IMG/VR virus record: IMGVR_UViG_3300042935_001404
Origin: a virus
Lineage: Duplodnaviria; Caudoviricetes
Strand: one strand, 5' to 3'
DNA length: 64,000 nucleotides
Both the position numbers and the translations under genes were made by a program. Shown here piece by piece: positions 1 through 64,000 of this stretch (positions are counted from its first letter, which is position 1; each line of letters begins with the position of its first letter). Under the pieces are notes generated by a model. That model ran no database searches. It saw nothing but the letters and a program-made list of their open reading frames with translations, and was not told the DNA's origin.

Positions 1-926
1 TCAACGTTGGGTGTTTGATTTATACCGTTAATTGTGACCAAAATTCCAGTTGCGGTAGCGGCCTGGTCCAGGGTGTATGTTGCAGTTGATCCATCTGGTG
101 TGATAGTTTGATTGGTAATATTTGCTATTGCACCGCCGATACTTTCCCAGTCTGATCCAGTGTATATTTCTGTCTGATTCAAGGCGTTGTTGTAGCGTAT
201 TGTTCCTTCCACAGCTGGATCTGGACGCTGTGTGGTGTTACCATATGGAATCGTTATGCCGCCTGTGCCAGATATGGTCACAAGTCCGTTGCCGGTGGCA
301 GTTAGGGTAATGTTTCCATTGGCCAAGTTTGTGGACACTGTGGTATTGGCCACAGTCAAATTGCCAATTGTTACATTGCCAGGATTGTTGGTAACTCCAA
401 GAGCGCCAACATATTCGTAACCTGAGATATACACCACATTTCCTGCAGTCAACACAGTGGGAATTGTTTCGCCAATGAAGTTGAGTACGCCGGCTTGTGT
501 ATCAAAGAAATATTCGCCAACTCCGCCAATACCAGTGGAGAATATCTGTGTGCCGGTGGCTTGAATGTTAGCGGCTGCGGCAGGTCCTACATATACCTTT
601 GGCAACCAAGTGGCTCCAAACTCTTGCGGAATCCAGTATTCAACATTGCTCAGCCATGTGGGACGTATGCCACCTATGGGTGGCACAGTGGTGTCCGGGT
701 CGCACTGCACAGAATTTGCGTTTATACGAGCATTAGCAATGCCAGTGATTGCACCAGCAGAGGAAGTAATTTGGTCAGACTGCATCCATACAATGTCGCC
801 ACGTATGAACGCTGGTGATGCTATGCTTTCGTTTGACGCACTTTTAGTTGTGGCGTTGGCAGTTTTTGCAACACCTTGCAGTTTCTTAAACAGTAGGTCA
901 ATGTATTGTGCGACTGAGACTGCCAT
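1..926 (-). CDS. Virion structural protein, truncated by the left window edge (not in ORF track)
   Basis: ATG at 926-924 overlaps the upstream TAA (TAATG). Hand translation is open to the edge: MAVSVAQYIDLLFKKLQGVAK...IPYGNTTQRPDPAVEGTIRYNN...TINGINQTPNV. Fibre/baseplate-type modules also occur in neighbouring genes. Confidence 0.8.
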   Translation of the reverse strand, partial: MAVSVAQYIDLLFKKLQGVAKTANATTKSASNESIASPAFIRGDIVWMQSDQITSSAGAITGIANARINANSVQCDPDTTVPPIGGIRPTWLSNVEYWIPQEFGATWLPKVYVGPAAAANIQATGTQIFSTGIGGVGEYFFDTQAGVLNFIGETIPTVLTAGNVVYISGYEYVGALGVTNNPGNVTIGNLTVANTTVSTNLANGNITLTATGNGLVTISGTGGITIPYGNTTQRPDPAVEGTIRYNNALNQTEIYTGSDWESIGGAIANITNQTITPDGSTATYTLDQAATATGILVTINGINQTPNV

Positions 927-3427
927 TAGTTACTCGCTACGTTTAGTGATAGGCCGGTCACTGACTGACCTGATGTGAGAGCAACTCTCACATAGATTTC
1001 GTTTGTTGCTGTGCTGGAACTTGAAACAGTTCCAAAAGTACAAGTTTTGTTTGTACTTGCTGTGTTTACGTTGGGAACAACTACACCACCCAGGGCGCAA
1101 CCATCTGACCCGTTACCTGGACTATTAACACCAGGATAACCAGCGCCGGCATAGGCAGTGGTCATCGCAATCCAGCCATTGGCACCAGAACTGGAATCAA
1201 TCACTGATCCTGGCAATGCCACCCATATACCAGCCACATTGCCAGCATAGGTAATGTCAAATTTTGACACATTGGTTCGTATAAATTTGATTGTAAAGTA
1301 CTGTGTTCCTGTGCGGCCAGCACTTAGGTTAGGACCTGCAGGCAAGTATCCTGTTGAATAATTGGTTTGATCATGTTTGAGTACACCTTGTGACCCTGAG
1401 CCTACCACAGTGGCATCGTATGTTTCCAGTGTTGAACTTTGACTGTTAAAGTTTGCTTCGCTGCCTGTGTACGCAGGAGTGTTTCCGGAGCCAGGATTGA
1501 TGATACGAACAGCATTGCCTGACCCTGTGCCAACCCCAGTGACAATAACATTGCCTTCGTCGATGGCAGTGGCAGAGCCTGATTTATACAATGCAATATT
1601 GCCCAGAGCTGAGGTCAATGTCAACGTGCCAGTTGAGTAACTGTTGTTGACACTGATGCTGGGACCAGTTGAACTGCCGCCAAATCCTGTGGTTATGTTT
1701 GCAGTGGTTGAGAATGATGCACTTGCAAACGATCCAAGAACGTTACTGCCAATGTTGCTGGCGCTGTAGTTAACTGATGCAGGTGCCGCAAAACTTCCGG
1801 CGGCTGAACCGGACGCCAAGGTGTTTGATGTTGGGTATGTGTTGCCACTGACATTGGCCACATTGGCAGAAATTGCAAATTGTGTGGCATTGGTATAGTG
1901 CGGAATAGTACTGCTATACAATAAAGTTGGTGACCCTGGCGGAGTCATTGTGCCAGCACTGAAACTGGGAGTAGCAGGACTAGAATTGTCATAGTACCAA
2001 ACAGGTGTGTTGGTATTGCCTGTGGCAGAATCTGCTATGTAAACTTCGTTCCAACCAGCTGGTGCCGCGGTTCCTGACATAGACGATGAGAACACATACC
2101 AGAATCCTGCGGCAATGTTTGCATTGGCGTTGCGATAGTCAAAGTTATTGGTGATCACCAGGTTGCCGCCGTAGGTGCCATTGGCTGTGGGGCTCGCACC
2201 GGCGTTCAAGGTCACATTGCCCACATTGGCACCATTGCGAACCGCAGTGATTGTACCGGTATCTCCAGGGCCAACAGTGCTGATAGTGTTGGTAGCATAG
2301 GTAGCAACACGCAGAATCGTGGTAACAGTGGCACCAGCGGCCACTGCTTTGTTGGCAGCAGGTGTGTTATCTACCTGTGTGATATTGGCCATTCTGTATG
2401 TGGCCAAACCAGAAAGTGACAGTGTTTGTCCGCCCGGAAAATTAGCAGGAGATGGTGGTACCAATTTTCCCAGCACTGTGTTTAGCTGTGTGATACCATC
2501 AGTCACTGTGGTAGTGGTGGTTAAAGTAACAGCATTACTAACAAGGTTGCCCAATGTGTTGGTACCCATTGGGATAAGATTGCCCACTACGCCAATGTCA
2601 GCTGCCGATGACCATGTCAAATTGCCGGAACCGTTGGTGCTTAATACATAATTTGCAGTGCCGCCTGTGATTGTGATATTGGCATTTGAGCCCAGTGACA
2701 ATATTCCAGATGCTGCCGATATAGCGTTGCCAGATAACGTTACTCCATTGGCAACAAGATTACCAGTGGCGTTGACCGTGCCATCTACGTTTGCACCAGT
2801 GCTGGTGACTACAAACACATTGGCAGTGCCTGCTACACTTGTAGCAACATTAGAATTTGCGTAGACTTTTACATTGCTGTTGCCGTTTTGAATTGATGTG
2901 GCATCAATGCCGGTTAATTGACTACCGTTGCCAATGAAGAAGTTACCAGTGATATTACCTGTGGCACTCACTGTGCCTGTGACATCTGCACCTGAGCCTG
3001 TGACCACAAACACATTGGCCGTGCCGCCCACACTTGTGGCCACATTTGCATTGGCATATACTTTTACATTGCTATTGCCATTCTGTATGCTTGTGGCGTC
3101 TATGCCGGTTAGTTGACTGCCGTTGCCAATGAAGAAATTAGCAGTGATGTTGCCGGTAGCACTCATTACACCTGCGGTGTTGACATTTCCGCCTGTGATG
3201 TTGCCAACTGCGCTTACAGTACTAGACGAAAAAAGATTGTTGGCTATCGCATTGCCGACAATATCAAGTGCTTGAACAGGAGTTGCGTTGTTAACACCAA
3301 CTCTGGAATTTACAACGTCAACAAAGACGACCGGGGTGTCGGCTACTGTGTCAGAAATTGCCAGATTAGAACCATCTCTTTCGAGAGTGTTCTTCAACAT
3401 CTGTCCTGCAATTTTGCTAATAGCCAT
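926..3427 (-). CDS. 833-aa Thr/Ser/Gly/Asn-rich virion structural protein (fibre or decoration-like)
   Basis: Long ORF with GNxTxGN beta-repeat composition and an internal 65-aa duplication; TAAATA late promoter upstream. Confidence 0.7.
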   Translation of the reverse strand: MAISKIAGQMLKNTLERDGSNLAISDTVADTPVVFVDVVNSRVGVNNATPVQALDIVGNAIANNLFSSSTVSAVGNITGGNVNTAGVMSATGNITANFFIGNGSQLTGIDATSIQNGNSNVKVYANANVATSVGGTANVFVVTGSGADVTGTVSATGNITGNFFIGNGSQLTGIDATSIQNGNSNVKVYANSNVATSVAGTANVFVVTSTGANVDGTVNATGNLVANGVTLSGNAISAASGILSLGSNANITITGGTANYVLSTNGSGNLTWSSAADIGVVGNLIPMGTNTLGNLVSNAVTLTTTTTVTDGITQLNTVLGKLVPPSPANFPGGQTLSLSGLATYRMANITQVDNTPAANKAVAAGATVTTILRVATYATNTISTVGPGDTGTITAVRNGANVGNVTLNAGASPTANGTYGGNLVITNNFDYRNANANIAAGFWYVFSSSMSGTAAPAGWNEVYIADSATGNTNTPVWYYDNSSPATPSFSAGTMTPPGSPTLLYSSTIPHYTNATQFAISANVANVSGNTYPTSNTLASGSAAGSFAAPASVNYSASNIGSNVLGSFASASFSTTANITTGFGGSSTGPSISVNNSYSTGTLTLTSALGNIALYKSGSATAIDEGNVIVTGVGTGSGNAVRIINPGSGNTPAYTGSEANFNSQSSTLETYDATVVGSGSQGVLKHDQTNYSTGYLPAGPNLSAGRTGTQYFTIKFIRTNVSKFDITYAGNVAGIWVALPGSVIDSSSGANGWIAMTTAYAGAGYPGVNSPGNGSDGCALGGVVVPNVNTASTNKTCTFGTVSSSSTATNEIYVRVALTSGQSVTGLSLNVASN
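2750..3139 (-). repeat. Two tandem 195-nt (65-aa) repeats in the 833-aa protein
   Basis: NFFIGNGSQLTGIDATSIQNGNSNVKVYAN.NVATSV.GTANVFVVT occurs twice; ccgttgccaatgaagaa at 2925 and 3120. Confidence 0.9.
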
Positions 3428-3447
3428 TGATTTTTTCCCTTATAGGG

Positions 3448-3453
3448 TATTTA
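3448..3453 (-). promoter_or_regulatory. T4-type late promoter core TAAATA
   Basis: TAAATA 20 nt upstream of the 3427 ATG. Confidence 0.6.
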
Positions 3454-3466
3454 GTTGATGCAACAC

Positions 3467-3865
3467 TCAGGTTGTGCTATGAATCACGTTGACTGGAAGA
3501 CCCAATGGCGGCGCACTGGTAAATGTGATATCAAATCCACCGTTAACTGTGTAATTTGTCACTGGTATCTGATACACGCTGCCAATAAACACAATGATCT
3601 GTTGTGCTGTTGCTTCCTGTACGGACATGGTGAACACTGTGGTAACACCGTTGCCTATAAAATCATCAACTGTGTAAGCAATGGATCCACCAGCGGACAG
3701 AGGAGACCATACAGCACCGTTGTAGAATTCAATCAATCCTATATCGGTGTTAAATCTAAATTGACCAAACACAGGTGCGTCCGGGCGAGTGGCCGAGCTG
3801 CCAGTTGGCATGACCACTGATGTACTGCCAGATTCTAGTCGTCGATTTTTGACCCAATTTCCCAT
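3467..3865 (-). CDS. Small virion structural protein (132 aa)
   Basis: PTGSSATRP..GQFRFNT...EFYNG..W fibre-type module plus GNGVTTVF..VYQ.P..YT module; in structural operon. Confidence 0.7.
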   Translation of the reverse strand: MGNWVKNRRLESGSTSVVMPTGSSATRPDAPVFGQFRFNTDIGLIEFYNGAVWSPLSAGGSIAYTVDDFIGNGVTTVFTMSVQEATAQQIIVFIGSVYQIPVTNYTVNGGFDITFTSAPPLGLPVNVIHSTT

Positions 3866-3866
3866 G

Positions 3867-4199
3867 TTACACTGCGATCGAACTCACTGTAACAGTGACA
3901 CAATCAGCAATGTTTGCTTCAACATCAATGAGATCGCCGTTGTCTAGTATAAGTCTTTCTGTTGATATAACATAGGTATCACCTATGTTGCCGCTGCCAG
4001 CAGTGAGTAAAATCTGATTGTAAATCATATTTTCAAAAGCAGCTCCAACACTGTCATCACTGTTGATTGCAAATACATTGACAGAAACATCTGTTCCTGT
4101 TGTGTTGCACAAATATATTGTGGTGATTGCCTGTTGTCCAACTGCTTCAAATACTGTGGTTGGTGTGGTTGTTGTTAATCGTGTATTGGTAATTGCCAT
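3867..4199 (-). CDS. Small all-beta virion protein (110 aa)
   Basis: Tightly packed ORF; beta-strand pattern (IYLCN, VNVFAI, LILDNGDLI). Confidence 0.6.
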   Translation of the reverse strand: MAITNTRLTTTTPTTVFEAVGQQAITTIYLCNTTGTDVSVNVFAINSDDSVGAAFENMIYNQILLTAGSGNIGDTYVISTERLILDNGDLIDVEANIADCVTVTVSSIAV

Positions 4200-4208
4200 T
4201 TTGATTCC

Positions 4209-4820
4209 TTAAAGTACAAGACTGTATGCAAGAGCCTTGCGTTTGCTAATTAATTCGTCGTCAACAGTTGTGCTTCTGACGTACACACCAGTACCGCCAG
4301 CGCCTTCGGTGTTGTTGTACAGTGCGGCACTGTTTGCTGTTGCTGTGGGCGTTGACGCTATGTTGCCCAAGACCAATTGTCCTGTTATGCCCACTTTGGT
4401 ATTTACAGAATCAAATGTAAATTTGCTATTACCACCAAACACGCCAGCATTGTTAAATTGTACAGAGTTAACAGGTGCACCCGGTGTTCCGCCCACAGTG
4501 CCGGAAGCAATTGTTACATATGCAGATATTGGTGCGCCATTGGCGTCAACACTGTCACTGATTTCCCAATCGCCCGACACTGTGTTAAATCGCAAGCCTG
4601 CAAAAGTTGTGGTTGTTTTTTGAGCCACCAAGCCCATACTTTGTATTGCACCGTTGTTGTTGGCTGCAACCGTAATGAATGGGTCAGTGACTTTGAGTTC
4701 ACTTGAATCAATGTATGTGATGTTGCCAATCACATCCAAGTCAGCGTTGATGGTCAGCAGTCCAAGACCATCTGCTACCGTGATGGTATAGTTGCCGCTG
4801 GTATTTTTTACTGTAGCCAT
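4209..4820 (-). CDS. Fibre-like structural protein (203 aa)
   Basis: V.DPFITV and PGAPVNSVQFNNAGVFGG motifs typical of phage fibre proteins; AAGGA SD upstream. Confidence 0.6.
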   Translation of the reverse strand: MATVKNTSGNYTITVADGLGLLTINADLDVIGNITYIDSSELKVTDPFITVAANNNGAIQSMGLVAQKTTTTFAGLRFNTVSGDWEISDSVDANGAPISAYVTIASGTVGGTPGAPVNSVQFNNAGVFGGNSKFTFDSVNTKVGITGQLVLGNIASTPTATANSAALYNNTEGAGGTGVYVRSTTVDDELISKRKALAYSLVL

Positions 4821-5408
4821 TTAGAGATCCTTTTGATTATTTATCCGCATTACAAAGGTACTCAAATCCTCGTGAGTTAAGTTTTTAATCCGGTCTAATT
4901 CTGGTAATCGTGCTGTGGTGTTGCCGCAGATGCGAATAAATTCGGTATCAGGGTGGTCTTTGGCCACAGTTGTCAGTTGTTTTACCCAGTTTCCGGTAAA
5001 AGTTGGACGTGAATCATTGGGTTTGTAAAACTCTGTGCCAGCATACATGTTGTTAAACTGGTTGTGTACATTGGGACCCATGTCGAATCCTATCAGGTAG
5101 ATCCTGCCGTGTTGATCTTTTGCCGCAATGCCCACTGCATTTGGACCAGAACTGAATCCGTAATACTCTTTGGGAACAGCCACAGCACCCAGCCCGGGAA
5201 TGGGTTTTCTTGTGTAGAATCGATGTCGTGCAGAATAGCCTGTTTCTTGTATCAGCTGGGCAATTGGGCGATCTGTTGCCACAAGAACGTCTGGTGTAAA
5301 CTCTCGATAAAGAGCGTTACAGCCATATACTTTTCCCAATGTTTTGATGTGTTCCAACGGCAGGCCGGACCTGCTGACTCCGTTGCCCAACACAAATGCT
5401 ATAGTCAT
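4821..5408 (-). CDS. MAF/DUF115-like (GT29/MptE-like fold) protein
   Basis: VLGNGVSR, YGCNALY, LVATD and IYLIGFD motifs. Confidence 0.55.
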   Translation of the reverse strand: MTIAFVLGNGVSRSGLPLEHIKTLGKVYGCNALYREFTPDVLVATDRPIAQLIQETGYSARHRFYTRKPIPGLGAVAVPKEYYGFSSGPNAVGIAAKDQHGRIYLIGFDMGPNVHNQFNNMYAGTEFYKPNDSRPTFTGNWVKQLTTVAKDHPDTEFIRICGNTTARLPELDRIKNLTHEDLSTFVMRINNQKDL

Positions 5409-5439
5409 AAAAAATCCCCACAGTACTTAGTGGGGATTT
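5409..5439 (-). terminator. Intrinsic terminator hairpin with a TAAGTA late-promoter-like hexamer in the loop
   Basis: AAATCCCCAC (5412-5421) / GTGGGGATTT (5430-5439), perfect 10-bp stem; minus-strand U-run follows; minus-strand loop is TAAGTACT. Confidence 0.7.
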
Positions 5440-5455
5440 GTGAGTTACAACAAAA

Positions 5456-6265
5456 TTAGCTTGTGTAGTTCTCTACAATTGCTAGATCCAATGCACCTGT
5501 TGCCAATTGCTCTGAACCGTTTGTGCCCCAGGTGTCAATTTCAGCACCAGACTTGGCCGTTGTGCCTTCGTCACTGAAGAAGTTGTCAACCAATGTTACG
5601 TTGTCAACAACCAGAGTTGGATTCCAAACGTCACCGGTGTTGGCTCCGCCGCCTGCACAACCGCCGGCAAAGTTCTGCAAGAACTTGTTGGTCAACTTGC
5701 TGACTGTTGTTTCAGTTGAGTCGTTGCTGAAATAACTGATGCTCATGTTGCCGGCTGTAGGAGTTACATCATTTTGCAACACACATGTGCCAACTTCTTG
5801 CGCTGTGCCGGTGGTGCTGCCTGCAGAGGCTACTGTAGGAGTAAAAATAGTACCAATGCCGTAGCCGGCTGGAGCACCCATACTAGCCCATTCAGTGTCA
5901 CCAACTACAGCAATACGCAAGGCCACACCAACCACGGCATCAGCTGGATCAATTGCTGTGGTTGTTGCAACCATAAACTTGCGTGAACCTTTTTGGCGAA
6001 TAATCAATCCAGGTGTTTGACCACTGTAGCTGTTGGTAATGTTTACTTCGCACTTGACGATTGGATAAGCTGCGCTGGCAACGGTTGTAGGTTGTACACC
6101 GCCAACTACACCAAGATATTCTGTGCCAGTCCAAGTACTACTTGGATACACCGGTGCTGTTAAACTTGTTAATGCATTGAAACCAATATCAACTCCAGGG
6201 TTTGCACCGGTGCTAGAGTTATAACTAGCTTCGGTAATTTTTTTAATTTTAAGAGGACGTCCCAT
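5456..6265 (-). CDS. Putative virion structural protein (269 aa)
   Basis: AAGGAG SD; IIRQKGSRKFMV motif; late promoter and structured leader upstream. Confidence 0.65.
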   Translation of the reverse strand: MGRPLKIKKITEASYNSSTGANPGVDIGFNALTSLTAPVYPSSTWTGTEYLGVVGGVQPTTVASAAYPIVKCEVNITNSYSGQTPGLIIRQKGSRKFMVATTTAIDPADAVVGVALRIAVVGDTEWASMGAPAGYGIGTIFTPTVASAGSTTGTAQEVGTCVLQNDVTPTAGNMSISYFSNDSTETTVSKLTNKFLQNFAGGCAGGGANTGDVWNPTLVVDNVTLVDNFFSDEGTTAKSGAEIDTWGTNGSEQLATGALDLAIVENYTS

Positions 6266-6273
6266 TTTGTTTT

Positions 6274-6351
6274 CTCCTTAAAGAAGTCCGATGTGGGTTC
6301 TAGCCACTACGCGGTAGGGTTTAGTCTTCCGCATAAAACGCCGTATTGCGT
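6274..6351 (-). promoter_or_regulatory. Structured 5' leader (four hairpins, the last occluding the SD)
   Basis: Minus-strand stems ACGC/GCGU, AUGCGG/CCGCGU, GUGG/CCAC and CUUCU/AGGAG between TAAATA (6359-6364) and ATG 6265. Confidence 0.55.
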
Positions 6352-6358
6352 TGACAAG

Positions 6359-6364
6359 TATTTA
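6359..6364 (-). promoter_or_regulatory. Late promoter core TAAATA
   Basis: forward tattta; precedes the structured leader. Confidence 0.65.
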
Positions 6365-6401
6365 TGAGTGATTGATATTTTTGCAGTGTCAAAATAACAT
6401 G

Positions 6402-6407
6402 TAAATA
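6402..6407 (+). promoter_or_regulatory. Late promoter core TAAATA, 5 nt before ATG
   Basis: TAAATA-TTGCC-ATG(6413). Confidence 0.65.
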
Positions 6408-6412
6408 TTGCC

Positions 6413-7573
6413 ATGCAAACCACAGAACAACTTATTGCTCAGGGCAATACCTACAGAGAACAACACCTACCAGAACAGGCCCTGCAACAGTACGCTGTAG
6501 CGATGGCCACGGACAGAGGCTCATCGGGTGCGTTCAACAACTACGGCAATGTGCTGAGAGAGATAGGCGATCCTGTGGGCGCTGTTCCGTTTTTACAACG
6601 TGCCATACAGTTGGATCCGGCCAATGTCACACACCATTTTAATTTGTCAGTGGCCTACTTGCTGGGTGGAGACTATGTGCGTGGATGGCCTGCATATGAA
6701 GCACGACACAATTTTGAACATTTGAAAGGTACCATTCCCAACTATCCGTGGCCTGTGTGGAACGGTGAAGATTTAACAGGTAAAACAATTTTTATTCGTG
6801 GCGAACAAGGCCACGGCGATATTATTCAGTTTGTGCGGTTCATACAGAACTTAAAAAACATTGGTGGCACAGTCACAGTGCAAGTGACCAACGGATTAAT
6901 TCCGTTGATACAATCCAGTGAAATTGGCCGCGGAGTGCGAGTAATTGGTTATGCCGAAAATCCGGGTGATGCGTTTGATTACTGGCTTCCCATAATGAGC
7001 CTGCCCGGCAAGTTAAACGTTCGTGTTGACAACTTGCCCACTGTGATTCAATACTTAAATCCTGATCCTGCATTGGTTGCGGACTGGCGCAGGAACCTGG
7101 GAGTAAAAAATCGGCTACGAGTGGGCTTTGCCTGGTCAGGACGACGCGACAGCTGGATCAATCAACACAAGGCCATGCCGTTTGAGACCATGCTGGGATT
7201 GATTCGATCACATGCAGATTACGAATGGTATAATTTACAAACTGACTGTACTGCTGAGGAAGAAAAAGAACTAGAGTCAGTGGGAGTACGCTGTTTTCCA
7301 GGTGGTGTGAACTCGTTTGCTGACACTGCCGCATTGGTTGCAAACCTTGATGTGGTGGTGAGTGTGGACACTGCCACTGCACATCTTGCTGCCGCATTGG
7401 GCAAACCCACTTGGATCATGTTAAACAACTATGCACCTTGCTGGCGCTGGTTGCTGAACAGAGACGACACGCCTTGGTATGCCACTGCAAGATTGTTCCG
7501 TCAACCTCAAATGGGTGACTGGGCCACGGTGGTTGAACGAATCAAGTTACACTTGAAATTGTTTAAGATTTAA
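6413..7573 (+). CDS. TPR-repeat plus GT9-like glycosyltransferase
   Basis: N-terminal TPRs (AFNNYGNVLREIGD..GAVPFLQRAIQLDP); GEQGHGDIIQFVRF, VGFAWSG, DVVVSVDTATAHLAAALGKPTWIML. Confidence 0.8.
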   Translation: MQTTEQLIAQGNTYREQHLPEQALQQYAVAMATDRGSSGAFNNYGNVLREIGDPVGAVPFLQRAIQLDPANVTHHFNLSVAYLLGGDYVRGWPAYEARHNFEHLKGTIPNYPWPVWNGEDLTGKTIFIRGEQGHGDIIQFVRFIQNLKNIGGTVTVQVTNGLIPLIQSSEIGRGVRVIGYAENPGDAFDYWLPIMSLPGKLNVRVDNLPTVIQYLNPDPALVADWRRNLGVKNRLRVGFAWSGRRDSWINQHKAMPFETMLGLIRSHADYEWYNLQTDCTAEEEKELESVGVRCFPGGVNSFADTAALVANLDVVVSVDTATAHLAAALGKPTWIMLNNYAPCWRWLLNRDDTPWYATARLFRQPQMGDWATVVERIKLHLKLFKI

Positions 7574-7697
7574 CAGGTTGCATTTGCACAGGCACAACAG
7601 GAGACGCAGGCCTGGGTTGTGGTAATCCCAAGGTTGTTCCTACTGGACTTGCATGCTTCTCAGGAAATAGGCCTGAATATTTTATTTGGTTGATCAT
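7563..7697 (-). CDS. 44-aa Pro-rich late ORF (below ORF-track cutoff)
   Basis: MINQIKYSGLFPEKHASPVGTTLGLPQPRPASPVVPVQMQPVKS*; perfect TATAAATA 5 nt upstream. Confidence 0.55.
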   Translation of the reverse strand: MINQIKYSGLFPEKHASPVGTTLGLPQPRPASPVVPVQMQPVKS

Positions 7698-7702
7698 ACC
7701 AA

Positions 7703-7710
7703 TATTTATA
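7703..7710 (-). promoter_or_regulatory. Late promoter TATAAATA (full T4 consensus)
   Basis: forward tatttata, just past the gp23 terminator. Confidence 0.7.
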
Positions 7711-7716
7711 CCCAAT

Positions 7717-7744
7717 AAAAAAGCACTCCGAAGAGTGCTTTTTT
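7717..7744 (-). terminator. Intrinsic terminator of the capsid operon
   Basis: Minus strand AAAAAAGCACTC-TTCG-GAGTGCTTTTTT: C(UUCG)G tetraloop plus U-tract, typical of T4-like phages. Confidence 0.9.
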
Positions 7745-7772
7745 CCTTCCCATCCCTGGGTGGATTCTCTGA

Positions 7773-8969
7773 TTAAGAGAAAGACAAGTTTTGAACAGCA
7801 ATCTCGCCAACATAGTCAGCGGCGTTACCGAAAGAACTTGCAGTGTTTGTCAACTCTACGAAGCCATAACGAGTCATAAATGACACGACTGGTTCGAATG
7901 TTGATGGGTCAAGAACCACACCACTACTCATTAACGGAATATAAGGGCAATAGAATGCGGCAGCATCTGCCTCACTAGTACCTTTGTAGCCAACCAATAC
8001 GTTAGCAGTGTCGCTAGCATAGGAGTTAACAAATACACGCATAGCACCGTTCAATGTACCAACAAACTTGGTGTTTGTAGGTGCTTCGAATGTGCCTTCT
8101 GTTGTGCGAGCAAACGCTGAAGTAGTTGCACTTTGCAACACTGTCAATGCGGCTGGCGAAACAACAGCCCAGTTACCTGCGCCACGACGTGTACGTTGGG
8201 CGATCAAGTTAGCTGTACGGTTGATCAACACTGCCAAAGCAGCGTGTTCGTCACCCACAAACGTAGCAGTACCGGAAACGGTAGCTTGGTTGTATGTGTA
8301 CTCAACAGCAGCCAATGTGCTCAAACTCAAGAGAATCTCTTGGTCAATCTCAGCAGTGATCTCTTGTGCAAGAGCTGCCATGATTTCTGCTTCAACGTCA
8401 ATACCGTGCATGGCTTGTGCGTCTTGTGCAGATTCAAATGTCCAACGTGCTTGCAACTTACGTGTCTTGGCTTCAACTGCTTGCTTCAAGATTTGAACGG
8501 AAATTTGCTTACCGCCGTTACCTTCAAGCGTTGCTGTGTTAGCGCCTGTGTAAGTTGATGTTGATGTTGTATCTTTGCCAACTGTAGAGTATGCAGTGGC
8601 AATAGTGAATGGACTCAATGCTTCTTGACCAGCTGTAACACTAGTAGCGGCTGCTGAGTTGTCAGTCAAGTTACCAGCGTAACGCACACGTAGAGTGTGG
8701 ATCTGACCAACTGGACCTGTCATTGGCTGAACGCCTACCAACTCGTTAGCAATAACTGTTGGCATTACACGACGGATAACTGGTAGAATCACACGGTTTA
8801 ATGTAGCGATGTTGCCAGATGCTGTGGAACCAGCACTTGCGTTTTCTTTCAAGTACTTACGTGTATTCTCAAGAATAACGTTCATACTAGTGCGCTTAGA
8901 ACCGTTTAGACCTTCGAGCAATGCTTCCTTGGTCTCGTCCCAGCGACCTTCTAATAATTGTTGTGACAT
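7773..8969 (-). CDS. gp23: Major capsid protein (T4 gp23 family)
   Basis: VGVQPMTGPVGQI, RKLQARWT.E.AQD, EI.AEIDQEI, AFYCPYIPL and MTRYG motifs; follows gp22. Confidence 0.95.
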   Translation of the reverse strand: MSQQLLEGRWDETKEALLEGLNGSKRTSMNVILENTRKYLKENASAGSTASGNIATLNRVILPVIRRVMPTVIANELVGVQPMTGPVGQIHTLRVRYAGNLTDNSAAATSVTAGQEALSPFTIATAYSTVGKDTTSTSTYTGANTATLEGNGGKQISVQILKQAVEAKTRKLQARWTFESAQDAQAMHGIDVEAEIMAALAQEITAEIDQEILLSLSTLAAVEYTYNQATVSGTATFVGDEHAALAVLINRTANLIAQRTRRGAGNWAVVSPAALTVLQSATTSAFARTTEGTFEAPTNTKFVGTLNGAMRVFVNSYASDTANVLVGYKGTSEADAAAFYCPYIPLMSSGVVLDPSTFEPVVSFMTRYGFVELTNTASSFGNAADYVGEIAVQNLSFS

Positions 8970-8987
8970 TTAATGTCTCCTTTTAAA

Positions 8988-10088
8988 TTAATTTAACCCT
9001 GCCAAACGCTTGATGTCGATAACATTGCTAGATTCAGCACTGTCGTCTTCAATTTGGCTACGGGCAGATTTATCGCCGGTGACTGCTGACACGGATTCTG
9101 TAATCACTTTAGAGGCTTTTACAGAGCGGTCGGTTAGAACAGCCGGTAGATACTTTTCAAATGCGTTTTTCAAACGTGGAGTTTGGACGCTTTCGAGTAA
9201 ATTACGCATGACATCTTGCTTCTCTTTGTTAAGAGGAGCCAGCAAATCGGCCAATGTGCTTTCACGCTCATTAGACTCTTTGATCATTCGTATTTCACGC
9301 TCTTTTGACTCATTAAGAACTTTTGCATTCCTAATAAGTTTGATGGCTTCTGCCAATTTTGCATCTTTGTTTGCAATGGTATCGTGTAATTTACGTACTT
9401 CTGCCTTCTCATTGAGATGAGTAGCACCAAATTCACTTGCATATGCTTCAAAGATACGACGACCAAAATTGTTCTCGCGAGCAACTTTAATGTCTTCTTG
9501 TAATTGACTGAGTTCAGCCTTTAGATGACGGCTAACAGATTGGCTCATTTTCTGTGCAGATTCTGTTACGAAACGTGCTTTCAATGCTTCCAATTGGCCA
9601 CGTGCTTCACGTACTAGACGAACTTTTGTTTCTACAACATCACGTTTGTCAGTTGCGAATTCTTGAATTTCGCGAGCCAATGCATGAACAATAAAGCCTT
9701 CCAATTTCTGGAGTCCTTCATTGTGCTGCTTACGATCTTTACGCAGTTCGCTAATTTCTTCAGCAAGTTTAGTAACCATAAAGTTGTTGAACTTTGTAGC
9801 ACTTTCATTCATCTTGCCTTGGAACTTAACGCGATCTTCTACCAATTGTGCTTTTTCGGCAGCAACGGCTTGAATTTGCGTAGTGAGACCTTCTGTTACC
9901 ATACGATCTAGGGCTTCCACCATCACTGTTTTGTCATGTTCATAACGTTGTGCAAACTCTTCGCGGAGTTCTGCACGAGCCTGTTCACGAGCTTCAACCA
10001 GCTTGGCTTCCCAAGCTTCGTTGATCTCCTGGCGAGTTTCCTCGGTGATCAAGTCGCTATCTAGTAACGGTTTAATAGCATCTAACAT
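8988..10088 (-). CDS. gp22: Prohead core scaffold protein (gp22-like)
   Basis: Coiled-coil E/K/A-rich protein between gp21 and gp23; FGRRIFEAYASEF segment. Confidence 0.8.
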   Translation of the reverse strand: MLDAIKPLLDSDLITEETRQEINEAWEAKLVEAREQARAELREEFAQRYEHDKTVMVEALDRMVTEGLTTQIQAVAAEKAQLVEDRVKFQGKMNESATKFNNFMVTKLAEEISELRKDRKQHNEGLQKLEGFIVHALAREIQEFATDKRDVVETKVRLVREARGQLEALKARFVTESAQKMSQSVSRHLKAELSQLQEDIKVARENNFGRRIFEAYASEFGATHLNEKAEVRKLHDTIANKDAKLAEAIKLIRNAKVLNESKEREIRMIKESNERESTLADLLAPLNKEKQDVMRNLLESVQTPRLKNAFEKYLPAVLTDRSVKASKVITESVSAVTGDKSARSQIEDDSAESSNVIDIKRLAGLN

Positions 10089-10090
10089 GC

Positions 10091-10738
10091 TTATTCCTCC
10101 CTAATTTTAAGATCTTTGATCAGTTTTACTACTTCACTTTTCAAATATCTTTGTACCTTGTTGTCCGCGCCGGCTTCGCGTGCCACTTCCAATAATCTAT
10201 GACCGTACTTCATGTTCATGAGGCCTTCATAGATTGCTGTGGGATATGCATTTGGAGCACTGGGTTGTGCAACTACATCTACAGTGACGATTTCAAAATC
10301 ACTGACATGTCCTGTTCTGTCGTCGACGTTTCCTGACCCACGACTTGAAACACCTAATCTAACACCGCTGTCCAACATGGTTTTAACCAGTTGACCCATT
10401 GGCGTTGGTAATATCTTCAATTTTCCATAACCTATTGCACCGTCGCACCACATTTTATCAATCATGTGACTCACACGGTCTAGGTTAATTTTAAGATCAT
10501 CTGGATGATCTACTTCTCCCAATACCGAATTGCCACTTTTAAGTTGTTCATTAATAGTGCCAACTGCTTTACGAATTTCGTGAGCAGGGTATATTCTTTC
10601 ATTAGCATTGCGTTTATCACCTTCAATGCAAATTCCTTGCATGTAAAGGGTTTTACCAGAACCATCCTGAGCATCCTCACTCAGCAGTTCGACCTGCGCT
10701 TGTGAGAATGTCAAGTGTTCTTGTAGGTAACGAGCCAT
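10091..10738 (-). CDS. gp21: Prohead core protease (gp21)
   Basis: N.NERIYP, LGEVDHP, RVSH, ILPTPMG, LGVSSRGSG, DVVAQPSAPNAY. Confidence 0.95.
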   Translation of the reverse strand: MARYLQEHLTFSQAQVELLSEDAQDGSGKTLYMQGICIEGDKRNANERIYPAHEIRKAVGTINEQLKSGNSVLGEVDHPDDLKINLDRVSHMIDKMWCDGAIGYGKLKILPTPMGQLVKTMLDSGVRLGVSSRGSGNVDDRTGHVSDFEIVTVDVVAQPSAPNAYPTAIYEGLMNMKYGHRLLEVAREAGADNKVQRYLKSEVVKLIKDLKIREE

Positions 10739-10744
10739 AATCTC

Positions 10745-11521
10745 TTATACTGGAGATTTAGTGTTTACGCCTGCAGCCTGTGTTGTCACTGGCTTGGGTG
10801 CGGCACCTTGCTTGGGACTGGTTGTCATGCCCATATCTTTTACAGATGGAGCAGGACGACCTTGTGCAGTGTCACCAGTCATCTTAACTGGGGAACCTTG
10901 CATACCTTTGGCACCTGAGTTCTGTGGCACTACACTTTTGGTGTTGGCACCGTCGTCGCCCATTTTAGCAGGAGCTACTTTGGACAAACTTACAGCTTCC
11001 ATCATGCCCATTTCTGGCATAATTTCAGATGTGTCATCCATTTCAATAGCGTCGCCGCCAGCATCCATGTCAAATTCTTGTTCTTCTTCGCCACCTTCGC
11101 CGCCCATCATGGCTTCAAATTCAGCCATTAGTTCGTCCAGCTTGTCTTCTAGGTCAACCACGCGATCTTCAATATCGCCTTCACCTGCATCGTGGTCACC
11201 TTCCATGTCCTTTGTCAGATCATCGCCGTCTTTTTCTGCTTCGTCGTCAAACTCAGCATCCATGTCGTCTTCTTCGTTCATGCCTTTTTCTTCAGTTTCT
11301 ACGGAACGGATCAAACTGTCGGCAGCGTCGCCGTCGCCGTCGTTCATTTCCATTGGATCCATGCCTTCGTCAACTTCTTCAGTGGCTAGTTCTTCTTCTT
11401 CCATTAGACTTTCGTAGATTTCGCGTGATTTCTCAACAACGATATCATGAAAAAGTTCTTTAGCTTTTGCTTCTTCATCGTTAATTACGAATTCAATTAA
11501 CTGTTCAAATTTTGATGTCAT
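10745..11521 (-). CDS. Highly acidic prohead core/internal-like protein (258 aa)
   Basis: D/E-rich central region; position upstream of gp21 matches T4 gp67/68; GGAGG SD. Confidence 0.55.
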   Translation of the reverse strand: MTSKFEQLIEFVINDEEAKAKELFHDIVVEKSREIYESLMEEEELATEEVDEGMDPMEMNDGDGDAADSLIRSVETEEKGMNEEDDMDAEFDDEAEKDGDDLTKDMEGDHDAGEGDIEDRVVDLEDKLDELMAEFEAMMGGEGGEEEQEFDMDAGGDAIEMDDTSEIMPEMGMMEAVSLSKVAPAKMGDDGANTKSVVPQNSGAKGMQGSPVKMTGDTAQGRPAPSVKDMGMTTSPKQGAAPKPVTTQAAGVNTKSPV

Positions 11522-11629
11522 ATTGTTTCCTCCAAAAGGTTATGGCTCATGTTTACTACTTACACAAAAGCAGTAAACTGAGCATATTTAGACGCCAAAA
11601 CTGGTAGTTTTGACTAATTTATGACAGGG

Positions 11630-11851
11630 TCAAAGGCCAGGAGGGGCGGCCGGGGGAGCATACTGCTTGCGAATATCTTTGAGTTTCTCTTTGTATTCAT
11701 AAGTTCGTACATCGTTCATCTGACGTAGCTTGCTCAATTGTCGTAGTGTCAAACGAGTTTTACGCAGTTGATTCTTTTGAGGCTGACTGTTGTCTTGAGC
11801 AACATCTTGGTAGCCTTCAGGTTCACGTTGGTAAAGTTCGTTTAGTATCAT
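11630..11851 (-). CDS. Small basic head-module protein (73 aa)
   Basis: RKTRLTLRQLSKLRQMND; TAAATA 5 nt before ATG. Confidence 0.6.
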   Translation of the reverse strand: MILNELYQREPEGYQDVAQDNSQPQKNQLRKTRLTLRQLSKLRQMNDVRTYEYKEKLKDIRKQYAPPAAPPGL

Positions 11852-11856
11852 ACAGG

Positions 11857-11862
11857 TATTTA
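11857..11862 (-). promoter_or_regulatory. Late promoter core TAAATA
   Basis: TAAATA-CCTGT-ATG(11851), inside the portal 3' end. Confidence 0.6.
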
Positions 11863-13695
11863 TGATGTTGGCGGTGGTGGAACTGCTGTGGGTGCTGTTC
11901 CTGCACCTGCTGGTGCACCTGGCAAGGCACCTGCATCGGGTGCGCCTGCAGGTGGCATAGCAGCCAGTTCTTCACCAGTGTTGATATCTGCTTCCATACC
12001 TGCTGGAGTAATACCAATGCTACGTAGGTCTTGTCCTTGTGTAGTACTTAACTCAGGCTGATCACGTTCTTCACGCCAGAGTTTTTCGTTTTCCACAATC
12101 TCTTCTTGACTCAATCCCAAGTAACGTTCCATCAAGAAACGCTTGCTCATGTAGGGCAATTGCTCTAGTGCACCAAATGTGCTCACACGACTGGTGTCCA
12201 TTTCTGCTTGACGGTAACTGGCAAAGTTCTGTGGTGGACCTAGTACAATATCAAAAATGCTGTTGTCGATGTTAAAACCACGCCATTTCATGAACATCTT
12301 GAATTCATCATCAAGTTTTTGCATGATTAAACGCTGTAAACGTTCGCAATACTGGTTGAATCTGTACTCTTGTATCAGTGCTGTGCCTACTTTTCCGTCA
12401 TTCATTGCACGGTCCGAGTCGTCAGGACCGGTGGGCAAATAGCTTGATGGCACACGCAGGCCACGGGCCATTTTGTTGTTAAAGTACTTTAAATCGTCAA
12501 TTTCGCCCAGCCCTGTGCCGCCAGGTAAGGTGTCTACACTGCTGCCACGTCCGTCTGCTGTTTGTGGGAAAAAGTAATCTTCGTTGATGCTAAGTGGATT
12601 GTAAGACGCATCCATCAAGTTTGCACCACCACCATTCACAGTGGGAATTCTACGCTGGTGCATTTCGTTTTTAACACGTTCCACAAAGGCCATGGCCATG
12701 TGGCTGGGCATGTTGCCCACGTCAATTTTAAACACTCTACGTTCTGGAGCACGGCTCACACGATAGATCAGCACAGAGTCTTCCAGAAGTTCTTTTTGTT
12801 TGTAAACTTTGAAAATGTTTTCTAAGATACTTTGTCCAAATGGCCAGAAGTAATCCAAGCCTTCATTCAAACTCAAATGCACCACGTGCTTGGCATCAAT
12901 ACAGGTTTCATTCATGGCCTGGGCAAATCTACTGTTGCCCACAGTGCCGCCAGCACCACCACCTGATCCGCCATTGGGACTTGAGTAGTTGGTTTGTCCT
13001 GTACTACCTGTTGAACGACTCACATAGTAGTCGCTGGTGGTTTTTTGTGCAATACTTAGATTTTGAAAGTTGGGATTGATGTCACGGATAATGTACTGTT
13101 CTGGACGCTTGCCTTCTGATTCGTTCACAATCACACGACTGACTTTGACCATGTCAACCCAGTACATTTCAAATGTTTCTGGGTCACGCACAAACAACTG
13201 ATCGCCATACTTGATGGTGTTACGGAACAGTTTGAACATGCGCTGATCCAACTTGTTCAGTTTGGTCCATTGCTGTAACTGCTTTTTAATGATTTCTACT
13301 TCGTGATCAGTGGGAGTATCTTTGAATGTGATATCAAAGGGTGTGTTGTTATCTTCGTTGTTCTGTGTGCTGAATTCTGCAATGATGTCCAAACAGGCAT
13401 TGACTTCACTGTCAAGATCCATGTTTTCATACTGATTATAACGTTCAATACGATTGGGGTGTCCAGAATAAACTTCAGGCAGACGGCTGGCATAGTTACG
13501 AAATGCAAAATCATTGCCTGTTCCGGCGTTGCCAGTGTAGCCATTTTGGCGATCGTATCCCGGCAGACCAGCCTGATTACGCCCAGAGATAGGACTCAGT
13601 TGGCCATTGGCGTCACCTGCGGCCACTTTGAAATACTTGAGCCAGCCTCTTTTGCGACCTGGGCCAGATTCGCTACCAACTGTTGATTCAGCCAT
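11860..13695 (-). CDS. gp20: Portal vertex protein (gp20)
   Basis: EDSVLIYRVSRAPERRVFKIDVGNMP, EDYFFP, VDTLPGG, F..YCERLQR motifs. Confidence 0.95.
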   Translation of the reverse strand: MAESTVGSESGPGRKRGWLKYFKVAAGDANGQLSPISGRNQAGLPGYDRQNGYTGNAGTGNDFAFRNYASRLPEVYSGHPNRIERYNQYENMDLDSEVNACLDIIAEFSTQNNEDNNTPFDITFKDTPTDHEVEIIKKQLQQWTKLNKLDQRMFKLFRNTIKYGDQLFVRDPETFEMYWVDMVKVSRVIVNESEGKRPEQYIIRDINPNFQNLSIAQKTTSDYYVSRSTGSTGQTNYSSPNGGSGGGAGGTVGNSRFAQAMNETCIDAKHVVHLSLNEGLDYFWPFGQSILENIFKVYKQKELLEDSVLIYRVSRAPERRVFKIDVGNMPSHMAMAFVERVKNEMHQRRIPTVNGGGANLMDASYNPLSINEDYFFPQTADGRGSSVDTLPGGTGLGEIDDLKYFNNKMARGLRVPSSYLPTGPDDSDRAMNDGKVGTALIQEYRFNQYCERLQRLIMQKLDDEFKMFMKWRGFNIDNSIFDIVLGPPQNFASYRQAEMDTSRVSTFGALEQLPYMSKRFLMERYLGLSQEEIVENEKLWREERDQPELSTTQGQDLRSIGITPAGMEADINTGEELAAMPPAGAPDAGALPGAPAGAGTAPTAVPPPPTS

Positions 13696-14176
13696 TTAAT
13701 TGTTCCTTTAATCTGCGCTCAGCATTATTACGTTTTAGTGTTTCAGAAATTTTTGCAGCCCTAATAGGATCGTACGGACGACCAATATTAGCCTGTCTTA
13801 TTTTTTCAATCACTTCGGGAGGACGCGGTTTCATTAACTTGGCACGTTGTTCTGGTGTGCGAGTTTTACCACGATTACCTTCACTGATTTTACGACGGGT
13901 TTCTTCTGAATGTGTCCATCCTGTATGGCACGCCCATTGGTTAATTTTAATATTGTCCAATAGACCACCGTCTAACTTACGACCGTATTTTGTGATTAAC
14001 TCTTTTTCCAGTTGTTTTGCTTCTTCGTTTGTAAGGTTATCTTTAACAATAATCCTACGTTCTAGAGGTGGTAATGTTGTTTTGCTATGTTCTCGATGGA
14101 TGCGACGACCAGACCCTTTACCTATATAATAAGGTGTGCCTGACTCTGTTATGTACTGATATACGTAGAAATCCAT
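13688..14176 (-). CDS. Free-standing GIY-YIG/NUMOD3 homing endonuclease
   Basis: Likely start MDFYVYQY..GTPYYIGKGSGRR; EKELI catalytic Glu helix; HSEETRRKISE NUMOD3. Start moved to 14176 because TAAATA lies 7 nt upstream. Confidence 0.8.
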   Translation of the reverse strand: MDFYVYQYITESGTPYYIGKGSGRRIHREHSKTTLPPLERRIIVKDNLTNEEAKQLEKELITKYGRKLDGGLLDNIKINQWACHTGWTHSEETRRKISEGNRGKTRTPEQRAKLMKPRPPEVIEKIRQANIGRPYDPIRAAKISETLKRNNAERRLKEQLNG

Positions 14177-14183
14177 AGTTTTA

Positions 14184-14189
14184 TATTTA
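14184..14189 (-). promoter_or_regulatory. Late promoter core TAAATA
   Basis: TAAATA-TAAAACT-ATG(14176). Confidence 0.55.
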
Positions 14190-14195
14190 CCGTGA

Positions 14196-16544
14196 TCACT
14201 GTGCATACTTCAATATTTGCTCTGACACACCCACTTGAGTTTGCATTATGCGTACCATTTGGTCCAGTCTATCCAGTTGTGCTGTCATCATACTCATTTG
14301 TTCTTCATTGCCAACCATTTGCACAGGTATTGTCTTGCCATCCGGCAATGGAACCACTGCTTCGGACTGCCCGGCTTCACCTGCTAGCACTGTTGATCCG
14401 CCGGGCAACGGAGGAACTATGCCACCGTTGGCAGCTTGAAAATGCACAGGATCTTGAGGTACTTTCTGCGTTAACCCGTATTTTGCAAGAGCAGACACAG
14501 CCGCTGGATCTTGATAATTTTGAATATCAACTGCTTCACCTCGTTCATGTAAACTTCGTCCCGGTTTACCAATAGGCATGCCGCTGGCAGTTCTACCAGT
14601 TCTACCAGCAGCCACTGATTCATCCCATATTCTTTGTTGGTCTGCAGGGTCTCGCTTGGCACTGTTGATCTGCAACATACCACCGGTTAATTTGTTATAC
14701 TCAGTTGCGGCAGAAATGACAGAATTTTTAAATGTTTCGTTTAGCCCTTCAAAATTTTGTTGGCTACCAGATTTAGCAGTAAATTTTAATATTTTTGTTA
14801 AGTCAACTTTTTCAGCCGCTGATGCAGAGCCAGATCCTTCAGGTGGTTGAGGACTAGGTTTTGCTGGAGTTGCTCCGCCTGCACTTCCACCTGCACTTGC
14901 CGCTGGCTTGGCTGCCGCTGGCTTGGCTGCCGCTGGCGCCCCGCCTGCACCCCCACCACCGCCCGAAGCAGCAGGTGCTTGTTTGCCACCACCGCCAAAG
15001 AGTCCGCTCAAGAAGCCGCCAACCCCACCACCACCGCTTCCACCACCTGCAGTAGGCGAAGCGCCTGGCCTTGCTGCGGCCTGCGCGGCGGCACCAGGTT
15101 CATCACGTTTTTTAGTTGTGACTCCTGCCGCATTAGCCAGTTTGGTCATGGCTTCAATGGTTGCATCAGTGGCGTTGGCAAGTCCTTTCATTCCAGTTGT
15201 CACAGGAGTTATACCAGCATTGATTAAATCTTGTAGTTTATCACGTGATGCACGATTGGCATCCTGCAGATCTGTCATGTTCTGTGTGGTCTTGTCTGTC
15301 ACCACTTGCGCTTTTTTAGCTGCCGCTTCACGTTCTTCAATGGTGCCAGTTTCCATCATGGCTTTAATTTTTTGCTGTTCTTGTATGCTCAAGAATGTGT
15401 CGTTGTTGGCACCTATTTTAGCAAGTTGTGTAGCTGAGCCGTTTAGATTTTTTGTTACGTCTGCCTGTGCGGCTGCCATGAATTCAGCCTGCGTAAACGT
15501 TTCTTTTCCTGCAACTGCAGCCGCGTTTGGCATGGTCAACAACAATTTCTGCGCTTCTGGAGTGTTCAAACTGCCTGACAAGATATTCAAGAAACCTTTG
15601 CGAGTTTCCGGAGCCATTTTGTCCAGCATAATCTGTGTGGATTCGGTCTGTTTGAGTTGTTCAGCAGCCGCTTTGTCGCCCATGGCAGCACGTTGTTCTA
15701 ACTCTAGTTTGTAGCCAGCATAGCGTTCTTCAGCCATTGCACTTTCGCGTGACTGTTCTTGTTCTTGTCTATTCTTACCGGTAATTTTTGCTAATAGATC
15801 TGTTTCTCTAATATAATTGGCAGCTGCCACCGCTTGTTCATCTGCGGACATTTTTTGTCGAGCACCCGACAGCATTTGTAGCTTTGTGTAACTAGCAATG
15901 CCTTTATTGACCTCATCAACACTGATACCCATGTCCCGGAACTGTCGCCCCATACCACTCTGTTGTATAGACGATGACACAGCAGCCATTTGGCCAAGAC
16001 CTTGACTCACCGTGCCACCAAAATTGGCCAGTGTTGTTGAATTTTCTTTAACAATGCTGACAAACTTATCAAGTTCGTCAGTGCCGTAGTTCATGCGTTT
16101 TAAATTATCATAAACGCCTTGCATGCCGTCGGCTGCTGTGGCACCCATTTCGGACATTTTTTGATAATTGCTGTATAGTAAATCTGCCTGTTTGTTTACA
16201 GCCTGTGTGTACTCGCTTGCACCTTTGACCAGTGTTTTAAGTGCACCACCCACATAAGGAATAAGTCCTAGTAGATCGCCTAATGCATCTGCTACTCCGC
16301 CAATGGATTTATTAAATACTGATGCACCAATTTCACCTTCAGCCAGTTGTTTAGTTAACCCCAGTGCAGAAGTTCCCAGTTGTCCAAGTCCTTTGCTCAG
16401 ACTAGCAGTAAATCCTTTGATACCAACGGACATGTCCATCAGGGCCATTTTGGTTTCAATAGAAACAGCGCCAAGGCGCTTTATCTCGTCCGCCGCTCGC
16501 GCTTCGATTTCTGCTTTTTCTTCAGGGGTGTACATACTTGCCAT
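14196..16544 (-). CDS. Tape-measure/hub-like protein with C-terminal M15-type Zn peptidase domain
   Basis: Long A/K/E/M-rich helical region, Gly/Ala/Pro linker, then SAKRD...SLHERGEAVDI...DPVHFQ (SxHxxGxAxD, DxxH); divergent from gp26. Confidence 0.7.
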   Translation of the reverse strand: MASMYTPEEKAEIEARAADEIKRLGAVSIETKMALMDMSVGIKGFTASLSKGLGQLGTSALGLTKQLAEGEIGASVFNKSIGGVADALGDLLGLIPYVGGALKTLVKGASEYTQAVNKQADLLYSNYQKMSEMGATAADGMQGVYDNLKRMNYGTDELDKFVSIVKENSTTLANFGGTVSQGLGQMAAVSSSIQQSGMGRQFRDMGISVDEVNKGIASYTKLQMLSGARQKMSADEQAVAAANYIRETDLLAKITGKNRQEQEQSRESAMAEERYAGYKLELEQRAAMGDKAAAEQLKQTESTQIMLDKMAPETRKGFLNILSGSLNTPEAQKLLLTMPNAAAVAGKETFTQAEFMAAAQADVTKNLNGSATQLAKIGANNDTFLSIQEQQKIKAMMETGTIEEREAAAKKAQVVTDKTTQNMTDLQDANRASRDKLQDLINAGITPVTTGMKGLANATDATIEAMTKLANAAGVTTKKRDEPGAAAQAAARPGASPTAGGGSGGGGVGGFLSGLFGGGGKQAPAASGGGGGAGGAPAAAKPAAAKPAASAGGSAGGATPAKPSPQPPEGSGSASAAEKVDLTKILKFTAKSGSQQNFEGLNETFKNSVISAATEYNKLTGGMLQINSAKRDPADQQRIWDESVAAGRTGRTASGMPIGKPGRSLHERGEAVDIQNYQDPAAVSALAKYGLTQKVPQDPVHFQAANGGIVPPLPGGSTVLAGEAGQSEAVVPLPDGKTIPVQMVGNEEQMSMMTAQLDRLDQMVRIMQTQVGVSEQILKYAQ

Positions 16545-16549
16545 AACTA

Positions 16550-16555
16550 TATTTA
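16550..16555 (-). promoter_or_regulatory. Late promoter core TAAATA
   Basis: TAAATA-TAGTT-ATG(16544). Confidence 0.6.
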
Positions 16556-16569
16556 CCTAGGAAAAAATC

Positions 16570-17406
16570 ATGTCAAATAACCCATTAACACAATATTTTA
16601 GACAGCCGGCTGTGTATGTTAAATTGCCCAGTGGCGGAAAATATTATTCTGAAGGCGCAATTGTAATGCCAGCCAATCAAGAACTTCCGGTTTATCCAAT
16701 GACTGCAATTGATGAAATTACCTACAGAACACCTGACGCACTGTTCAACGGCAACGCAGTGGTCAATGTTATCAAAAGTTGTATTCCTGCTATCCGGGAT
16801 CCATGGAGCATTCCTGCCATGGATGTTGACACTATTTTGGTTGCAATACGCATGGCCAGTTACGGAACCACAATGGAAATTTCAACCACTTGTCCACATT
16901 GTAAAAATGAAGCAGACTACGGAATTGATTTACGTACCATGCTGGAAAATATGCGAGCACCTGATTATTCAAAACCTGTAATTGATGGTGATCTTGAAGT
17001 GTATTTCAAACCAATGTCCTACCGAAATCTTAACGAAAATAACCAGCGTCAGTTTGAAGAACAAAAAATACTACAAATTTTACCAGGCACTGAGATGCCT
17101 GATGACCAACGAATGTCTGCGCTCAGTACAGCATTGATGAAAATTACAGAGATTACAGTCAGTGCGCTGGCACAAAGTATTGCGGCAGTTAAAACTCCGG
17201 CTGCATTGGTCAGTGAACCGGAATACATTGAAGACATGCTAAAAAATTGTGATCGACGTCTGTTCAGTAAAATTAGAGATCACATCATTGAAACAAAACT
17301 GGCAGCAGAGATGCAGCCATTAAAAATTGTGTGCGGCGAGTGTACCAAAGACTACTTGCAGGCCATTACCTTGGATATGACAAGTTTTTTCGCGGACGCC
17401 TCCTAG
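16570..17406 (+). CDS. gp26: Baseplate hub assembly protein (gp26-like)
   Basis: YVKLPSGG, PMTAIDEI, D.DTILVAIRMASYG, CPHC and CGEC Zn motifs, ends SFF. Confidence 0.8.
   Translation: MSNNPLTQYFRQPAVYVKLPSGGKYYSEGAIVMPANQELPVYPMTAIDEITYRTPDALFNGNAVVNVIKSCIPAIRDPWSIPAMDVDTILVAIRMASYGTTMEISTTCPHCKNEADYGIDLRTMLENMRAPDYSKPVIDGDLEVYFKPMSYRNLNENNQRQFEEQKILQILPGTEMPDDQRMSALSTALMKITEITVSALAQSIAAVKTPAALVSEPEYIEDMLKNCDRRLFSKIRDHIIETKLAAEMQPLKIVCGECTKDYLQAITLDMTSFFADAS
17385..17391 (+). other. Candidate -1 ribosomal frameshift heptamer T_TTT_TTC
   Basis: gp26 frame reads AGT TTT TTC; a -1 slip enters the open frame FRGRLLVLDSDQISKW... Confidence 0.55.
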
Positions 17407-17621
17407 TACTGGACTCTGACCAAATTTCCAAATGGGTCGACCAATTAGACAAAGAGGCCAAAGCAATAAAATCAGAAGCGTTAAAAATGGTGTGGTACAT
17501 GCGAGGCGGATTGTCTTACGAGGCTGCACTGAATCTCAGTTTTGAGGAACGCAATGCTGTTTCTGAAATTATCAAAGACAATTTAGAGACCACTAAAAAG
17601 AGCGGGCTCCCGTTTTTTTAG
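17385..17621 (+). CDS. gp51-like hub assembly chaperone domain, probably expressed as a -1 fusion to gp26
   Basis: KMVWYMRGGLSYEAALNLSFEERNAVSEII resembles gp51/GT-type chaperone tails; no SD-supported start was found. Confidence 0.6.
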   Translation, partial: FFRGRLLVLDSDQISKWVDQLDKEAKAIKSEALKMVWYMRGGLSYEAALNLSFEERNAVSEIIKDNLETTKKSGLPFF

Positions 17622-17638
17622 AAAAAAGGTAAATCTGA

Positions 17639-17644
17639 TAAATA
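17639..17644 (+). promoter_or_regulatory. Late promoter core TAAATA
   Basis: TAAATA-TTAGT-ATG(17650). Confidence 0.6.
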
Positions 17645-17649
17645 TTAGT

Positions 17650-18270
17650 ATGAAAAATTACTACGTTTACAAATATCTAAGAGAGGACGGTACTCCTTAT
17701 TATGTGGGCAAGGGCAAAGGAAACAGAGCATATCTAAACGGTCGTTCTACACCTAAGCCACCTCAACTCGACCGGATCCATCTTATCAAAGAAAATTTAA
17801 CCGAGGAAGAGGCATTTGCACTAGAGTGTAAGTTGATTGCAGAGTATGGCCGTAAGGATCTAGGAACCGGCGTATTGCGTAACCTCACAGATGGTGGTGA
17901 GGGCGTATCTGGTAGAATAGCCAACCCCGAGTCTATCAAAAAACGTGTGGTTAAAAATACAGGTAAAAAACGCACACTAGAGCAAAAGAAACGCATGAGC
18001 CAGTCCCAGTTGGTTAGAAAACAAAAATCAAAAGAAGAACAGCAAGTGATATCAGAAAAAATATCTGCGAATCGCAAAGGTAAAGGTACCGCTCCTAAAT
18101 CCAAAGAGCATAAAGATAAATTATCTCAACTCAATAAAGGAAAGTCTCCTGGCAAGAGATCCGAAGAAACCAAACAAAAAATGCGCAAGCCAAAATCAGA
18201 AGCACACCGCAAAGCTATATCAGATGGACGCAAAGCAAAATATGCTGCTCTTAAGGCACAACAATGCTGA
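17650..18270 (+). CDS. Free-standing GIY-YIG/NUMOD3 homing endonuclease
   Basis: YYVYKY..DGTPYYVGKGKGNRA, ECKLI, LRNLTDGGEG; repeated NUMOD3-like RSEETKQKMR and KSEAHRKAIS. Confidence 0.85.
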   Translation: MKNYYVYKYLREDGTPYYVGKGKGNRAYLNGRSTPKPPQLDRIHLIKENLTEEEAFALECKLIAEYGRKDLGTGVLRNLTDGGEGVSGRIANPESIKKRVVKNTGKKRTLEQKKRMSQSQLVRKQKSKEEQQVISEKISANRKGKGTAPKSKEHKDKLSQLNKGKSPGKRSEETKQKMRKPKSEAHRKAISDGRKAKYAALKAQQC

Positions 18271-25836: not shown

Positions 25837-27901
25837 CTGTATTATAACTGGTAAACCCGTTTTCTTTAACAACTTTGAGAATGTTCTCTACACGACCAGC
25901 AAGTTCGTCTCTATGCGATACCAGCCATATACTCTTGCAACGTTCTCGGCTCATTTTCTTAAGCAATGCCAGGGCATTTTCCACACCTTGTGTGTCTAGG
26001 CCGTTGTCAATCAGCTCGTCAATGAACAACAAGTTGATTGGTGAGTACAAACTTTCCCATACATCACGGAACGCCCAACTCATTGATAGGATCAATCGGT
26101 TACGTTCACCACGCGATAAGTTATCAAAGTCTAGTTCACGACCCAGTTCTTCAATCATCACACTCAAATCGTTTTGGAACTTCACAGTATGTGGCAACCC
26201 AATACGATCCAAGTAGTGTGTGAGTCGTGCGTTCAGATAACTCAAGTTTTGATCAATAATCTTCTTGCGTACAAAACTATCTTTACTTGTTAATAGTTTG
26301 AGCAAGAAGTCTTGATGTTCTTGTAGTCTTGTGAGATCGTTAAGTGTATCGTAGCTGACAGTTTGCAGGGCTTGTTGTTGCATTTCTGTAATCTGTTCAG
26401 TGTAAGGATCCCGTTCTTCGCCTTTGGTAGCAATTTGTGTCAGTAACGTGTTCATACGACTGCGGTGATCAACAGCCTGTGCTTCTGTATCGTAGTGTGT
26501 GATAGGTTGTGTGCCAACTTCTACCGGTGTGTGCTCTGCCAGTTGTTCGGCATAAGGATCTATTTCCGCATGTTTTGCATCAATCTTGTGCTGAATGTTT
26601 TCTAGTTCACTTGAGTGACGAATAGCTTCTGTTTCTGTTTGGTAGTGTGTGGTAGGTTTAGTGCCCAACACACCCAGTGCTTGCAATGCATCTGTATTTT
26701 CCATCCATTGACTATTAGTACTCAAAGCCTGCAGTGCGGCTTCTTGTAGGGCTTTCTCTTTTGTTGCCAACACCGTTTCGTGCGTGGCGTCGTGGAAGTC
26801 TTGACCACATGCATAACACTTGTGATTTTTTAGTTCTTCAATTTCAATTTTGAGTTTATCAACGGCTTTTTGTTCTTTTGCCTCATCGGCAACGCACCTA
26901 GCAATCAGTTTTTCAAGATCCACAATGTCCTTGGCTTGTTGTGTATAAGCGGCCAAGTTCACATGTGCTTGTAGTTCTGCTGTGATATCAATATGACTGA
27001 GATTGTTATAAGTTAGTTCCAACTCGCCAATGTCTTTGTGTTGTTTTTGTCGCCAAGCAGTTTGTCGACCAACAAGTGCAGTATACGCATCTTGTTGTTG
27101 TTTCCTTGTGGTCCACACAGATAGATCTTTGTGAGCCAGCAGTTCCACTTCAATGTCAATTTTTGCTAGATCATCATACTGGGCAACTAGATATGCCACA
27201 TCACTGTCGTACTTTTTCTGCCAAAGCACTTGCCTGCGTTTCAAACTTTCAATCTGTTCTTCAATGCGCTTGTTGGCTTCTTGCTCAGCACGGATACGAA
27301 ATTCTTCTTGTGAGATGCTGTCTTTGGTCTGCCGGTTGAGTTCTTTGATAGCGTCTGCACGTTCTGAAAGCAAGGTAATACCCAACAACTGCTCGATGAT
27401 GTTGCGTTGGTCATTGGCTTTTAAACTCAAGAACGGTTCGGTATAGGTATTCAATGCCAGCACATGTTTGAACATGTCGTGACTCATGTTCATCACACGT
27501 TCGATGGCATCTTGAGTTTCTCGACTGTCGCCTTGCGCTTCGTCGGTGACCACTTGTGCTTCATTGTTGACATAGAATCGCAACACATTTGGTTTTCGTC
27601 CACGTTCAATCTTGTACTCCTGTCCGTTGACCACAAAGTCTAAACTGACCAACATGCCTTTGCCATTGGTCTTGTTTACAAGATTGTCCTTGCGAATATT
27701 ACTTAATGCGTTGCCATACAAGGCATAACTCAAGGCATTGATGATTGTGGTTTTGCCAGTACCATTGCGTGATCCGTCACCGCCCAGGTCTAGATTTTCT
27801 CCCAACACCAAGGTAAGGTCGTTGCGATCAAACCCAATGCCTTGTGTGGCATTGCCCACACTCATAAAGTTTTTAACAGTTAAATTTTTAAATTTTATCA
27901 T
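25820..27901 (-). CDS. gp46: Recombination endonuclease ATPase subunit (gp46/Rad50/SbcC)
   Basis: NFMSVG, Walker A NGTGKTT, Q-loop region, Zn hook CYAC, LSRGE signature, LFIDE Walker B, VSH. Confidence 0.95.
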   Translation of the reverse strand: MIKFKNLTVKNFMSVGNATQGIGFDRNDLTLVLGENLDLGGDGSRNGTGKTTIINALSYALYGNALSNIRKDNLVNKTNGKGMLVSLDFVVNGQEYKIERGRKPNVLRFYVNNEAQVVTDEAQGDSRETQDAIERVMNMSHDMFKHVLALNTYTEPFLSLKANDQRNIIEQLLGITLLSERADAIKELNRQTKDSISQEEFRIRAEQEANKRIEEQIESLKRRQVLWQKKYDSDVAYLVAQYDDLAKIDIEVELLAHKDLSVWTTRKQQQDAYTALVGRQTAWRQKQHKDIGELELTYNNLSHIDITAELQAHVNLAAYTQQAKDIVDLEKLIARCVADEAKEQKAVDKLKIEIEELKNHKCYACGQDFHDATHETVLATKEKALQEAALQALSTNSQWMENTDALQALGVLGTKPTTHYQTETEAIRHSSELENIQHKIDAKHAEIDPYAEQLAEHTPVEVGTQPITHYDTEAQAVDHRSRMNTLLTQIATKGEERDPYTEQITEMQQQALQTVSYDTLNDLTRLQEHQDFLLKLLTSKDSFVRKKIIDQNLSYLNARLTHYLDRIGLPHTVKFQNDLSVMIEELGRELDFDNLSRGERNRLILSMSWAFRDVWESLYSPINLLFIDELIDNGLDTQGVENALALLKKMSRERCKSIWLVSHRDELAGRVENILKVVKENGFTSYNTDVETV

Positions 27902-28640
27902 TCCGTGTCTTTATTGCTTCTTGATAATGACGATACAGCATGTTTTCTACTGCATCAATTTCTCTACTGTTACGCCAAGTCAACTCGATACTGGGCATAA
28001 CATACTGTTTGATAAAATCAAACGCTACCAACGGCGTAGGTTGTACAATACCTAAATCTAAATCAGAATATTTACTTTTACGTTTAAAGTCACTCATGCC
28101 CTTTAACGGCTCGTGACAAATCCAATTTGCATCAATTTCAAGATATTCGCTATTGTCGACAAGCATAAATCGATAATCAATGCTGTGCTGTTCAAGTAGT
28201 AGTTTAGCATACTCAACATAATGTTGCGACCTTAGTTGGTGTTGATCAACCGAAATATATTGATGATGATATTTCTGTACCTCATCGGTAGTGGATGCAC
28301 TACTGATCCAGAACTTATATTTACCGCAACTGACTACATTATCTTTATACATAGGATCACTGGCAATAACGTCGTTCCAGAATACTGGATTGTTATGAGC
28401 AAGAACTAAATCTAATCTATTTGGCTGAGCCCATTGTATTATTACCACATCGGCAGAATTGATATTTTGCTTTAGTTGATTAACAATAAACTCGTTTCCG
28501 GCACCATATCTGCTGTAGTTGTTGAGCTCTAGTTCCTTGGTCATCAACTTGATGATTTCGGGCCATTTCCAATATTTTGGATACCAGCCAGGAACAGCAA
28601 TACTATCCCCATACCCATCTGCTAATGTCAATAATCTCAT
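27888..28640 (-). CDS. SGNH-like hypothetical protein inserted between gp47 and gp46
   Basis: LADGYGDS, NYSRYGAGNEFI, IIQWAQPNRLD. Confidence 0.45.
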   Translation of the reverse strand: MRLLTLADGYGDSIAVPGWYPKYWKWPEIIKLMTKELELNNYSRYGAGNEFIVNQLKQNINSADVVIIQWAQPNRLDLVLAHNNPVFWNDVIASDPMYKDNVVSCGKYKFWISSASTTDEVQKYHHQYISVDQHQLRSQHYVEYAKLLLEQHSIDYRFMLVDNSEYLEIDANWICHEPLKGMSDFKRKSKYSDLDLGIVQPTPLVAFDFIKQYVMPSIELTWRNSREIDAVENMLYRHYQEAIKTRNDKI

Positions 28641-29437
28641 GCAATTATATTCTGAATTTGGTCTGTATTGGTAAAAAAGTCAGCAAAATCGTTGTGTGGT
28701 ATTTCAATGTTGTACTTTAACCAAATGTAGTAATATACTACGGCTTGAGTCCAGATATCTGTAATATCTGTTAGATCTTTGGATTGTTTAGCCAACACGT
28801 AAGATAGTACTGTATTTGCAGTTACCACGGGATCAATGTATTTGGCATTTGCCTTGCGCCACTCTGCCCACAAATTATGAAAATCGCCTGTTTTTACAAT
28901 AGAGTTTAATATAGTATGGCATTCTTCGTAGTCAACATATAATTCTGCTACATCAAGAGAATTTTCATCTGATTCGCGCCATGCAGATCGTAGTGGATGA
29001 TCACGCAGATATAAAAAATATTTTTCTCGATGTGCCCATGGCTCGTCAGTGTTCCACCCATCAATGGGCAACTGTTTTTTAATGCTACTCCTCATGGCTT
29101 TTTCAATCATGGTACGAGCAACCACTGGCCAACTGTATTTACAATAACAAATTTTGATAGTGACTGCACCCGGAAACTCAGATTTAAACAGATCTGATTC
29201 ATTATCAATTCCGTTGTCAACTAGAACACAGTAATTTTTATCATCAAGGAATTCTATTCCTCCGGGCCAACAATCCTTGGTATATTTAGGAGCAATTAGA
29301 TCTAGACTATGACTATCGCCAGTTGAAGAAAATCCCAATGATTTTTTTGGTCTCATAAAGTTGTTGCCATGCAATGTTAACACTGCATTAACAAAGTGAC
29401 CAAATCCTCCGCTAGGATACCAAACACAATAGATCAT
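28637..29437 (-). CDS. Hypothetical protein inserted between gp47 and gp46
   Basis: 266-aa ORF coupled to both neighbours; N-terminal YPSGGFGHF Gly-rich loop; function not assignable. Confidence 0.6.
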   Translation of the reverse strand: MIYCVWYPSGGFGHFVNAVLTLHGNNFMRPKKSLGFSSTGDSHSLDLIAPKYTKDCWPGGIEFLDDKNYCVLVDNGIDNESDLFKSEFPGAVTIKICYCKYSWPVVARTMIEKAMRSSIKKQLPIDGWNTDEPWAHREKYFLYLRDHPLRSAWRESDENSLDVAELYVDYEECHTILNSIVKTGDFHNLWAEWRKANAKYIDPVVTANTVLSYVLAKQSKDLTDITDIWTQAVVYYYIWLKYNIEIPHNDFADFFTNTDQIQNIIA

Positions 29438-30450
29438 AGATTTTGATAGATCTTTAACAACAATTTTGGATCGTAAAATTCACTCTCAATATTTGTAAGT
29501 TGATCGGTAACAATTTGATCAACAGATTCAAACTTTACTTCTCCAGGTGCCATGTCTGTGTCGACACCAGAATTTTTATTTGGGATTAGAGCCATTTCTC
29601 TCAATTGATATTCTTTAATATAGGTTTCTTTGATGAAGTTGGCTTCTTCATAACTGATCTCAATGTCTAACTGCACTCGAACATGCATGTCTTTTGCTAG
29701 CACAATGGCAGCATTGTCGATAACCGAGCTCAGGCCTAGCACACGATAGCGTGGCTGCGCAGGCCAAGCATGATACACAGGATCCTGTCCCCACTCTAAC
29801 ACTGTCATGCCACGTTCGTCGTCTCCGGCATCAGCATAGTTGTGTGGAAAGCAGTTGCCAATGTAGGTAATGTTCTTTTTGGTCTGACGTTTGTGAAAGT
29901 GTCCGGTAAACACATGTTCAAAGTTGTTGAAGTCTTCTCTGCGGATCTCTCCGTGATCTGGCATCTCTACCATGGCATTCATCATGTATCCAGGCAGTTC
30001 AAAGTGCCCGAACATGTATTTGCCTGTTAGTTTTGGAATACGTTTATGGTCGTCGCCACACAGCCAAGGAGCAATGACCACATCACCAATGGTGGTCCAA
30101 TCATTGCATATTTCAATATTGGGGAGATGCTTGGCCCATTCCACACTTTGTATATCTCGTTTGTCGCGATAGTACAGGTCGTGATTGCCAGGAATAAAAT
30201 AAACACGTTCAAAGTTGTCATTCATGTGCTCCAGTGCTTGCAAACTGTAGTTTAGGGTGACAATGTTTAGGCTTGATCGATTGTTGTGCCAGTCGCCCAA
30301 GAACAAACAGGTTTCGCAACCTTCTTCTTTTGCTTTGGCAGTGGCCCACTTGACAAAAGCCAAACAGTCTTCGTTGTGCAGGGTGCTGTTTGACTTGAGT
30401 CCAAAGTGAATGTCGGTAAAGATTGCGGCTTTTTTAAATAGATTGGACAT
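29434..30450 (-). CDS. gp47: Recombination endonuclease nuclease subunit (gp47/Mre11/SbcD)
   Basis: FTDIHFG, FLGDWH, IPGNHD, GHF, TGHFH; start MSNLF at 30450. Confidence 0.95.
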   Translation of the reverse strand: MSNLFKKAAIFTDIHFGLKSNSTLHNEDCLAFVKWATAKAKEEGCETCLFLGDWHNNRSSLNIVTLNYSLQALEHMNDNFERVYFIPGNHDLYYRDKRDIQSVEWAKHLPNIEICNDWTTIGDVVIAPWLCGDDHKRIPKLTGKYMFGHFELPGYMMNAMVEMPDHGEIRREDFNNFEHVFTGHFHKRQTKKNITYIGNCFPHNYADAGDDERGMTVLEWGQDPVYHAWPAQPRYRVLGLSSVIDNAAIVLAKDMHVRVQLDIEISYEEANFIKETYIKEYQLREMALIPNKNSGVDTDMAPGEVKFESVDQIVTDQLTNIESEFYDPKLLLKIYQNL

Positions 30451-30520
30451 AGTTATATAAGGTAATACCAACTATTATTGTACTACCTGTGTTGCTGAGA
30501 AACAACCGTTATGGCAAGAT

Positions 30521-31513
30521 TCAAACGGTATTGGCTGGGTTCGGGTCGGTCTCTGCCGCAGGCTTGTCAACAATGTAAGTGGTGATAGTGACTGGACCAC
30601 TCAAGGCGGCCATACTGGGCTTGGAAGCATTTTGTCGTGTCCAACTAGGGCTCAGTCCATTGATTTCTAAAATGTCATCACGAATGTTTTGACTTTTCTT
30701 TTCTAAATTAAGGATGCGAGTAAAGCTGTTAGTGATAGCGGCAGTATAATACGCAAAAGGGTTCTGCGATTTTGATTCATCAAACTGGAGTCCGATTTGA
30801 CTGAGTTGTAGCAAGGCCTGTCCTCGCATTTCTTCGTTGTAGGTGTATCCACGCCAATTACTCCTTGTAGCATATCTTTCGCACAGTTTCATAAACATGT
30901 GCGCCAACTTACGTGTCATGTCGCCGTGATCCTTGCTGAAGCAGCCGGTTTCTAAATCGCCCCGCCAATGACTACGGCCCACACAGAATCGTTCTTTGTT
31001 TTCGTCTAAGCGCCAGTGTTCAAATGGAGGAAAGTTCAGTCGCTGTCGCACCGGGTTCAACACCACGTCATCCAGCAGTTCGTCCAGGGAATCGTCAATG
31101 GGTTCGTCTTCAAACTCCAGCAGATCCTCAATTTTTTGTTTTTTCTTTTGTGCAGATTTTGGAATCTTTTTCTCGGCCATTGGGATATGATCCCAGCAAC
31201 TGATACGGAACACTAGGTCTGTATTGGGAATTTTAACAGGGTCCACAATGGTGCCTTCGCGCTTGAGTCGATCAGCACGATTGCGTCTAGCTTCGGCTAT
31301 GGTGCGTTGGTTAATTTTGTCCAAACTGGGCAAAATAATGTCGTACTGGCTGTCTACCGCAGGATCTACGTAGTAGCAGTAGGTGTTTTTACTGGCATGT
31401 ATCTCTTTGAGAATGTCTCTGTTGTTGAGATAGTTTACTTTTGGTGCAGTGGGGGTTGATGATATTGATTTTGACGGATCCAGGGTGGATGCCGTTCGTT
31501 TAGATGTTGCCAC
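30521..31513 (-). CDS. gp55: Late transcription sigma factor (gp55 family) with a long insertion
   Basis: YLNNRDIL; KLCERYATRSNWRGYTYNEEM; FDESKSQNPFAYYT..ITNSF..IL..EKK; GTG start with GAGGAG SD. Confidence 0.85.
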   Translation of the reverse strand: MATSKRTASTLDPSKSISSTPTAPKVNYLNNRDILKEIHASKNTYCYYVDPAVDSQYDIILPSLDKINQRTIAEARRNRADRLKREGTIVDPVKIPNTDLVFRISCWDHIPMAEKKIPKSAQKKKQKIEDLLEFEDEPIDDSLDELLDDVVLNPVRQRLNFPPFEHWRLDENKERFCVGRSHWRGDLETGCFSKDHGDMTRKLAHMFMKLCERYATRSNWRGYTYNEEMRGQALLQLSQIGLQFDESKSQNPFAYYTAAITNSFTRILNLEKKSQNIRDDILEINGLSPSWTRQNASKPSMAALSGPVTITTYIVDKPAAETDPNPANTV

Positions 31514-31534
31514 AGGCAGTGTCTCCTCGTAATG

Positions 31535-31567
31535 TATTTATTATAACACTTTTTACTGCGTTGTCAA
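31535..31567 (-). promoter_or_regulatory. Consensus sigma70 promoter overlapping a late TAAATA core
   Basis: TTGACA (31567-31562)-N16-TATAAT (31545-31540) with TGn extension; TAAATA at 31540-31535. Confidence 0.8.
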
Positions 31568-31601
31568 CCTTTATCATTATGTGGCCAGTTTATTTCTGCG
31601 A

Positions 31602-31607
31602 TAAATA
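31602..31607 (+). promoter_or_regulatory. Late promoter core of the baseplate operon
   Basis: TAAATA, then AGGA SD and ATG 31625. Confidence 0.65.
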
Positions 31608-31624
31608 TTGTATAGGAAAAAGAT

Positions 31625-33628
31625 ATGGCAACTACCCCAGGTTACGATCCAAAAAAGGCAGCACTGTTTAATCAACTCCGTCAGGGAGGCGCGAGTGAAG
31701 ATGCCGCTGCCGCCCAAGCAGGAATCACTGACGCTCCCTTCGGCACCTATGCTGTTGGCGATAACGGCCAAATGGGAGCCGCTGTAGCCGGCGCCGGCAA
31801 AGTGGCTGGTGTTGATTTTGTAGCACCAACTGCGGCCGAAACTGCTGAAAGTGCTAGATTTAACCAAGGCTTGCAATCACCGGCTAATTTTGAACAGGTT
31901 GATTATGCTCTAGAAGCCAAAAATCCACCAAGCAAAGTAACCCCAATCAACTACACCACTGACAGTACAGAAACTGTGAGCGGTGGTGGTTCTACCAATA
32001 CCGTTTCCGGTGCTCCGCAACCTACTCCTGCAAGCCGATCATTGCAGCCAGCCATTAATGCCAAACAAGCTGAACTTGAACAATTTACCCGAGACAATCC
32101 CAGCGACTTTGCTAGAAAAAAAGCAGGTAATCCGCCTCTCAGTCCTGAAGAAAACCAACAACGAACAGAAAAACTTGCCGCCCTGAAGGCCGAAAAGGAA
32201 GCTCTTGTACGCAAACAAGAAAATGCCGAAGCACCCGGCACACCCACAGTCACCACAGTTCCAAACACAACCACTACAACTACCACAACCACCTCAGGAA
32301 CTACCGCAGTAGATACTGCTGTGCAGTCGCCAGGTGGATCAGACCCTGTTATAAATCAACAAACTGACACAGCCCTGGGAGTCACAGTTGGCGCCTCTAA
32401 TGTTCAGACAGCTCCAGTTGCAGTTGGAGATGAAGCACTGCAAGCCACAGAAGATGCACAGGCAGCGGCCTTGGCCGAACAAGAAGGCCGCGCATTTGCA
32501 CCAGCACCAGTGTCAGGTGACGAAGCAATAGATGCAGCTAACGAAGCCGAGTTAGCACAACTGCGTGAAGCAGAAGGTGCGGCAATTTTTGCACCTAATC
32601 CTGTGTTGGGCTCAGGTGATGAAGCAATAGATGCAGCCAACGAAGCTGAACTGGCACAGATACGTGAAGCAGAAGGTGCGGCAATTTTTGCACCAGACCC
32701 GTTGCCAGCGGCAACTCCTTCCCCAGATTTTGCCGCCAACCCCGATGAAGAAGCCGAACGTGACAATCTCAATGCTGCCATAAAACAAGGCACCTTGGAC
32801 AAGGCACGGGCACAGAATACCATTGCTAACCAGCGCAGAAATCCCAACAACGGTGATTGGCGTGTGAAACTAAGACTGGCACCCGGTGCTGATTATTTGT
32901 ACAACGCCCCTGAACCTGGAATATTAAATCCTTTAAAAGGAACAGGGATAATATTTCCTTATACACCCACTATTAGCACTTCGTACAAAGCCACCTATTC
33001 AAGTTATGACCTCACACATTCAAACTACAAAGGCTACTACTATCAAAGCAGTTCAGTTGAGCCCGTTACACTGAGTTGCCCATTTACAGCACAAAGCACA
33101 GTGGAAGCTGAGTACTTGTTGGCAGTGATACACTTTTTCAAATCAGTGACAAAAATGTTCTATGGTCAAGATCCTCAACGTGGCACACCGCCGCCCCTGG
33201 TGTATCTCACCGGCCTGGGTGAATTTCAATTCAATGAGCATCCCTGTGTGGTGCAGTCGTTTACTTACGACCTGCCTGTGGATGTGGACTATATACGTGC
33301 TCGAAGTCCCAACGTCAACAACAGTAACATGCTTAACAAACGTCAAAGTGGCAATCCCACAGGTCCAGGTACAACCTTTGGTGGCGGCATACTAGGAAAT
33401 GTCTTAGGTGGAGCCATCAATCGCTTGGCCAATGCCGGATTACCCAAAGGCGGAATGAGCAAACCACCTGCGCCTGCATCATTTGGTCAAAATACTCCAA
33501 CCTATGTGCCGACCAAAATGACCATAGCCATATCACTGCTGCCGGTTCAAAGCCGCAAGCAACAAAGCCAGCAGTTCAGCCTAAGACAATATGCCAATGG
33601 TGACCTACTCAAAGGAGGATTCTGGTAA
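31625..33628 (+). CDS. Tail-tube-initiator-like baseplate protein (gp54/gp48-like) with a low-complexity N-terminal half
   Basis: C-terminal IIFPYTPTI, PFTAQ, HFFKSVTKMFYG, PPPLVYL.GLG, PCVV.SF..DLP..VDY; upstream of gp53. Confidence 0.6.
   Translation: MATTPGYDPKKAALFNQLRQGGASEDAAAAQAGITDAPFGTYAVGDNGQMGAAVAGAGKVAGVDFVAPTAAETAESARFNQGLQSPANFEQVDYALEAKNPPSKVTPINYTTDSTETVSGGGSTNTVSGAPQPTPASRSLQPAINAKQAELEQFTRDNPSDFARKKAGNPPLSPEENQQRTEKLAALKAEKEALVRKQENAEAPGTPTVTTVPNTTTTTTTTTSGTTAVDTAVQSPGGSDPVINQQTDTALGVTVGASNVQTAPVAVGDEALQATEDAQAAALAEQEGRAFAPAPVSGDEAIDAANEAELAQLREAEGAAIFAPNPVLGSGDEAIDAANEAELAQIREAEGAAIFAPDPLPAATPSPDFAANPDEEAERDNLNAAIKQGTLDKARAQNTIANQRRNPNNGDWRVKLRLAPGADYLYNAPEPGILNPLKGTGIIFPYTPTISTSYKATYSSYDLTHSNYKGYYYQSSSVEPVTLSCPFTAQSTVEAEYLLAVIHFFKSVTKMFYGQDPQRGTPPPLVYLTGLGEFQFNEHPCVVQSFTYDLPVDVDYIRARSPNVNNSNMLNKRQSGNPTGPGTTFGGGILGNVLGGAINRLANAGLPKGGMSKPPAPASFGQNTPTYVPTKMTIAISLLPVQSRKQQSQQFSLRQYANGDLLKGGFW
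32514..32694 (+). repeat. 99-nt (33-aa) tandem repeat
   Basis: GDEAIDAANEAELAQ.REAEGAAIFAP at 32514 and 32613, plus a degenerate copy upstream. Confidence 0.9.
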
Positions 33629-33927
33629 TGGCAACTTATAATGCAACCAGTCCGTACTATACCACAGGATACAGTCAGTTCTTTTTGGATGCCATGGTCA
33701 ATAGACCAATACCCAGCCAGAGCGATGACTTGCCATTCACAATCAATCAAACATATCAGTATCGTCCAGACCTGTTGGCATTTGACCTGTACGACAATGG
33801 CGGACTGTGGTGGGTGTTTTATCAACGCAATCCCAACACACTGACAAAACCACCTTTGGATTTTAAAATCAATACGTTTATCTACGTGCCCAAGTTGAGC
33901 ACACTGCGTTCAGTACTGGGGTTTTAA
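33628..33927 (+). CDS. gp53: Baseplate wedge protein (gp53/LysM-like)
   Basis: YRPDLLAFDLY..GLWWVF..RN...I.VP pattern. Confidence 0.75.
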   Translation: MATYNATSPYYTTGYSQFFLDAMVNRPIPSQSDDLPFTINQTYQYRPDLLAFDLYDNGGLWWVFYQRNPNTLTKPPLDFKINTFIYVPKLSTLRSVLGF

Positions 33928-33930
33928 ACG

Positions 33931-35391
33931 ATGGCAACAGTAGCAGAATTAGATGCACGTTGGGAAGCACAATATCAGATAGTGCTGGCATTGCGGCGAG
34001 AACTCACTGCTGCTCAAGCAGCCGTTGCACAATCTGCTGCCTATCAAAATGGCACAGAAGCCGAACGAGTGGCATTGGGTCAAGTTGGCGCAGTAGAAGC
34101 GGCCAGACTGGCGTTTAACGCAGAAAATCAAAAACTTACTGCATTAAAAAAAGAACTTGATGCTGCCGTGGCTGCTGAAGCCGCTGAAAAAGAAGCAACC
34201 ACATCGCCAACAACATCTGCGGCCACTGATGTTGCCAACAGTGCCGCTGGTGCTACACAGAATCCTGCACCGGCTCCGGCCAGTGCCGGACGACTCACAA
34301 CTACTGAAGCTGCCACCTTGGCACAGAATACAGAAACAGGAACCAACCCTCCTGTAAAGACTCTAACAGAAACACAGAGTGTTCCGCCAGCCAACACCGG
34401 TAACGAGACTGAAGGACGGCCAGGCGGAGCACCGGGTGTGGGCGCCAAGGGCGAAGATGGATCAACCGCGGCAAACACCAAACAAATTATAGCGGCCACA
34501 CAGGCCAACCAATCAGCATTTGCCCCAAGAGATAATGTATTGGATCAATACGCCAGTTATACCTACAACATTGGGTGGTATCTACTGACACCTGAACAAT
34601 ACACTGCTTTGCAAAAAACCAGTAAAATAACAATAAGTCAATATAATTTATTGATTCAAAGTGGAGGTGCACCGTCAACTGTTGAAGGAGTACAACCTGA
34701 ATTAACAACCGGCGGCGCAGTGGCCGGAGTTTCGCAGTCTGCTGGTCGCAACCCATTCTTTGGCCTAGATTACTATTTTGATAACTTGGAAATAAAAAGT
34801 GTTATCACTGGCAAAGGAAGCAACAGCGCACACAATGCCGCAGAACTGAGTTTTACAGTGACTGAAACTGCAGCCATAACACTGATTGACAATCTCTGGA
34901 AAGCAGTGAAGGGCGCATACAAAGATTCCAAGATACCATATTCGGCCGCAATATATGCACTGGTCATACGATTTTACGGCTACGACGAAAATGGAAAAAT
35001 TGTTCAAGCCAGCGACTCTGACAACAAAAATGCTGTTGTTGAAAAAATCATACCGTTCAAGTTGGCTGACATTGACTTTACAGTGTCTAACAAGTTGATT
35101 GAGTATCACGTTAAAGGAGTTGCTGTTCCATACACAGTGGGATTTGGAACAAACTTAGGCGTGATCAAATCAAATATTGAAATTTCAGGTGCCACTGTAA
35201 AAGATTTATTAACCAAAGGAGTTGTAGTGGCCGAAGTATCACCAGCCGACGGAAGAAAACCAACTCCAACGCCTGCCAAGCCAGCCGCCCCAGCTGCCGC
35301 ATCAACCACAACACCTCAGACTCTGGTGATCACTGGCGAGGCTGGTCAAGATGTAGGTGCTGGAACTCTTGGCGATTACGTAGGAGCATAA
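33931..35391 (+). CDS. Baseplate hub-like protein, part 1
   Basis: Ala-rich N-terminus; NVLDQYASYTYNI, YYFDNLEI, FTVTE, IRFYGYD, IPF motifs; lies between gp53 and gp5. Confidence 0.5.
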   Translation: MATVAELDARWEAQYQIVLALRRELTAAQAAVAQSAAYQNGTEAERVALGQVGAVEAARLAFNAENQKLTALKKELDAAVAAEAAEKEATTSPTTSAATDVANSAAGATQNPAPAPASAGRLTTTEAATLAQNTETGTNPPVKTLTETQSVPPANTGNETEGRPGGAPGVGAKGEDGSTAANTKQIIAATQANQSAFAPRDNVLDQYASYTYNIGWYLLTPEQYTALQKTSKITISQYNLLIQSGGAPSTVEGVQPELTTGGAVAGVSQSAGRNPFFGLDYYFDNLEIKSVITGKGSNSAHNAAELSFTVTETAAITLIDNLWKAVKGAYKDSKIPYSAAIYALVIRFYGYDENGKIVQASDSDNKNAVVEKIIPFKLADIDFTVSNKLIEYHVKGVAVPYTVGFGTNLGVIKSNIEISGATVKDLLTKGVVVAEVSPADGRKPTPTPAKPAAPAAASTTTPQTLVITGEAGQDVGAGTLGDYVGA

Positions 35392-35392
35392 C

Positions 35393-37075
35393 ATGGCAAC
35401 ACAAGCAAGCGTACGAAGTATTGATAATGCCATAGATGCCAGCACTCCAGCCGCGGCAGCACCGCCCAAGGCCAACGCGGCTCCTAGCGTCAGCAAAAAT
35501 ATTGCAGTTGGCCTAATAGAAGCACTAAACAACACAGAAGCCGAGTTGGTAAAAAAAGGTGTGTGGGAAGTAGCGAACAAGTATAGCGTAGAATTTGCCC
35601 CAGCTGCACTTGGCGACGCCCGTGTTACCAAAGGTGGAAAGCCCAACAAAGCCAAAGTTCCAATGCAACAGGCAAAAAATCCTGCAGACAAAGTGAACCC
35701 TGCAAGCAACTCTGCTGATTACGATGTTAGAACATTTGACTTTCGTGCTGGCACACCAGTTGTGGTTATCCTCAATGAAATATTAAAAAACAGCACGTAC
35801 ATTGCTGATCAGGCAGCGTATATCAACGATGAAGTCACTACTGAAGTAAAACCTCAAAAACCCCTGGGTGACCTGGTGTGGTATAAAATTTCCGTGCGAA
35901 CCACACCAATAACTCCGTTTGATACCAAGCGCAATGATTTCGCTTATGATATCACCTATGTAATTTCTGCATATCCCATAAACAGTATGCAAAGTGAATA
36001 TTTTCCCAAAAGCAAAATCCGTGGACGCCACAAAAGTTACAAATACTGGTTCACTGGACAGAACACACAGGTTCTTAAATTTGAACAAAAGTTTAATAAG
36101 TTATATGCTACAACTTTCACCAATCCAAAAATCTTAACAGATACCAGGATACAAAACAACAGAGAATCACCACCACGAGAATTTCAGGCAGCAGTGGCTG
36201 GCAGCAGTAATCAAGGTGCTGAAGGTCAGGCCAACGCAGTGGGTGCATCAGCCGCTGATTACCTGTACAGCAAAACAGACATTGCCAACTGTGAGTTAAC
36301 TATTGTTGGCGATCCGGCCTGGCTACAACAGGGCGAAGCTGCCACAGGAATCAGTTCAACAAATTATAATTTTAATCCGTTCAATGCTGACGGCTCAATT
36401 AACTTTGACGCTCAAGAAATTATTTTTGACCTACAATGGAATCCAGGTGTAGATTATGATTTGACAGGCACTGGATTGGCAAACCCCAATGTTTCTAGCG
36501 CACCACAGGCCATTTATACATACAAAGCATCACACTGTGTTAGCAAATTCAGCAGAGGTAAATTTGAACAAAATCTCAAAGGCGTGTTCATTGATCTATT
36601 AGATCCAGCCGGTGCTGCCAAAGCCGCAACAGCGGCAGCAAAAGTAGAACGAGCCGATGTGGCCGAAAGTGTGTTTGATCCTGGGGTTCGTCCGGCAGCA
36701 TTGGAAAATGCAATCGCCACACCAGCACTGCCTGATCAAGCAGAACAAGCAGAACGTAATTACGCTGCCACAGTTCTTGCTAATACTCCAACTGAAACAT
36801 TAACCAATCCTCCACAAACAGTTAACCCAACACCAGAGCAGGTTGAGTCAACTACTGCGTATCAAAATGCACTGGCTGCAGGTGCAACACCAGAAGAGGC
36901 AGCGGTTGTATCACAACAAAGTCTAGGTGCCAACACAACATCACTTGAATCAACTGCCGCGTATCAAAATGCACTGGCCGCAGGTGCAACACCAGAAGAG
37001 GCACTGATTGTAGCACAACAAAGCATTGGGCCAGCCGGGACTGCTCCAATCCAACAAATTAATAGAGAAACATAA
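35393..37075 (+). CDS. Baseplate hub-like protein, part 2
   Basis: GGAG SD; Y.Y.FTGQNT.VL.FE..FN and LTIVGDP.W motifs; C-terminal Ala-rich repeats. Confidence 0.5.
   Translation: MATQASVRSIDNAIDASTPAAAAPPKANAAPSVSKNIAVGLIEALNNTEAELVKKGVWEVANKYSVEFAPAALGDARVTKGGKPNKAKVPMQQAKNPADKVNPASNSADYDVRTFDFRAGTPVVVILNEILKNSTYIADQAAYINDEVTTEVKPQKPLGDLVWYKISVRTTPITPFDTKRNDFAYDITYVISAYPINSMQSEYFPKSKIRGRHKSYKYWFTGQNTQVLKFEQKFNKLYATTFTNPKILTDTRIQNNRESPPREFQAAVAGSSNQGAEGQANAVGASAADYLYSKTDIANCELTIVGDPAWLQQGEAATGISSTNYNFNPFNADGSINFDAQEIIFDLQWNPGVDYDLTGTGLANPNVSSAPQAIYTYKASHCVSKFSRGKFEQNLKGVFIDLLDPAGAAKAATAAAKVERADVAESVFDPGVRPAALENAIATPALPDQAEQAERNYAATVLANTPTETLTNPPQTVNPTPEQVESTTAYQNALAAGATPEEAAVVSQQSLGANTTSLESTAAYQNALAAGATPEEALIVAQQSIGPAGTAPIQQINRET
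36845..37030 (+). repeat. 102-nt (34-aa) tandem repeat
   Basis: EST.AYQNALAAGATPEEA..V.QQS.G at 36845 and 36947. Confidence 0.9.
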
Positions 37076-38604
37076 TGTCAGATAATATTATTAGAAATGG
37101 TGGCACTGCCCAAAACTACAAACTTGATCGTGGCGGCACGCCAGCAGACTTTGGACCATTTGTTGGCGTAGTAAAAAATAATGTTGATCCTACTAGACAA
37201 GGTCGACTACAAGTCTACATTGAGCAGTTTGCTGGACCAGACCCAGAAGATAAAACACTATGGCGTACAGTGAGTTATTGTCCAGGGTTTTATGGATCTA
37301 CTCCACCGAGCCCTGGCAAAAAAGGCGACACCACCAGCGTTGGTGGATACCTTGACGGTAATCCACAAAGTTACGGCATGTGGTTCACTCCACCTGATGT
37401 TGGAGTCAGTGTACTGGTAGTGTTTGCTGGCGGCGACCCAAGTCTGGGATATTACATAGGTTGTATTCCCAACGCAGGCATAACGCATATGGTTCCTGCA
37501 ATTGGATCAAGCAAGGCGTTTGACCTGCAAAACAGTGATCAAAAAAGCTATTACAATGGCGCCACAGTGTTGCCGGTAACTGAAATCAATCCAAACAATT
37601 CTAAAATTGATGATAACCCACAGTTCTTTAACCAGCCAAAACCAGTACACAGTTTTCTAGCCGCAGAAATGTTCCAGCAAGGAACACTTGGCGATACACA
37701 ACGTGGACCTATTGGATCAACCAGTCAGCGAGAAAGTCCCAGTGCTGTGTTTGGAGTAAGCACTCCAGGCCGCCCAGTATACCAAGGCGGCCTAACCGAA
37801 TCTGACATTAAAAAACGTATTGCTGCCGGGTCGATTGCTGCCGCTGATGTCAACGTGATTGGCCGCAAAGGCGGACACAGCATTGTGCTTGACGATGGCA
37901 ACTTGGAAGGCGACGATCAACTGGTGCGAATTCGCACTGCTGGTGGACATCAAATCACCATGAGTGATGACGGCAACTTCTTTTACATCATACATGCCAA
38001 TGGCCAAGCGTGGTTAGAATTTGGACAAGAAGGCACAGTTGATGTGTATGCCACAAACTCAGTTAATGTCCGCACTCAAGGCACAATTAATCTACACGCA
38101 GACAAAGATATCAACATGTTTGCCGGCGGCACAATCAACATGAAAAGTATGACAGGCACAACGTTAGAAAGTGAACGAACAATAACCTTGGCCAGCAACA
38201 ATGAAATGACTCTTTACAGCAAGGCCCGTATTGGTGTACGTGCCGACGGCAGTCTCGCCGTGGTCAGCAACAATGGATCTTGGAACGCAGGTGGTGCAAT
38301 GGTATTGCGAGCCGGTGGAATTGATCTCAATGGCGGATCGGCTGAAAATGTAGAACCTCCTGTTAAATTAGAAAAACGCATAATGCCCGACACTGAATTC
38401 AACAATGCAACAGGTTGGCAAATATCGGCCACAGGATTAGAAAGCATTGTGACACGAGCTCCTACACACGAACCATGGCCATTCCACAATCAAGGTGTAG
38501 AAGTCGAAGTTGCCATGGAGGAAGGACAGCCGACTACTCCGCCAAACACTCCACCATTGCCATCAGGTTGGGCAGGAACAGTAACAGGTGCGTCAAATGG
38601 CTAA
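37075..38604 (+). CDS. gp5: Baseplate hub spike (gp5/VgrG-like; OB fold plus beta-helix)
   Basis: GVVKNNVDPTRQGRLQVYI, YGMWF.PPDVG..VLV.F, IRIRTAGGHQITMSD; no T4-lysozyme motifs seen. Confidence 0.8.
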   Translation: MSDNIIRNGGTAQNYKLDRGGTPADFGPFVGVVKNNVDPTRQGRLQVYIEQFAGPDPEDKTLWRTVSYCPGFYGSTPPSPGKKGDTTSVGGYLDGNPQSYGMWFTPPDVGVSVLVVFAGGDPSLGYYIGCIPNAGITHMVPAIGSSKAFDLQNSDQKSYYNGATVLPVTEINPNNSKIDDNPQFFNQPKPVHSFLAAEMFQQGTLGDTQRGPIGSTSQRESPSAVFGVSTPGRPVYQGGLTESDIKKRIAAGSIAAADVNVIGRKGGHSIVLDDGNLEGDDQLVRIRTAGGHQITMSDDGNFFYIIHANGQAWLEFGQEGTVDVYATNSVNVRTQGTINLHADKDINMFAGGTINMKSMTGTTLESERTITLASNNEMTLYSKARIGVRADGSLAVVSNNGSWNAGGAMVLRAGGIDLNGGSAENVEPPVKLEKRIMPDTEFNNATGWQISATGLESIVTRAPTHEPWPFHNQGVEVEVAMEEGQPTTPPNTPPLPSGWAGTVTGASNG

Positions 38605-39127
38605 GTTTACATTTGCATTGCCAAACGGCCAATTTTTTACACTGGACGGCCCTGCAGGTGCTACACAAGCGCAAGCAGAAAAAATATATCTTGAACAGTT
38701 GGCTGCCGGTGCATTTATTGGGCTGAGATCAGGCGACCAGTTACAGCCAATTGAAACAACACTAATACAATTTACTCAATCTCGTCTTGATCGCGGCACA
38801 GCAGGTGTTCCAGATACGCCGTTGTTGGCAATTTATAATGGTGGCGTAATATCTTCGTTGCCTGTTCTTGCCAATGTGCCCATTAACAACGGCATCACAG
38901 TGGCAGACTATGTGGATCAATCAACTGTGACAGAAGGAATTGGCCCTCTTTCAACATCGCAAGTACAGGCAGTGATGGCAGCCGTTGCAGCCAGTGTGTG
39001 TCAACCTGCTGATGTAGTAACCGACGAACTAGGTGTTGGCAAGTATGGACTAAGTGCGCAACAGTTAGAAGACGCTGGGTATTTAAAATGCGGCACCACT
39101 GCTAGATTTTTAGGACAACAACAATGA
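38597..39127 (+). CDS. Baseplate-associated protein carrying the first half of a lysozyme-like segment
   Basis: Start MAKFTF at 38597; ends GVGKYGLSAQQLEDAGYLK. Confidence 0.5.
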   Translation: MAKFTFALPNGQFFTLDGPAGATQAQAEKIYLEQLAAGAFIGLRSGDQLQPIETTLIQFTQSRLDRGTAGVPDTPLLAIYNGGVISSLPVLANVPINNGITVADYVDQSTVTEGIGPLSTSQVQAVMAAVAASVCQPADVVTDELGVGKYGLSAQQLEDAGYLKCGTTARFLGQQQ

Positions 39128-40392
39128 TTGGATTAACTGATGTATTGAAAAGTCCCAGCGTATGGACCGGCAAAGATGGAGTTGCCGGTGTTGTAGATTT
39201 GTTGAAAAATCCTCCACTACAAGATAAAATACAGTTTGGATTAATGAAGTCTAGTTTTGACACCTTGGTTAAAACTGGAGAAATTGTAACTCCTGGTACA
39301 GATTTAAAAGCACCAACTGGCTTGTTATACAATGCGGCTGCAAATGCCGGAAAAAGTTTGATATCTCCCACTGCTGGTCTAGTAGAAGTTCCTAAAGAAC
39401 TAGGTAGTCTAGCTTCTGGCAGTTTATCTAGTTTAACCGGCGGATTGGCCAATGCGTTAAAAGGAGCAGGAGTTGACTTGGCAACAGGAAAAATTCCTGC
39501 AGTAGAATCAGCATTTGCGTCAAACGGGATTTCTGGAGCCGTTGGAGCATTGTCTGGAGCATTATCAGGTGTCACCGGAGCTCTTGGCAGCACAGCCAGT
39601 AGTATCACTAGTAACTTAGGCAGCGTGTCGACATTGGCCAACAACGGAACAGCACAACTTGGTGGACTATTGGCCAATGCCAGTAAATATGGAGTTGGCA
39701 CAGCAGTTGAATGGGCTAAAACTACATCTGGAGCCACTGGTGCGATAGCAGGAATATCTGGCGCACTATCGGGTGTAACCAATGTATTGCCTGGAGACAT
39801 TGGTGGAGCAATTAAAAGTGCCACAGGCGCATTATCCGGCGCACTCGGTGGTGCCGCCGGAGCATTAACTGGCGCCGCCAGTAAATTAACATCTGGGTTA
39901 ACATCTAAAATGGATTCGTTGGCCAAACAAGGAGAGTTTGCAGTTAACTTCAGCGACACTAAATTGCCGGCGGCAGTGACTGGTATTGTTCCGGCCGCCG
40001 GATTTAAAGGAACCATTGATAGATCTACACTAAATGCGGCAACTGCTAAATTAATTGGCAGTGATAAAATATCATTGCCTGACTTTAGCCCGCAAGCACT
40101 TGACACATCTGCACTGACTGCTGCCGCAAGCAAGGCCAAAGGATTACTGGCAGGTGGATTAGATGCAGGTGGATTGCTGGCCAGGGCGTCCGGTGCTGGC
40201 GGGTTAGGCAGTATAACAGCGTCAATAAACGGTGCTGTAAGCAGTGCTACATCTGCATTGAGCAGTGTAACAGGCAGTGCAGTGAGCGGTGCGTTGGGTA
40301 AATTACCCTATGCAGGAACAGATTCAAACACATTACTAAGACTAGGACAATCGCCTGATCCATTGGCAGCAATCAAAGCTAGATTAGGGTAA
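39124..40392 (+). CDS. Gly/Ala/Ser/Leu-rich protein; N-terminus continues the lysozyme-like segment
   Basis: ATGA overlap; LKSPSVWTGKDGV..LL.NP.LQ; GALSGAL repeats. Confidence 0.5.
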   Translation: MIGLTDVLKSPSVWTGKDGVAGVVDLLKNPPLQDKIQFGLMKSSFDTLVKTGEIVTPGTDLKAPTGLLYNAAANAGKSLISPTAGLVEVPKELGSLASGSLSSLTGGLANALKGAGVDLATGKIPAVESAFASNGISGAVGALSGALSGVTGALGSTASSITSNLGSVSTLANNGTAQLGGLLANASKYGVGTAVEWAKTTSGATGAIAGISGALSGVTNVLPGDIGGAIKSATGALSGALGGAAGALTGAASKLTSGLTSKMDSLAKQGEFAVNFSDTKLPAAVTGIVPAAGFKGTIDRSTLNAATAKLIGSDKISLPDFSPQALDTSALTAAASKAKGLLAGGLDAGGLLARASGAGGLGSITASINGAVSSATSALSSVTGSAVSGALGKLPYAGTDSNTLLRLGQSPDPLAAIKARLG

Positions 40393-40395
40393 ATA
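40390..40395 (+). promoter_or_regulatory. Late promoter core TAAATA
   Basis: TAAATA-TTACT-ATG(40401). Confidence 0.6.
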
Positions 40396-40400
40396 TTACT

Positions 40401-40775
40401 ATGACAACATTTGTAGGATTTAACACAATCAACCAGCCAAAGAAGTTTACACTAGTAGACTTTGAATTGATCAAGCGTGACTTGTTGAATGCATTTAACA
40501 TACAGCAAGGGCAACTGGTTGGACGTCCTGGTTACGGCACAGTGATCTGGAGTTACCTGTTTGAAAATCAAACACAAGATACTGAGCGAGCAATCCTGGC
40601 AGAAATACAACGTGTGGCCGGACTAGATCCAAGAATCTATATTGAATCTGCTGAACTATTCCCACAGGACAACGGCATACTCATACAACTTGCAGTAAAC
40701 ACAGTGCCTGGTCAAACAACACAGTTCTTGTCATTGTTTTTTGATCAGCAAAATCAAACTGCGGGCTACGTGTAA
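40401..40775 (+). CDS. gp25: Baseplate wedge protein gp25
   Basis: D.ELIKRDLLN.F....G....PGYGT.IW..LFE, DPRI. Confidence 0.9.
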   Translation: MTTFVGFNTINQPKKFTLVDFELIKRDLLNAFNIQQGQLVGRPGYGTVIWSYLFENQTQDTERAILAEIQRVAGLDPRIYIESAELFPQDNGILIQLAVNTVPGQTTQFLSLFFDQQNQTAGYV

Positions 40776-40828
40776 ACATAAACTGGGTGGTTTATTTTCG
40801 CCATAAATAATCTACAAGATGGATTATT

Positions 40829-43800
40829 ATGGCAAAAACTACTAGACAAACTGCGGTATTTGGTGTTGAAGATTGGAAACGGATCTATCAAACCTACCAA
40901 GAAGCCAACTTCCAAAGCTATGACTTTGAAACTCTTCGCAAGAGTTTTGTTGATTACATACGACTGTACTACCCAGAAACATTCAACGACTACATTGAAA
41001 GCAGTGAATTTATTGCTCTACTAGATGTGATGGCATTTATGGGTCAGGCATTGGCCTTTCGTACTGATCTTAACACACGTGAAAATTATCTAGACACTGC
41101 TGAACGTCGTGACAGTGTGGTTAAACTTGCTAACCTGGTCAGCTACACTCCCAAGCGTAATACAGAAGCATCCGGATACCTCAAAGTATTTTCAATTCAG
41201 ACCACAGAAAACATTGTGGACTACAACGGCATTAACCTGAGCAACATCACTGTTAACTGGGCCGATCCAACCAACTTTGACTGGCAAGAACAGTTTACTG
41301 CTATCTTGAATTCCGCACTGGTCAACACACAACGTTACGGCCGTCCTGGCAACAGAACCACCATCAACGGAATTCGCACAGACGAATACACCGTTAACTT
41401 GTTGCCAGGTTTCTTGCCAGTGATCCCCTACAGTTCTGTTGTTGACGGCGTCAACATGCCATTTGAAGCTGTCAGTGCCACAGCCAGTGGCCTTGGTTAT
41501 GTATACGAACCTAGCCCACGTCCTAATGGACAATTCAATGTGTTGTTCCGTAATGACCAGTTGGGCTTTGCTTCACCCAACACAGGATTCTTCTTCTTGT
41601 TCAAGCAAGGTGTACTACAGAATCAAGATTTTAACTTGCCAGAACGCATTGCCAATCGTGCAGTGAACATCAACATTGAAGGCGTTAATAATACTGACCG
41701 TTGGTTGTATCAATTGGATAACGTAGGTACCATTAGCCGAGAGTGGGAGTTTGTTGAAAGCGTGTACACTGCCGCAGCCGAACAACTCACAACACTGCGT
41801 CCAATATACTCAGTTACTAGTAGAGCCAATGATCAGATCACCATGAACTTTGGTGATGGTGTGTTCTCTGAAATTCCTGTTGGCACTTTCCGTGCGTATG
41901 TTCGTGCATCAAATGGATTGCAGTACATTATCAATCCAGAAGAGATGCAAAATGTTCTATTGAGCATCAGTTATGTCAGCCGCAGAGGACAACTGGAAAC
42001 ACTTACAATGACATGTGGTATTACTGAACCAGTGAGCAATGCTCTTGCTCGTGAAACCATTGCTGAGATCAAACAACGAGCGCCTGCTCGTTACTACACA
42101 CAAAATCGCATGGTCAACGGCGAGGACTACAATAACTTTCCGTTCACTCAGTACAATTCAATTATCAAAAGCAAAGCATTGAACCGTGCTTCAATTGGCA
42201 CAAGTCGATATCTTGATCTAGTTGACAACACTGGAAAATATTCAAGTACCAACACATTCTCCAGTGATGGTGCTCTGTACGAGTACAATGCGTTGCCAAC
42301 TTTTTTGTTCACTTGGTTGACCACAAACGAAATCAGTGATGTTATTACCAATCAAATTGAAGTCAACTTGGCCAACAGTCCTGCCAAACAATTTTACTAT
42401 GCTAACTTCCCTCGTCCATCGTTGATACCACTGGCAGTGACCTGGAACGAAAGCACAACATTGGCTAATGAAACCACAGGTTATTTTAAAAATTCTGCAG
42501 GAAACCCAGTGTCAGTTGGACAATATGCCAGCAACAACATGCAATATGTCCAAGTTGGTAGTTTGATCAAGTTTGTTCCTCCGTCAGGATATTACTTTGA
42601 TGCCAATAATAAACTAGTGCTAGGCACACCAACTCGAGCAGATGAAAAGTTGATAATCTGGGCGGCAGCAACGGCAATATACAATGACGGAACAAATCAA
42701 GGACTTGGCAACTTTAGCAATGGTCTTGGTCCAGTGGTTCTCAATAATTTTGTGCCCACTGGCTCGGTATGCAGTCAAGTTATTCCGTTGTTTGTTACAG
42801 ATTTGGGAACAGATGTTCGTAATGATGCTGCCGCACAAATTGAATTGTATCGCAATTTTGGCCTGGGTTATAATAACCTGACCAAGACCTGGTATTTAAT
42901 TACTTCAAACAATCTTGCAATTGACGCCACCTGGAGTCAAGCATACGCAGGCAACACATCCGGCACAAACTTAGACGCCAGTTGGTTCTTGCAATTTGTA
43001 ACTGATGGCGAATCATATACAGTTACAAGTCGTGCGCTGAACTATTACTTTGGATCAGTTCTACAAACACGCTTTTTCTTCTACGGTGACGAACAAATTT
43101 ATGATAGTCGCACAGGAACTACTATTCGCGACTTTGTCAAAGTATTAAAAACAAACAGCAAGCCAGATTCAAACTTGCCACTGGAAAGCGATATTTCAAT
43201 GCGTATCATTGACCAGCCAGTTCAACCAGACGGCTATGTTGATGACTATCAAGTGTTGGTTTCATGGCAAGACAACGACGCTGACGGCGTGCCAGATGAT
43301 CCAGACTTTTTCAACACCATTGTTGCACCCAATGTAAATCCCACAACTAAAAATGTGTTCTTTCAACAAATTGTTGACTTTGACAATCTAGAACGTTATG
43401 TGTTGGTAGAGCCTGGAGTTATAAATTCTCAGTATGCCACACTAGATGACATTGAAGTGGTAAAGGCACAGTACATAGTCGGACAGGTGTTTTATGCATA
43501 TGGTGTTTACAATACCACAACACTGGTGTACACAACACCACCGGCATTTTACATCTTGTCATTGACTGCCACCGGCACTACTGAACTGGTGACCACAACT
43601 GATTACATAACTCGCATTGGCCGCCAAGACTTGTTTTTCCAATACAGACACAACAGTTCATTGACCAATCGCATTGATCCAGGATCAACCAACATCATTG
43701 ATGTCTACGTGGTCACACAGGCATACTACACTGCATATAGAAATTACATTGTAGACTCAACGGGAACAGTTCCAGAGCCAGAACCACCATCTCTGGACAC

Positions 43801-44263
43801 ACTGACCACCGAGTATGCAGGACTACAAGACTACAAAATGATTTCTGACAATATGATCATTAACTCAGTTGACTTTAAGCCGTTGTTTGGCATCAAGGCA
43901 GCACCAGAGTTACGTGCAACTATCAAAGTTATTCGTGCCAGTGGATCCACTGCATCAGTCAGCGAAATAAAGAGTTTGGTAGTGTCCTTCATCAATAGTT
44001 ATTTTGCAATTGAAAATTGGAATTTTGGTGATACGTTCTATTTCTCAGAACTATCTGGATACCTGCACCAGAACATTGGCGATGTAGTGAGTTCTGTTGT
44101 GTTAGTTCCAATAAGTCCGCAAAAGAGTTTTGGCGACTTGTATGAAATACGGTCAGCACCAAATCAGATTTTTGTTAACGCAGCCACAGTGGCAGACATT
44201 CAAGTAATTGAAGCACTGACCAGCACAAATCTTAAAACTGCCCCTGGCAGCGGAGTAATTTAA
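40829..44263 (+). CDS. gp6: Baseplate wedge protein gp6 (extended)
   Basis: SYDFETLR, FNDYIESS, ENYLDTAERRDSV..LA....Y.PKR, FGDG..IP, IKQRAP..Y..QNRMV..EDY. Confidence 0.9.
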   Translation: MAKTTRQTAVFGVEDWKRIYQTYQEANFQSYDFETLRKSFVDYIRLYYPETFNDYIESSEFIALLDVMAFMGQALAFRTDLNTRENYLDTAERRDSVVKLANLVSYTPKRNTEASGYLKVFSIQTTENIVDYNGINLSNITVNWADPTNFDWQEQFTAILNSALVNTQRYGRPGNRTTINGIRTDEYTVNLLPGFLPVIPYSSVVDGVNMPFEAVSATASGLGYVYEPSPRPNGQFNVLFRNDQLGFASPNTGFFFLFKQGVLQNQDFNLPERIANRAVNINIEGVNNTDRWLYQLDNVGTISREWEFVESVYTAAAEQLTTLRPIYSVTSRANDQITMNFGDGVFSEIPVGTFRAYVRASNGLQYIINPEEMQNVLLSISYVSRRGQLETLTMTCGITEPVSNALARETIAEIKQRAPARYYTQNRMVNGEDYNNFPFTQYNSIIKSKALNRASIGTSRYLDLVDNTGKYSSTNTFSSDGALYEYNALPTFLFTWLTTNEISDVITNQIEVNLANSPAKQFYYANFPRPSLIPLAVTWNESTTLANETTGYFKNSAGNPVSVGQYASNNMQYVQVGSLIKFVPPSGYYFDANNKLVLGTPTRADEKLIIWAAATAIYNDGTNQGLGNFSNGLGPVVLNNFVPTGSVCSQVIPLFVTDLGTDVRNDAAAQIELYRNFGLGYNNLTKTWYLITSNNLAIDATWSQAYAGNTSGTNLDASWFLQFVTDGESYTVTSRALNYYFGSVLQTRFFFYGDEQIYDSRTGTTIRDFVKVLKTNSKPDSNLPLESDISMRIIDQPVQPDGYVDDYQVLVSWQDNDADGVPDDPDFFNTIVAPNVNPTTKNVFFQQIVDFDNLERYVLVEPGVINSQYATLDDIEVVKAQYIVGQVFYAYGVYNTTTLVYTTPPAFYILSLTATGTTELVTTTDYITRIGRQDLFFQYRHNSSLTNRIDPGSTNIIDVYVVTQAYYTAYRNYIVDSTGTVPEPEPPSLDTLTTEYAGLQDYKMISDNMIINSVDFKPLFGIKAAPELRATIKVIRASGSTASVSEIKSLVVSFINSYFAIENWNFGDTFYFSELSGYLHQNIGDVVSSVVLVPISPQKSFGDLYEIRSAPNQIFVNAATVADIQVIEALTSTNLKTAPGSGVI

Positions 44264-47200
44264 TGGCAAAAGTGAGAACAGTAGATTTTCTACCAGAGAT
44301 ATTTCAGACATCTACCAACAAGCAATTTTTGGCTGCTACCCTGGACCAATTGGTTCAAGAGCCGCAGTTTAAAAAGACACAGGGATATGTTGGACGTCGC
44401 GTAGGGCCAGGCGTAAATGCCGACGACAAATATGTTGTTGAACCTACTCGATCTCGCACAGATTATCAATTAGAACCGGGTGTTGTATTCAGAAAAACTG
44501 ATTCCACAGTGATCAAGGACGCAGTCACGTATCCCGGCATCACTGATGCTCTAGGCACACAAGGTGCGTTTGTTGATCAAAGCGAAAGACTCTACACCAG
44601 CGAATACTATACCTGGGATCCGCAGATTAACTGGGACAAGTTTGTAAACTACAGCCAATACTATTGGTTACCTGATGGTCCGTTGTCAGTTGATGTAGGT
44701 GGCACAGCAGTTCCGCTCACTGCAGACTACACTGTCACAAGAGAAAATGGCGTATACACATTTTCAAACTATACCGGCAGCAATCCTACAATTACATTAT
44801 TGCGCAACGGCAACTACACATTCACTGTGGCACAGAATGCAACAGAAACTGTAAACTATCGTGTCACGGCAGCCACAACATCAGCATACATTATTGATTA
44901 CTTGCCAAATCCACCACTGACACTTGTGCGTGGAAACACCTATGTGTTCAATTTAAATCTTGGTGTAGTATCGCCATTCTGGATTAAAACCTCTCCGTCA
45001 CAGGGCCGTATTGATCAATACAACACTGGTGTAAGTCGCAACGGTGCAAACACCGGCAACATTACATTTACTGTGCCACAAGACGCACCTGACACCTTGT
45101 ACTACGCAAGTGAAACACAGTTTAACATGCAAGGCGTGTTGACAATTGTTGACGGAACTCCGGGCACAGGTCCGGGTTTTTGGATTCAGGCAGAACCAGG
45201 GGTCGAAGGTGTACTGCCTTATGCACCTAACATTTCTAGTAGAGATGTGCTGGGCGTAACCAACAACGGTGAAGATCTTGGAGTAGTGACATTCAATGTT
45301 CCTGAGTCTACTGCACAGAGTTTTTACTATGGGTTGACCAGCATTGGCTCTGTCGACCTGGCCACAAATTTATTATTTGATCAAATTAACAATGTTTTCT
45401 TATCTGAATTTTTTGCAGCCAACCCAACGGGCATTGATGGTACTACAAATTTAAATGGTCGAACATTGGTATTTCTCAACACAACTACGGGCGATGATGG
45501 ATGGGAAGTTGTCAGTCCATTTGATCCATTGCCTGCATCTGGAATTGGAACCGGTAGCTATGACAGCACAGCATTTGCACAGGCAATTCCACTTACTCAG
45601 CCTGACCGTTACAGTGTATGGCAAATAACATACGTAACATCATCTGGTGGCCAGCAGTACATTCAATTAAATCCAGTATTGCCAGTGGCTGAGTTGGAAA
45701 AGTTTACTATTGCCTTTGGTAATCAGTATTCAAATACTGGTTGGTATAAAGATGCATCTGGGTACTTTGAAGAAATTCCGTTGTTGACAGCAATCAAAGA
45801 TACATTGTATTATCAAGACGGAACAGACCCTGGAATTTTTGGGCAAATTCGGTTGCTTGATCAAACCAACGCAACCACAACATATATCAACGATATTATT
45901 GGAAAGCCCAACTATACCAGTTCAAATGGTGTGGTGTTTACTAATGGACTCAAAGTTCAATTTCGTGGCAGCACAATACCAGCCGAATACGAAAACCAAG
46001 AATACTATGTTGAAGGTGTAGGCACAGCAATTAAATTACTACCTGTTGGTGATTTTATCACTCCAGAGCCATATACTCAAAATGCACTTATTCCGTTTGA
46101 TAGTTTAAGATACGATGAGGGAAACTATGATGCTTCTTTGAATGCGCCACTAATTCCAGAGTATCTTACAATTGGTCGTGCTAGTCCTGATTTAAATCCC
46201 TGGACACGTAGTAATCGTTGGTTCCACATTGATGTTATCAATGCATCTGCCACTTATAACAACACAACACCAATTTTAAGCAACTCTCAAAGTGCTAAAC
46301 GTCCTATTATAGAATTTAATGCAGGAACACGCCTGTACGATTTTGGAACCCAAGGAAAACTGCCGGTTAATATTGTTGACTTTACTATCACAGATGCGCT
46401 GAGCACCATTAACGGATCACTGGGCTACGGCATTGACGGATACGAATTTGTCAACGGTACCCGTGTTATTTTTGCAGCTGATACTGACTCTGAAGTTAGA
46501 AATAAAATTTACGTTGTAAATTTCATTACGCCTGACACTGTGCCGCCATTGATTGCACAACCTATTATTGATCTAGTTCCTGCTGACGACTCCACAGTAC
46601 TGGTTGATCAAACCGTAGTCACACTTAGCGGATTAACAACACAAGGAACAAGTTATTATTACGATGGTATCACTTGGTTAAGAGCACAACAAAAGACAGC
46701 TACAAATCAAGCGCCATTGTTTAACGTGTATGATTCTGCTGGAATTAGTTTCAGTGACCGTGCCAAGTACCCTAGCTCTACATTTGCTGGCAGTAAGTTG
46801 TTCAGTTATGCCACTGGACAGGGCGCCGTGGATACTGTGCTGGGATTGCCACTGCGTTACCTAAGTATAAACAACATTGGTGACATTGTATTTGATAATA
46901 ATTTTTATACAGACCAATTTACCTATGCCATACAAAATACTGCGCAGACTATTAATATAAGTGACGGGTACTCGTATCAATATGTTGATCGAGTTATATA
47001 TGAACGCGAACTTGGCTGGCAAGTGGCAGCAACTCCAAGTTTAATTCGTCAACAATTTCAGTTTGCGTACGACGGATCCCCATTACGATTCAATATCAAT
47101 ATACCTGAGAATACCGTTGTTCCTGCAATACAACTGTATGTGGCCAACAAATATATCTTGCCTGCAGAATATACAGTAACAAGAACGGCTGCTACAACCA

Positions 47201-50200
47201 CAATCATATTGAACAATATCTATACGCCAGGATCAATCATTGAGGTTCAAGTCTTAAGCAATGATCTAAGCGACAATGGATTTTATCAAGTGCCAATTAA
47301 TTTGGCAAACAATCCCTTCAACGTTAACAGTCCTTACTTTACGCTGGGAACCATAAGAACACATTACGAAAGTATTGCTAGAAATCTAATTGACTTTACC
47401 GGTGACATTAACGGTCCAAACAACACACGCGACCTGGGCAACATTGGTCGTTACGGTACAACCATACTGGAACAGAGTGCGCCATTGACCCTGGCTGGCT
47501 TCTTTATGAGAAGCAGTGAATACAATATCTTTAAGTCGTTGGAGTTCAACGATAGAGAGTATACCAAGTTTAAAAATAGACTGTTAGAAAATGCCATTCG
47601 CAACGAATGGGGTAATTTAACAACAAGCGAAATTCTTGATTCTGTGGTTACTGATTTAAATATTGGTAAAACTAACATAAACAGTTTCTATTACAGCGAT
47701 ATGTTGCCCAGTGGCAATGTTTATACAGACACTGTTTACACAGTGACACCGATCACAGTTGGCATATTTGACACACTACAAACACACTCGTTTACTTCTG
47801 CAAACTTCTTAGGCTTATTGGTATACCTAAACGATACACTGCTGACACTAAACTATGACTACACAGTGGCCACAGATGGCCCAACACTTACTGTTACTGT
47901 TCCACTCACAGTTGGCGATGTGGTCACCATTCGTGAATATGCAGACACCGCAGGAAATTATGTTCCCAATACTCCTACCAAGATGGGCCTGTATCAGGCA
48001 TTTAAACCTGAAGTGTTCTTGGATGAAAACTATGTAAACCCAACTGTTGTTATCCGTGGCCATGATGGCAGTATTACCACAGCATTTGGTGACATGCGCG
48101 ATGATATCTTATTGGAGTTTGAACGTAGAATTTTCAACAACTTAAAGACTGAAGGCAATCCAGTACCAATACCACCTGAAGAAGTGATTCCTGGTTATTT
48201 CCGCACAACAGATTATACTCAGGCCGAGATTACAACTATTCTAGGTGAAAGTTTCTTGACCTGGGTAGGGCAAAACAAACTGGATTACAAAACACAGCAG
48301 TACATTGCCAACAATCCGTTTACCTACAATTATAGCCAAGCCGGCGATAAAGAAAAAGATTTGCCGTTGCTGGGAGCCTGGCGCGGCATCAGTAGATATT
48401 TCTATGATACACTAAGTCCCAACTACACTCCGTGGGAAATGCTGGGCTTTAGCCAACAGCCCGCATGGTGGGAAACACGCTATGGTCCTGCGCCATACAC
48501 ACAGGATAACTTGGTGTTATGGGACGACATACAAGCTGGTATCGTTGCTGATCCAGACGGATATTATATTAAACCTGACTTCGTAAGACCAAACTTATCA
48601 ACCTACTTCATACCCACCGGCACAGAAGGCCAACTACTGTCTCCATTGGACAGTGTGGTTGGGCAGTATGATCCTAATGCATTCCGCAAGAGCTGGGTAG
48701 TCGGCGATGGCGGCCCTGTAGAGGCTGCATGGTGGACCTCCAGTAGTTACCCATTTGCTGTGATGCGCCTGTTGGCACTAACACGCCCGGCAAAATTCTT
48801 TAGTTTGTTTGCGGACCGAGACCTTTACAAGTACAGCACAGAATTTGAACAGTATCTGTACAATGGGCGATATCGCTTAGATGCCAATGGCGTTGAGGTG
48901 TATGGTGGCAACGTTGATATATCAACAGGTGTTGTTACTCCTGTTAGCAAGGCCAGTTACATCAACTGGATTGTTGATTACAATCAACAGCTGGGTATTA
49001 ACTCAACACAGGCATTGGAAGAAGCACTGGCAAATCTTGACGTGCGACTGTGCTGGAGAACTGGAAGTTTCACAGATAAAGAATATCTTAAAATATACAC
49101 AGAACGTTCTAGCCCTAACAGTTTGAATTCAAGTTTGCTGTTGCCCGACGAAAGTTACGACTTGATGTTGTACAAAAACTCACCGTTTGCCAGTGTGGCA
49201 TACAGTGCAGTGATCGTTCAACTGACCGATGCAGGATATGCAGTATTTGGCTACAGCACAACTGATCCTTACTTTGACATTTATGCAAGCCGCACCAGCG
49301 GCGAGTTACAAACTATCAGCGCCGGCGGCAGTACAGTGCGTGTTCCACGACAATACACAAACGATATTGTGCAAGTTCCATACGGATTTGTGTTTACCAA
49401 CCAATCAAGTGTGGTTGATTTCTTGTTGAGTTATGGACAATACTTGACCACGCAAGGTCTAGTGTTTGACACACGAGAAAACGGTTACACACTTGACTGG
49501 AAACAAATGGCCAGTGAGTTTCTTTATTGGGCAAACCAAGGCTGGGCTGTTGACAGTTTAATTAATTTAAATCCGGCAGCACTGCAATTGACTGCAGAAA
49601 GACCCGGAGCAGTGGTTGACAGCATCAGTGTTCAAAATCCAGAAAACATGTTGTTGGATCAAAACCGTACACCGTTTGATGCTAGAAATTTGGTAATTGA
49701 ACGATTGGAAAACAGATTCACAATAAATGGCACAAACAACCAGGCAATTTCTTATGTTAAATTACAATTTGTTAGCTATGAAGACATTGTAATACTCAAC
49801 AACGTTAGTATTTTTGCAGACTTAATTTATAATCCCCCAACCGGCGCACGACAGACTCGTGTTTATGTTAGTGCTATCACAACCACTGAGTGGAACGGAA
49901 CATTAAATGCACAGGGCTTTGTGCTCAACCGAGACAATGTCAAAGAGTGGGCTCCGAATATCAAGTATGCTAAGGGCGAAATTGTTCTGTACAAAAACCT
50001 CTATTGGTCTGCACAAGATATTATTCAACCCAAGCGAGAATTTGCCTATTCTGACTGGGTCAAGAGCGATTATACCAAGATACAAAAAGGCCTTTTGCCC
50101 AACATCGCAAACAAAGCAGATCAGTTAGAGAACAGTTATAACACACAAACTGCAAACCTAGAAGCTGACAACGATCTACTGAGCTTTGGATTAATTGGAT

Positions 50201-53200
50201 TCCAACCAAGAGACTATATGGTTGCATTGAATCTTGACGATACCAGTCAAGTCAACTTGTATCAACAATTCATTGGCACCAAAGGAACAATATTAAGTGC
50301 AGAAATATTCACCGGTGCTAATCTTGCCAAAGAAATTGCTGACTATCAAATTTACGAAAACTGGGCTGTACTACGCGGCACATATGGAGCAAACGCAAAT
50401 CGCAGCTATGTTGAGTTGAGATTAAACGAAGCACTGTTACAAAGTGACCCAGCCACTGTGCAGATAATTGAGCCAGGCGAATCAAGTTTGGCAAATCAAA
50501 CTGTGCTGTTAAATGACGTATGGCGCGAAAGTTATAAATTAACTTCTCCAGACTTTTTAACAACTACCACAACTCAGATCACTGACACAGCATTGCCAAG
50601 CGCAGGCTATGTCAACATCAACGACGTTGATATAACAGTATTCTCCTTGGATGATCCAAGCACTATTGCCGCAAACTTAGACACCATCGGTAACGGCACT
50701 AAAATATGGGTGGCCAAAACCAACAGCTACGATTGGAATATATATCGTGCTACTCAAGTGCCAGGTAGAATTACTCGTGTGACCGACAACCTTGATGGCA
50801 CTAGTTTAGTAGCATTTACTCAAGTACATAAATTATCTCTAGGCGATATCCTAATTGTTCGATTCTTCAACGACGCCTTTAACGGCGTATATCGAGTACT
50901 GACTACCCCTACCCCAACCACGCTCACTGTGGCCTACACATTCCCAAATGGCAATCAAACTACCATAACTGGATCAGGGATAGGATTTTATCTTGACACC
51001 ATGCGTGTCGCCCAGGCCAGTGACATTGGCACATTGTCCTTTGCCAACGACTTGATTCCAGGTGCAATGGCCTGGGTTGATAACAACGGTTCTGGACTAT
51101 GGGAAGTACTTGAAAAACAAAATGTTTTTGCCGCCGGCTATGCACTTGAGCCAAGCAATCTAGTGCTTGACAGTGGGTATGGCACAAGTATTGCCCAAGC
51201 ATACGAAAATATTGCAGCATTGGTTGGCGCACCATTGTACGATGGTGGTGTTGGTGCAATTTACCCATACCTGCGTGGCCAGGGTAATTTATATGAAGCA
51301 AGTCCATTAATGCAACTAGGAACTGCTGACACAGTGGGATATGGCAGTGCATTGGCAATTGGTTACCAAGACTGGGCCATTGTGGGTGCCCCTCAAAGTT
51401 ATAGTGGCGTCGGTTATGTAGCGATACTCTACCGAGCACCTGCAAGTAATACATTCTTGCAAACGCAACTGTTGATTGCACCTGATTACCTAGCAAGTGC
51501 CGGCAGTTTTGGTTCGTCAGTGGCCATCAGCCGAGATGAACGTTGGGCGTATGTTGGCGCTCCTGCACAAGATGCAGTGTATGCATATGGTCGCGTTGAT
51601 TTAGAAATTCAAGAAGTAACGTATATCGGCGATAGCGTTACTACATCATTTAATTACAGCAATAATTTAGTGTTTGATCTAGCACACCCAGCACAGATCA
51701 CTGTATTGCTTAATAACTCTATACAGCAGTACGGAGTTGACTACGATCTAAGCGCGACCTCGGTAATATTTAACACTGCTCCGCTTCAAGATTTACCAAT
51801 TGTGATAACACGAAATATGTTATCACAATTGGATGCCGAAACATATTATAATGTTGAACAAGACTCAACAGACGGTTCCGGTATACTTGCAACATTTACA
51901 GTTGAGAGAGTTCGCGGAGACTATGAAGTTACAATTACCGGTCCAGGCGTATTCTACCAAATTGGAGACACACTTACCATTGACGCGGCCACCATTGGCG
52001 GAGGCACGTCGCCTGCAAATGATTTAGTCATTACTATAACTGCTATTGAAGGCAGCGGAGCAATCACTGGATTTACATATTCTGGTTCAGGCGTTTCAAA
52101 CACATCTGTATTTGATTTAAGTACAACGCTGTACACTGCTACAAATCTTAATTCTTTCAGTGTTCGTGTCAACGGCGTACTACAACGTCCTTATATTGAT
52201 TATACATTTGCAGGAACTACATTAACTTTTGTTACATTACCAGCGGCTGGCACCAAAATTGAGGTTGAAACTGGTTCATATTTTGCATACGTTGAAACTA
52301 TGACTGGTCCGGCAGGTTCTGGATTTGGAACAAGTGTAGCAACAGCAACAGATGGACAGCAAATAGTAATTGGTGCGCCAACAGATGTAAACAATGCGTT
52401 GATCAATGGCAGCACATATGTGTACGATCGCAGTGTCGCAAGATATCAAGTTGGTGTTGGTGAAACAGCAGTGACAACTTTCGCACTGCCCGCTGGGTTC
52501 AACACTCCAGTATCTGTGACGCTCAATAATGCGTTCTTAACTGATGCTGATCAAATCTTGGGCGGACAATTTACAGTGTCTGGCAGTGATGTAATATTAG
52601 AAGATAATGTAACATTGGCAGTGGGCGACATAATTGAAGTTGAAAGCAATATTTTCCAGTTGGTGCAGAAGATTACAATTAACAAGCCATTTGATCAAGC
52701 AAGTTTTGGCAGTTCGGTTGACCTGTGCTCAAATAATTGCAGTATCTATGTTGGTGCACCAACTGATGGCACAGTGTTACCAGGTGCTGGCAGTGTACAA
52801 CGCAGTGTAAATCAATCTCGTGTGTACGGAGTAATATCATCTCTAATTCCAAATCCTGTGTTGACAGGTGGCGATACACTGCGTATTGACAACTATGAAA
52901 TCGTAATTCCCAACAGCCCCAACAACACTGTAGCCGGGGTTGTTGACGCCATTAACACTGCCAACGAAGGTGTTGGCATTCCCAATGTACGAGCTTCTGC
53001 TCCGGGCGATTTATTCTTTGTAGGCGACGGGGTTGTAAAAACATATGACATTGGTGTAACTTACTCACAATACACCACTTACAATCCGTTGGTATATGTT
53101 GACACTGTAGTGCAAATTCTCAATGTTGACTATACGTACAACAACAGCACTGGTATTATTAGTTTTATTACTGCTCCTGCTGAACAATCTAGCATACGTG

Positions 53201-56200
53201 TGGTGCAAGGAATATTGACACTGAATGTTATAAATTTAGCGGCTGTGTTATCAAACACACGTTTGACTGTGTTGCCTGGTGTAGTTGGCACAGCGTTTGC
53301 TGACTTTGGATTTGTAGATTATGTTTACACACAGACCATAACAAGTCCTGCACCCACCATTGATGCATATTTTGGCGATGAAGTGGTCATTGACACAACC
53401 GCAACAACCCTAGTAGTTGGTGCGCCAAGAGGCAACTTGTACCAACCAGTTACATTTGACAACAACACAACTTATTTTGACGACCGCAGTACAGTGTTCT
53501 CAACAGTGGTTGTGCAAAGTGGTGTAACATACACATTTGATTATCTACCAAGCGCAACTGACTCTGCCACCAACCCGGGCCAGTTTGTATTTGGCCAGCA
53601 AATGTACGACGACAGCATTATTGAACTAGACCAGTACGGCACTGCTATCAGTTATGTAACAGGCAGATTGTTGATTGGATCACCTGGAAGTGATTTTGGA
53701 GACAGTAGCAATGCCAACTATGGCCGTGTTAGTGTGTTTGAAAATGCCGACAGAACCCCTGCCTGGACAGTGAAACACATACAACAACCAGTGGTTGATA
53801 TTGCGTTGTTAAATTCTGTTTATCTGTATGACAAGCTAGAATCTACTATTACGTCGTATTTGGATTTTATTGATCCGTTGCAAGGCAAAATTCTTGGTGT
53901 TGCAAGAGAAAACATTGATTACATTGGCGCAGTGGATCCTGCCAATTACAACATTGGACCTATTCGCAACGTTGGCAATCCCTGGGCCGCTGCAAGAATT
54001 GGAGAAATTTGGTGGGACACTAATTCAGTGCGCTTTATTGATCCCAACCAAGATGATATTGTGTATGCAAGTCGCCGATGGAGTCAAATATTCCCTGGCA
54101 GTAGCGTGGACATTTATCAATGGATTGAAAGTGATGTAACGCCTGCCAACTACGCAGGACCAGGTACTCCACTGAGTGTGTTAAGTTACACAGCCCGCTC
54201 TGAACTCAACACTGATAATATTTTTGCAACTCGTTATTATTTCTGGGTGCGTAATATCTCCACAGTGGTGACCACAGCAAACAAAAAGTTAAGCATAAAT
54301 GCCATTGCCAATTACATAGCAAATCCACGTGCCAGTGGAATCGCCTACCTGGCACCGCTGAATGCAAGCACTGTTGCAATTTATAATGTGATTGGTTTAA
54401 TCAGTGCCCAAGATACAATTTTGCACGTTGAGTATGATCGTATCAAGAACGATGACAATGTACACCAAGAATATGAGTTGATTGCAGATGGTGTTGCTGA
54501 CAGTTTCTTAAGTGCTAGCCTTTATTTAAAATTACAAGATAGTTTGAGTGGCATCAACGCCATTGGTTCACAGGTGCCTGATCCCAGTTTAAGTCCTGCA
54601 GAACGTTACGGTGTTGAGTTTAGACCTCGACAAAGCATGTTTGTTGATCGATTTGCAGCATTGAAAAATTATTTTGGATATGCCAATCGAATACTGGCAA
54701 ATTATCCAATATCTGAAACAAAAAGTTTCACACTGCTGAACAGCAAAGACCCTGAGCCAACTACAATTCAGGTCTACTATGCTGGAACATTCAACACAGG
54801 TAACACTTACACAATTTCCTATGTGGGCACCACTGATTTTACTGCAATCGGTGCAGCCAGTAACACAATTGGGGTTTCGTTTGTGGCCACCGGTTCAGGC
54901 GAAGGCTCGGGCACTGCTACATTTGTCAATTGGAACTTGCGTGTTGCTGACTTGACAGAATTAGGTTATCAAAATTTATCAATTGTTCCTATTGGTTACC
55001 GATACTTGGTAACCGCAGACTCCAGTAACTTTGGTTTCTGGACCATATATGATGTTACTGCTGGACCGCTTGTTGGATCTAAAGAACTCAGACTTGTTCG
55101 TGTGCAAAATTATGATACCAGCCGCTATTGGAGTTATATCAACTGGTATACGCCGGGTTACAACAGCACACTAAATCCTGTTGCAACTGTTAAAAATTAT
55201 GCAGAACTCGCCGAGATAACATTCAACACTGCCCCAGTTGGTGCAAGTGTCAAGGTAACAAATGCGCCTGCGGGTAAATTTGAAATTTATCAGCGTACAC
55301 TGACAAGTTGGGACCGTGTGGGACTTGAAGACGGAACCATTGAGCTCAGTGCAGAATTATGGAACTACGCACTTGGCAACTTTGGATTTGACGTTGAAGT
55401 GTTTGATGCACAGTATTTTGACCAAGAACCAGTGATTGAAACACGTAAGATTGTTCAGGCAATTAATCAACAACTGTTTATCGACGAATTGGCAATCAAT
55501 CGCAACCGTTCGTTGATATTGATGTTTGAGTTTATCATGAGTGAGTTTTCTGCTCCTGCTTGGTTATTAAAAACCAGCCTGATTGATGTTAACCACCGAA
55601 TTCGTTCACTGATTCCGTATCAAGCATATCGTCAAGACAATCAAGACTTTGTGTTAAATTACATTCAAGAAGTCAAGCCGTACCACACACAAATTCGTGA
55701 GTTTAATTTGCAGTACATCGGAGATGATGAGTATCCAGGCGCAGTAACTGACTTTGACAATCCTGCGTTCTTTGATGAGACCTTGACTGTGCCTCAATTC
55801 ATTGCACCGGTACTGTTGCCATACACACAGTCAACAGCAAATAGCCCAACCAATCCTGATGCAGATACTGCATCAAACGCTGAGATATGGACAGAAACTC
55901 CTTGGACAAACTGGTATAATAACTACACGTTAACAGTTCAATCAGTTGTTATCACCAACACTGGTTCGGGGTATACTGTTGCGCCAACAATTACCGTCAC
56001 TGGCGATGCCACTACGCCTGCAGAAATGACTGCTGTTGTTAACAGTGCAGGACAGGTAGTAAGCATTGACATTGTGAATTATGGCAGCGGATATATTACC
56101 ACCCCAATCATAACTTTTGTAGGCGGCAACGGATCAGGTGCCGCAGCCGCAGTTGTCATGGGCAACGACTTGGTTCGTCAGATAAAAACCACAATGAAAT

Positions 56201-58788
56201 ATGATAGATATCAGTATGTGTCTACCATTCAAGAATGGCAACCAAATGTAAATTATGACGATGGCACACAAGTTAGATATGTGGACCGTGTGTGGCAAGC
56301 AAACAGTCCAGACAGCACAGGTGTACAAACTGCTACATTTGATCCTCTAGACTGGATACTGGTAAATGCTGGCACATTGTCCGGCGTTGACCGTACTATG
56401 GGTTTCTACACTCCTACTGTTAATCAACCCGGATTGAGTTTGCCATTGCTGATTGACGGAGTTGAATATCCAGGCGTTCAGGTATTTGGTGTTGGTTACG
56501 ATCAATATCCCGGATTTGACGTGGCACCGTATGACTCAACACCGTTTGACAACTTGACATATGGTCCAGAAGGTCGTCCAACATTTGATCAGACCATACT
56601 GGATACTATTTTTGAAAGTCCCTACACAGATCCTTACCTGGGAACACGGCCCACCAGTATCAACATTGAAGGCGGTGAATACATTGATGTGTTCAGCAGT
56701 TATGCGCCAGAAGAACTGGTGCCTGGCAGTGAATTTGATACTCTTGATATACGTGTTTACACCACACCTGGGGCTGATTGGGCACGTGATGGGCACGGCT
56801 TCCGCGCAGAAGTGCGCAAGTTTACTGTTACGTCTAGCGGCCAAACTTTAAGTTTTGCCGACATTGCTCCTGTCCCTGCAACAATGTTAGTTGTAAATCA
56901 AACAACAGGACTTGACTTGATCATTGGCACAGATTACACAGCAAACTGGGCAGAACAAACTATCACGTTGGATTCCGGTGTGGTAGTTGGCAGCGAAATA
57001 GTAATCACAATGTATTCAATTGGTGGCGGCAATCAACTGTTCAAACAGTCATTTAATGGCGCAGAAGTTGGTAGTTCAGTTGTTGTACCAGTGAAATACT
57101 CGTTGATTACTCAATTTGTAATTTTTGCCAATGGTGTGTTGACCACAGACTATACATTTGTGCCTTACAGCACCACCAGCACCGAAGTGGTGTTTACCAC
57201 ACCGTACACCATCAACGATTACTTGATGATCAGTGCCATTGGACCAACAACAATTGACGACACCGAAATTGACTACAGTTGGTCCGTGCCTGTCACACAG
57301 TATATTACAGGGGTGTCAGGTGTGTTAGAGTACGACTTGACCAACAGCATGGAGTACACTAACCCAGACAATTTAGTTGTTACTTTTAACGGTATCCGTG
57401 CTAGAACGTCTGCAGGCATTGAATACCTGGCTGATGGCACAACAGACTACCTGTTACCAACACGACTGGGTTTTTCACAATCACTTATTGCAGACAACGA
57501 AGTTCGCGTGTATGTAAATAATATTCCGCAAGTGTTGGGCGTAGACTTCACAGTTGAGCCTTATGATCCTATCACTCCACGTGCAGTGATGTTTACTACA
57601 CCATTGACATTGGGTGAAAAGATTTTAATTTGTGTCACAACAAACACACAAGTGTCAGTTGTTGGCACCCAATTATTATTCAATACATATACTGGAATGA
57701 TACCATCCAATGGAGATATCATTGCAGTAACAAGTTGGAATGATACTCGTCAACAAGACATACTAACACAAGTTTACGTTGGTCCAGTAACTGGATCTGC
57801 ATTATTTGCGGAGCCCTACGACACTACTGATTATGATGTTGGACTTGTAACTGACGCAGCCGGATCTTATGACTATTCAGCAGTGCAAAGTGTCACACGC
57901 AATGATTTATATCTGAATAGAACAATTCTCAATCCTGATCGCCTGTGGGTGACACTGAATGGTCTTCAGATATTTGTCAACGATGGATTTACCATTGTCA
58001 ACAACACAATAGTATTGGCCAATGGCTATGTTATGTCCGCCACAGACGTTGTGATGATCACTGAGTTTACCAACAGCGTTGCGCCCGAAGCTATGGCATT
58101 CCGTATATTCCAAGACATGCGTGGGGTCCAGGCCACGTACCGTATCACACCTGCTACAACAACGTATCTGGTCCAACCACTCAGCACCACCGACGACGTC
58201 ATATATGTACACAATGCGGCTGCACTGAATCAACCAAATTTGGCAGCAAATATATGGGGATTACTGACTATCAATGGTGAACGTATCATGTACCGTAACC
58301 GTGACACTGCGGCCAACACAGTGAGTGGACTGCGACGCGGCACTGCTGGTACAGGCGTTGCTAGTCATGCAGTTGACACGGATGTGTATAATATCAGTCG
58401 TGGCAACTTGTTGCCACCTCAGTTCCAAGATTACCTTGTAAGTAATCTTGACAACGACATTTTGTTGTATCCAATACTGGGCAACGGAACAAATACTGTA
58501 TTTGTGGCCGAGCATGTAGATGTGTCTAATTTGGATGACAGTACCACCATAGAAGAAGCAGTGGAAGTTTACGTGGGCGGTATACGACAATACGGCGGAT
58601 ATGCTGTGATAGATCCAGGCCCAATGTGTACAGTAGAATTTGATACAGCGCCACCAGAAGGTGTACAAGTTACTATTTTGGTACGCAGAGGCGTATCTTG
58701 GTATGCACCTGGAATCAATACACCAAGTAATGGTGTGGCATTGCAAGATACTGAAACACAGGCCGCAAGGTTTTTACGTGGTGAATAA
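44263..58788 (+). CDS. Giant 4841-aa baseplate/fibre-network protein (gp7-like position)
   Basis: Follows gp6. Contains TLxRGxTYxF modules, FG-GAP-like G.S.A...VGAP propeller repeats, many NG..Q/L....DYT modules and NTGSGYT.APT motifs. Confidence 0.75.
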   Translation: MAKVRTVDFLPEIFQTSTNKQFLAATLDQLVQEPQFKKTQGYVGRRVGPGVNADDKYVVEPTRSRTDYQLEPGVVFRKTDSTVIKDAVTYPGITDALGTQGAFVDQSERLYTSEYYTWDPQINWDKFVNYSQYYWLPDGPLSVDVGGTAVPLTADYTVTRENGVYTFSNYTGSNPTITLLRNGNYTFTVAQNATETVNYRVTAATTSAYIIDYLPNPPLTLVRGNTYVFNLNLGVVSPFWIKTSPSQGRIDQYNTGVSRNGANTGNITFTVPQDAPDTLYYASETQFNMQGVLTIVDGTPGTGPGFWIQAEPGVEGVLPYAPNISSRDVLGVTNNGEDLGVVTFNVPESTAQSFYYGLTSIGSVDLATNLLFDQINNVFLSEFFAANPTGIDGTTNLNGRTLVFLNTTTGDDGWEVVSPFDPLPASGIGTGSYDSTAFAQAIPLTQPDRYSVWQITYVTSSGGQQYIQLNPVLPVAELEKFTIAFGNQYSNTGWYKDASGYFEEIPLLTAIKDTLYYQDGTDPGIFGQIRLLDQTNATTTYINDIIGKPNYTSSNGVVFTNGLKVQFRGSTIPAEYENQEYYVEGVGTAIKLLPVGDFITPEPYTQNALIPFDSLRYDEGNYDASLNAPLIPEYLTIGRASPDLNPWTRSNRWFHIDVINASATYNNTTPILSNSQSAKRPIIEFNAGTRLYDFGTQGKLPVNIVDFTITDALSTINGSLGYGIDGYEFVNGTRVIFAADTDSEVRNKIYVVNFITPDTVPPLIAQPIIDLVPADDSTVLVDQTVVTLSGLTTQGTSYYYDGITWLRAQQKTATNQAPLFNVYDSAGISFSDRAKYPSSTFAGSKLFSYATGQGAVDTVLGLPLRYLSINNIGDIVFDNNFYTDQFTYAIQNTAQTINISDGYSYQYVDRVIYERELGWQVAATPSLIRQQFQFAYDGSPLRFNINIPENTVVPAIQLYVANKYILPAEYTVTRTAATTTIILNNIYTPGSIIEVQVLSNDLSDNGFYQVPINLANNPFNVNSPYFTLGTIRTHYESIARNLIDFTGDINGPNNTRDLGNIGRYGTTILEQSAPLTLAGFFMRSSEYNIFKSLEFNDREYTKFKNRLLENAIRNEWGNLTTSEILDSVVTDLNIGKTNINSFYYSDMLPSGNVYTDTVYTVTPITVGIFDTLQTHSFTSANFLGLLVYLNDTLLTLNYDYTVATDGPTLTVTVPLTVGDVVTIREYADTAGNYVPNTPTKMGLYQAFKPEVFLDENYVNPTVVIRGHDGSITTAFGDMRDDILLEFERRIFNNLKTEGNPVPIPPEEVIPGYFRTTDYTQAEITTILGESFLTWVGQNKLDYKTQQYIANNPFTYNYSQAGDKEKDLPLLGAWRGISRYFYDTLSPNYTPWEMLGFSQQPAWWETRYGPAPYTQDNLVLWDDIQAGIVADPDGYYIKPDFVRPNLSTYFIPTGTEGQLLSPLDSVVGQYDPNAFRKSWVVGDGGPVEAAWWTSSSYPFAVMRLLALTRPAKFFSLFADRDLYKYSTEFEQYLYNGRYRLDANGVEVYGGNVDISTGVVTPVSKASYINWIVDYNQQLGINSTQALEEALANLDVRLCWRTGSFTDKEYLKIYTERSSPNSLNSSLLLPDESYDLMLYKNSPFASVAYSAVIVQLTDAGYAVFGYSTTDPYFDIYASRTSGELQTISAGGSTVRVPRQYTNDIVQVPYGFVFTNQSSVVDFLLSYGQYLTTQGLVFDTRENGYTLDWKQMASEFLYWANQGWAVDSLINLNPAALQLTAERPGAVVDSISVQNPENMLLDQNRTPFDARNLVIERLENRFTINGTNNQAISYVKLQFVSYEDIVILNNVSIFADLIYNPPTGARQTRVYVSAITTTEWNGTLNAQGFVLNRDNVKEWAPNIKYAKGEIVLYKNLYWSAQDIIQPKREFAYSDWVKSDYTKIQKGLLPNIANKADQLENSYNTQTANLEADNDLLSFGLIGFQPRDYMVALNLDDTSQVNLYQQFIGTKGTILSAEIFTGANLAKEIADYQIYENWAVLRGTYGANANRSYVELRLNEALLQSDPATVQIIEPGESSLANQTVLLNDVWRESYKLTSPDFLTTTTTQITDTALPSAGYVNINDVDITVFSLDDPSTIAANLDTIGNGTKIWVAKTNSYDWNIYRATQVPGRITRVTDNLDGTSLVAFTQVHKLSLGDILIVRFFNDAFNGVYRVLTTPTPTTLTVAYTFPNGNQTTITGSGIGFYLDTMRVAQASDIGTLSFANDLIPGAMAWVDNNGSGLWEVLEKQNVFAAGYALEPSNLVLDSGYGTSIAQAYENIAALVGAPLYDGGVGAIYPYLRGQGNLYEASPLMQLGTADTVGYGSALAIGYQDWAIVGAPQSYSGVGYVAILYRAPASNTFLQTQLLIAPDYLASAGSFGSSVAISRDERWAYVGAPAQDAVYAYGRVDLEIQEVTYIGDSVTTSFNYSNNLVFDLAHPAQITVLLNNSIQQYGVDYDLSATSVIFNTAPLQDLPIVITRNMLSQLDAETYYNVEQDSTDGSGILATFTVERVRGDYEVTITGPGVFYQIGDTLTIDAATIGGGTSPANDLVITITAIEGSGAITGFTYSGSGVSNTSVFDLSTTLYTATNLNSFSVRVNGVLQRPYIDYTFAGTTLTFVTLPAAGTKIEVETGSYFAYVETMTGPAGSGFGTSVATATDGQQIVIGAPTDVNNALINGSTYVYDRSVARYQVGVGETAVTTFALPAGFNTPVSVTLNNAFLTDADQILGGQFTVSGSDVILEDNVTLAVGDIIEVESNIFQLVQKITINKPFDQASFGSSVDLCSNNCSIYVGAPTDGTVLPGAGSVQRSVNQSRVYGVISSLIPNPVLTGGDTLRIDNYEIVIPNSPNNTVAGVVDAINTANEGVGIPNVRASAPGDLFFVGDGVVKTYDIGVTYSQYTTYNPLVYVDTVVQILNVDYTYNNSTGIISFITAPAEQSSIRVVQGILTLNVINLAAVLSNTRLTVLPGVVGTAFADFGFVDYVYTQTITSPAPTIDAYFGDEVVIDTTATTLVVGAPRGNLYQPVTFDNNTTYFDDRSTVFSTVVVQSGVTYTFDYLPSATDSATNPGQFVFGQQMYDDSIIELDQYGTAISYVTGRLLIGSPGSDFGDSSNANYGRVSVFENADRTPAWTVKHIQQPVVDIALLNSVYLYDKLESTITSYLDFIDPLQGKILGVARENIDYIGAVDPANYNIGPIRNVGNPWAAARIGEIWWDTNSVRFIDPNQDDIVYASRRWSQIFPGSSVDIYQWIESDVTPANYAGPGTPLSVLSYTARSELNTDNIFATRYYFWVRNISTVVTTANKKLSINAIANYIANPRASGIAYLAPLNASTVAIYNVIGLISAQDTILHVEYDRIKNDDNVHQEYELIADGVADSFLSASLYLKLQDSLSGINAIGSQVPDPSLSPAERYGVEFRPRQSMFVDRFAALKNYFGYANRILANYPISETKSFTLLNSKDPEPTTIQVYYAGTFNTGNTYTISYVGTTDFTAIGAASNTIGVSFVATGSGEGSGTATFVNWNLRVADLTELGYQNLSIVPIGYRYLVTADSSNFGFWTIYDVTAGPLVGSKELRLVRVQNYDTSRYWSYINWYTPGYNSTLNPVATVKNYAELAEITFNTAPVGASVKVTNAPAGKFEIYQRTLTSWDRVGLEDGTIELSAELWNYALGNFGFDVEVFDAQYFDQEPVIETRKIVQAINQQLFIDELAINRNRSLILMFEFIMSEFSAPAWLLKTSLIDVNHRIRSLIPYQAYRQDNQDFVLNYIQEVKPYHTQIREFNLQYIGDDEYPGAVTDFDNPAFFDETLTVPQFIAPVLLPYTQSTANSPTNPDADTASNAEIWTETPWTNWYNNYTLTVQSVVITNTGSGYTVAPTITVTGDATTPAEMTAVVNSAGQVVSIDIVNYGSGYITTPIITFVGGNGSGAAAAVVMGNDLVRQIKTTMKYDRYQYVSTIQEWQPNVNYDDGTQVRYVDRVWQANSPDSTGVQTATFDPLDWILVNAGTLSGVDRTMGFYTPTVNQPGLSLPLLIDGVEYPGVQVFGVGYDQYPGFDVAPYDSTPFDNLTYGPEGRPTFDQTILDTIFESPYTDPYLGTRPTSINIEGGEYIDVFSSYAPEELVPGSEFDTLDIRVYTTPGADWARDGHGFRAEVRKFTVTSSGQTLSFADIAPVPATMLVVNQTTGLDLIIGTDYTANWAEQTITLDSGVVVGSEIVITMYSIGGGNQLFKQSFNGAEVGSSVVVPVKYSLITQFVIFANGVLTTDYTFVPYSTTSTEVVFTTPYTINDYLMISAIGPTTIDDTEIDYSWSVPVTQYITGVSGVLEYDLTNSMEYTNPDNLVVTFNGIRARTSAGIEYLADGTTDYLLPTRLGFSQSLIADNEVRVYVNNIPQVLGVDFTVEPYDPITPRAVMFTTPLTLGEKILICVTTNTQVSVVGTQLLFNTYTGMIPSNGDIIAVTSWNDTRQQDILTQVYVGPVTGSALFAEPYDTTDYDVGLVTDAAGSYDYSAVQSVTRNDLYLNRTILNPDRLWVTLNGLQIFVNDGFTIVNNTIVLANGYVMSATDVVMITEFTNSVAPEAMAFRIFQDMRGVQATYRITPATTTYLVQPLSTTDDVIYVHNAAALNQPNLAANIWGLLTINGERIMYRNRDTAANTVSGLRRGTAGTGVASHAVDTDVYNISRGNLLPPQFQDYLVSNLDNDILLYPILGNGTNTVFVAEHVDVSNLDDSTTIEEAVEVYVGGIRQYGGYAVIDPGPMCTVEFDTAPPEGVQVTILVRRGVSWYAPGINTPSNGVALQDTETQAARFLRGE

Positions 58789-58794
58789 TCAAGG

Positions 58795-58800
58795 TAAATA
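58795..58800 (+). promoter_or_regulatory. Late promoter core TAAATA
   Basis: TAAATA-AAGC-ATG(58805). Confidence 0.6.
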
Positions 58801-58804
58801 AAGC

Positions 58805-58942
58805 ATGAATCAAAGTACACAACCTCAACAGCCAGTGGCACCGGCTAAGAAACCCAATGAAACAGGATCGATTTCTGTTGAAGGGCATATTCGTATTTTT
58901 GACCCAAAAACCAAGGAAGTCATAGTGGAGAAGCGAGCATGA
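58805..58942 (+). CDS. 45-aa ORF resembling the N-terminus of the next gene (not in ORF track)
   Basis: MNQSTQPQQPVAPAKKPNETGSISVEGHIRIFDPKTKEVIVEKRA*; ATGA overlap with 58939. Confidence 0.7.
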   Translation: MNQSTQPQQPVAPAKKPNETGSISVEGHIRIFDPKTKEVIVEKRA

Positions 58943-59559
58943 TAATTCAGCCCGGCCTGGCCAAAATTGAAGGATTTGTAAAAATCCATGACCCTGTTAC
59001 CGGCAAAGTATTGGTAGACAAAAAGAACGCAATTCATTACGAAAATATATCCTATGCCATGGCTCAAACGCTGAGCAATCGCACTAGTGCTCAGGGCGGC
59101 GGCTGGATATATTCCATGGCGTTTGGCAACGGTGGATCCAGTGTAGACCCCACAGGTATTATCACCTATTTGCCCCCTAACACAACAGGACAAAATGCCA
59201 CATTGTATAATGAAACTTATGCCAAAGTGGTAGATGATAATTCTGCAGCCAACACTGACAGTGCCAATAACAAAATGACAGTGTTGCACACATCTGGTAA
59301 AGTTTACACAGATATTTTAGTAACATGCCTGTTGGACTACGGCGAACCACCCGGTCAACAAGCATTTGATAACAGTACAAACTTCAACGGTGAGTACGTG
59401 TTTGACGAACTAGGACTTAAAACATGGAACGGAGCGGCAGATAATTTGCGTCTTATCACCCATGTAATATTTCATCCGGTACAAAAGAGTTTGAACAGAC
59501 AGATACAGATTGATTATACAATTCGTATCCAGACGCTGACAAACCTTAGTGCGGCATAA
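58939..59559 (+). CDS. Putative baseplate/fibre attachment protein (206 aa)
   Basis: MAFGNGG, LDYGEP, FDELGL, HVIFHPVQKSLNR..QIDYT.RI. Confidence 0.55.
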   Translation: MIIQPGLAKIEGFVKIHDPVTGKVLVDKKNAIHYENISYAMAQTLSNRTSAQGGGWIYSMAFGNGGSSVDPTGIITYLPPNTTGQNATLYNETYAKVVDDNSAANTDSANNKMTVLHTSGKVYTDILVTCLLDYGEPPGQQAFDNSTNFNGEYVFDELGLKTWNGAADNLRLITHVIFHPVQKSLNRQIQIDYTIRIQTLTNLSAA

Positions 59560-59579
59560 ATATAGATATATAATTGCAT

Positions 59580-59587
59580 TATAAATA
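59580..59587 (+). promoter_or_regulatory. Late promoter TATAAATA
   Basis: Full consensus; second TAAATA at 59557-59562; GGAG SD before ATG 59610. Confidence 0.7.
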
Positions 59588-59609
59588 CAATTAACGGAGT
59601 AAGATACAA

Positions 59610-60893
59610 ATGGCATATACAATCAATCTAACTGACGGTACCTTATTTGCTACTATTGCAGATGGTACCATTAACACTTCTAGTAACATGGTACTAGTTG
59701 GTAAAAATTACGCAGGTTACGGTGAATTTTTAGACGAGAACTTTATCCACTTGTTGGAAAATGCGTCTAACACAACTGCCCCAACTGCGCCGTTGACTGG
59801 TCAACTTTGGTGGGACAAAGCCAATGGATTGATGAAAGTATACAATGGTTCTGCGTTCAAAGTTGTTTCGGCCGCAACTGCATCATCCACTGCACCAACT
59901 GGCAACGTGCAAGGTGATCTGTGGTACGACACAGTAAATGCACAGTTAAAAGTATGGACAGGCACAGCCTGGTTGTTGGTTGGTCCGCAGTTTACAGCAG
60001 GCACAGGCACAACAGGTGCTATTGTTGGCACAATCACTGACAATACTTCTGTTAGTCACGTGGTAATTGAATTGTATGTGAACAACAGCATTGTGGGAAT
60101 TGTCAGTAAAGATGCCGCATTTACTCCACAAGTACCTCTTACAGGATTTACAACAGTACGCCCGGGTATTACATTAAGCACACTGGTAGGAGCGCAGGTT
60201 CCGTTGTTCCAAGGCACAGCAACAGATTCACAATTGCTCGACGGTATTGACTCAACTGGTTTCTTGCTAAGAAATCAAAATCAAACTACAACAGGCACGT
60301 TCGGTGTGTTAAACAACACTGGACTCACAGTTGGTGTAAATCAAGATTTCCGTATTGGTGTCACTGGAACAGCGGCAACAATTTATAATCAAACTACCAA
60401 TGGTAACATTGCATTTAATGTCAACATTGCAGGTACACCAACACAGGTAATGTTGATCAATGGTGCAACTGGTATTGTGTCAGGTGCAAACGGCATCTAT
60501 GCCAACTACGCCGACGTTGCTGAACGCTTTGCTGCTGATGAAGTGTTGACAGCAGGAACAGTGGTTGAACTAGGCGGCTCCAACGAAATTACCAGAGTTA
60601 CCGACGAATTAAGCGAAAGTGTGTTCGGAGTCATAAGTACACGAGCAGCCTATTTAATGAATGCCGTTGCTGGAACTGACGAAACTCACCCCCCTGTTGC
60701 GATGACAGGTCGCGTTCCGGTTAACACCATCGGTGTTGTACGCAAAGGAGATAGGCTAGTATCTGCAGGCAATGGACTTGCTCGAGCTGCCCAACCAGGC
60801 GAAGCTACAGCGTTTAATGTTATTGGCAGATCCTTAGACAACAAAGCATCCACTGAGCAAGGCACAGTAGAAGCAATTGTTAAGATTAATTAA
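59610..60893 (+). CDS. Tail fibre-like protein with a C-terminal intramolecular chaperone (Peptidase_G2-like) domain
   Basis: Two AP....G.LW.D....LKV..G modules; YADVAE, GTVV, GVIST, VAMTGRVPV, KGDRLV. Confidence 0.7.
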   Translation: MAYTINLTDGTLFATIADGTINTSSNMVLVGKNYAGYGEFLDENFIHLLENASNTTAPTAPLTGQLWWDKANGLMKVYNGSAFKVVSAATASSTAPTGNVQGDLWYDTVNAQLKVWTGTAWLLVGPQFTAGTGTTGAIVGTITDNTSVSHVVIELYVNNSIVGIVSKDAAFTPQVPLTGFTTVRPGITLSTLVGAQVPLFQGTATDSQLLDGIDSTGFLLRNQNQTTTGTFGVLNNTGLTVGVNQDFRIGVTGTAATIYNQTTNGNIAFNVNIAGTPTQVMLINGATGIVSGANGIYANYADVAERFAADEVLTAGTVVELGGSNEITRVTDELSESVFGVISTRAAYLMNAVAGTDETHPPVAMTGRVPVNTIGVVRKGDRLVSAGNGLARAAQPGEATAFNVIGRSLDNKASTEQGTVEAIVKIN

Positions 60894-60904
60894 TAGGATA
60901 AAAA

Positions 60905-61900
60905 ATGACATATACCGCAGGAAGTCTAATAGTAGCCACAGACTACAACGGATTCGTTAGCACCAACGGAGCAAACGTAAACGGAATTTGGTCCACTGGC
61001 GCTGCCACAGCCGGATACGGCGAAACAGCACTGAGCACAGTGAGCACTGGAGCCACTATTTCGGCCACTGAGTGGTCCACATTGAATAGTAAAGTTTCAG
61101 CAATGGCCAGCCATCAAGGCACTACCATCACCAGCAGAACAAACCCTGTTGTTGGTGACACCATTGCAATTTTAGCCAACATGAACACTGACATCACAAA
61201 CATTACTTCTGCACGTGGTAATGCCGCTGCTAGTGGCGCACAAACAACTACATTCTCTGGTACTACCAGCAAAACATCTAACACAGGTTCTGGATCTACT
61301 GCTTGGACAATTACTTTTACTCACACTATAACCTGGGCCAGTGCCAATGCTGCTCGTTATTTCTTCAACGCTGGCGGCCGTATCAAGTGGGAAACAAGCA
61401 AGACTTCAACAGGTAACTTGGCTGATGCTGAATGGAATGACTTGGCCAACACACTGGTTGGTGACATCTATATCACAGCCGGCAGTGTACTAAGCCCGCA
61501 AACAATTGCTGCCACCAGTTATACCGGCACTACAAAGGTAGGCGGAACTGGTACACCGGTTACATTAACTACCTCAACTGGCTGGTATAATTTACTAACA
61601 TCGGACACACTAATTTATAAACAATTTGCAGATACTGCTCCGTACACAGGACAGTTTATTGCAGTAAATGCCAAAACAGCAGGTTCTGGAACACAACTAG
61701 TATTGACCACAACCTGGGTTGATCCAGGCGGTTCTGGCACAGGTTCCAGCGACGTGATTACAGGCGGAACTGCAACTACATCACCATTCTCAGCATTTGG
61801 CACAGCACCTGCCACAGTGGTCACACTGTTTGTTCCAAGCTCAACTTACTTGACCAGCGCCGCTTGGGGAACACCAACTATTGCAGCCGCAGTTGCTTGA
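60905..61900 (+). CDS. Thr/Ser/Gly-rich virion protein (331 aa)
   Basis: ITATEW..L and ARYFFNAGG.I motifs; in fibre region. Confidence 0.6.
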   Translation: MTYTAGSLIVATDYNGFVSTNGANVNGIWSTGAATAGYGETALSTVSTGATISATEWSTLNSKVSAMASHQGTTITSRTNPVVGDTIAILANMNTDITNITSARGNAAASGAQTTTFSGTTSKTSNTGSGSTAWTITFTHTITWASANAARYFFNAGGRIKWETSKTSTGNLADAEWNDLANTLVGDIYITAGSVLSPQTIAATSYTGTTKVGGTGTPVTLTTSTGWYNLLTSDTLIYKQFADTAPYTGQFIAVNAKTAGSGTQLVLTTTWVDPGGSGTGSSDVITGGTATTSPFSAFGTAPATVVTLFVPSSTYLTSAAWGTPTIAAAVA

Positions 61901-61921
61901 TTGAACTGTAGCGGTTTACCA

Positions 61922-61941
61922 AAAGGGCCTCCGGGCCCTTT
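61922..61941 (+). terminator. Intrinsic terminator ending the structural operon
   Basis: AAAGGGCC-TCCG-GGCCCTTT followed by T-rich sequence. Confidence 0.8.
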
Positions 61942-61967
61942 ACTTTTATCTACATTTCCTGTATAAT
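61939..61967 (+). promoter_or_regulatory. sigma70-like promoter TTTACT-N17-TATAAT
   Basis: -35 at 61939-61944, TGn plus TATAAT at 61962-61967; ATG 7 nt downstream. Confidence 0.7.
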
Positions 61968-61974
61968 AAACAAT

Positions 61975-62283
61975 ATGAATACTGAACAATTGATTGCACA
62001 CGGTCGTGCCCGTTTTGATCACGTGGCCGCCCGACGACTGCTAAAAGAAAAATATCAAGCCCGAATGTTATTTGCTTATGCTGGTGGTATGTGGTGTGCC
62101 GGCCCGGAATTACATAATATGATATTCACTAGTGGCCGCATAGGTGAAATTGTACTGCCAGACTTGTACGAAAACCCAGTTAAAATTGATTCAAAAGAAT
62201 TAATGACATTGAGTCAACAACGTTGGCAAGAACAGATGAATGCCTGGTTGATCGAATACGAAGAACTTAACAAACAAAGATGA
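61975..62283 (+). CDS. Hypothetical protein (102 aa)
   Basis: ORF under the sigma70-like promoter, coupled to the next gene. Confidence 0.65.
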   Translation: MNTEQLIAHGRARFDHVAARRLLKEKYQARMLFAYAGGMWCAGPELHNMIFTSGRIGEIVLPDLYENPVKIDSKELMTLSQQRWQEQMNAWLIEYEELNKQR

Positions 62284-63077
62284 CCACTGGCGCACTAATA
62301 TTTGCATTTAACAACGAGCAAACTGATTATCTTTCTATGGCAGCATGGTCTGCCAAAAACATACACAGGCATCTTGGAATCCCTGTGGCTGTTGTAACTG
62401 ATTATGAAAACCCGCTAGGCGACTTTGATTATGTTATAAACGCCCAAGCACAAAGTGGTGGTCAACGTTATTTTTCAGATTATGATACCAATGTAACCTG
62501 GCACAATACCAATCGCATGGATGCGTACACATTAAGCCCCTGGAATCAAACACTTGTGTTAGACGCTGACTATGTTGTAGCAAGCAATCATCTGTCTAGT
62601 ATATTAAAAAGCCGTCAAGATTTCATGTGCTATCGCTGGGCTCGGGATGTAACAGGACTGCAAACTTTTGAAGATTTAAACTACTTTGGCAATCATCGCA
62701 TGCCCATGTGGTGGGCCACTGTAATGATGTTCCGTCGTAGTGCCAGCACAGAATTGTTATTTGACACAATGCAAATGGTACGAGACAACTGGACACACTA
62801 CAGGAACTTGTACAAGAATCCCGTTTCAACCTATAGAAATGATCACGCACTTAGCATTGCGTTAAATACTTTAAATGGACACACATTGTGTGTTGATGAG
62901 ATTCCAGGGACACTAGCAAGTCTTACCCCAGAACATCGCTTGACTCAACTTGATGCGGATTCTTACAGAGTAGACTTTTTGACACCCGACAAAAAAGCAC
63001 GATGGATTACACTAACACAAGATTTCCATGCCATGGGCAAACAACAACTAGGAGCCATCGTTGCCAATAGTCTCTGA
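62280..63077 (+). CDS. GT-A-fold (GT8-like) glycosyltransferase-like protein
   Basis: AFNN..DY..MA, TLVLDADY (DxD), WATVM.F, RND.ALSIA. Confidence 0.6.
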   Translation: MTTGALIFAFNNEQTDYLSMAAWSAKNIHRHLGIPVAVVTDYENPLGDFDYVINAQAQSGGQRYFSDYDTNVTWHNTNRMDAYTLSPWNQTLVLDADYVVASNHLSSILKSRQDFMCYRWARDVTGLQTFEDLNYFGNHRMPMWWATVMMFRRSASTELLFDTMQMVRDNWTHYRNLYKNPVSTYRNDHALSIALNTLNGHTLCVDEIPGTLASLTPEHRLTQLDADSYRVDFLTPDKKARWITLTQDFHAMGKQQLGAIVANSL

Positions 63078-63801
63078 ACGTGGATATCTTATTCCTGCTG
63101 TTAACACAGACACAGTAGATTATGTTGCTTGCGCCGAGCAGTTGGCTGATAGTATACGAGTATGGCATCCAGATGCCAACATAACAATACTGACAAAAGA
63201 AATGTTGCCATATGGCGACTTAGGCGGCTATGCCAATGACTGGCAGGTGTTTCGTGCCAGTCCATATAGACAAACAATCAAACTAGAAGCAGACATGATT
63301 GCTGCCAGCCCTGTTGACCACTGGTGGACTCTGTTTGAGCATCGTGATGTTGTGATCAGTCAAGGTTGTAGAGACTTTTATGATCAACCTGGTACCAGTA
63401 GATATTATCGTCGACTGTTTGACGAAAACAATTTGCCAGATGTATACAACGCAATAACTTATTGGCGTTTAAGTAAAACAGCACAGGATTTTTTTAATCT
63501 AGTAGAGAAAATTTTTTCAAACTGGAGTTCCTACAAGACTTTGTTGAAGTTTCCAGAAGAAGTTCCCAGTACAGATGTGGTGTATGCTATGGCCGCACAG
63601 ATCATTGGTCCAGAACTGGTCACACTGCCCCCGGGTCTTGGTCCAACCATAGTGCATATGAAACAACATATAATCAGCACCCACACTGATGATTGGACCG
63701 AAGAACTAGTGTGGGAAAATACCGATCCGGGTGTGCGGATCAACACAGTAGCACAATGGGGACTTGTGCATTATCATAATAAAGATTGGAGATTGCTTTG
63801 A
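63061..63801 (+). CDS. Second GT-A-like protein, paralogue of the previous gene
   Basis: TTG start; DY..CA..L, SPYRQTIKLEAD, YNAITY, STD..YA, HY.NK. Confidence 0.55.
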   Translation: MPIVSERGYLIPAVNTDTVDYVACAEQLADSIRVWHPDANITILTKEMLPYGDLGGYANDWQVFRASPYRQTIKLEADMIAASPVDHWWTLFEHRDVVISQGCRDFYDQPGTSRYYRRLFDENNLPDVYNAITYWRLSKTAQDFFNLVEKIFSNWSSYKTLLKFPEEVPSTDVVYAMAAQIIGPELVTLPPGLGPTIVHMKQHIISTHTDDWTEELVWENTDPGVRINTVAQWGLVHYHNKDWRLL

Positions 63802-64000
63802 GTAAAGAAGAAGATAAATTTAAAAAAAGTAAACGTCTATTAAAAGATGAAAATGCAGTGGCCCGACAAGTTAAGATTGCTAAAGCACACGGCATGACCG
63901 ACAAAGATCTAGCAGTAAAAGAACCACACCGATTGGCCAAGCATCATGTGATGGATTGTGGTAATCCACAATGTCCATTGTGCGGTAATCCTCGCAGAAC
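63798..64000 (+). CDS. Small basic Cys/His-rich protein, truncated by the right edge
   Basis: TTGA overlap; LSKEEDKFKKSKRLL...HRLAKHHVMDCGNPQCPLCGNPRR. Confidence 0.6.
   Translation, partial: MSKEEDKFKKSKRLLKDENAVARQVKIAKAHGMTDKDLAVKEPHRLAKHHVMDCGNPQCPLCGNPRR

Follow-up and report, generated by a model that had tools for sequence, protein, structure and literature searches.

A freshwater-2 RNA of an uncultured giant T4-like phage as the probable leader of a late gene, with a tentative model of control at the start codon

What does a long, structured leader do on a late gene of a virus in which the other late genes carry short leaders or none? The question is raised by a locus on the minus strand of a 64,000-nt stretch of Caudoviricetes DNA (hereafter the window) from the IMG/VR record IMGVR_UViG_3300042935_001404. 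Upstream of an open reading frame (ORF) of 269 amino acids, a sequence-only reading of the window had picked out a TAAATA element, three short hairpins, an AUCGGA segment and a CUUCU arm facing the Shine-Dalgarno (SD) sequence, and every string that it listed is present at its place on the minus strand. It had also described the leader as unusually long, which is borne out by a predicted length of 88 nt; elsewhere in the window, the late-promoter motif NATAAATA itself stands about 5-30 nt before the start codon, so that leaders there are predicted to be very short or absent. The features of the locus are collected in Table 1, in which the first two hairpins have been extended.

Table 1. Features of the leader and of its predicted transcription unit in the window.
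Feature	Position	Strand	Remarks
T4-type late promoter motif, -10 element CATAAATA	6359-6366	-	contains TAAATA (6364-6359); then 5 nt to the P1 region
Predicted +1, C6353	6353	-	6 nt past the final A of the -10 element; the Rfam match starts here
P1 hairpin, AACGC-AAUACG-GCGUU	6337-6352	-	ACGC-AAUACG-GCGU of the sequence-only reading, extended; predicted 5′ end of the transcript
P2 hairpin, UAUGCGG-14 nt-CCGCGUA	6308-6335	-	AUGCGG-14 nt-CCGCGU of the sequence-only reading, extended
CCC in the P2 loop	6317-6319	-	candidate partner of G6263-G6261 (G of AUG and GG of codon 2)
P3 hairpin, GUGG-CUAGAAC-CCAC	6293-6307	-	covariation and loop conservation
Tail AUCGGACUUCUUU, 13 nt	6280-6292	-	AUCGGA after P3, then CUUCU (6286-6282)
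SD, AAGGAG	6274-6279	-	strong; AGGAG at 6278-6274; UUA separates CUUCU from AGGAG
A-rich spacer AAAACAAA	6266-6273	-	between the SD and AUG 6265-6263
269-aa ORF (MGRPLKIKK...)	5456-6265	-	no Pfam or PHROG family
Intrinsic terminator AAAUCCCCAC-UAAGUACU-GUGGGGAUUU and U run	5409-5439	-	stops immediately 5′ of ATG 5408, where the next gene starts

The identity of the leader is given by a search with cmscan against Rfam, in which the freshwater-2 family (RF02980, type Cis-reg) is matched at 6263-6353 (-) over model positions 1-84 of 84, with 68.9 bits against a gathering score of 49.9 and an E-value of 2e-08 over the 64-kb window (1e-10 locally). This is the sole Rfam match above threshold in the window, and the element is single-copy in the 114-kb viral record that contains it. 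The Rfam consensus consists of exactly three hairpins and an unpaired tail ending in AAGGAGAAAAcAAAUG; aligned to it, the window copy has the same three hairpins, the UUAUGC...GCGUAG junction, the CUAGAAC loop of P3 and the AAGGAGAAAAcAAAUG tail. The 3′ end of the match falls on the AUG of the 269-aa ORF, on the sense strand, and a sense-strand position directly 5′ of a coding gene is found for all 165 hits that we collected. With its Cis-reg type in Rfam and its constant place before an SD and AUG, the leader is a conserved element, and the sequence-only reading is supported in taking it for a structured one that acts in cis. By this match it is almost certainly a member of the freshwater-2 family, which is already catalogued in Rfam, and, judged by the alignment, the window copy is an ordinary member with no structural difference. 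Other identities for the leader were rejected: the only match to another Rfam family was to a lncRNA at an E-value of 0.78, which is chance level, and, for a tRNA or tRNA-like element, ARAGORN returned 0 genes in 6150-6500 and Rfam no tRNA-type match at E-values up to 1. From its Rfam and Wikipedia description, we take freshwater-2 to be a motif of aquatic and freshwater metagenomes without occurrence in classified organisms, and we know of no organism, gene function or mechanism assigned to it. The motif is said to originate from the 2017 comparative screen of Weinberg and colleagues. The main text of Weinberg et al. 2017 (PMC5737381) does not contain the name of the motif, and the searchable text of papers holds no mention of freshwater-2 or RF02980.

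Folded as a single sequence, the leader is unremarkable (minimum free energy of -26.3 kcal/mol, z = -1.25 against shuffles), and because it folds no better than shuffled sequences, thermodynamics alone would not single it out. For covariation, the DNA upstream of 64 IMG/VR loci encoding relatives of the 269-aa protein was collected, giving 37 distinct leaders. Here, the pairing of P1, P2 and P3 is conserved, the 16 pairs of the three helices being paired in 99.8% of cells, with compensatory double changes at 7 of them. No column shuffle out of 500 was as good as the observed pairing, and in a control with the 3′ partners slid by 1-3 columns, pairing drops to 28-62%; RNAalifold independently recovers the same three helices. 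Among the close relatives, P1 shows compensatory GC to AU and AU to CG changes along with a C-G to U-G change, and in divergent members its sequence and length vary and its place at the predicted 5′ end is constant. P2 is 100% paired, with pair 54:72 seen as GC, AU and UA in the 37 relatives and with a U-G wobble that is invariant across them, and in a divergent clade the base of the stem is made of CUCGGAG/CUCCGGG instead. P3 directly adjoins P2 and covaries at all four pairs, which head the mutual-information ranking for 136 unique leaders; besides these pairs, the scan, run on anchor-aligned blocks, returned only alignment or codon artefacts. Across the wider family, upper P2 and the whole of P3 covary. 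Because the invariant U-G pair of P2 and the U-G form of the P1 pair can form on the minus strand only, a function at the level of RNA is indicated.

The leader is also conserved in sequence at particular unpaired and junction positions. The P3 loop CUAGAAC is identical in all collected leaders but one (AUAGAAC, in the second copy on a contig designated L180); in alignment A6, its C21 column is conserved to at least 90% and the remaining six loop positions do not vary. Nearly all copies share the junction YUUAUGC...GCGUAG, which is altered in the most divergent clade alone. Several further proposals for this RNA were tried and set aside. An extra helix drawn by RNAalifold, GGRC/GUCC, encloses the SD and AUG, and copies with AGA as the Arg codon keep GGAC and lose GUCC. 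A pseudoknot of the P2 loop with the tail (UGGG/CGGA) shows no consistent pattern by eye in alignment A1, and for P1 as an attenuator-terminator, the U run 3′ of the hairpin is not conserved in divergent copies.

The genome that carries the window copy can be placed by its major capsid gene, a gp23-type gene within the window (Pfam E-value 3e-97). Its nearest relatives at the DNA level, about 68% identical, are the capsid genes of jumbo myoviruses, among them Vibrio phage 2.275.O, the PBECO4 group and PA5oct, and because the capsid gene is closest to these viruses, we take the source to be an uncultured giant (jumbo) T4-like phage; CheckV estimates the 114-kb record to be 29% complete. The reach of the motif was then followed independently of the gene, with the pattern GCGTA-N4-CTAGAAC-N4-AT and a second pattern for AUGGCA starts, both applied to further viral contigs, and with confirmation of the leaders by a covariance model built in this analysis. 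Among the 100 viral contigs listed for the first pattern, 86 true copies were found, all of which precede proteins starting with MGRP or MA(K/R). The covariance model yielded the 165 hits overall, with 139 unique cores, and all copies found are on IMG/VR viral contigs. In prokaryote genomes, none of the at least 120 pattern matches listed has the SD and AUG context, and a pattern scan of 50,697 deposited phage genomes found no freshwater-2 leader. One contig, L180, carries two freshwater-2 leaders about 480 nt apart, at 723-844 (-) and 1205-1325 (-), each with its own NATAAATA and each before a gene starting AUGGGAAGACCA (MGRP); the two genes look like small tandem paralogues.

Where would transcription of such a leader begin and end? 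In T4, late promoters have the form TATAAATA, and transcription starts about 6 nt downstream. Applied to CATAAATA, this spacing places the predicted +1 at C6353. The spacing between the NATAAATA motif and P1 is constant throughout the homologous leaders, whose nucleotide conservation starts sharply at the motif. In 102 of 132 unique leaders, pairing begins 0-1 nt from the predicted +1, and in 124 of the 132 it begins no more than 4 nt away. In the window, ATAAATA is not over-represented (11 observed vs 10.3 expected), and 9-10 of the 11 NATAAATA copies lie about 5-30 nt upstream of start codons. Three window promoters read NATAAATA-N5-ATG, and leaderless mRNAs are therefore predicted. Sigma-70 promoters and extra terminators in 5300-7900 were found at chance level only. 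At the other end of the unit, a 10-bp GC-rich hairpin followed by U6 comes directly after the stop codon (5458-5456), with a folding energy of -21.4 kcal/mol (z -4.6), and the terminator is conserved 3′ of homologous genes with compensatory changes in the stem. The proposal that the leader heads a structural operon of 1-6.3 kb finds no support, given this covarying terminator right after the 269-aa gene and a further late promoter at 4844-4837; since the conserved terminator is directly 3′ of the gene, the unit is read as one of a single gene. The element is very probably the 88-nt 5′ leader of a late mRNA, and the transcript is most likely monocistronic, about 950 nt long, with predicted ends at 6353 and 5439-5409.

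Other details of these flanking signals were observed. A semi-conserved AAAATATTTG box is found about 10-25 nt upstream of NATAAATA in many, not all, homologous loci (L002-L065), its counterpart in the window being AAAAATATCAAT. The arrangement of NATAAATA or TGTAAATA, exactly 5 nt and ATG is seen at four genes, at 17637-17652 (+), 11864-11849 (-), 7710-7695 (-) and 6395-6415 (+), from which leaderless late mRNAs would arise if T4 late-promoter spacing holds. The loop of the terminator (UAAGUACU in the window, AAUAAGUACU in relatives) resembles the late promoter ATAAATACT, and the 3′ arm of the hairpin (GGGGAUUU) doubles as the ribosome-binding region of the gene that follows, with its ATG at 5408. 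RNA that reads through the terminator would hide the binding site of this next gene, and RNA started from the terminator loop would not.

The product of the unit belongs to a large family of proteins for which annotation is scarce. There are 1770 metagenomic homologues of the 269-aa protein, on contigs of up to 362 kb, and among the 120 listed, all but one are unnamed or called 'hypothetical protein'; a tblastn search of deposited phages did not find the protein. An AlphaFold model (pLDDT 83.5, pTM 0.82) gave no Foldseek match in the PDB at an E-value of 0.001 or better, its matches in BFVD are uncharacterised phage proteins only, and the ESM Atlas gave no useful lead. In a wide structure search, the best hits were SH3/Tudor-like barrels with a best Z of 4.8, which is within the range of noise, and no RNA-binding family is recognisable in the protein. 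The leader is present at every homologue locus with enough upstream DNA, down to 52% protein identity, and behind the divergent leaders stand proteins of 117-453 aa that start with MGRP(L/I)(N/K)K..FG or MA(K/R), most of which have a common core of about 120 aa. The 269-aa product is probably an abundant late virion protein, a reading drawn from its late promoter, its strong SD and a terminator of its own, and from its neighbours, with the capsid gene on the upstream side and tail-fibre-like genes on the downstream side. About 50 aa of a giant ORF of 4841 aa at 44263-58788 (about 54778-54927, +) match positions 95-145 of the 269-aa family profile at an E-value of 1.5e-9, and this giant protein, presumably structural, and the leader-bearing protein have an insert module in common. 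Glycosylation-type enzymes stand on both sides of the leader-bearing gene: the divergent neighbour at 6413-7573 (+) is a TPR and glycosyltransferase-9-like protein, and the gene past the terminator, 4821-5408 (-), has a weak sialyltransferase-like PHROG match.

How the leader might act on its gene is suggested by the loop of P2. Each 4-mer between -8 and +8 relative to the AUG was scored for an exact complement in the P2 loop region. The 4-mer UGGN, made up of the UG of AUG and two bases of codon 2, has such a complement in 47% of 136 leaders, with 24% for the next-best window and 9% or less for all others, and no permutation out of 2000, in which loops were set against the starts of other leaders, reaches the UGGN value. 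The loop base 5′ of CC varies with codon 2. Where this codon is GGN (115 unique leaders), the base is C in 95, A in 15, U in 2 and G in 0, with no motif found in 3; where it is GCN (24 unique leaders), the base is G in 18, A in 3, U in 3 and C in 0, the motif being found in every one. The switch of the loop base from C to G coincides with that of codon 2 from GGN to GCN, without wrong-way cases, as NCCA:UGGN′ pairing would predict. In a tree made from the other columns of the leader, the class of codon 2 changes about 5 times, with 2 changes on supported branches, and with so few independent events (2 supported contrasts) a phylogeny-aware sign test on the switch, in which the automatic loop-base label is noisy, cannot reach significance. 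The P2 loop cannot be placed in register by simple anchoring or by MAFFT, so column-based pair counting is uninformative for the pseudoknot. Part of the complementarity comes free, because the AUG and the G of Gly/Ala codons are constrained by coding. In the window itself, only CCC:GGG can form, flanked by U-U and A-A mismatches and limited to 3 bp because U6316 faces U6264, and ViennaRNA puts part of the loop CCC into an extension of P2. As a candidate contact, NCC[A]:UGGN′ is nonetheless better supported than the SD-occluding hairpin of the sequence-only reading, and it is in this form, with a P2 loop that could pair with the start codon, that the proposal of translational control survives.

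We propose that the RNA adopts one conserved structure rather than two competing ones, in which P1 caps the 5′ end, P2 and P3 form a platform of fixed sequence, and a pseudoknot of the P2 loop gates the start codon, probably together with a protein partner. From the sequence comparisons above, we give this reading a probability of roughly 0.45. Late transcription would begin about 6 nt past CATAAATA, at 6353, and stop at the terminator, 5439-5409. P1 would close the 5′ end of the transcript and may protect it from 5′-end-dependent decay, and P2-P3, with the conserved junction and the CUAGAAC loop, may serve as a fixed platform for recognition. The SD and the A-rich spacer would be kept single-stranded, and translation would be controlled at the start codon, not at the SD. 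Here, the 3′ side of the P2 loop (NCC[A]) would pair with UGGN′, creating a short pseudoknot that gates 30S initiation and that is stabilised or released, most likely by a protein, possibly the product of the MGRP family. The start-codon clamp, taken as a mechanism on its own, is put forward a little more tentatively than the composite fold. It is rather unlikely, and offered as speculation, that freshwater-2 serves jumbo T4-like phages as a translational operator whose clamp is set or released by a protein reading the P2-P3 junction and CUAGAAC, perhaps the MGRP product.

The sequence-only reading had placed control at the SD instead, in a bistable switch where a CUUCU/AGGAG hairpin hides the SD and pairing of UACG in loop 1 with CGUA flips the fold. 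Both complementarities exist in the window, and in the main subfamily CUUCU is strictly conserved, with a loop between CUUCU and AGGAG that varies from 3 to 7 nt and both arms kept, as is compatible with a hairpin. However, the 5-bp hairpin contributes -1.1 kcal/mol by itself and about -2.2 kcal/mol on top of the three-hairpin fold, and most of the SD is left unpaired in the Boltzmann ensemble (base pairing probability 0.01-0.35). Its five pairs are invariant in the 37 close relatives, and because they never vary, covariation cannot test them. The hairpin is also outside the Rfam consensus: the main subfamily keeps the tail at 6280-6292, in divergent members A/U-rich linkers of 6-13 nt take its place, and about 30 divergent tail variants are without the CUUCU arm. 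As for the second fold, UACG does find its complement within GCGUAG, but the pairing is not conserved, as 3 of its 4 pairs break without compensation in about half of the 37 relatives, leaving 62% of cells paired. As a working part, the SD-occluding hairpin is not supported, and a bistable switch is very improbable; CUUCU may exert a weak, lineage-specific damping of the SD in the main subfamily. Similar evidence bears on the suggestion of a riboswitch-like motif, with P1-P3 as the aptamer for a small molecule. Like such elements, the leader is a structured 5′ UTR under strong conservation; some of its unpaired nucleotides never vary, and an ORF follows it directly. Against this, a single fold is conserved, with no mutually exclusive conserved pairings, and no conserved expression platform was found, the U tract after P1 and the sequestration of the SD both varying across the family. 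Three simple hairpins in a row, with neither a multi-helix junction nor internal loops, would also make a poor binding pocket, the downstream gene encodes a late protein rather than a metabolic or transport function, and no other Rfam family matches. A small-molecule riboswitch is accordingly judged less probable still than the bistable switch.

A simpler reading would have no regulation and no partner at all: the leader would be a constitutive booster of expression, in which P1, perhaps with P2 and P3, guards the 5′ end and the open AAGGAG gives very high translation. A P1 that almost always sits at the predicted 5′ end, a strong and unpaired SD, and a unit with its own promoter and terminator all suit this reading, and in a genome where other late genes have short leaders or none, the extra RNA could serve a gene that needs more product. 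Yet a stabilising hairpin needs no fixed sequence, whereas the junction, CUAGAAC and the U-G pair (the last in the 37 close relatives) are nearly fixed, and the match between P2 loop and start codon, specific to each codon-2 class, would be left unexplained. Because the leader sequence has stayed fixed though the proteins have diverged beyond recognition by BLAST, specific recognition is favoured, and we consider a pure booster unlikely, if by no means far-fetched. Recognition could also take another form, with P3 as a mimic of a tRNA anticodon arm that recruits a tRNA-binding enzyme or a ribosomal component. The thrS operator is a precedent for tRNA-like mimicry, and the anticodon loop has a textbook pattern. 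In all but one copy, C-U-AGA-A-C fits this pattern, pyrimidine32-U33-NNN-purine37-N38, and a covarying stem closes the loop. The stem of P3, however, has 4 bp rather than 5, ARAGORN detects no tRNA-like gene, and no aminoacyl-tRNA synthetase or other tRNA enzyme is linked to the motif, all of which makes such mimicry as improbable as a riboswitch.

The proposed single fold with a gated start codon can be set beside known translational operators. Those of E. coli rpsO (S15), T4 gene 32 and gene 43, and the MS2 coat protein sequester the initiation region within a pseudoknot or a hairpin. Freshwater-2 shares with them a structured leader beside an accessible SD, a possible pairing of the start codon and a hairpin that a protein could plausibly read; it differs in having no similarity to them in sequence or by covariance model, and in a candidate helix of 3-4 bp. 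These operators are what freshwater-2 may work like, rather than a class to which it belongs. A second likeness is to the ompA 5′ UTR and the T7 gene 10 leader, where 5′-terminal stabiliser hairpins are combined with a strong SD. In common with these, the present leader has a hairpin 0-4 nt from the predicted 5′ end and an open, strong SD in A/U-rich surroundings, and it precedes a gene with its own promoter and terminator. The ompA and T7 gene 10 elements need no conserved loop or junction, whereas the P2-P3 sequence of freshwater-2 is fixed across very distant relatives.

The window copy opens no new class of element. What it adds to the Rfam entry for freshwater-2 is context: a late promoter of T4 type at constant spacing, the MGRP family of proteins, the terminator, and a P2 loop complementary to the start codon. 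Together with about 165 related copies, it places an orphan motif in uncultured giant T4-like phages, where freshwater-2 would stand at the start of a self-contained late unit encoding members of a single conserved family of proteins. The start-codon clamp and the 5′ cap hairpin provide a concrete and testable model of how this leader may work. Feedback coupled to assembly is known from the scaffolding protein of phage P22. Should the MGRP product turn out to read the clamp, the leader would give these phages an assembly-coupled feedback on an abundant late protein.
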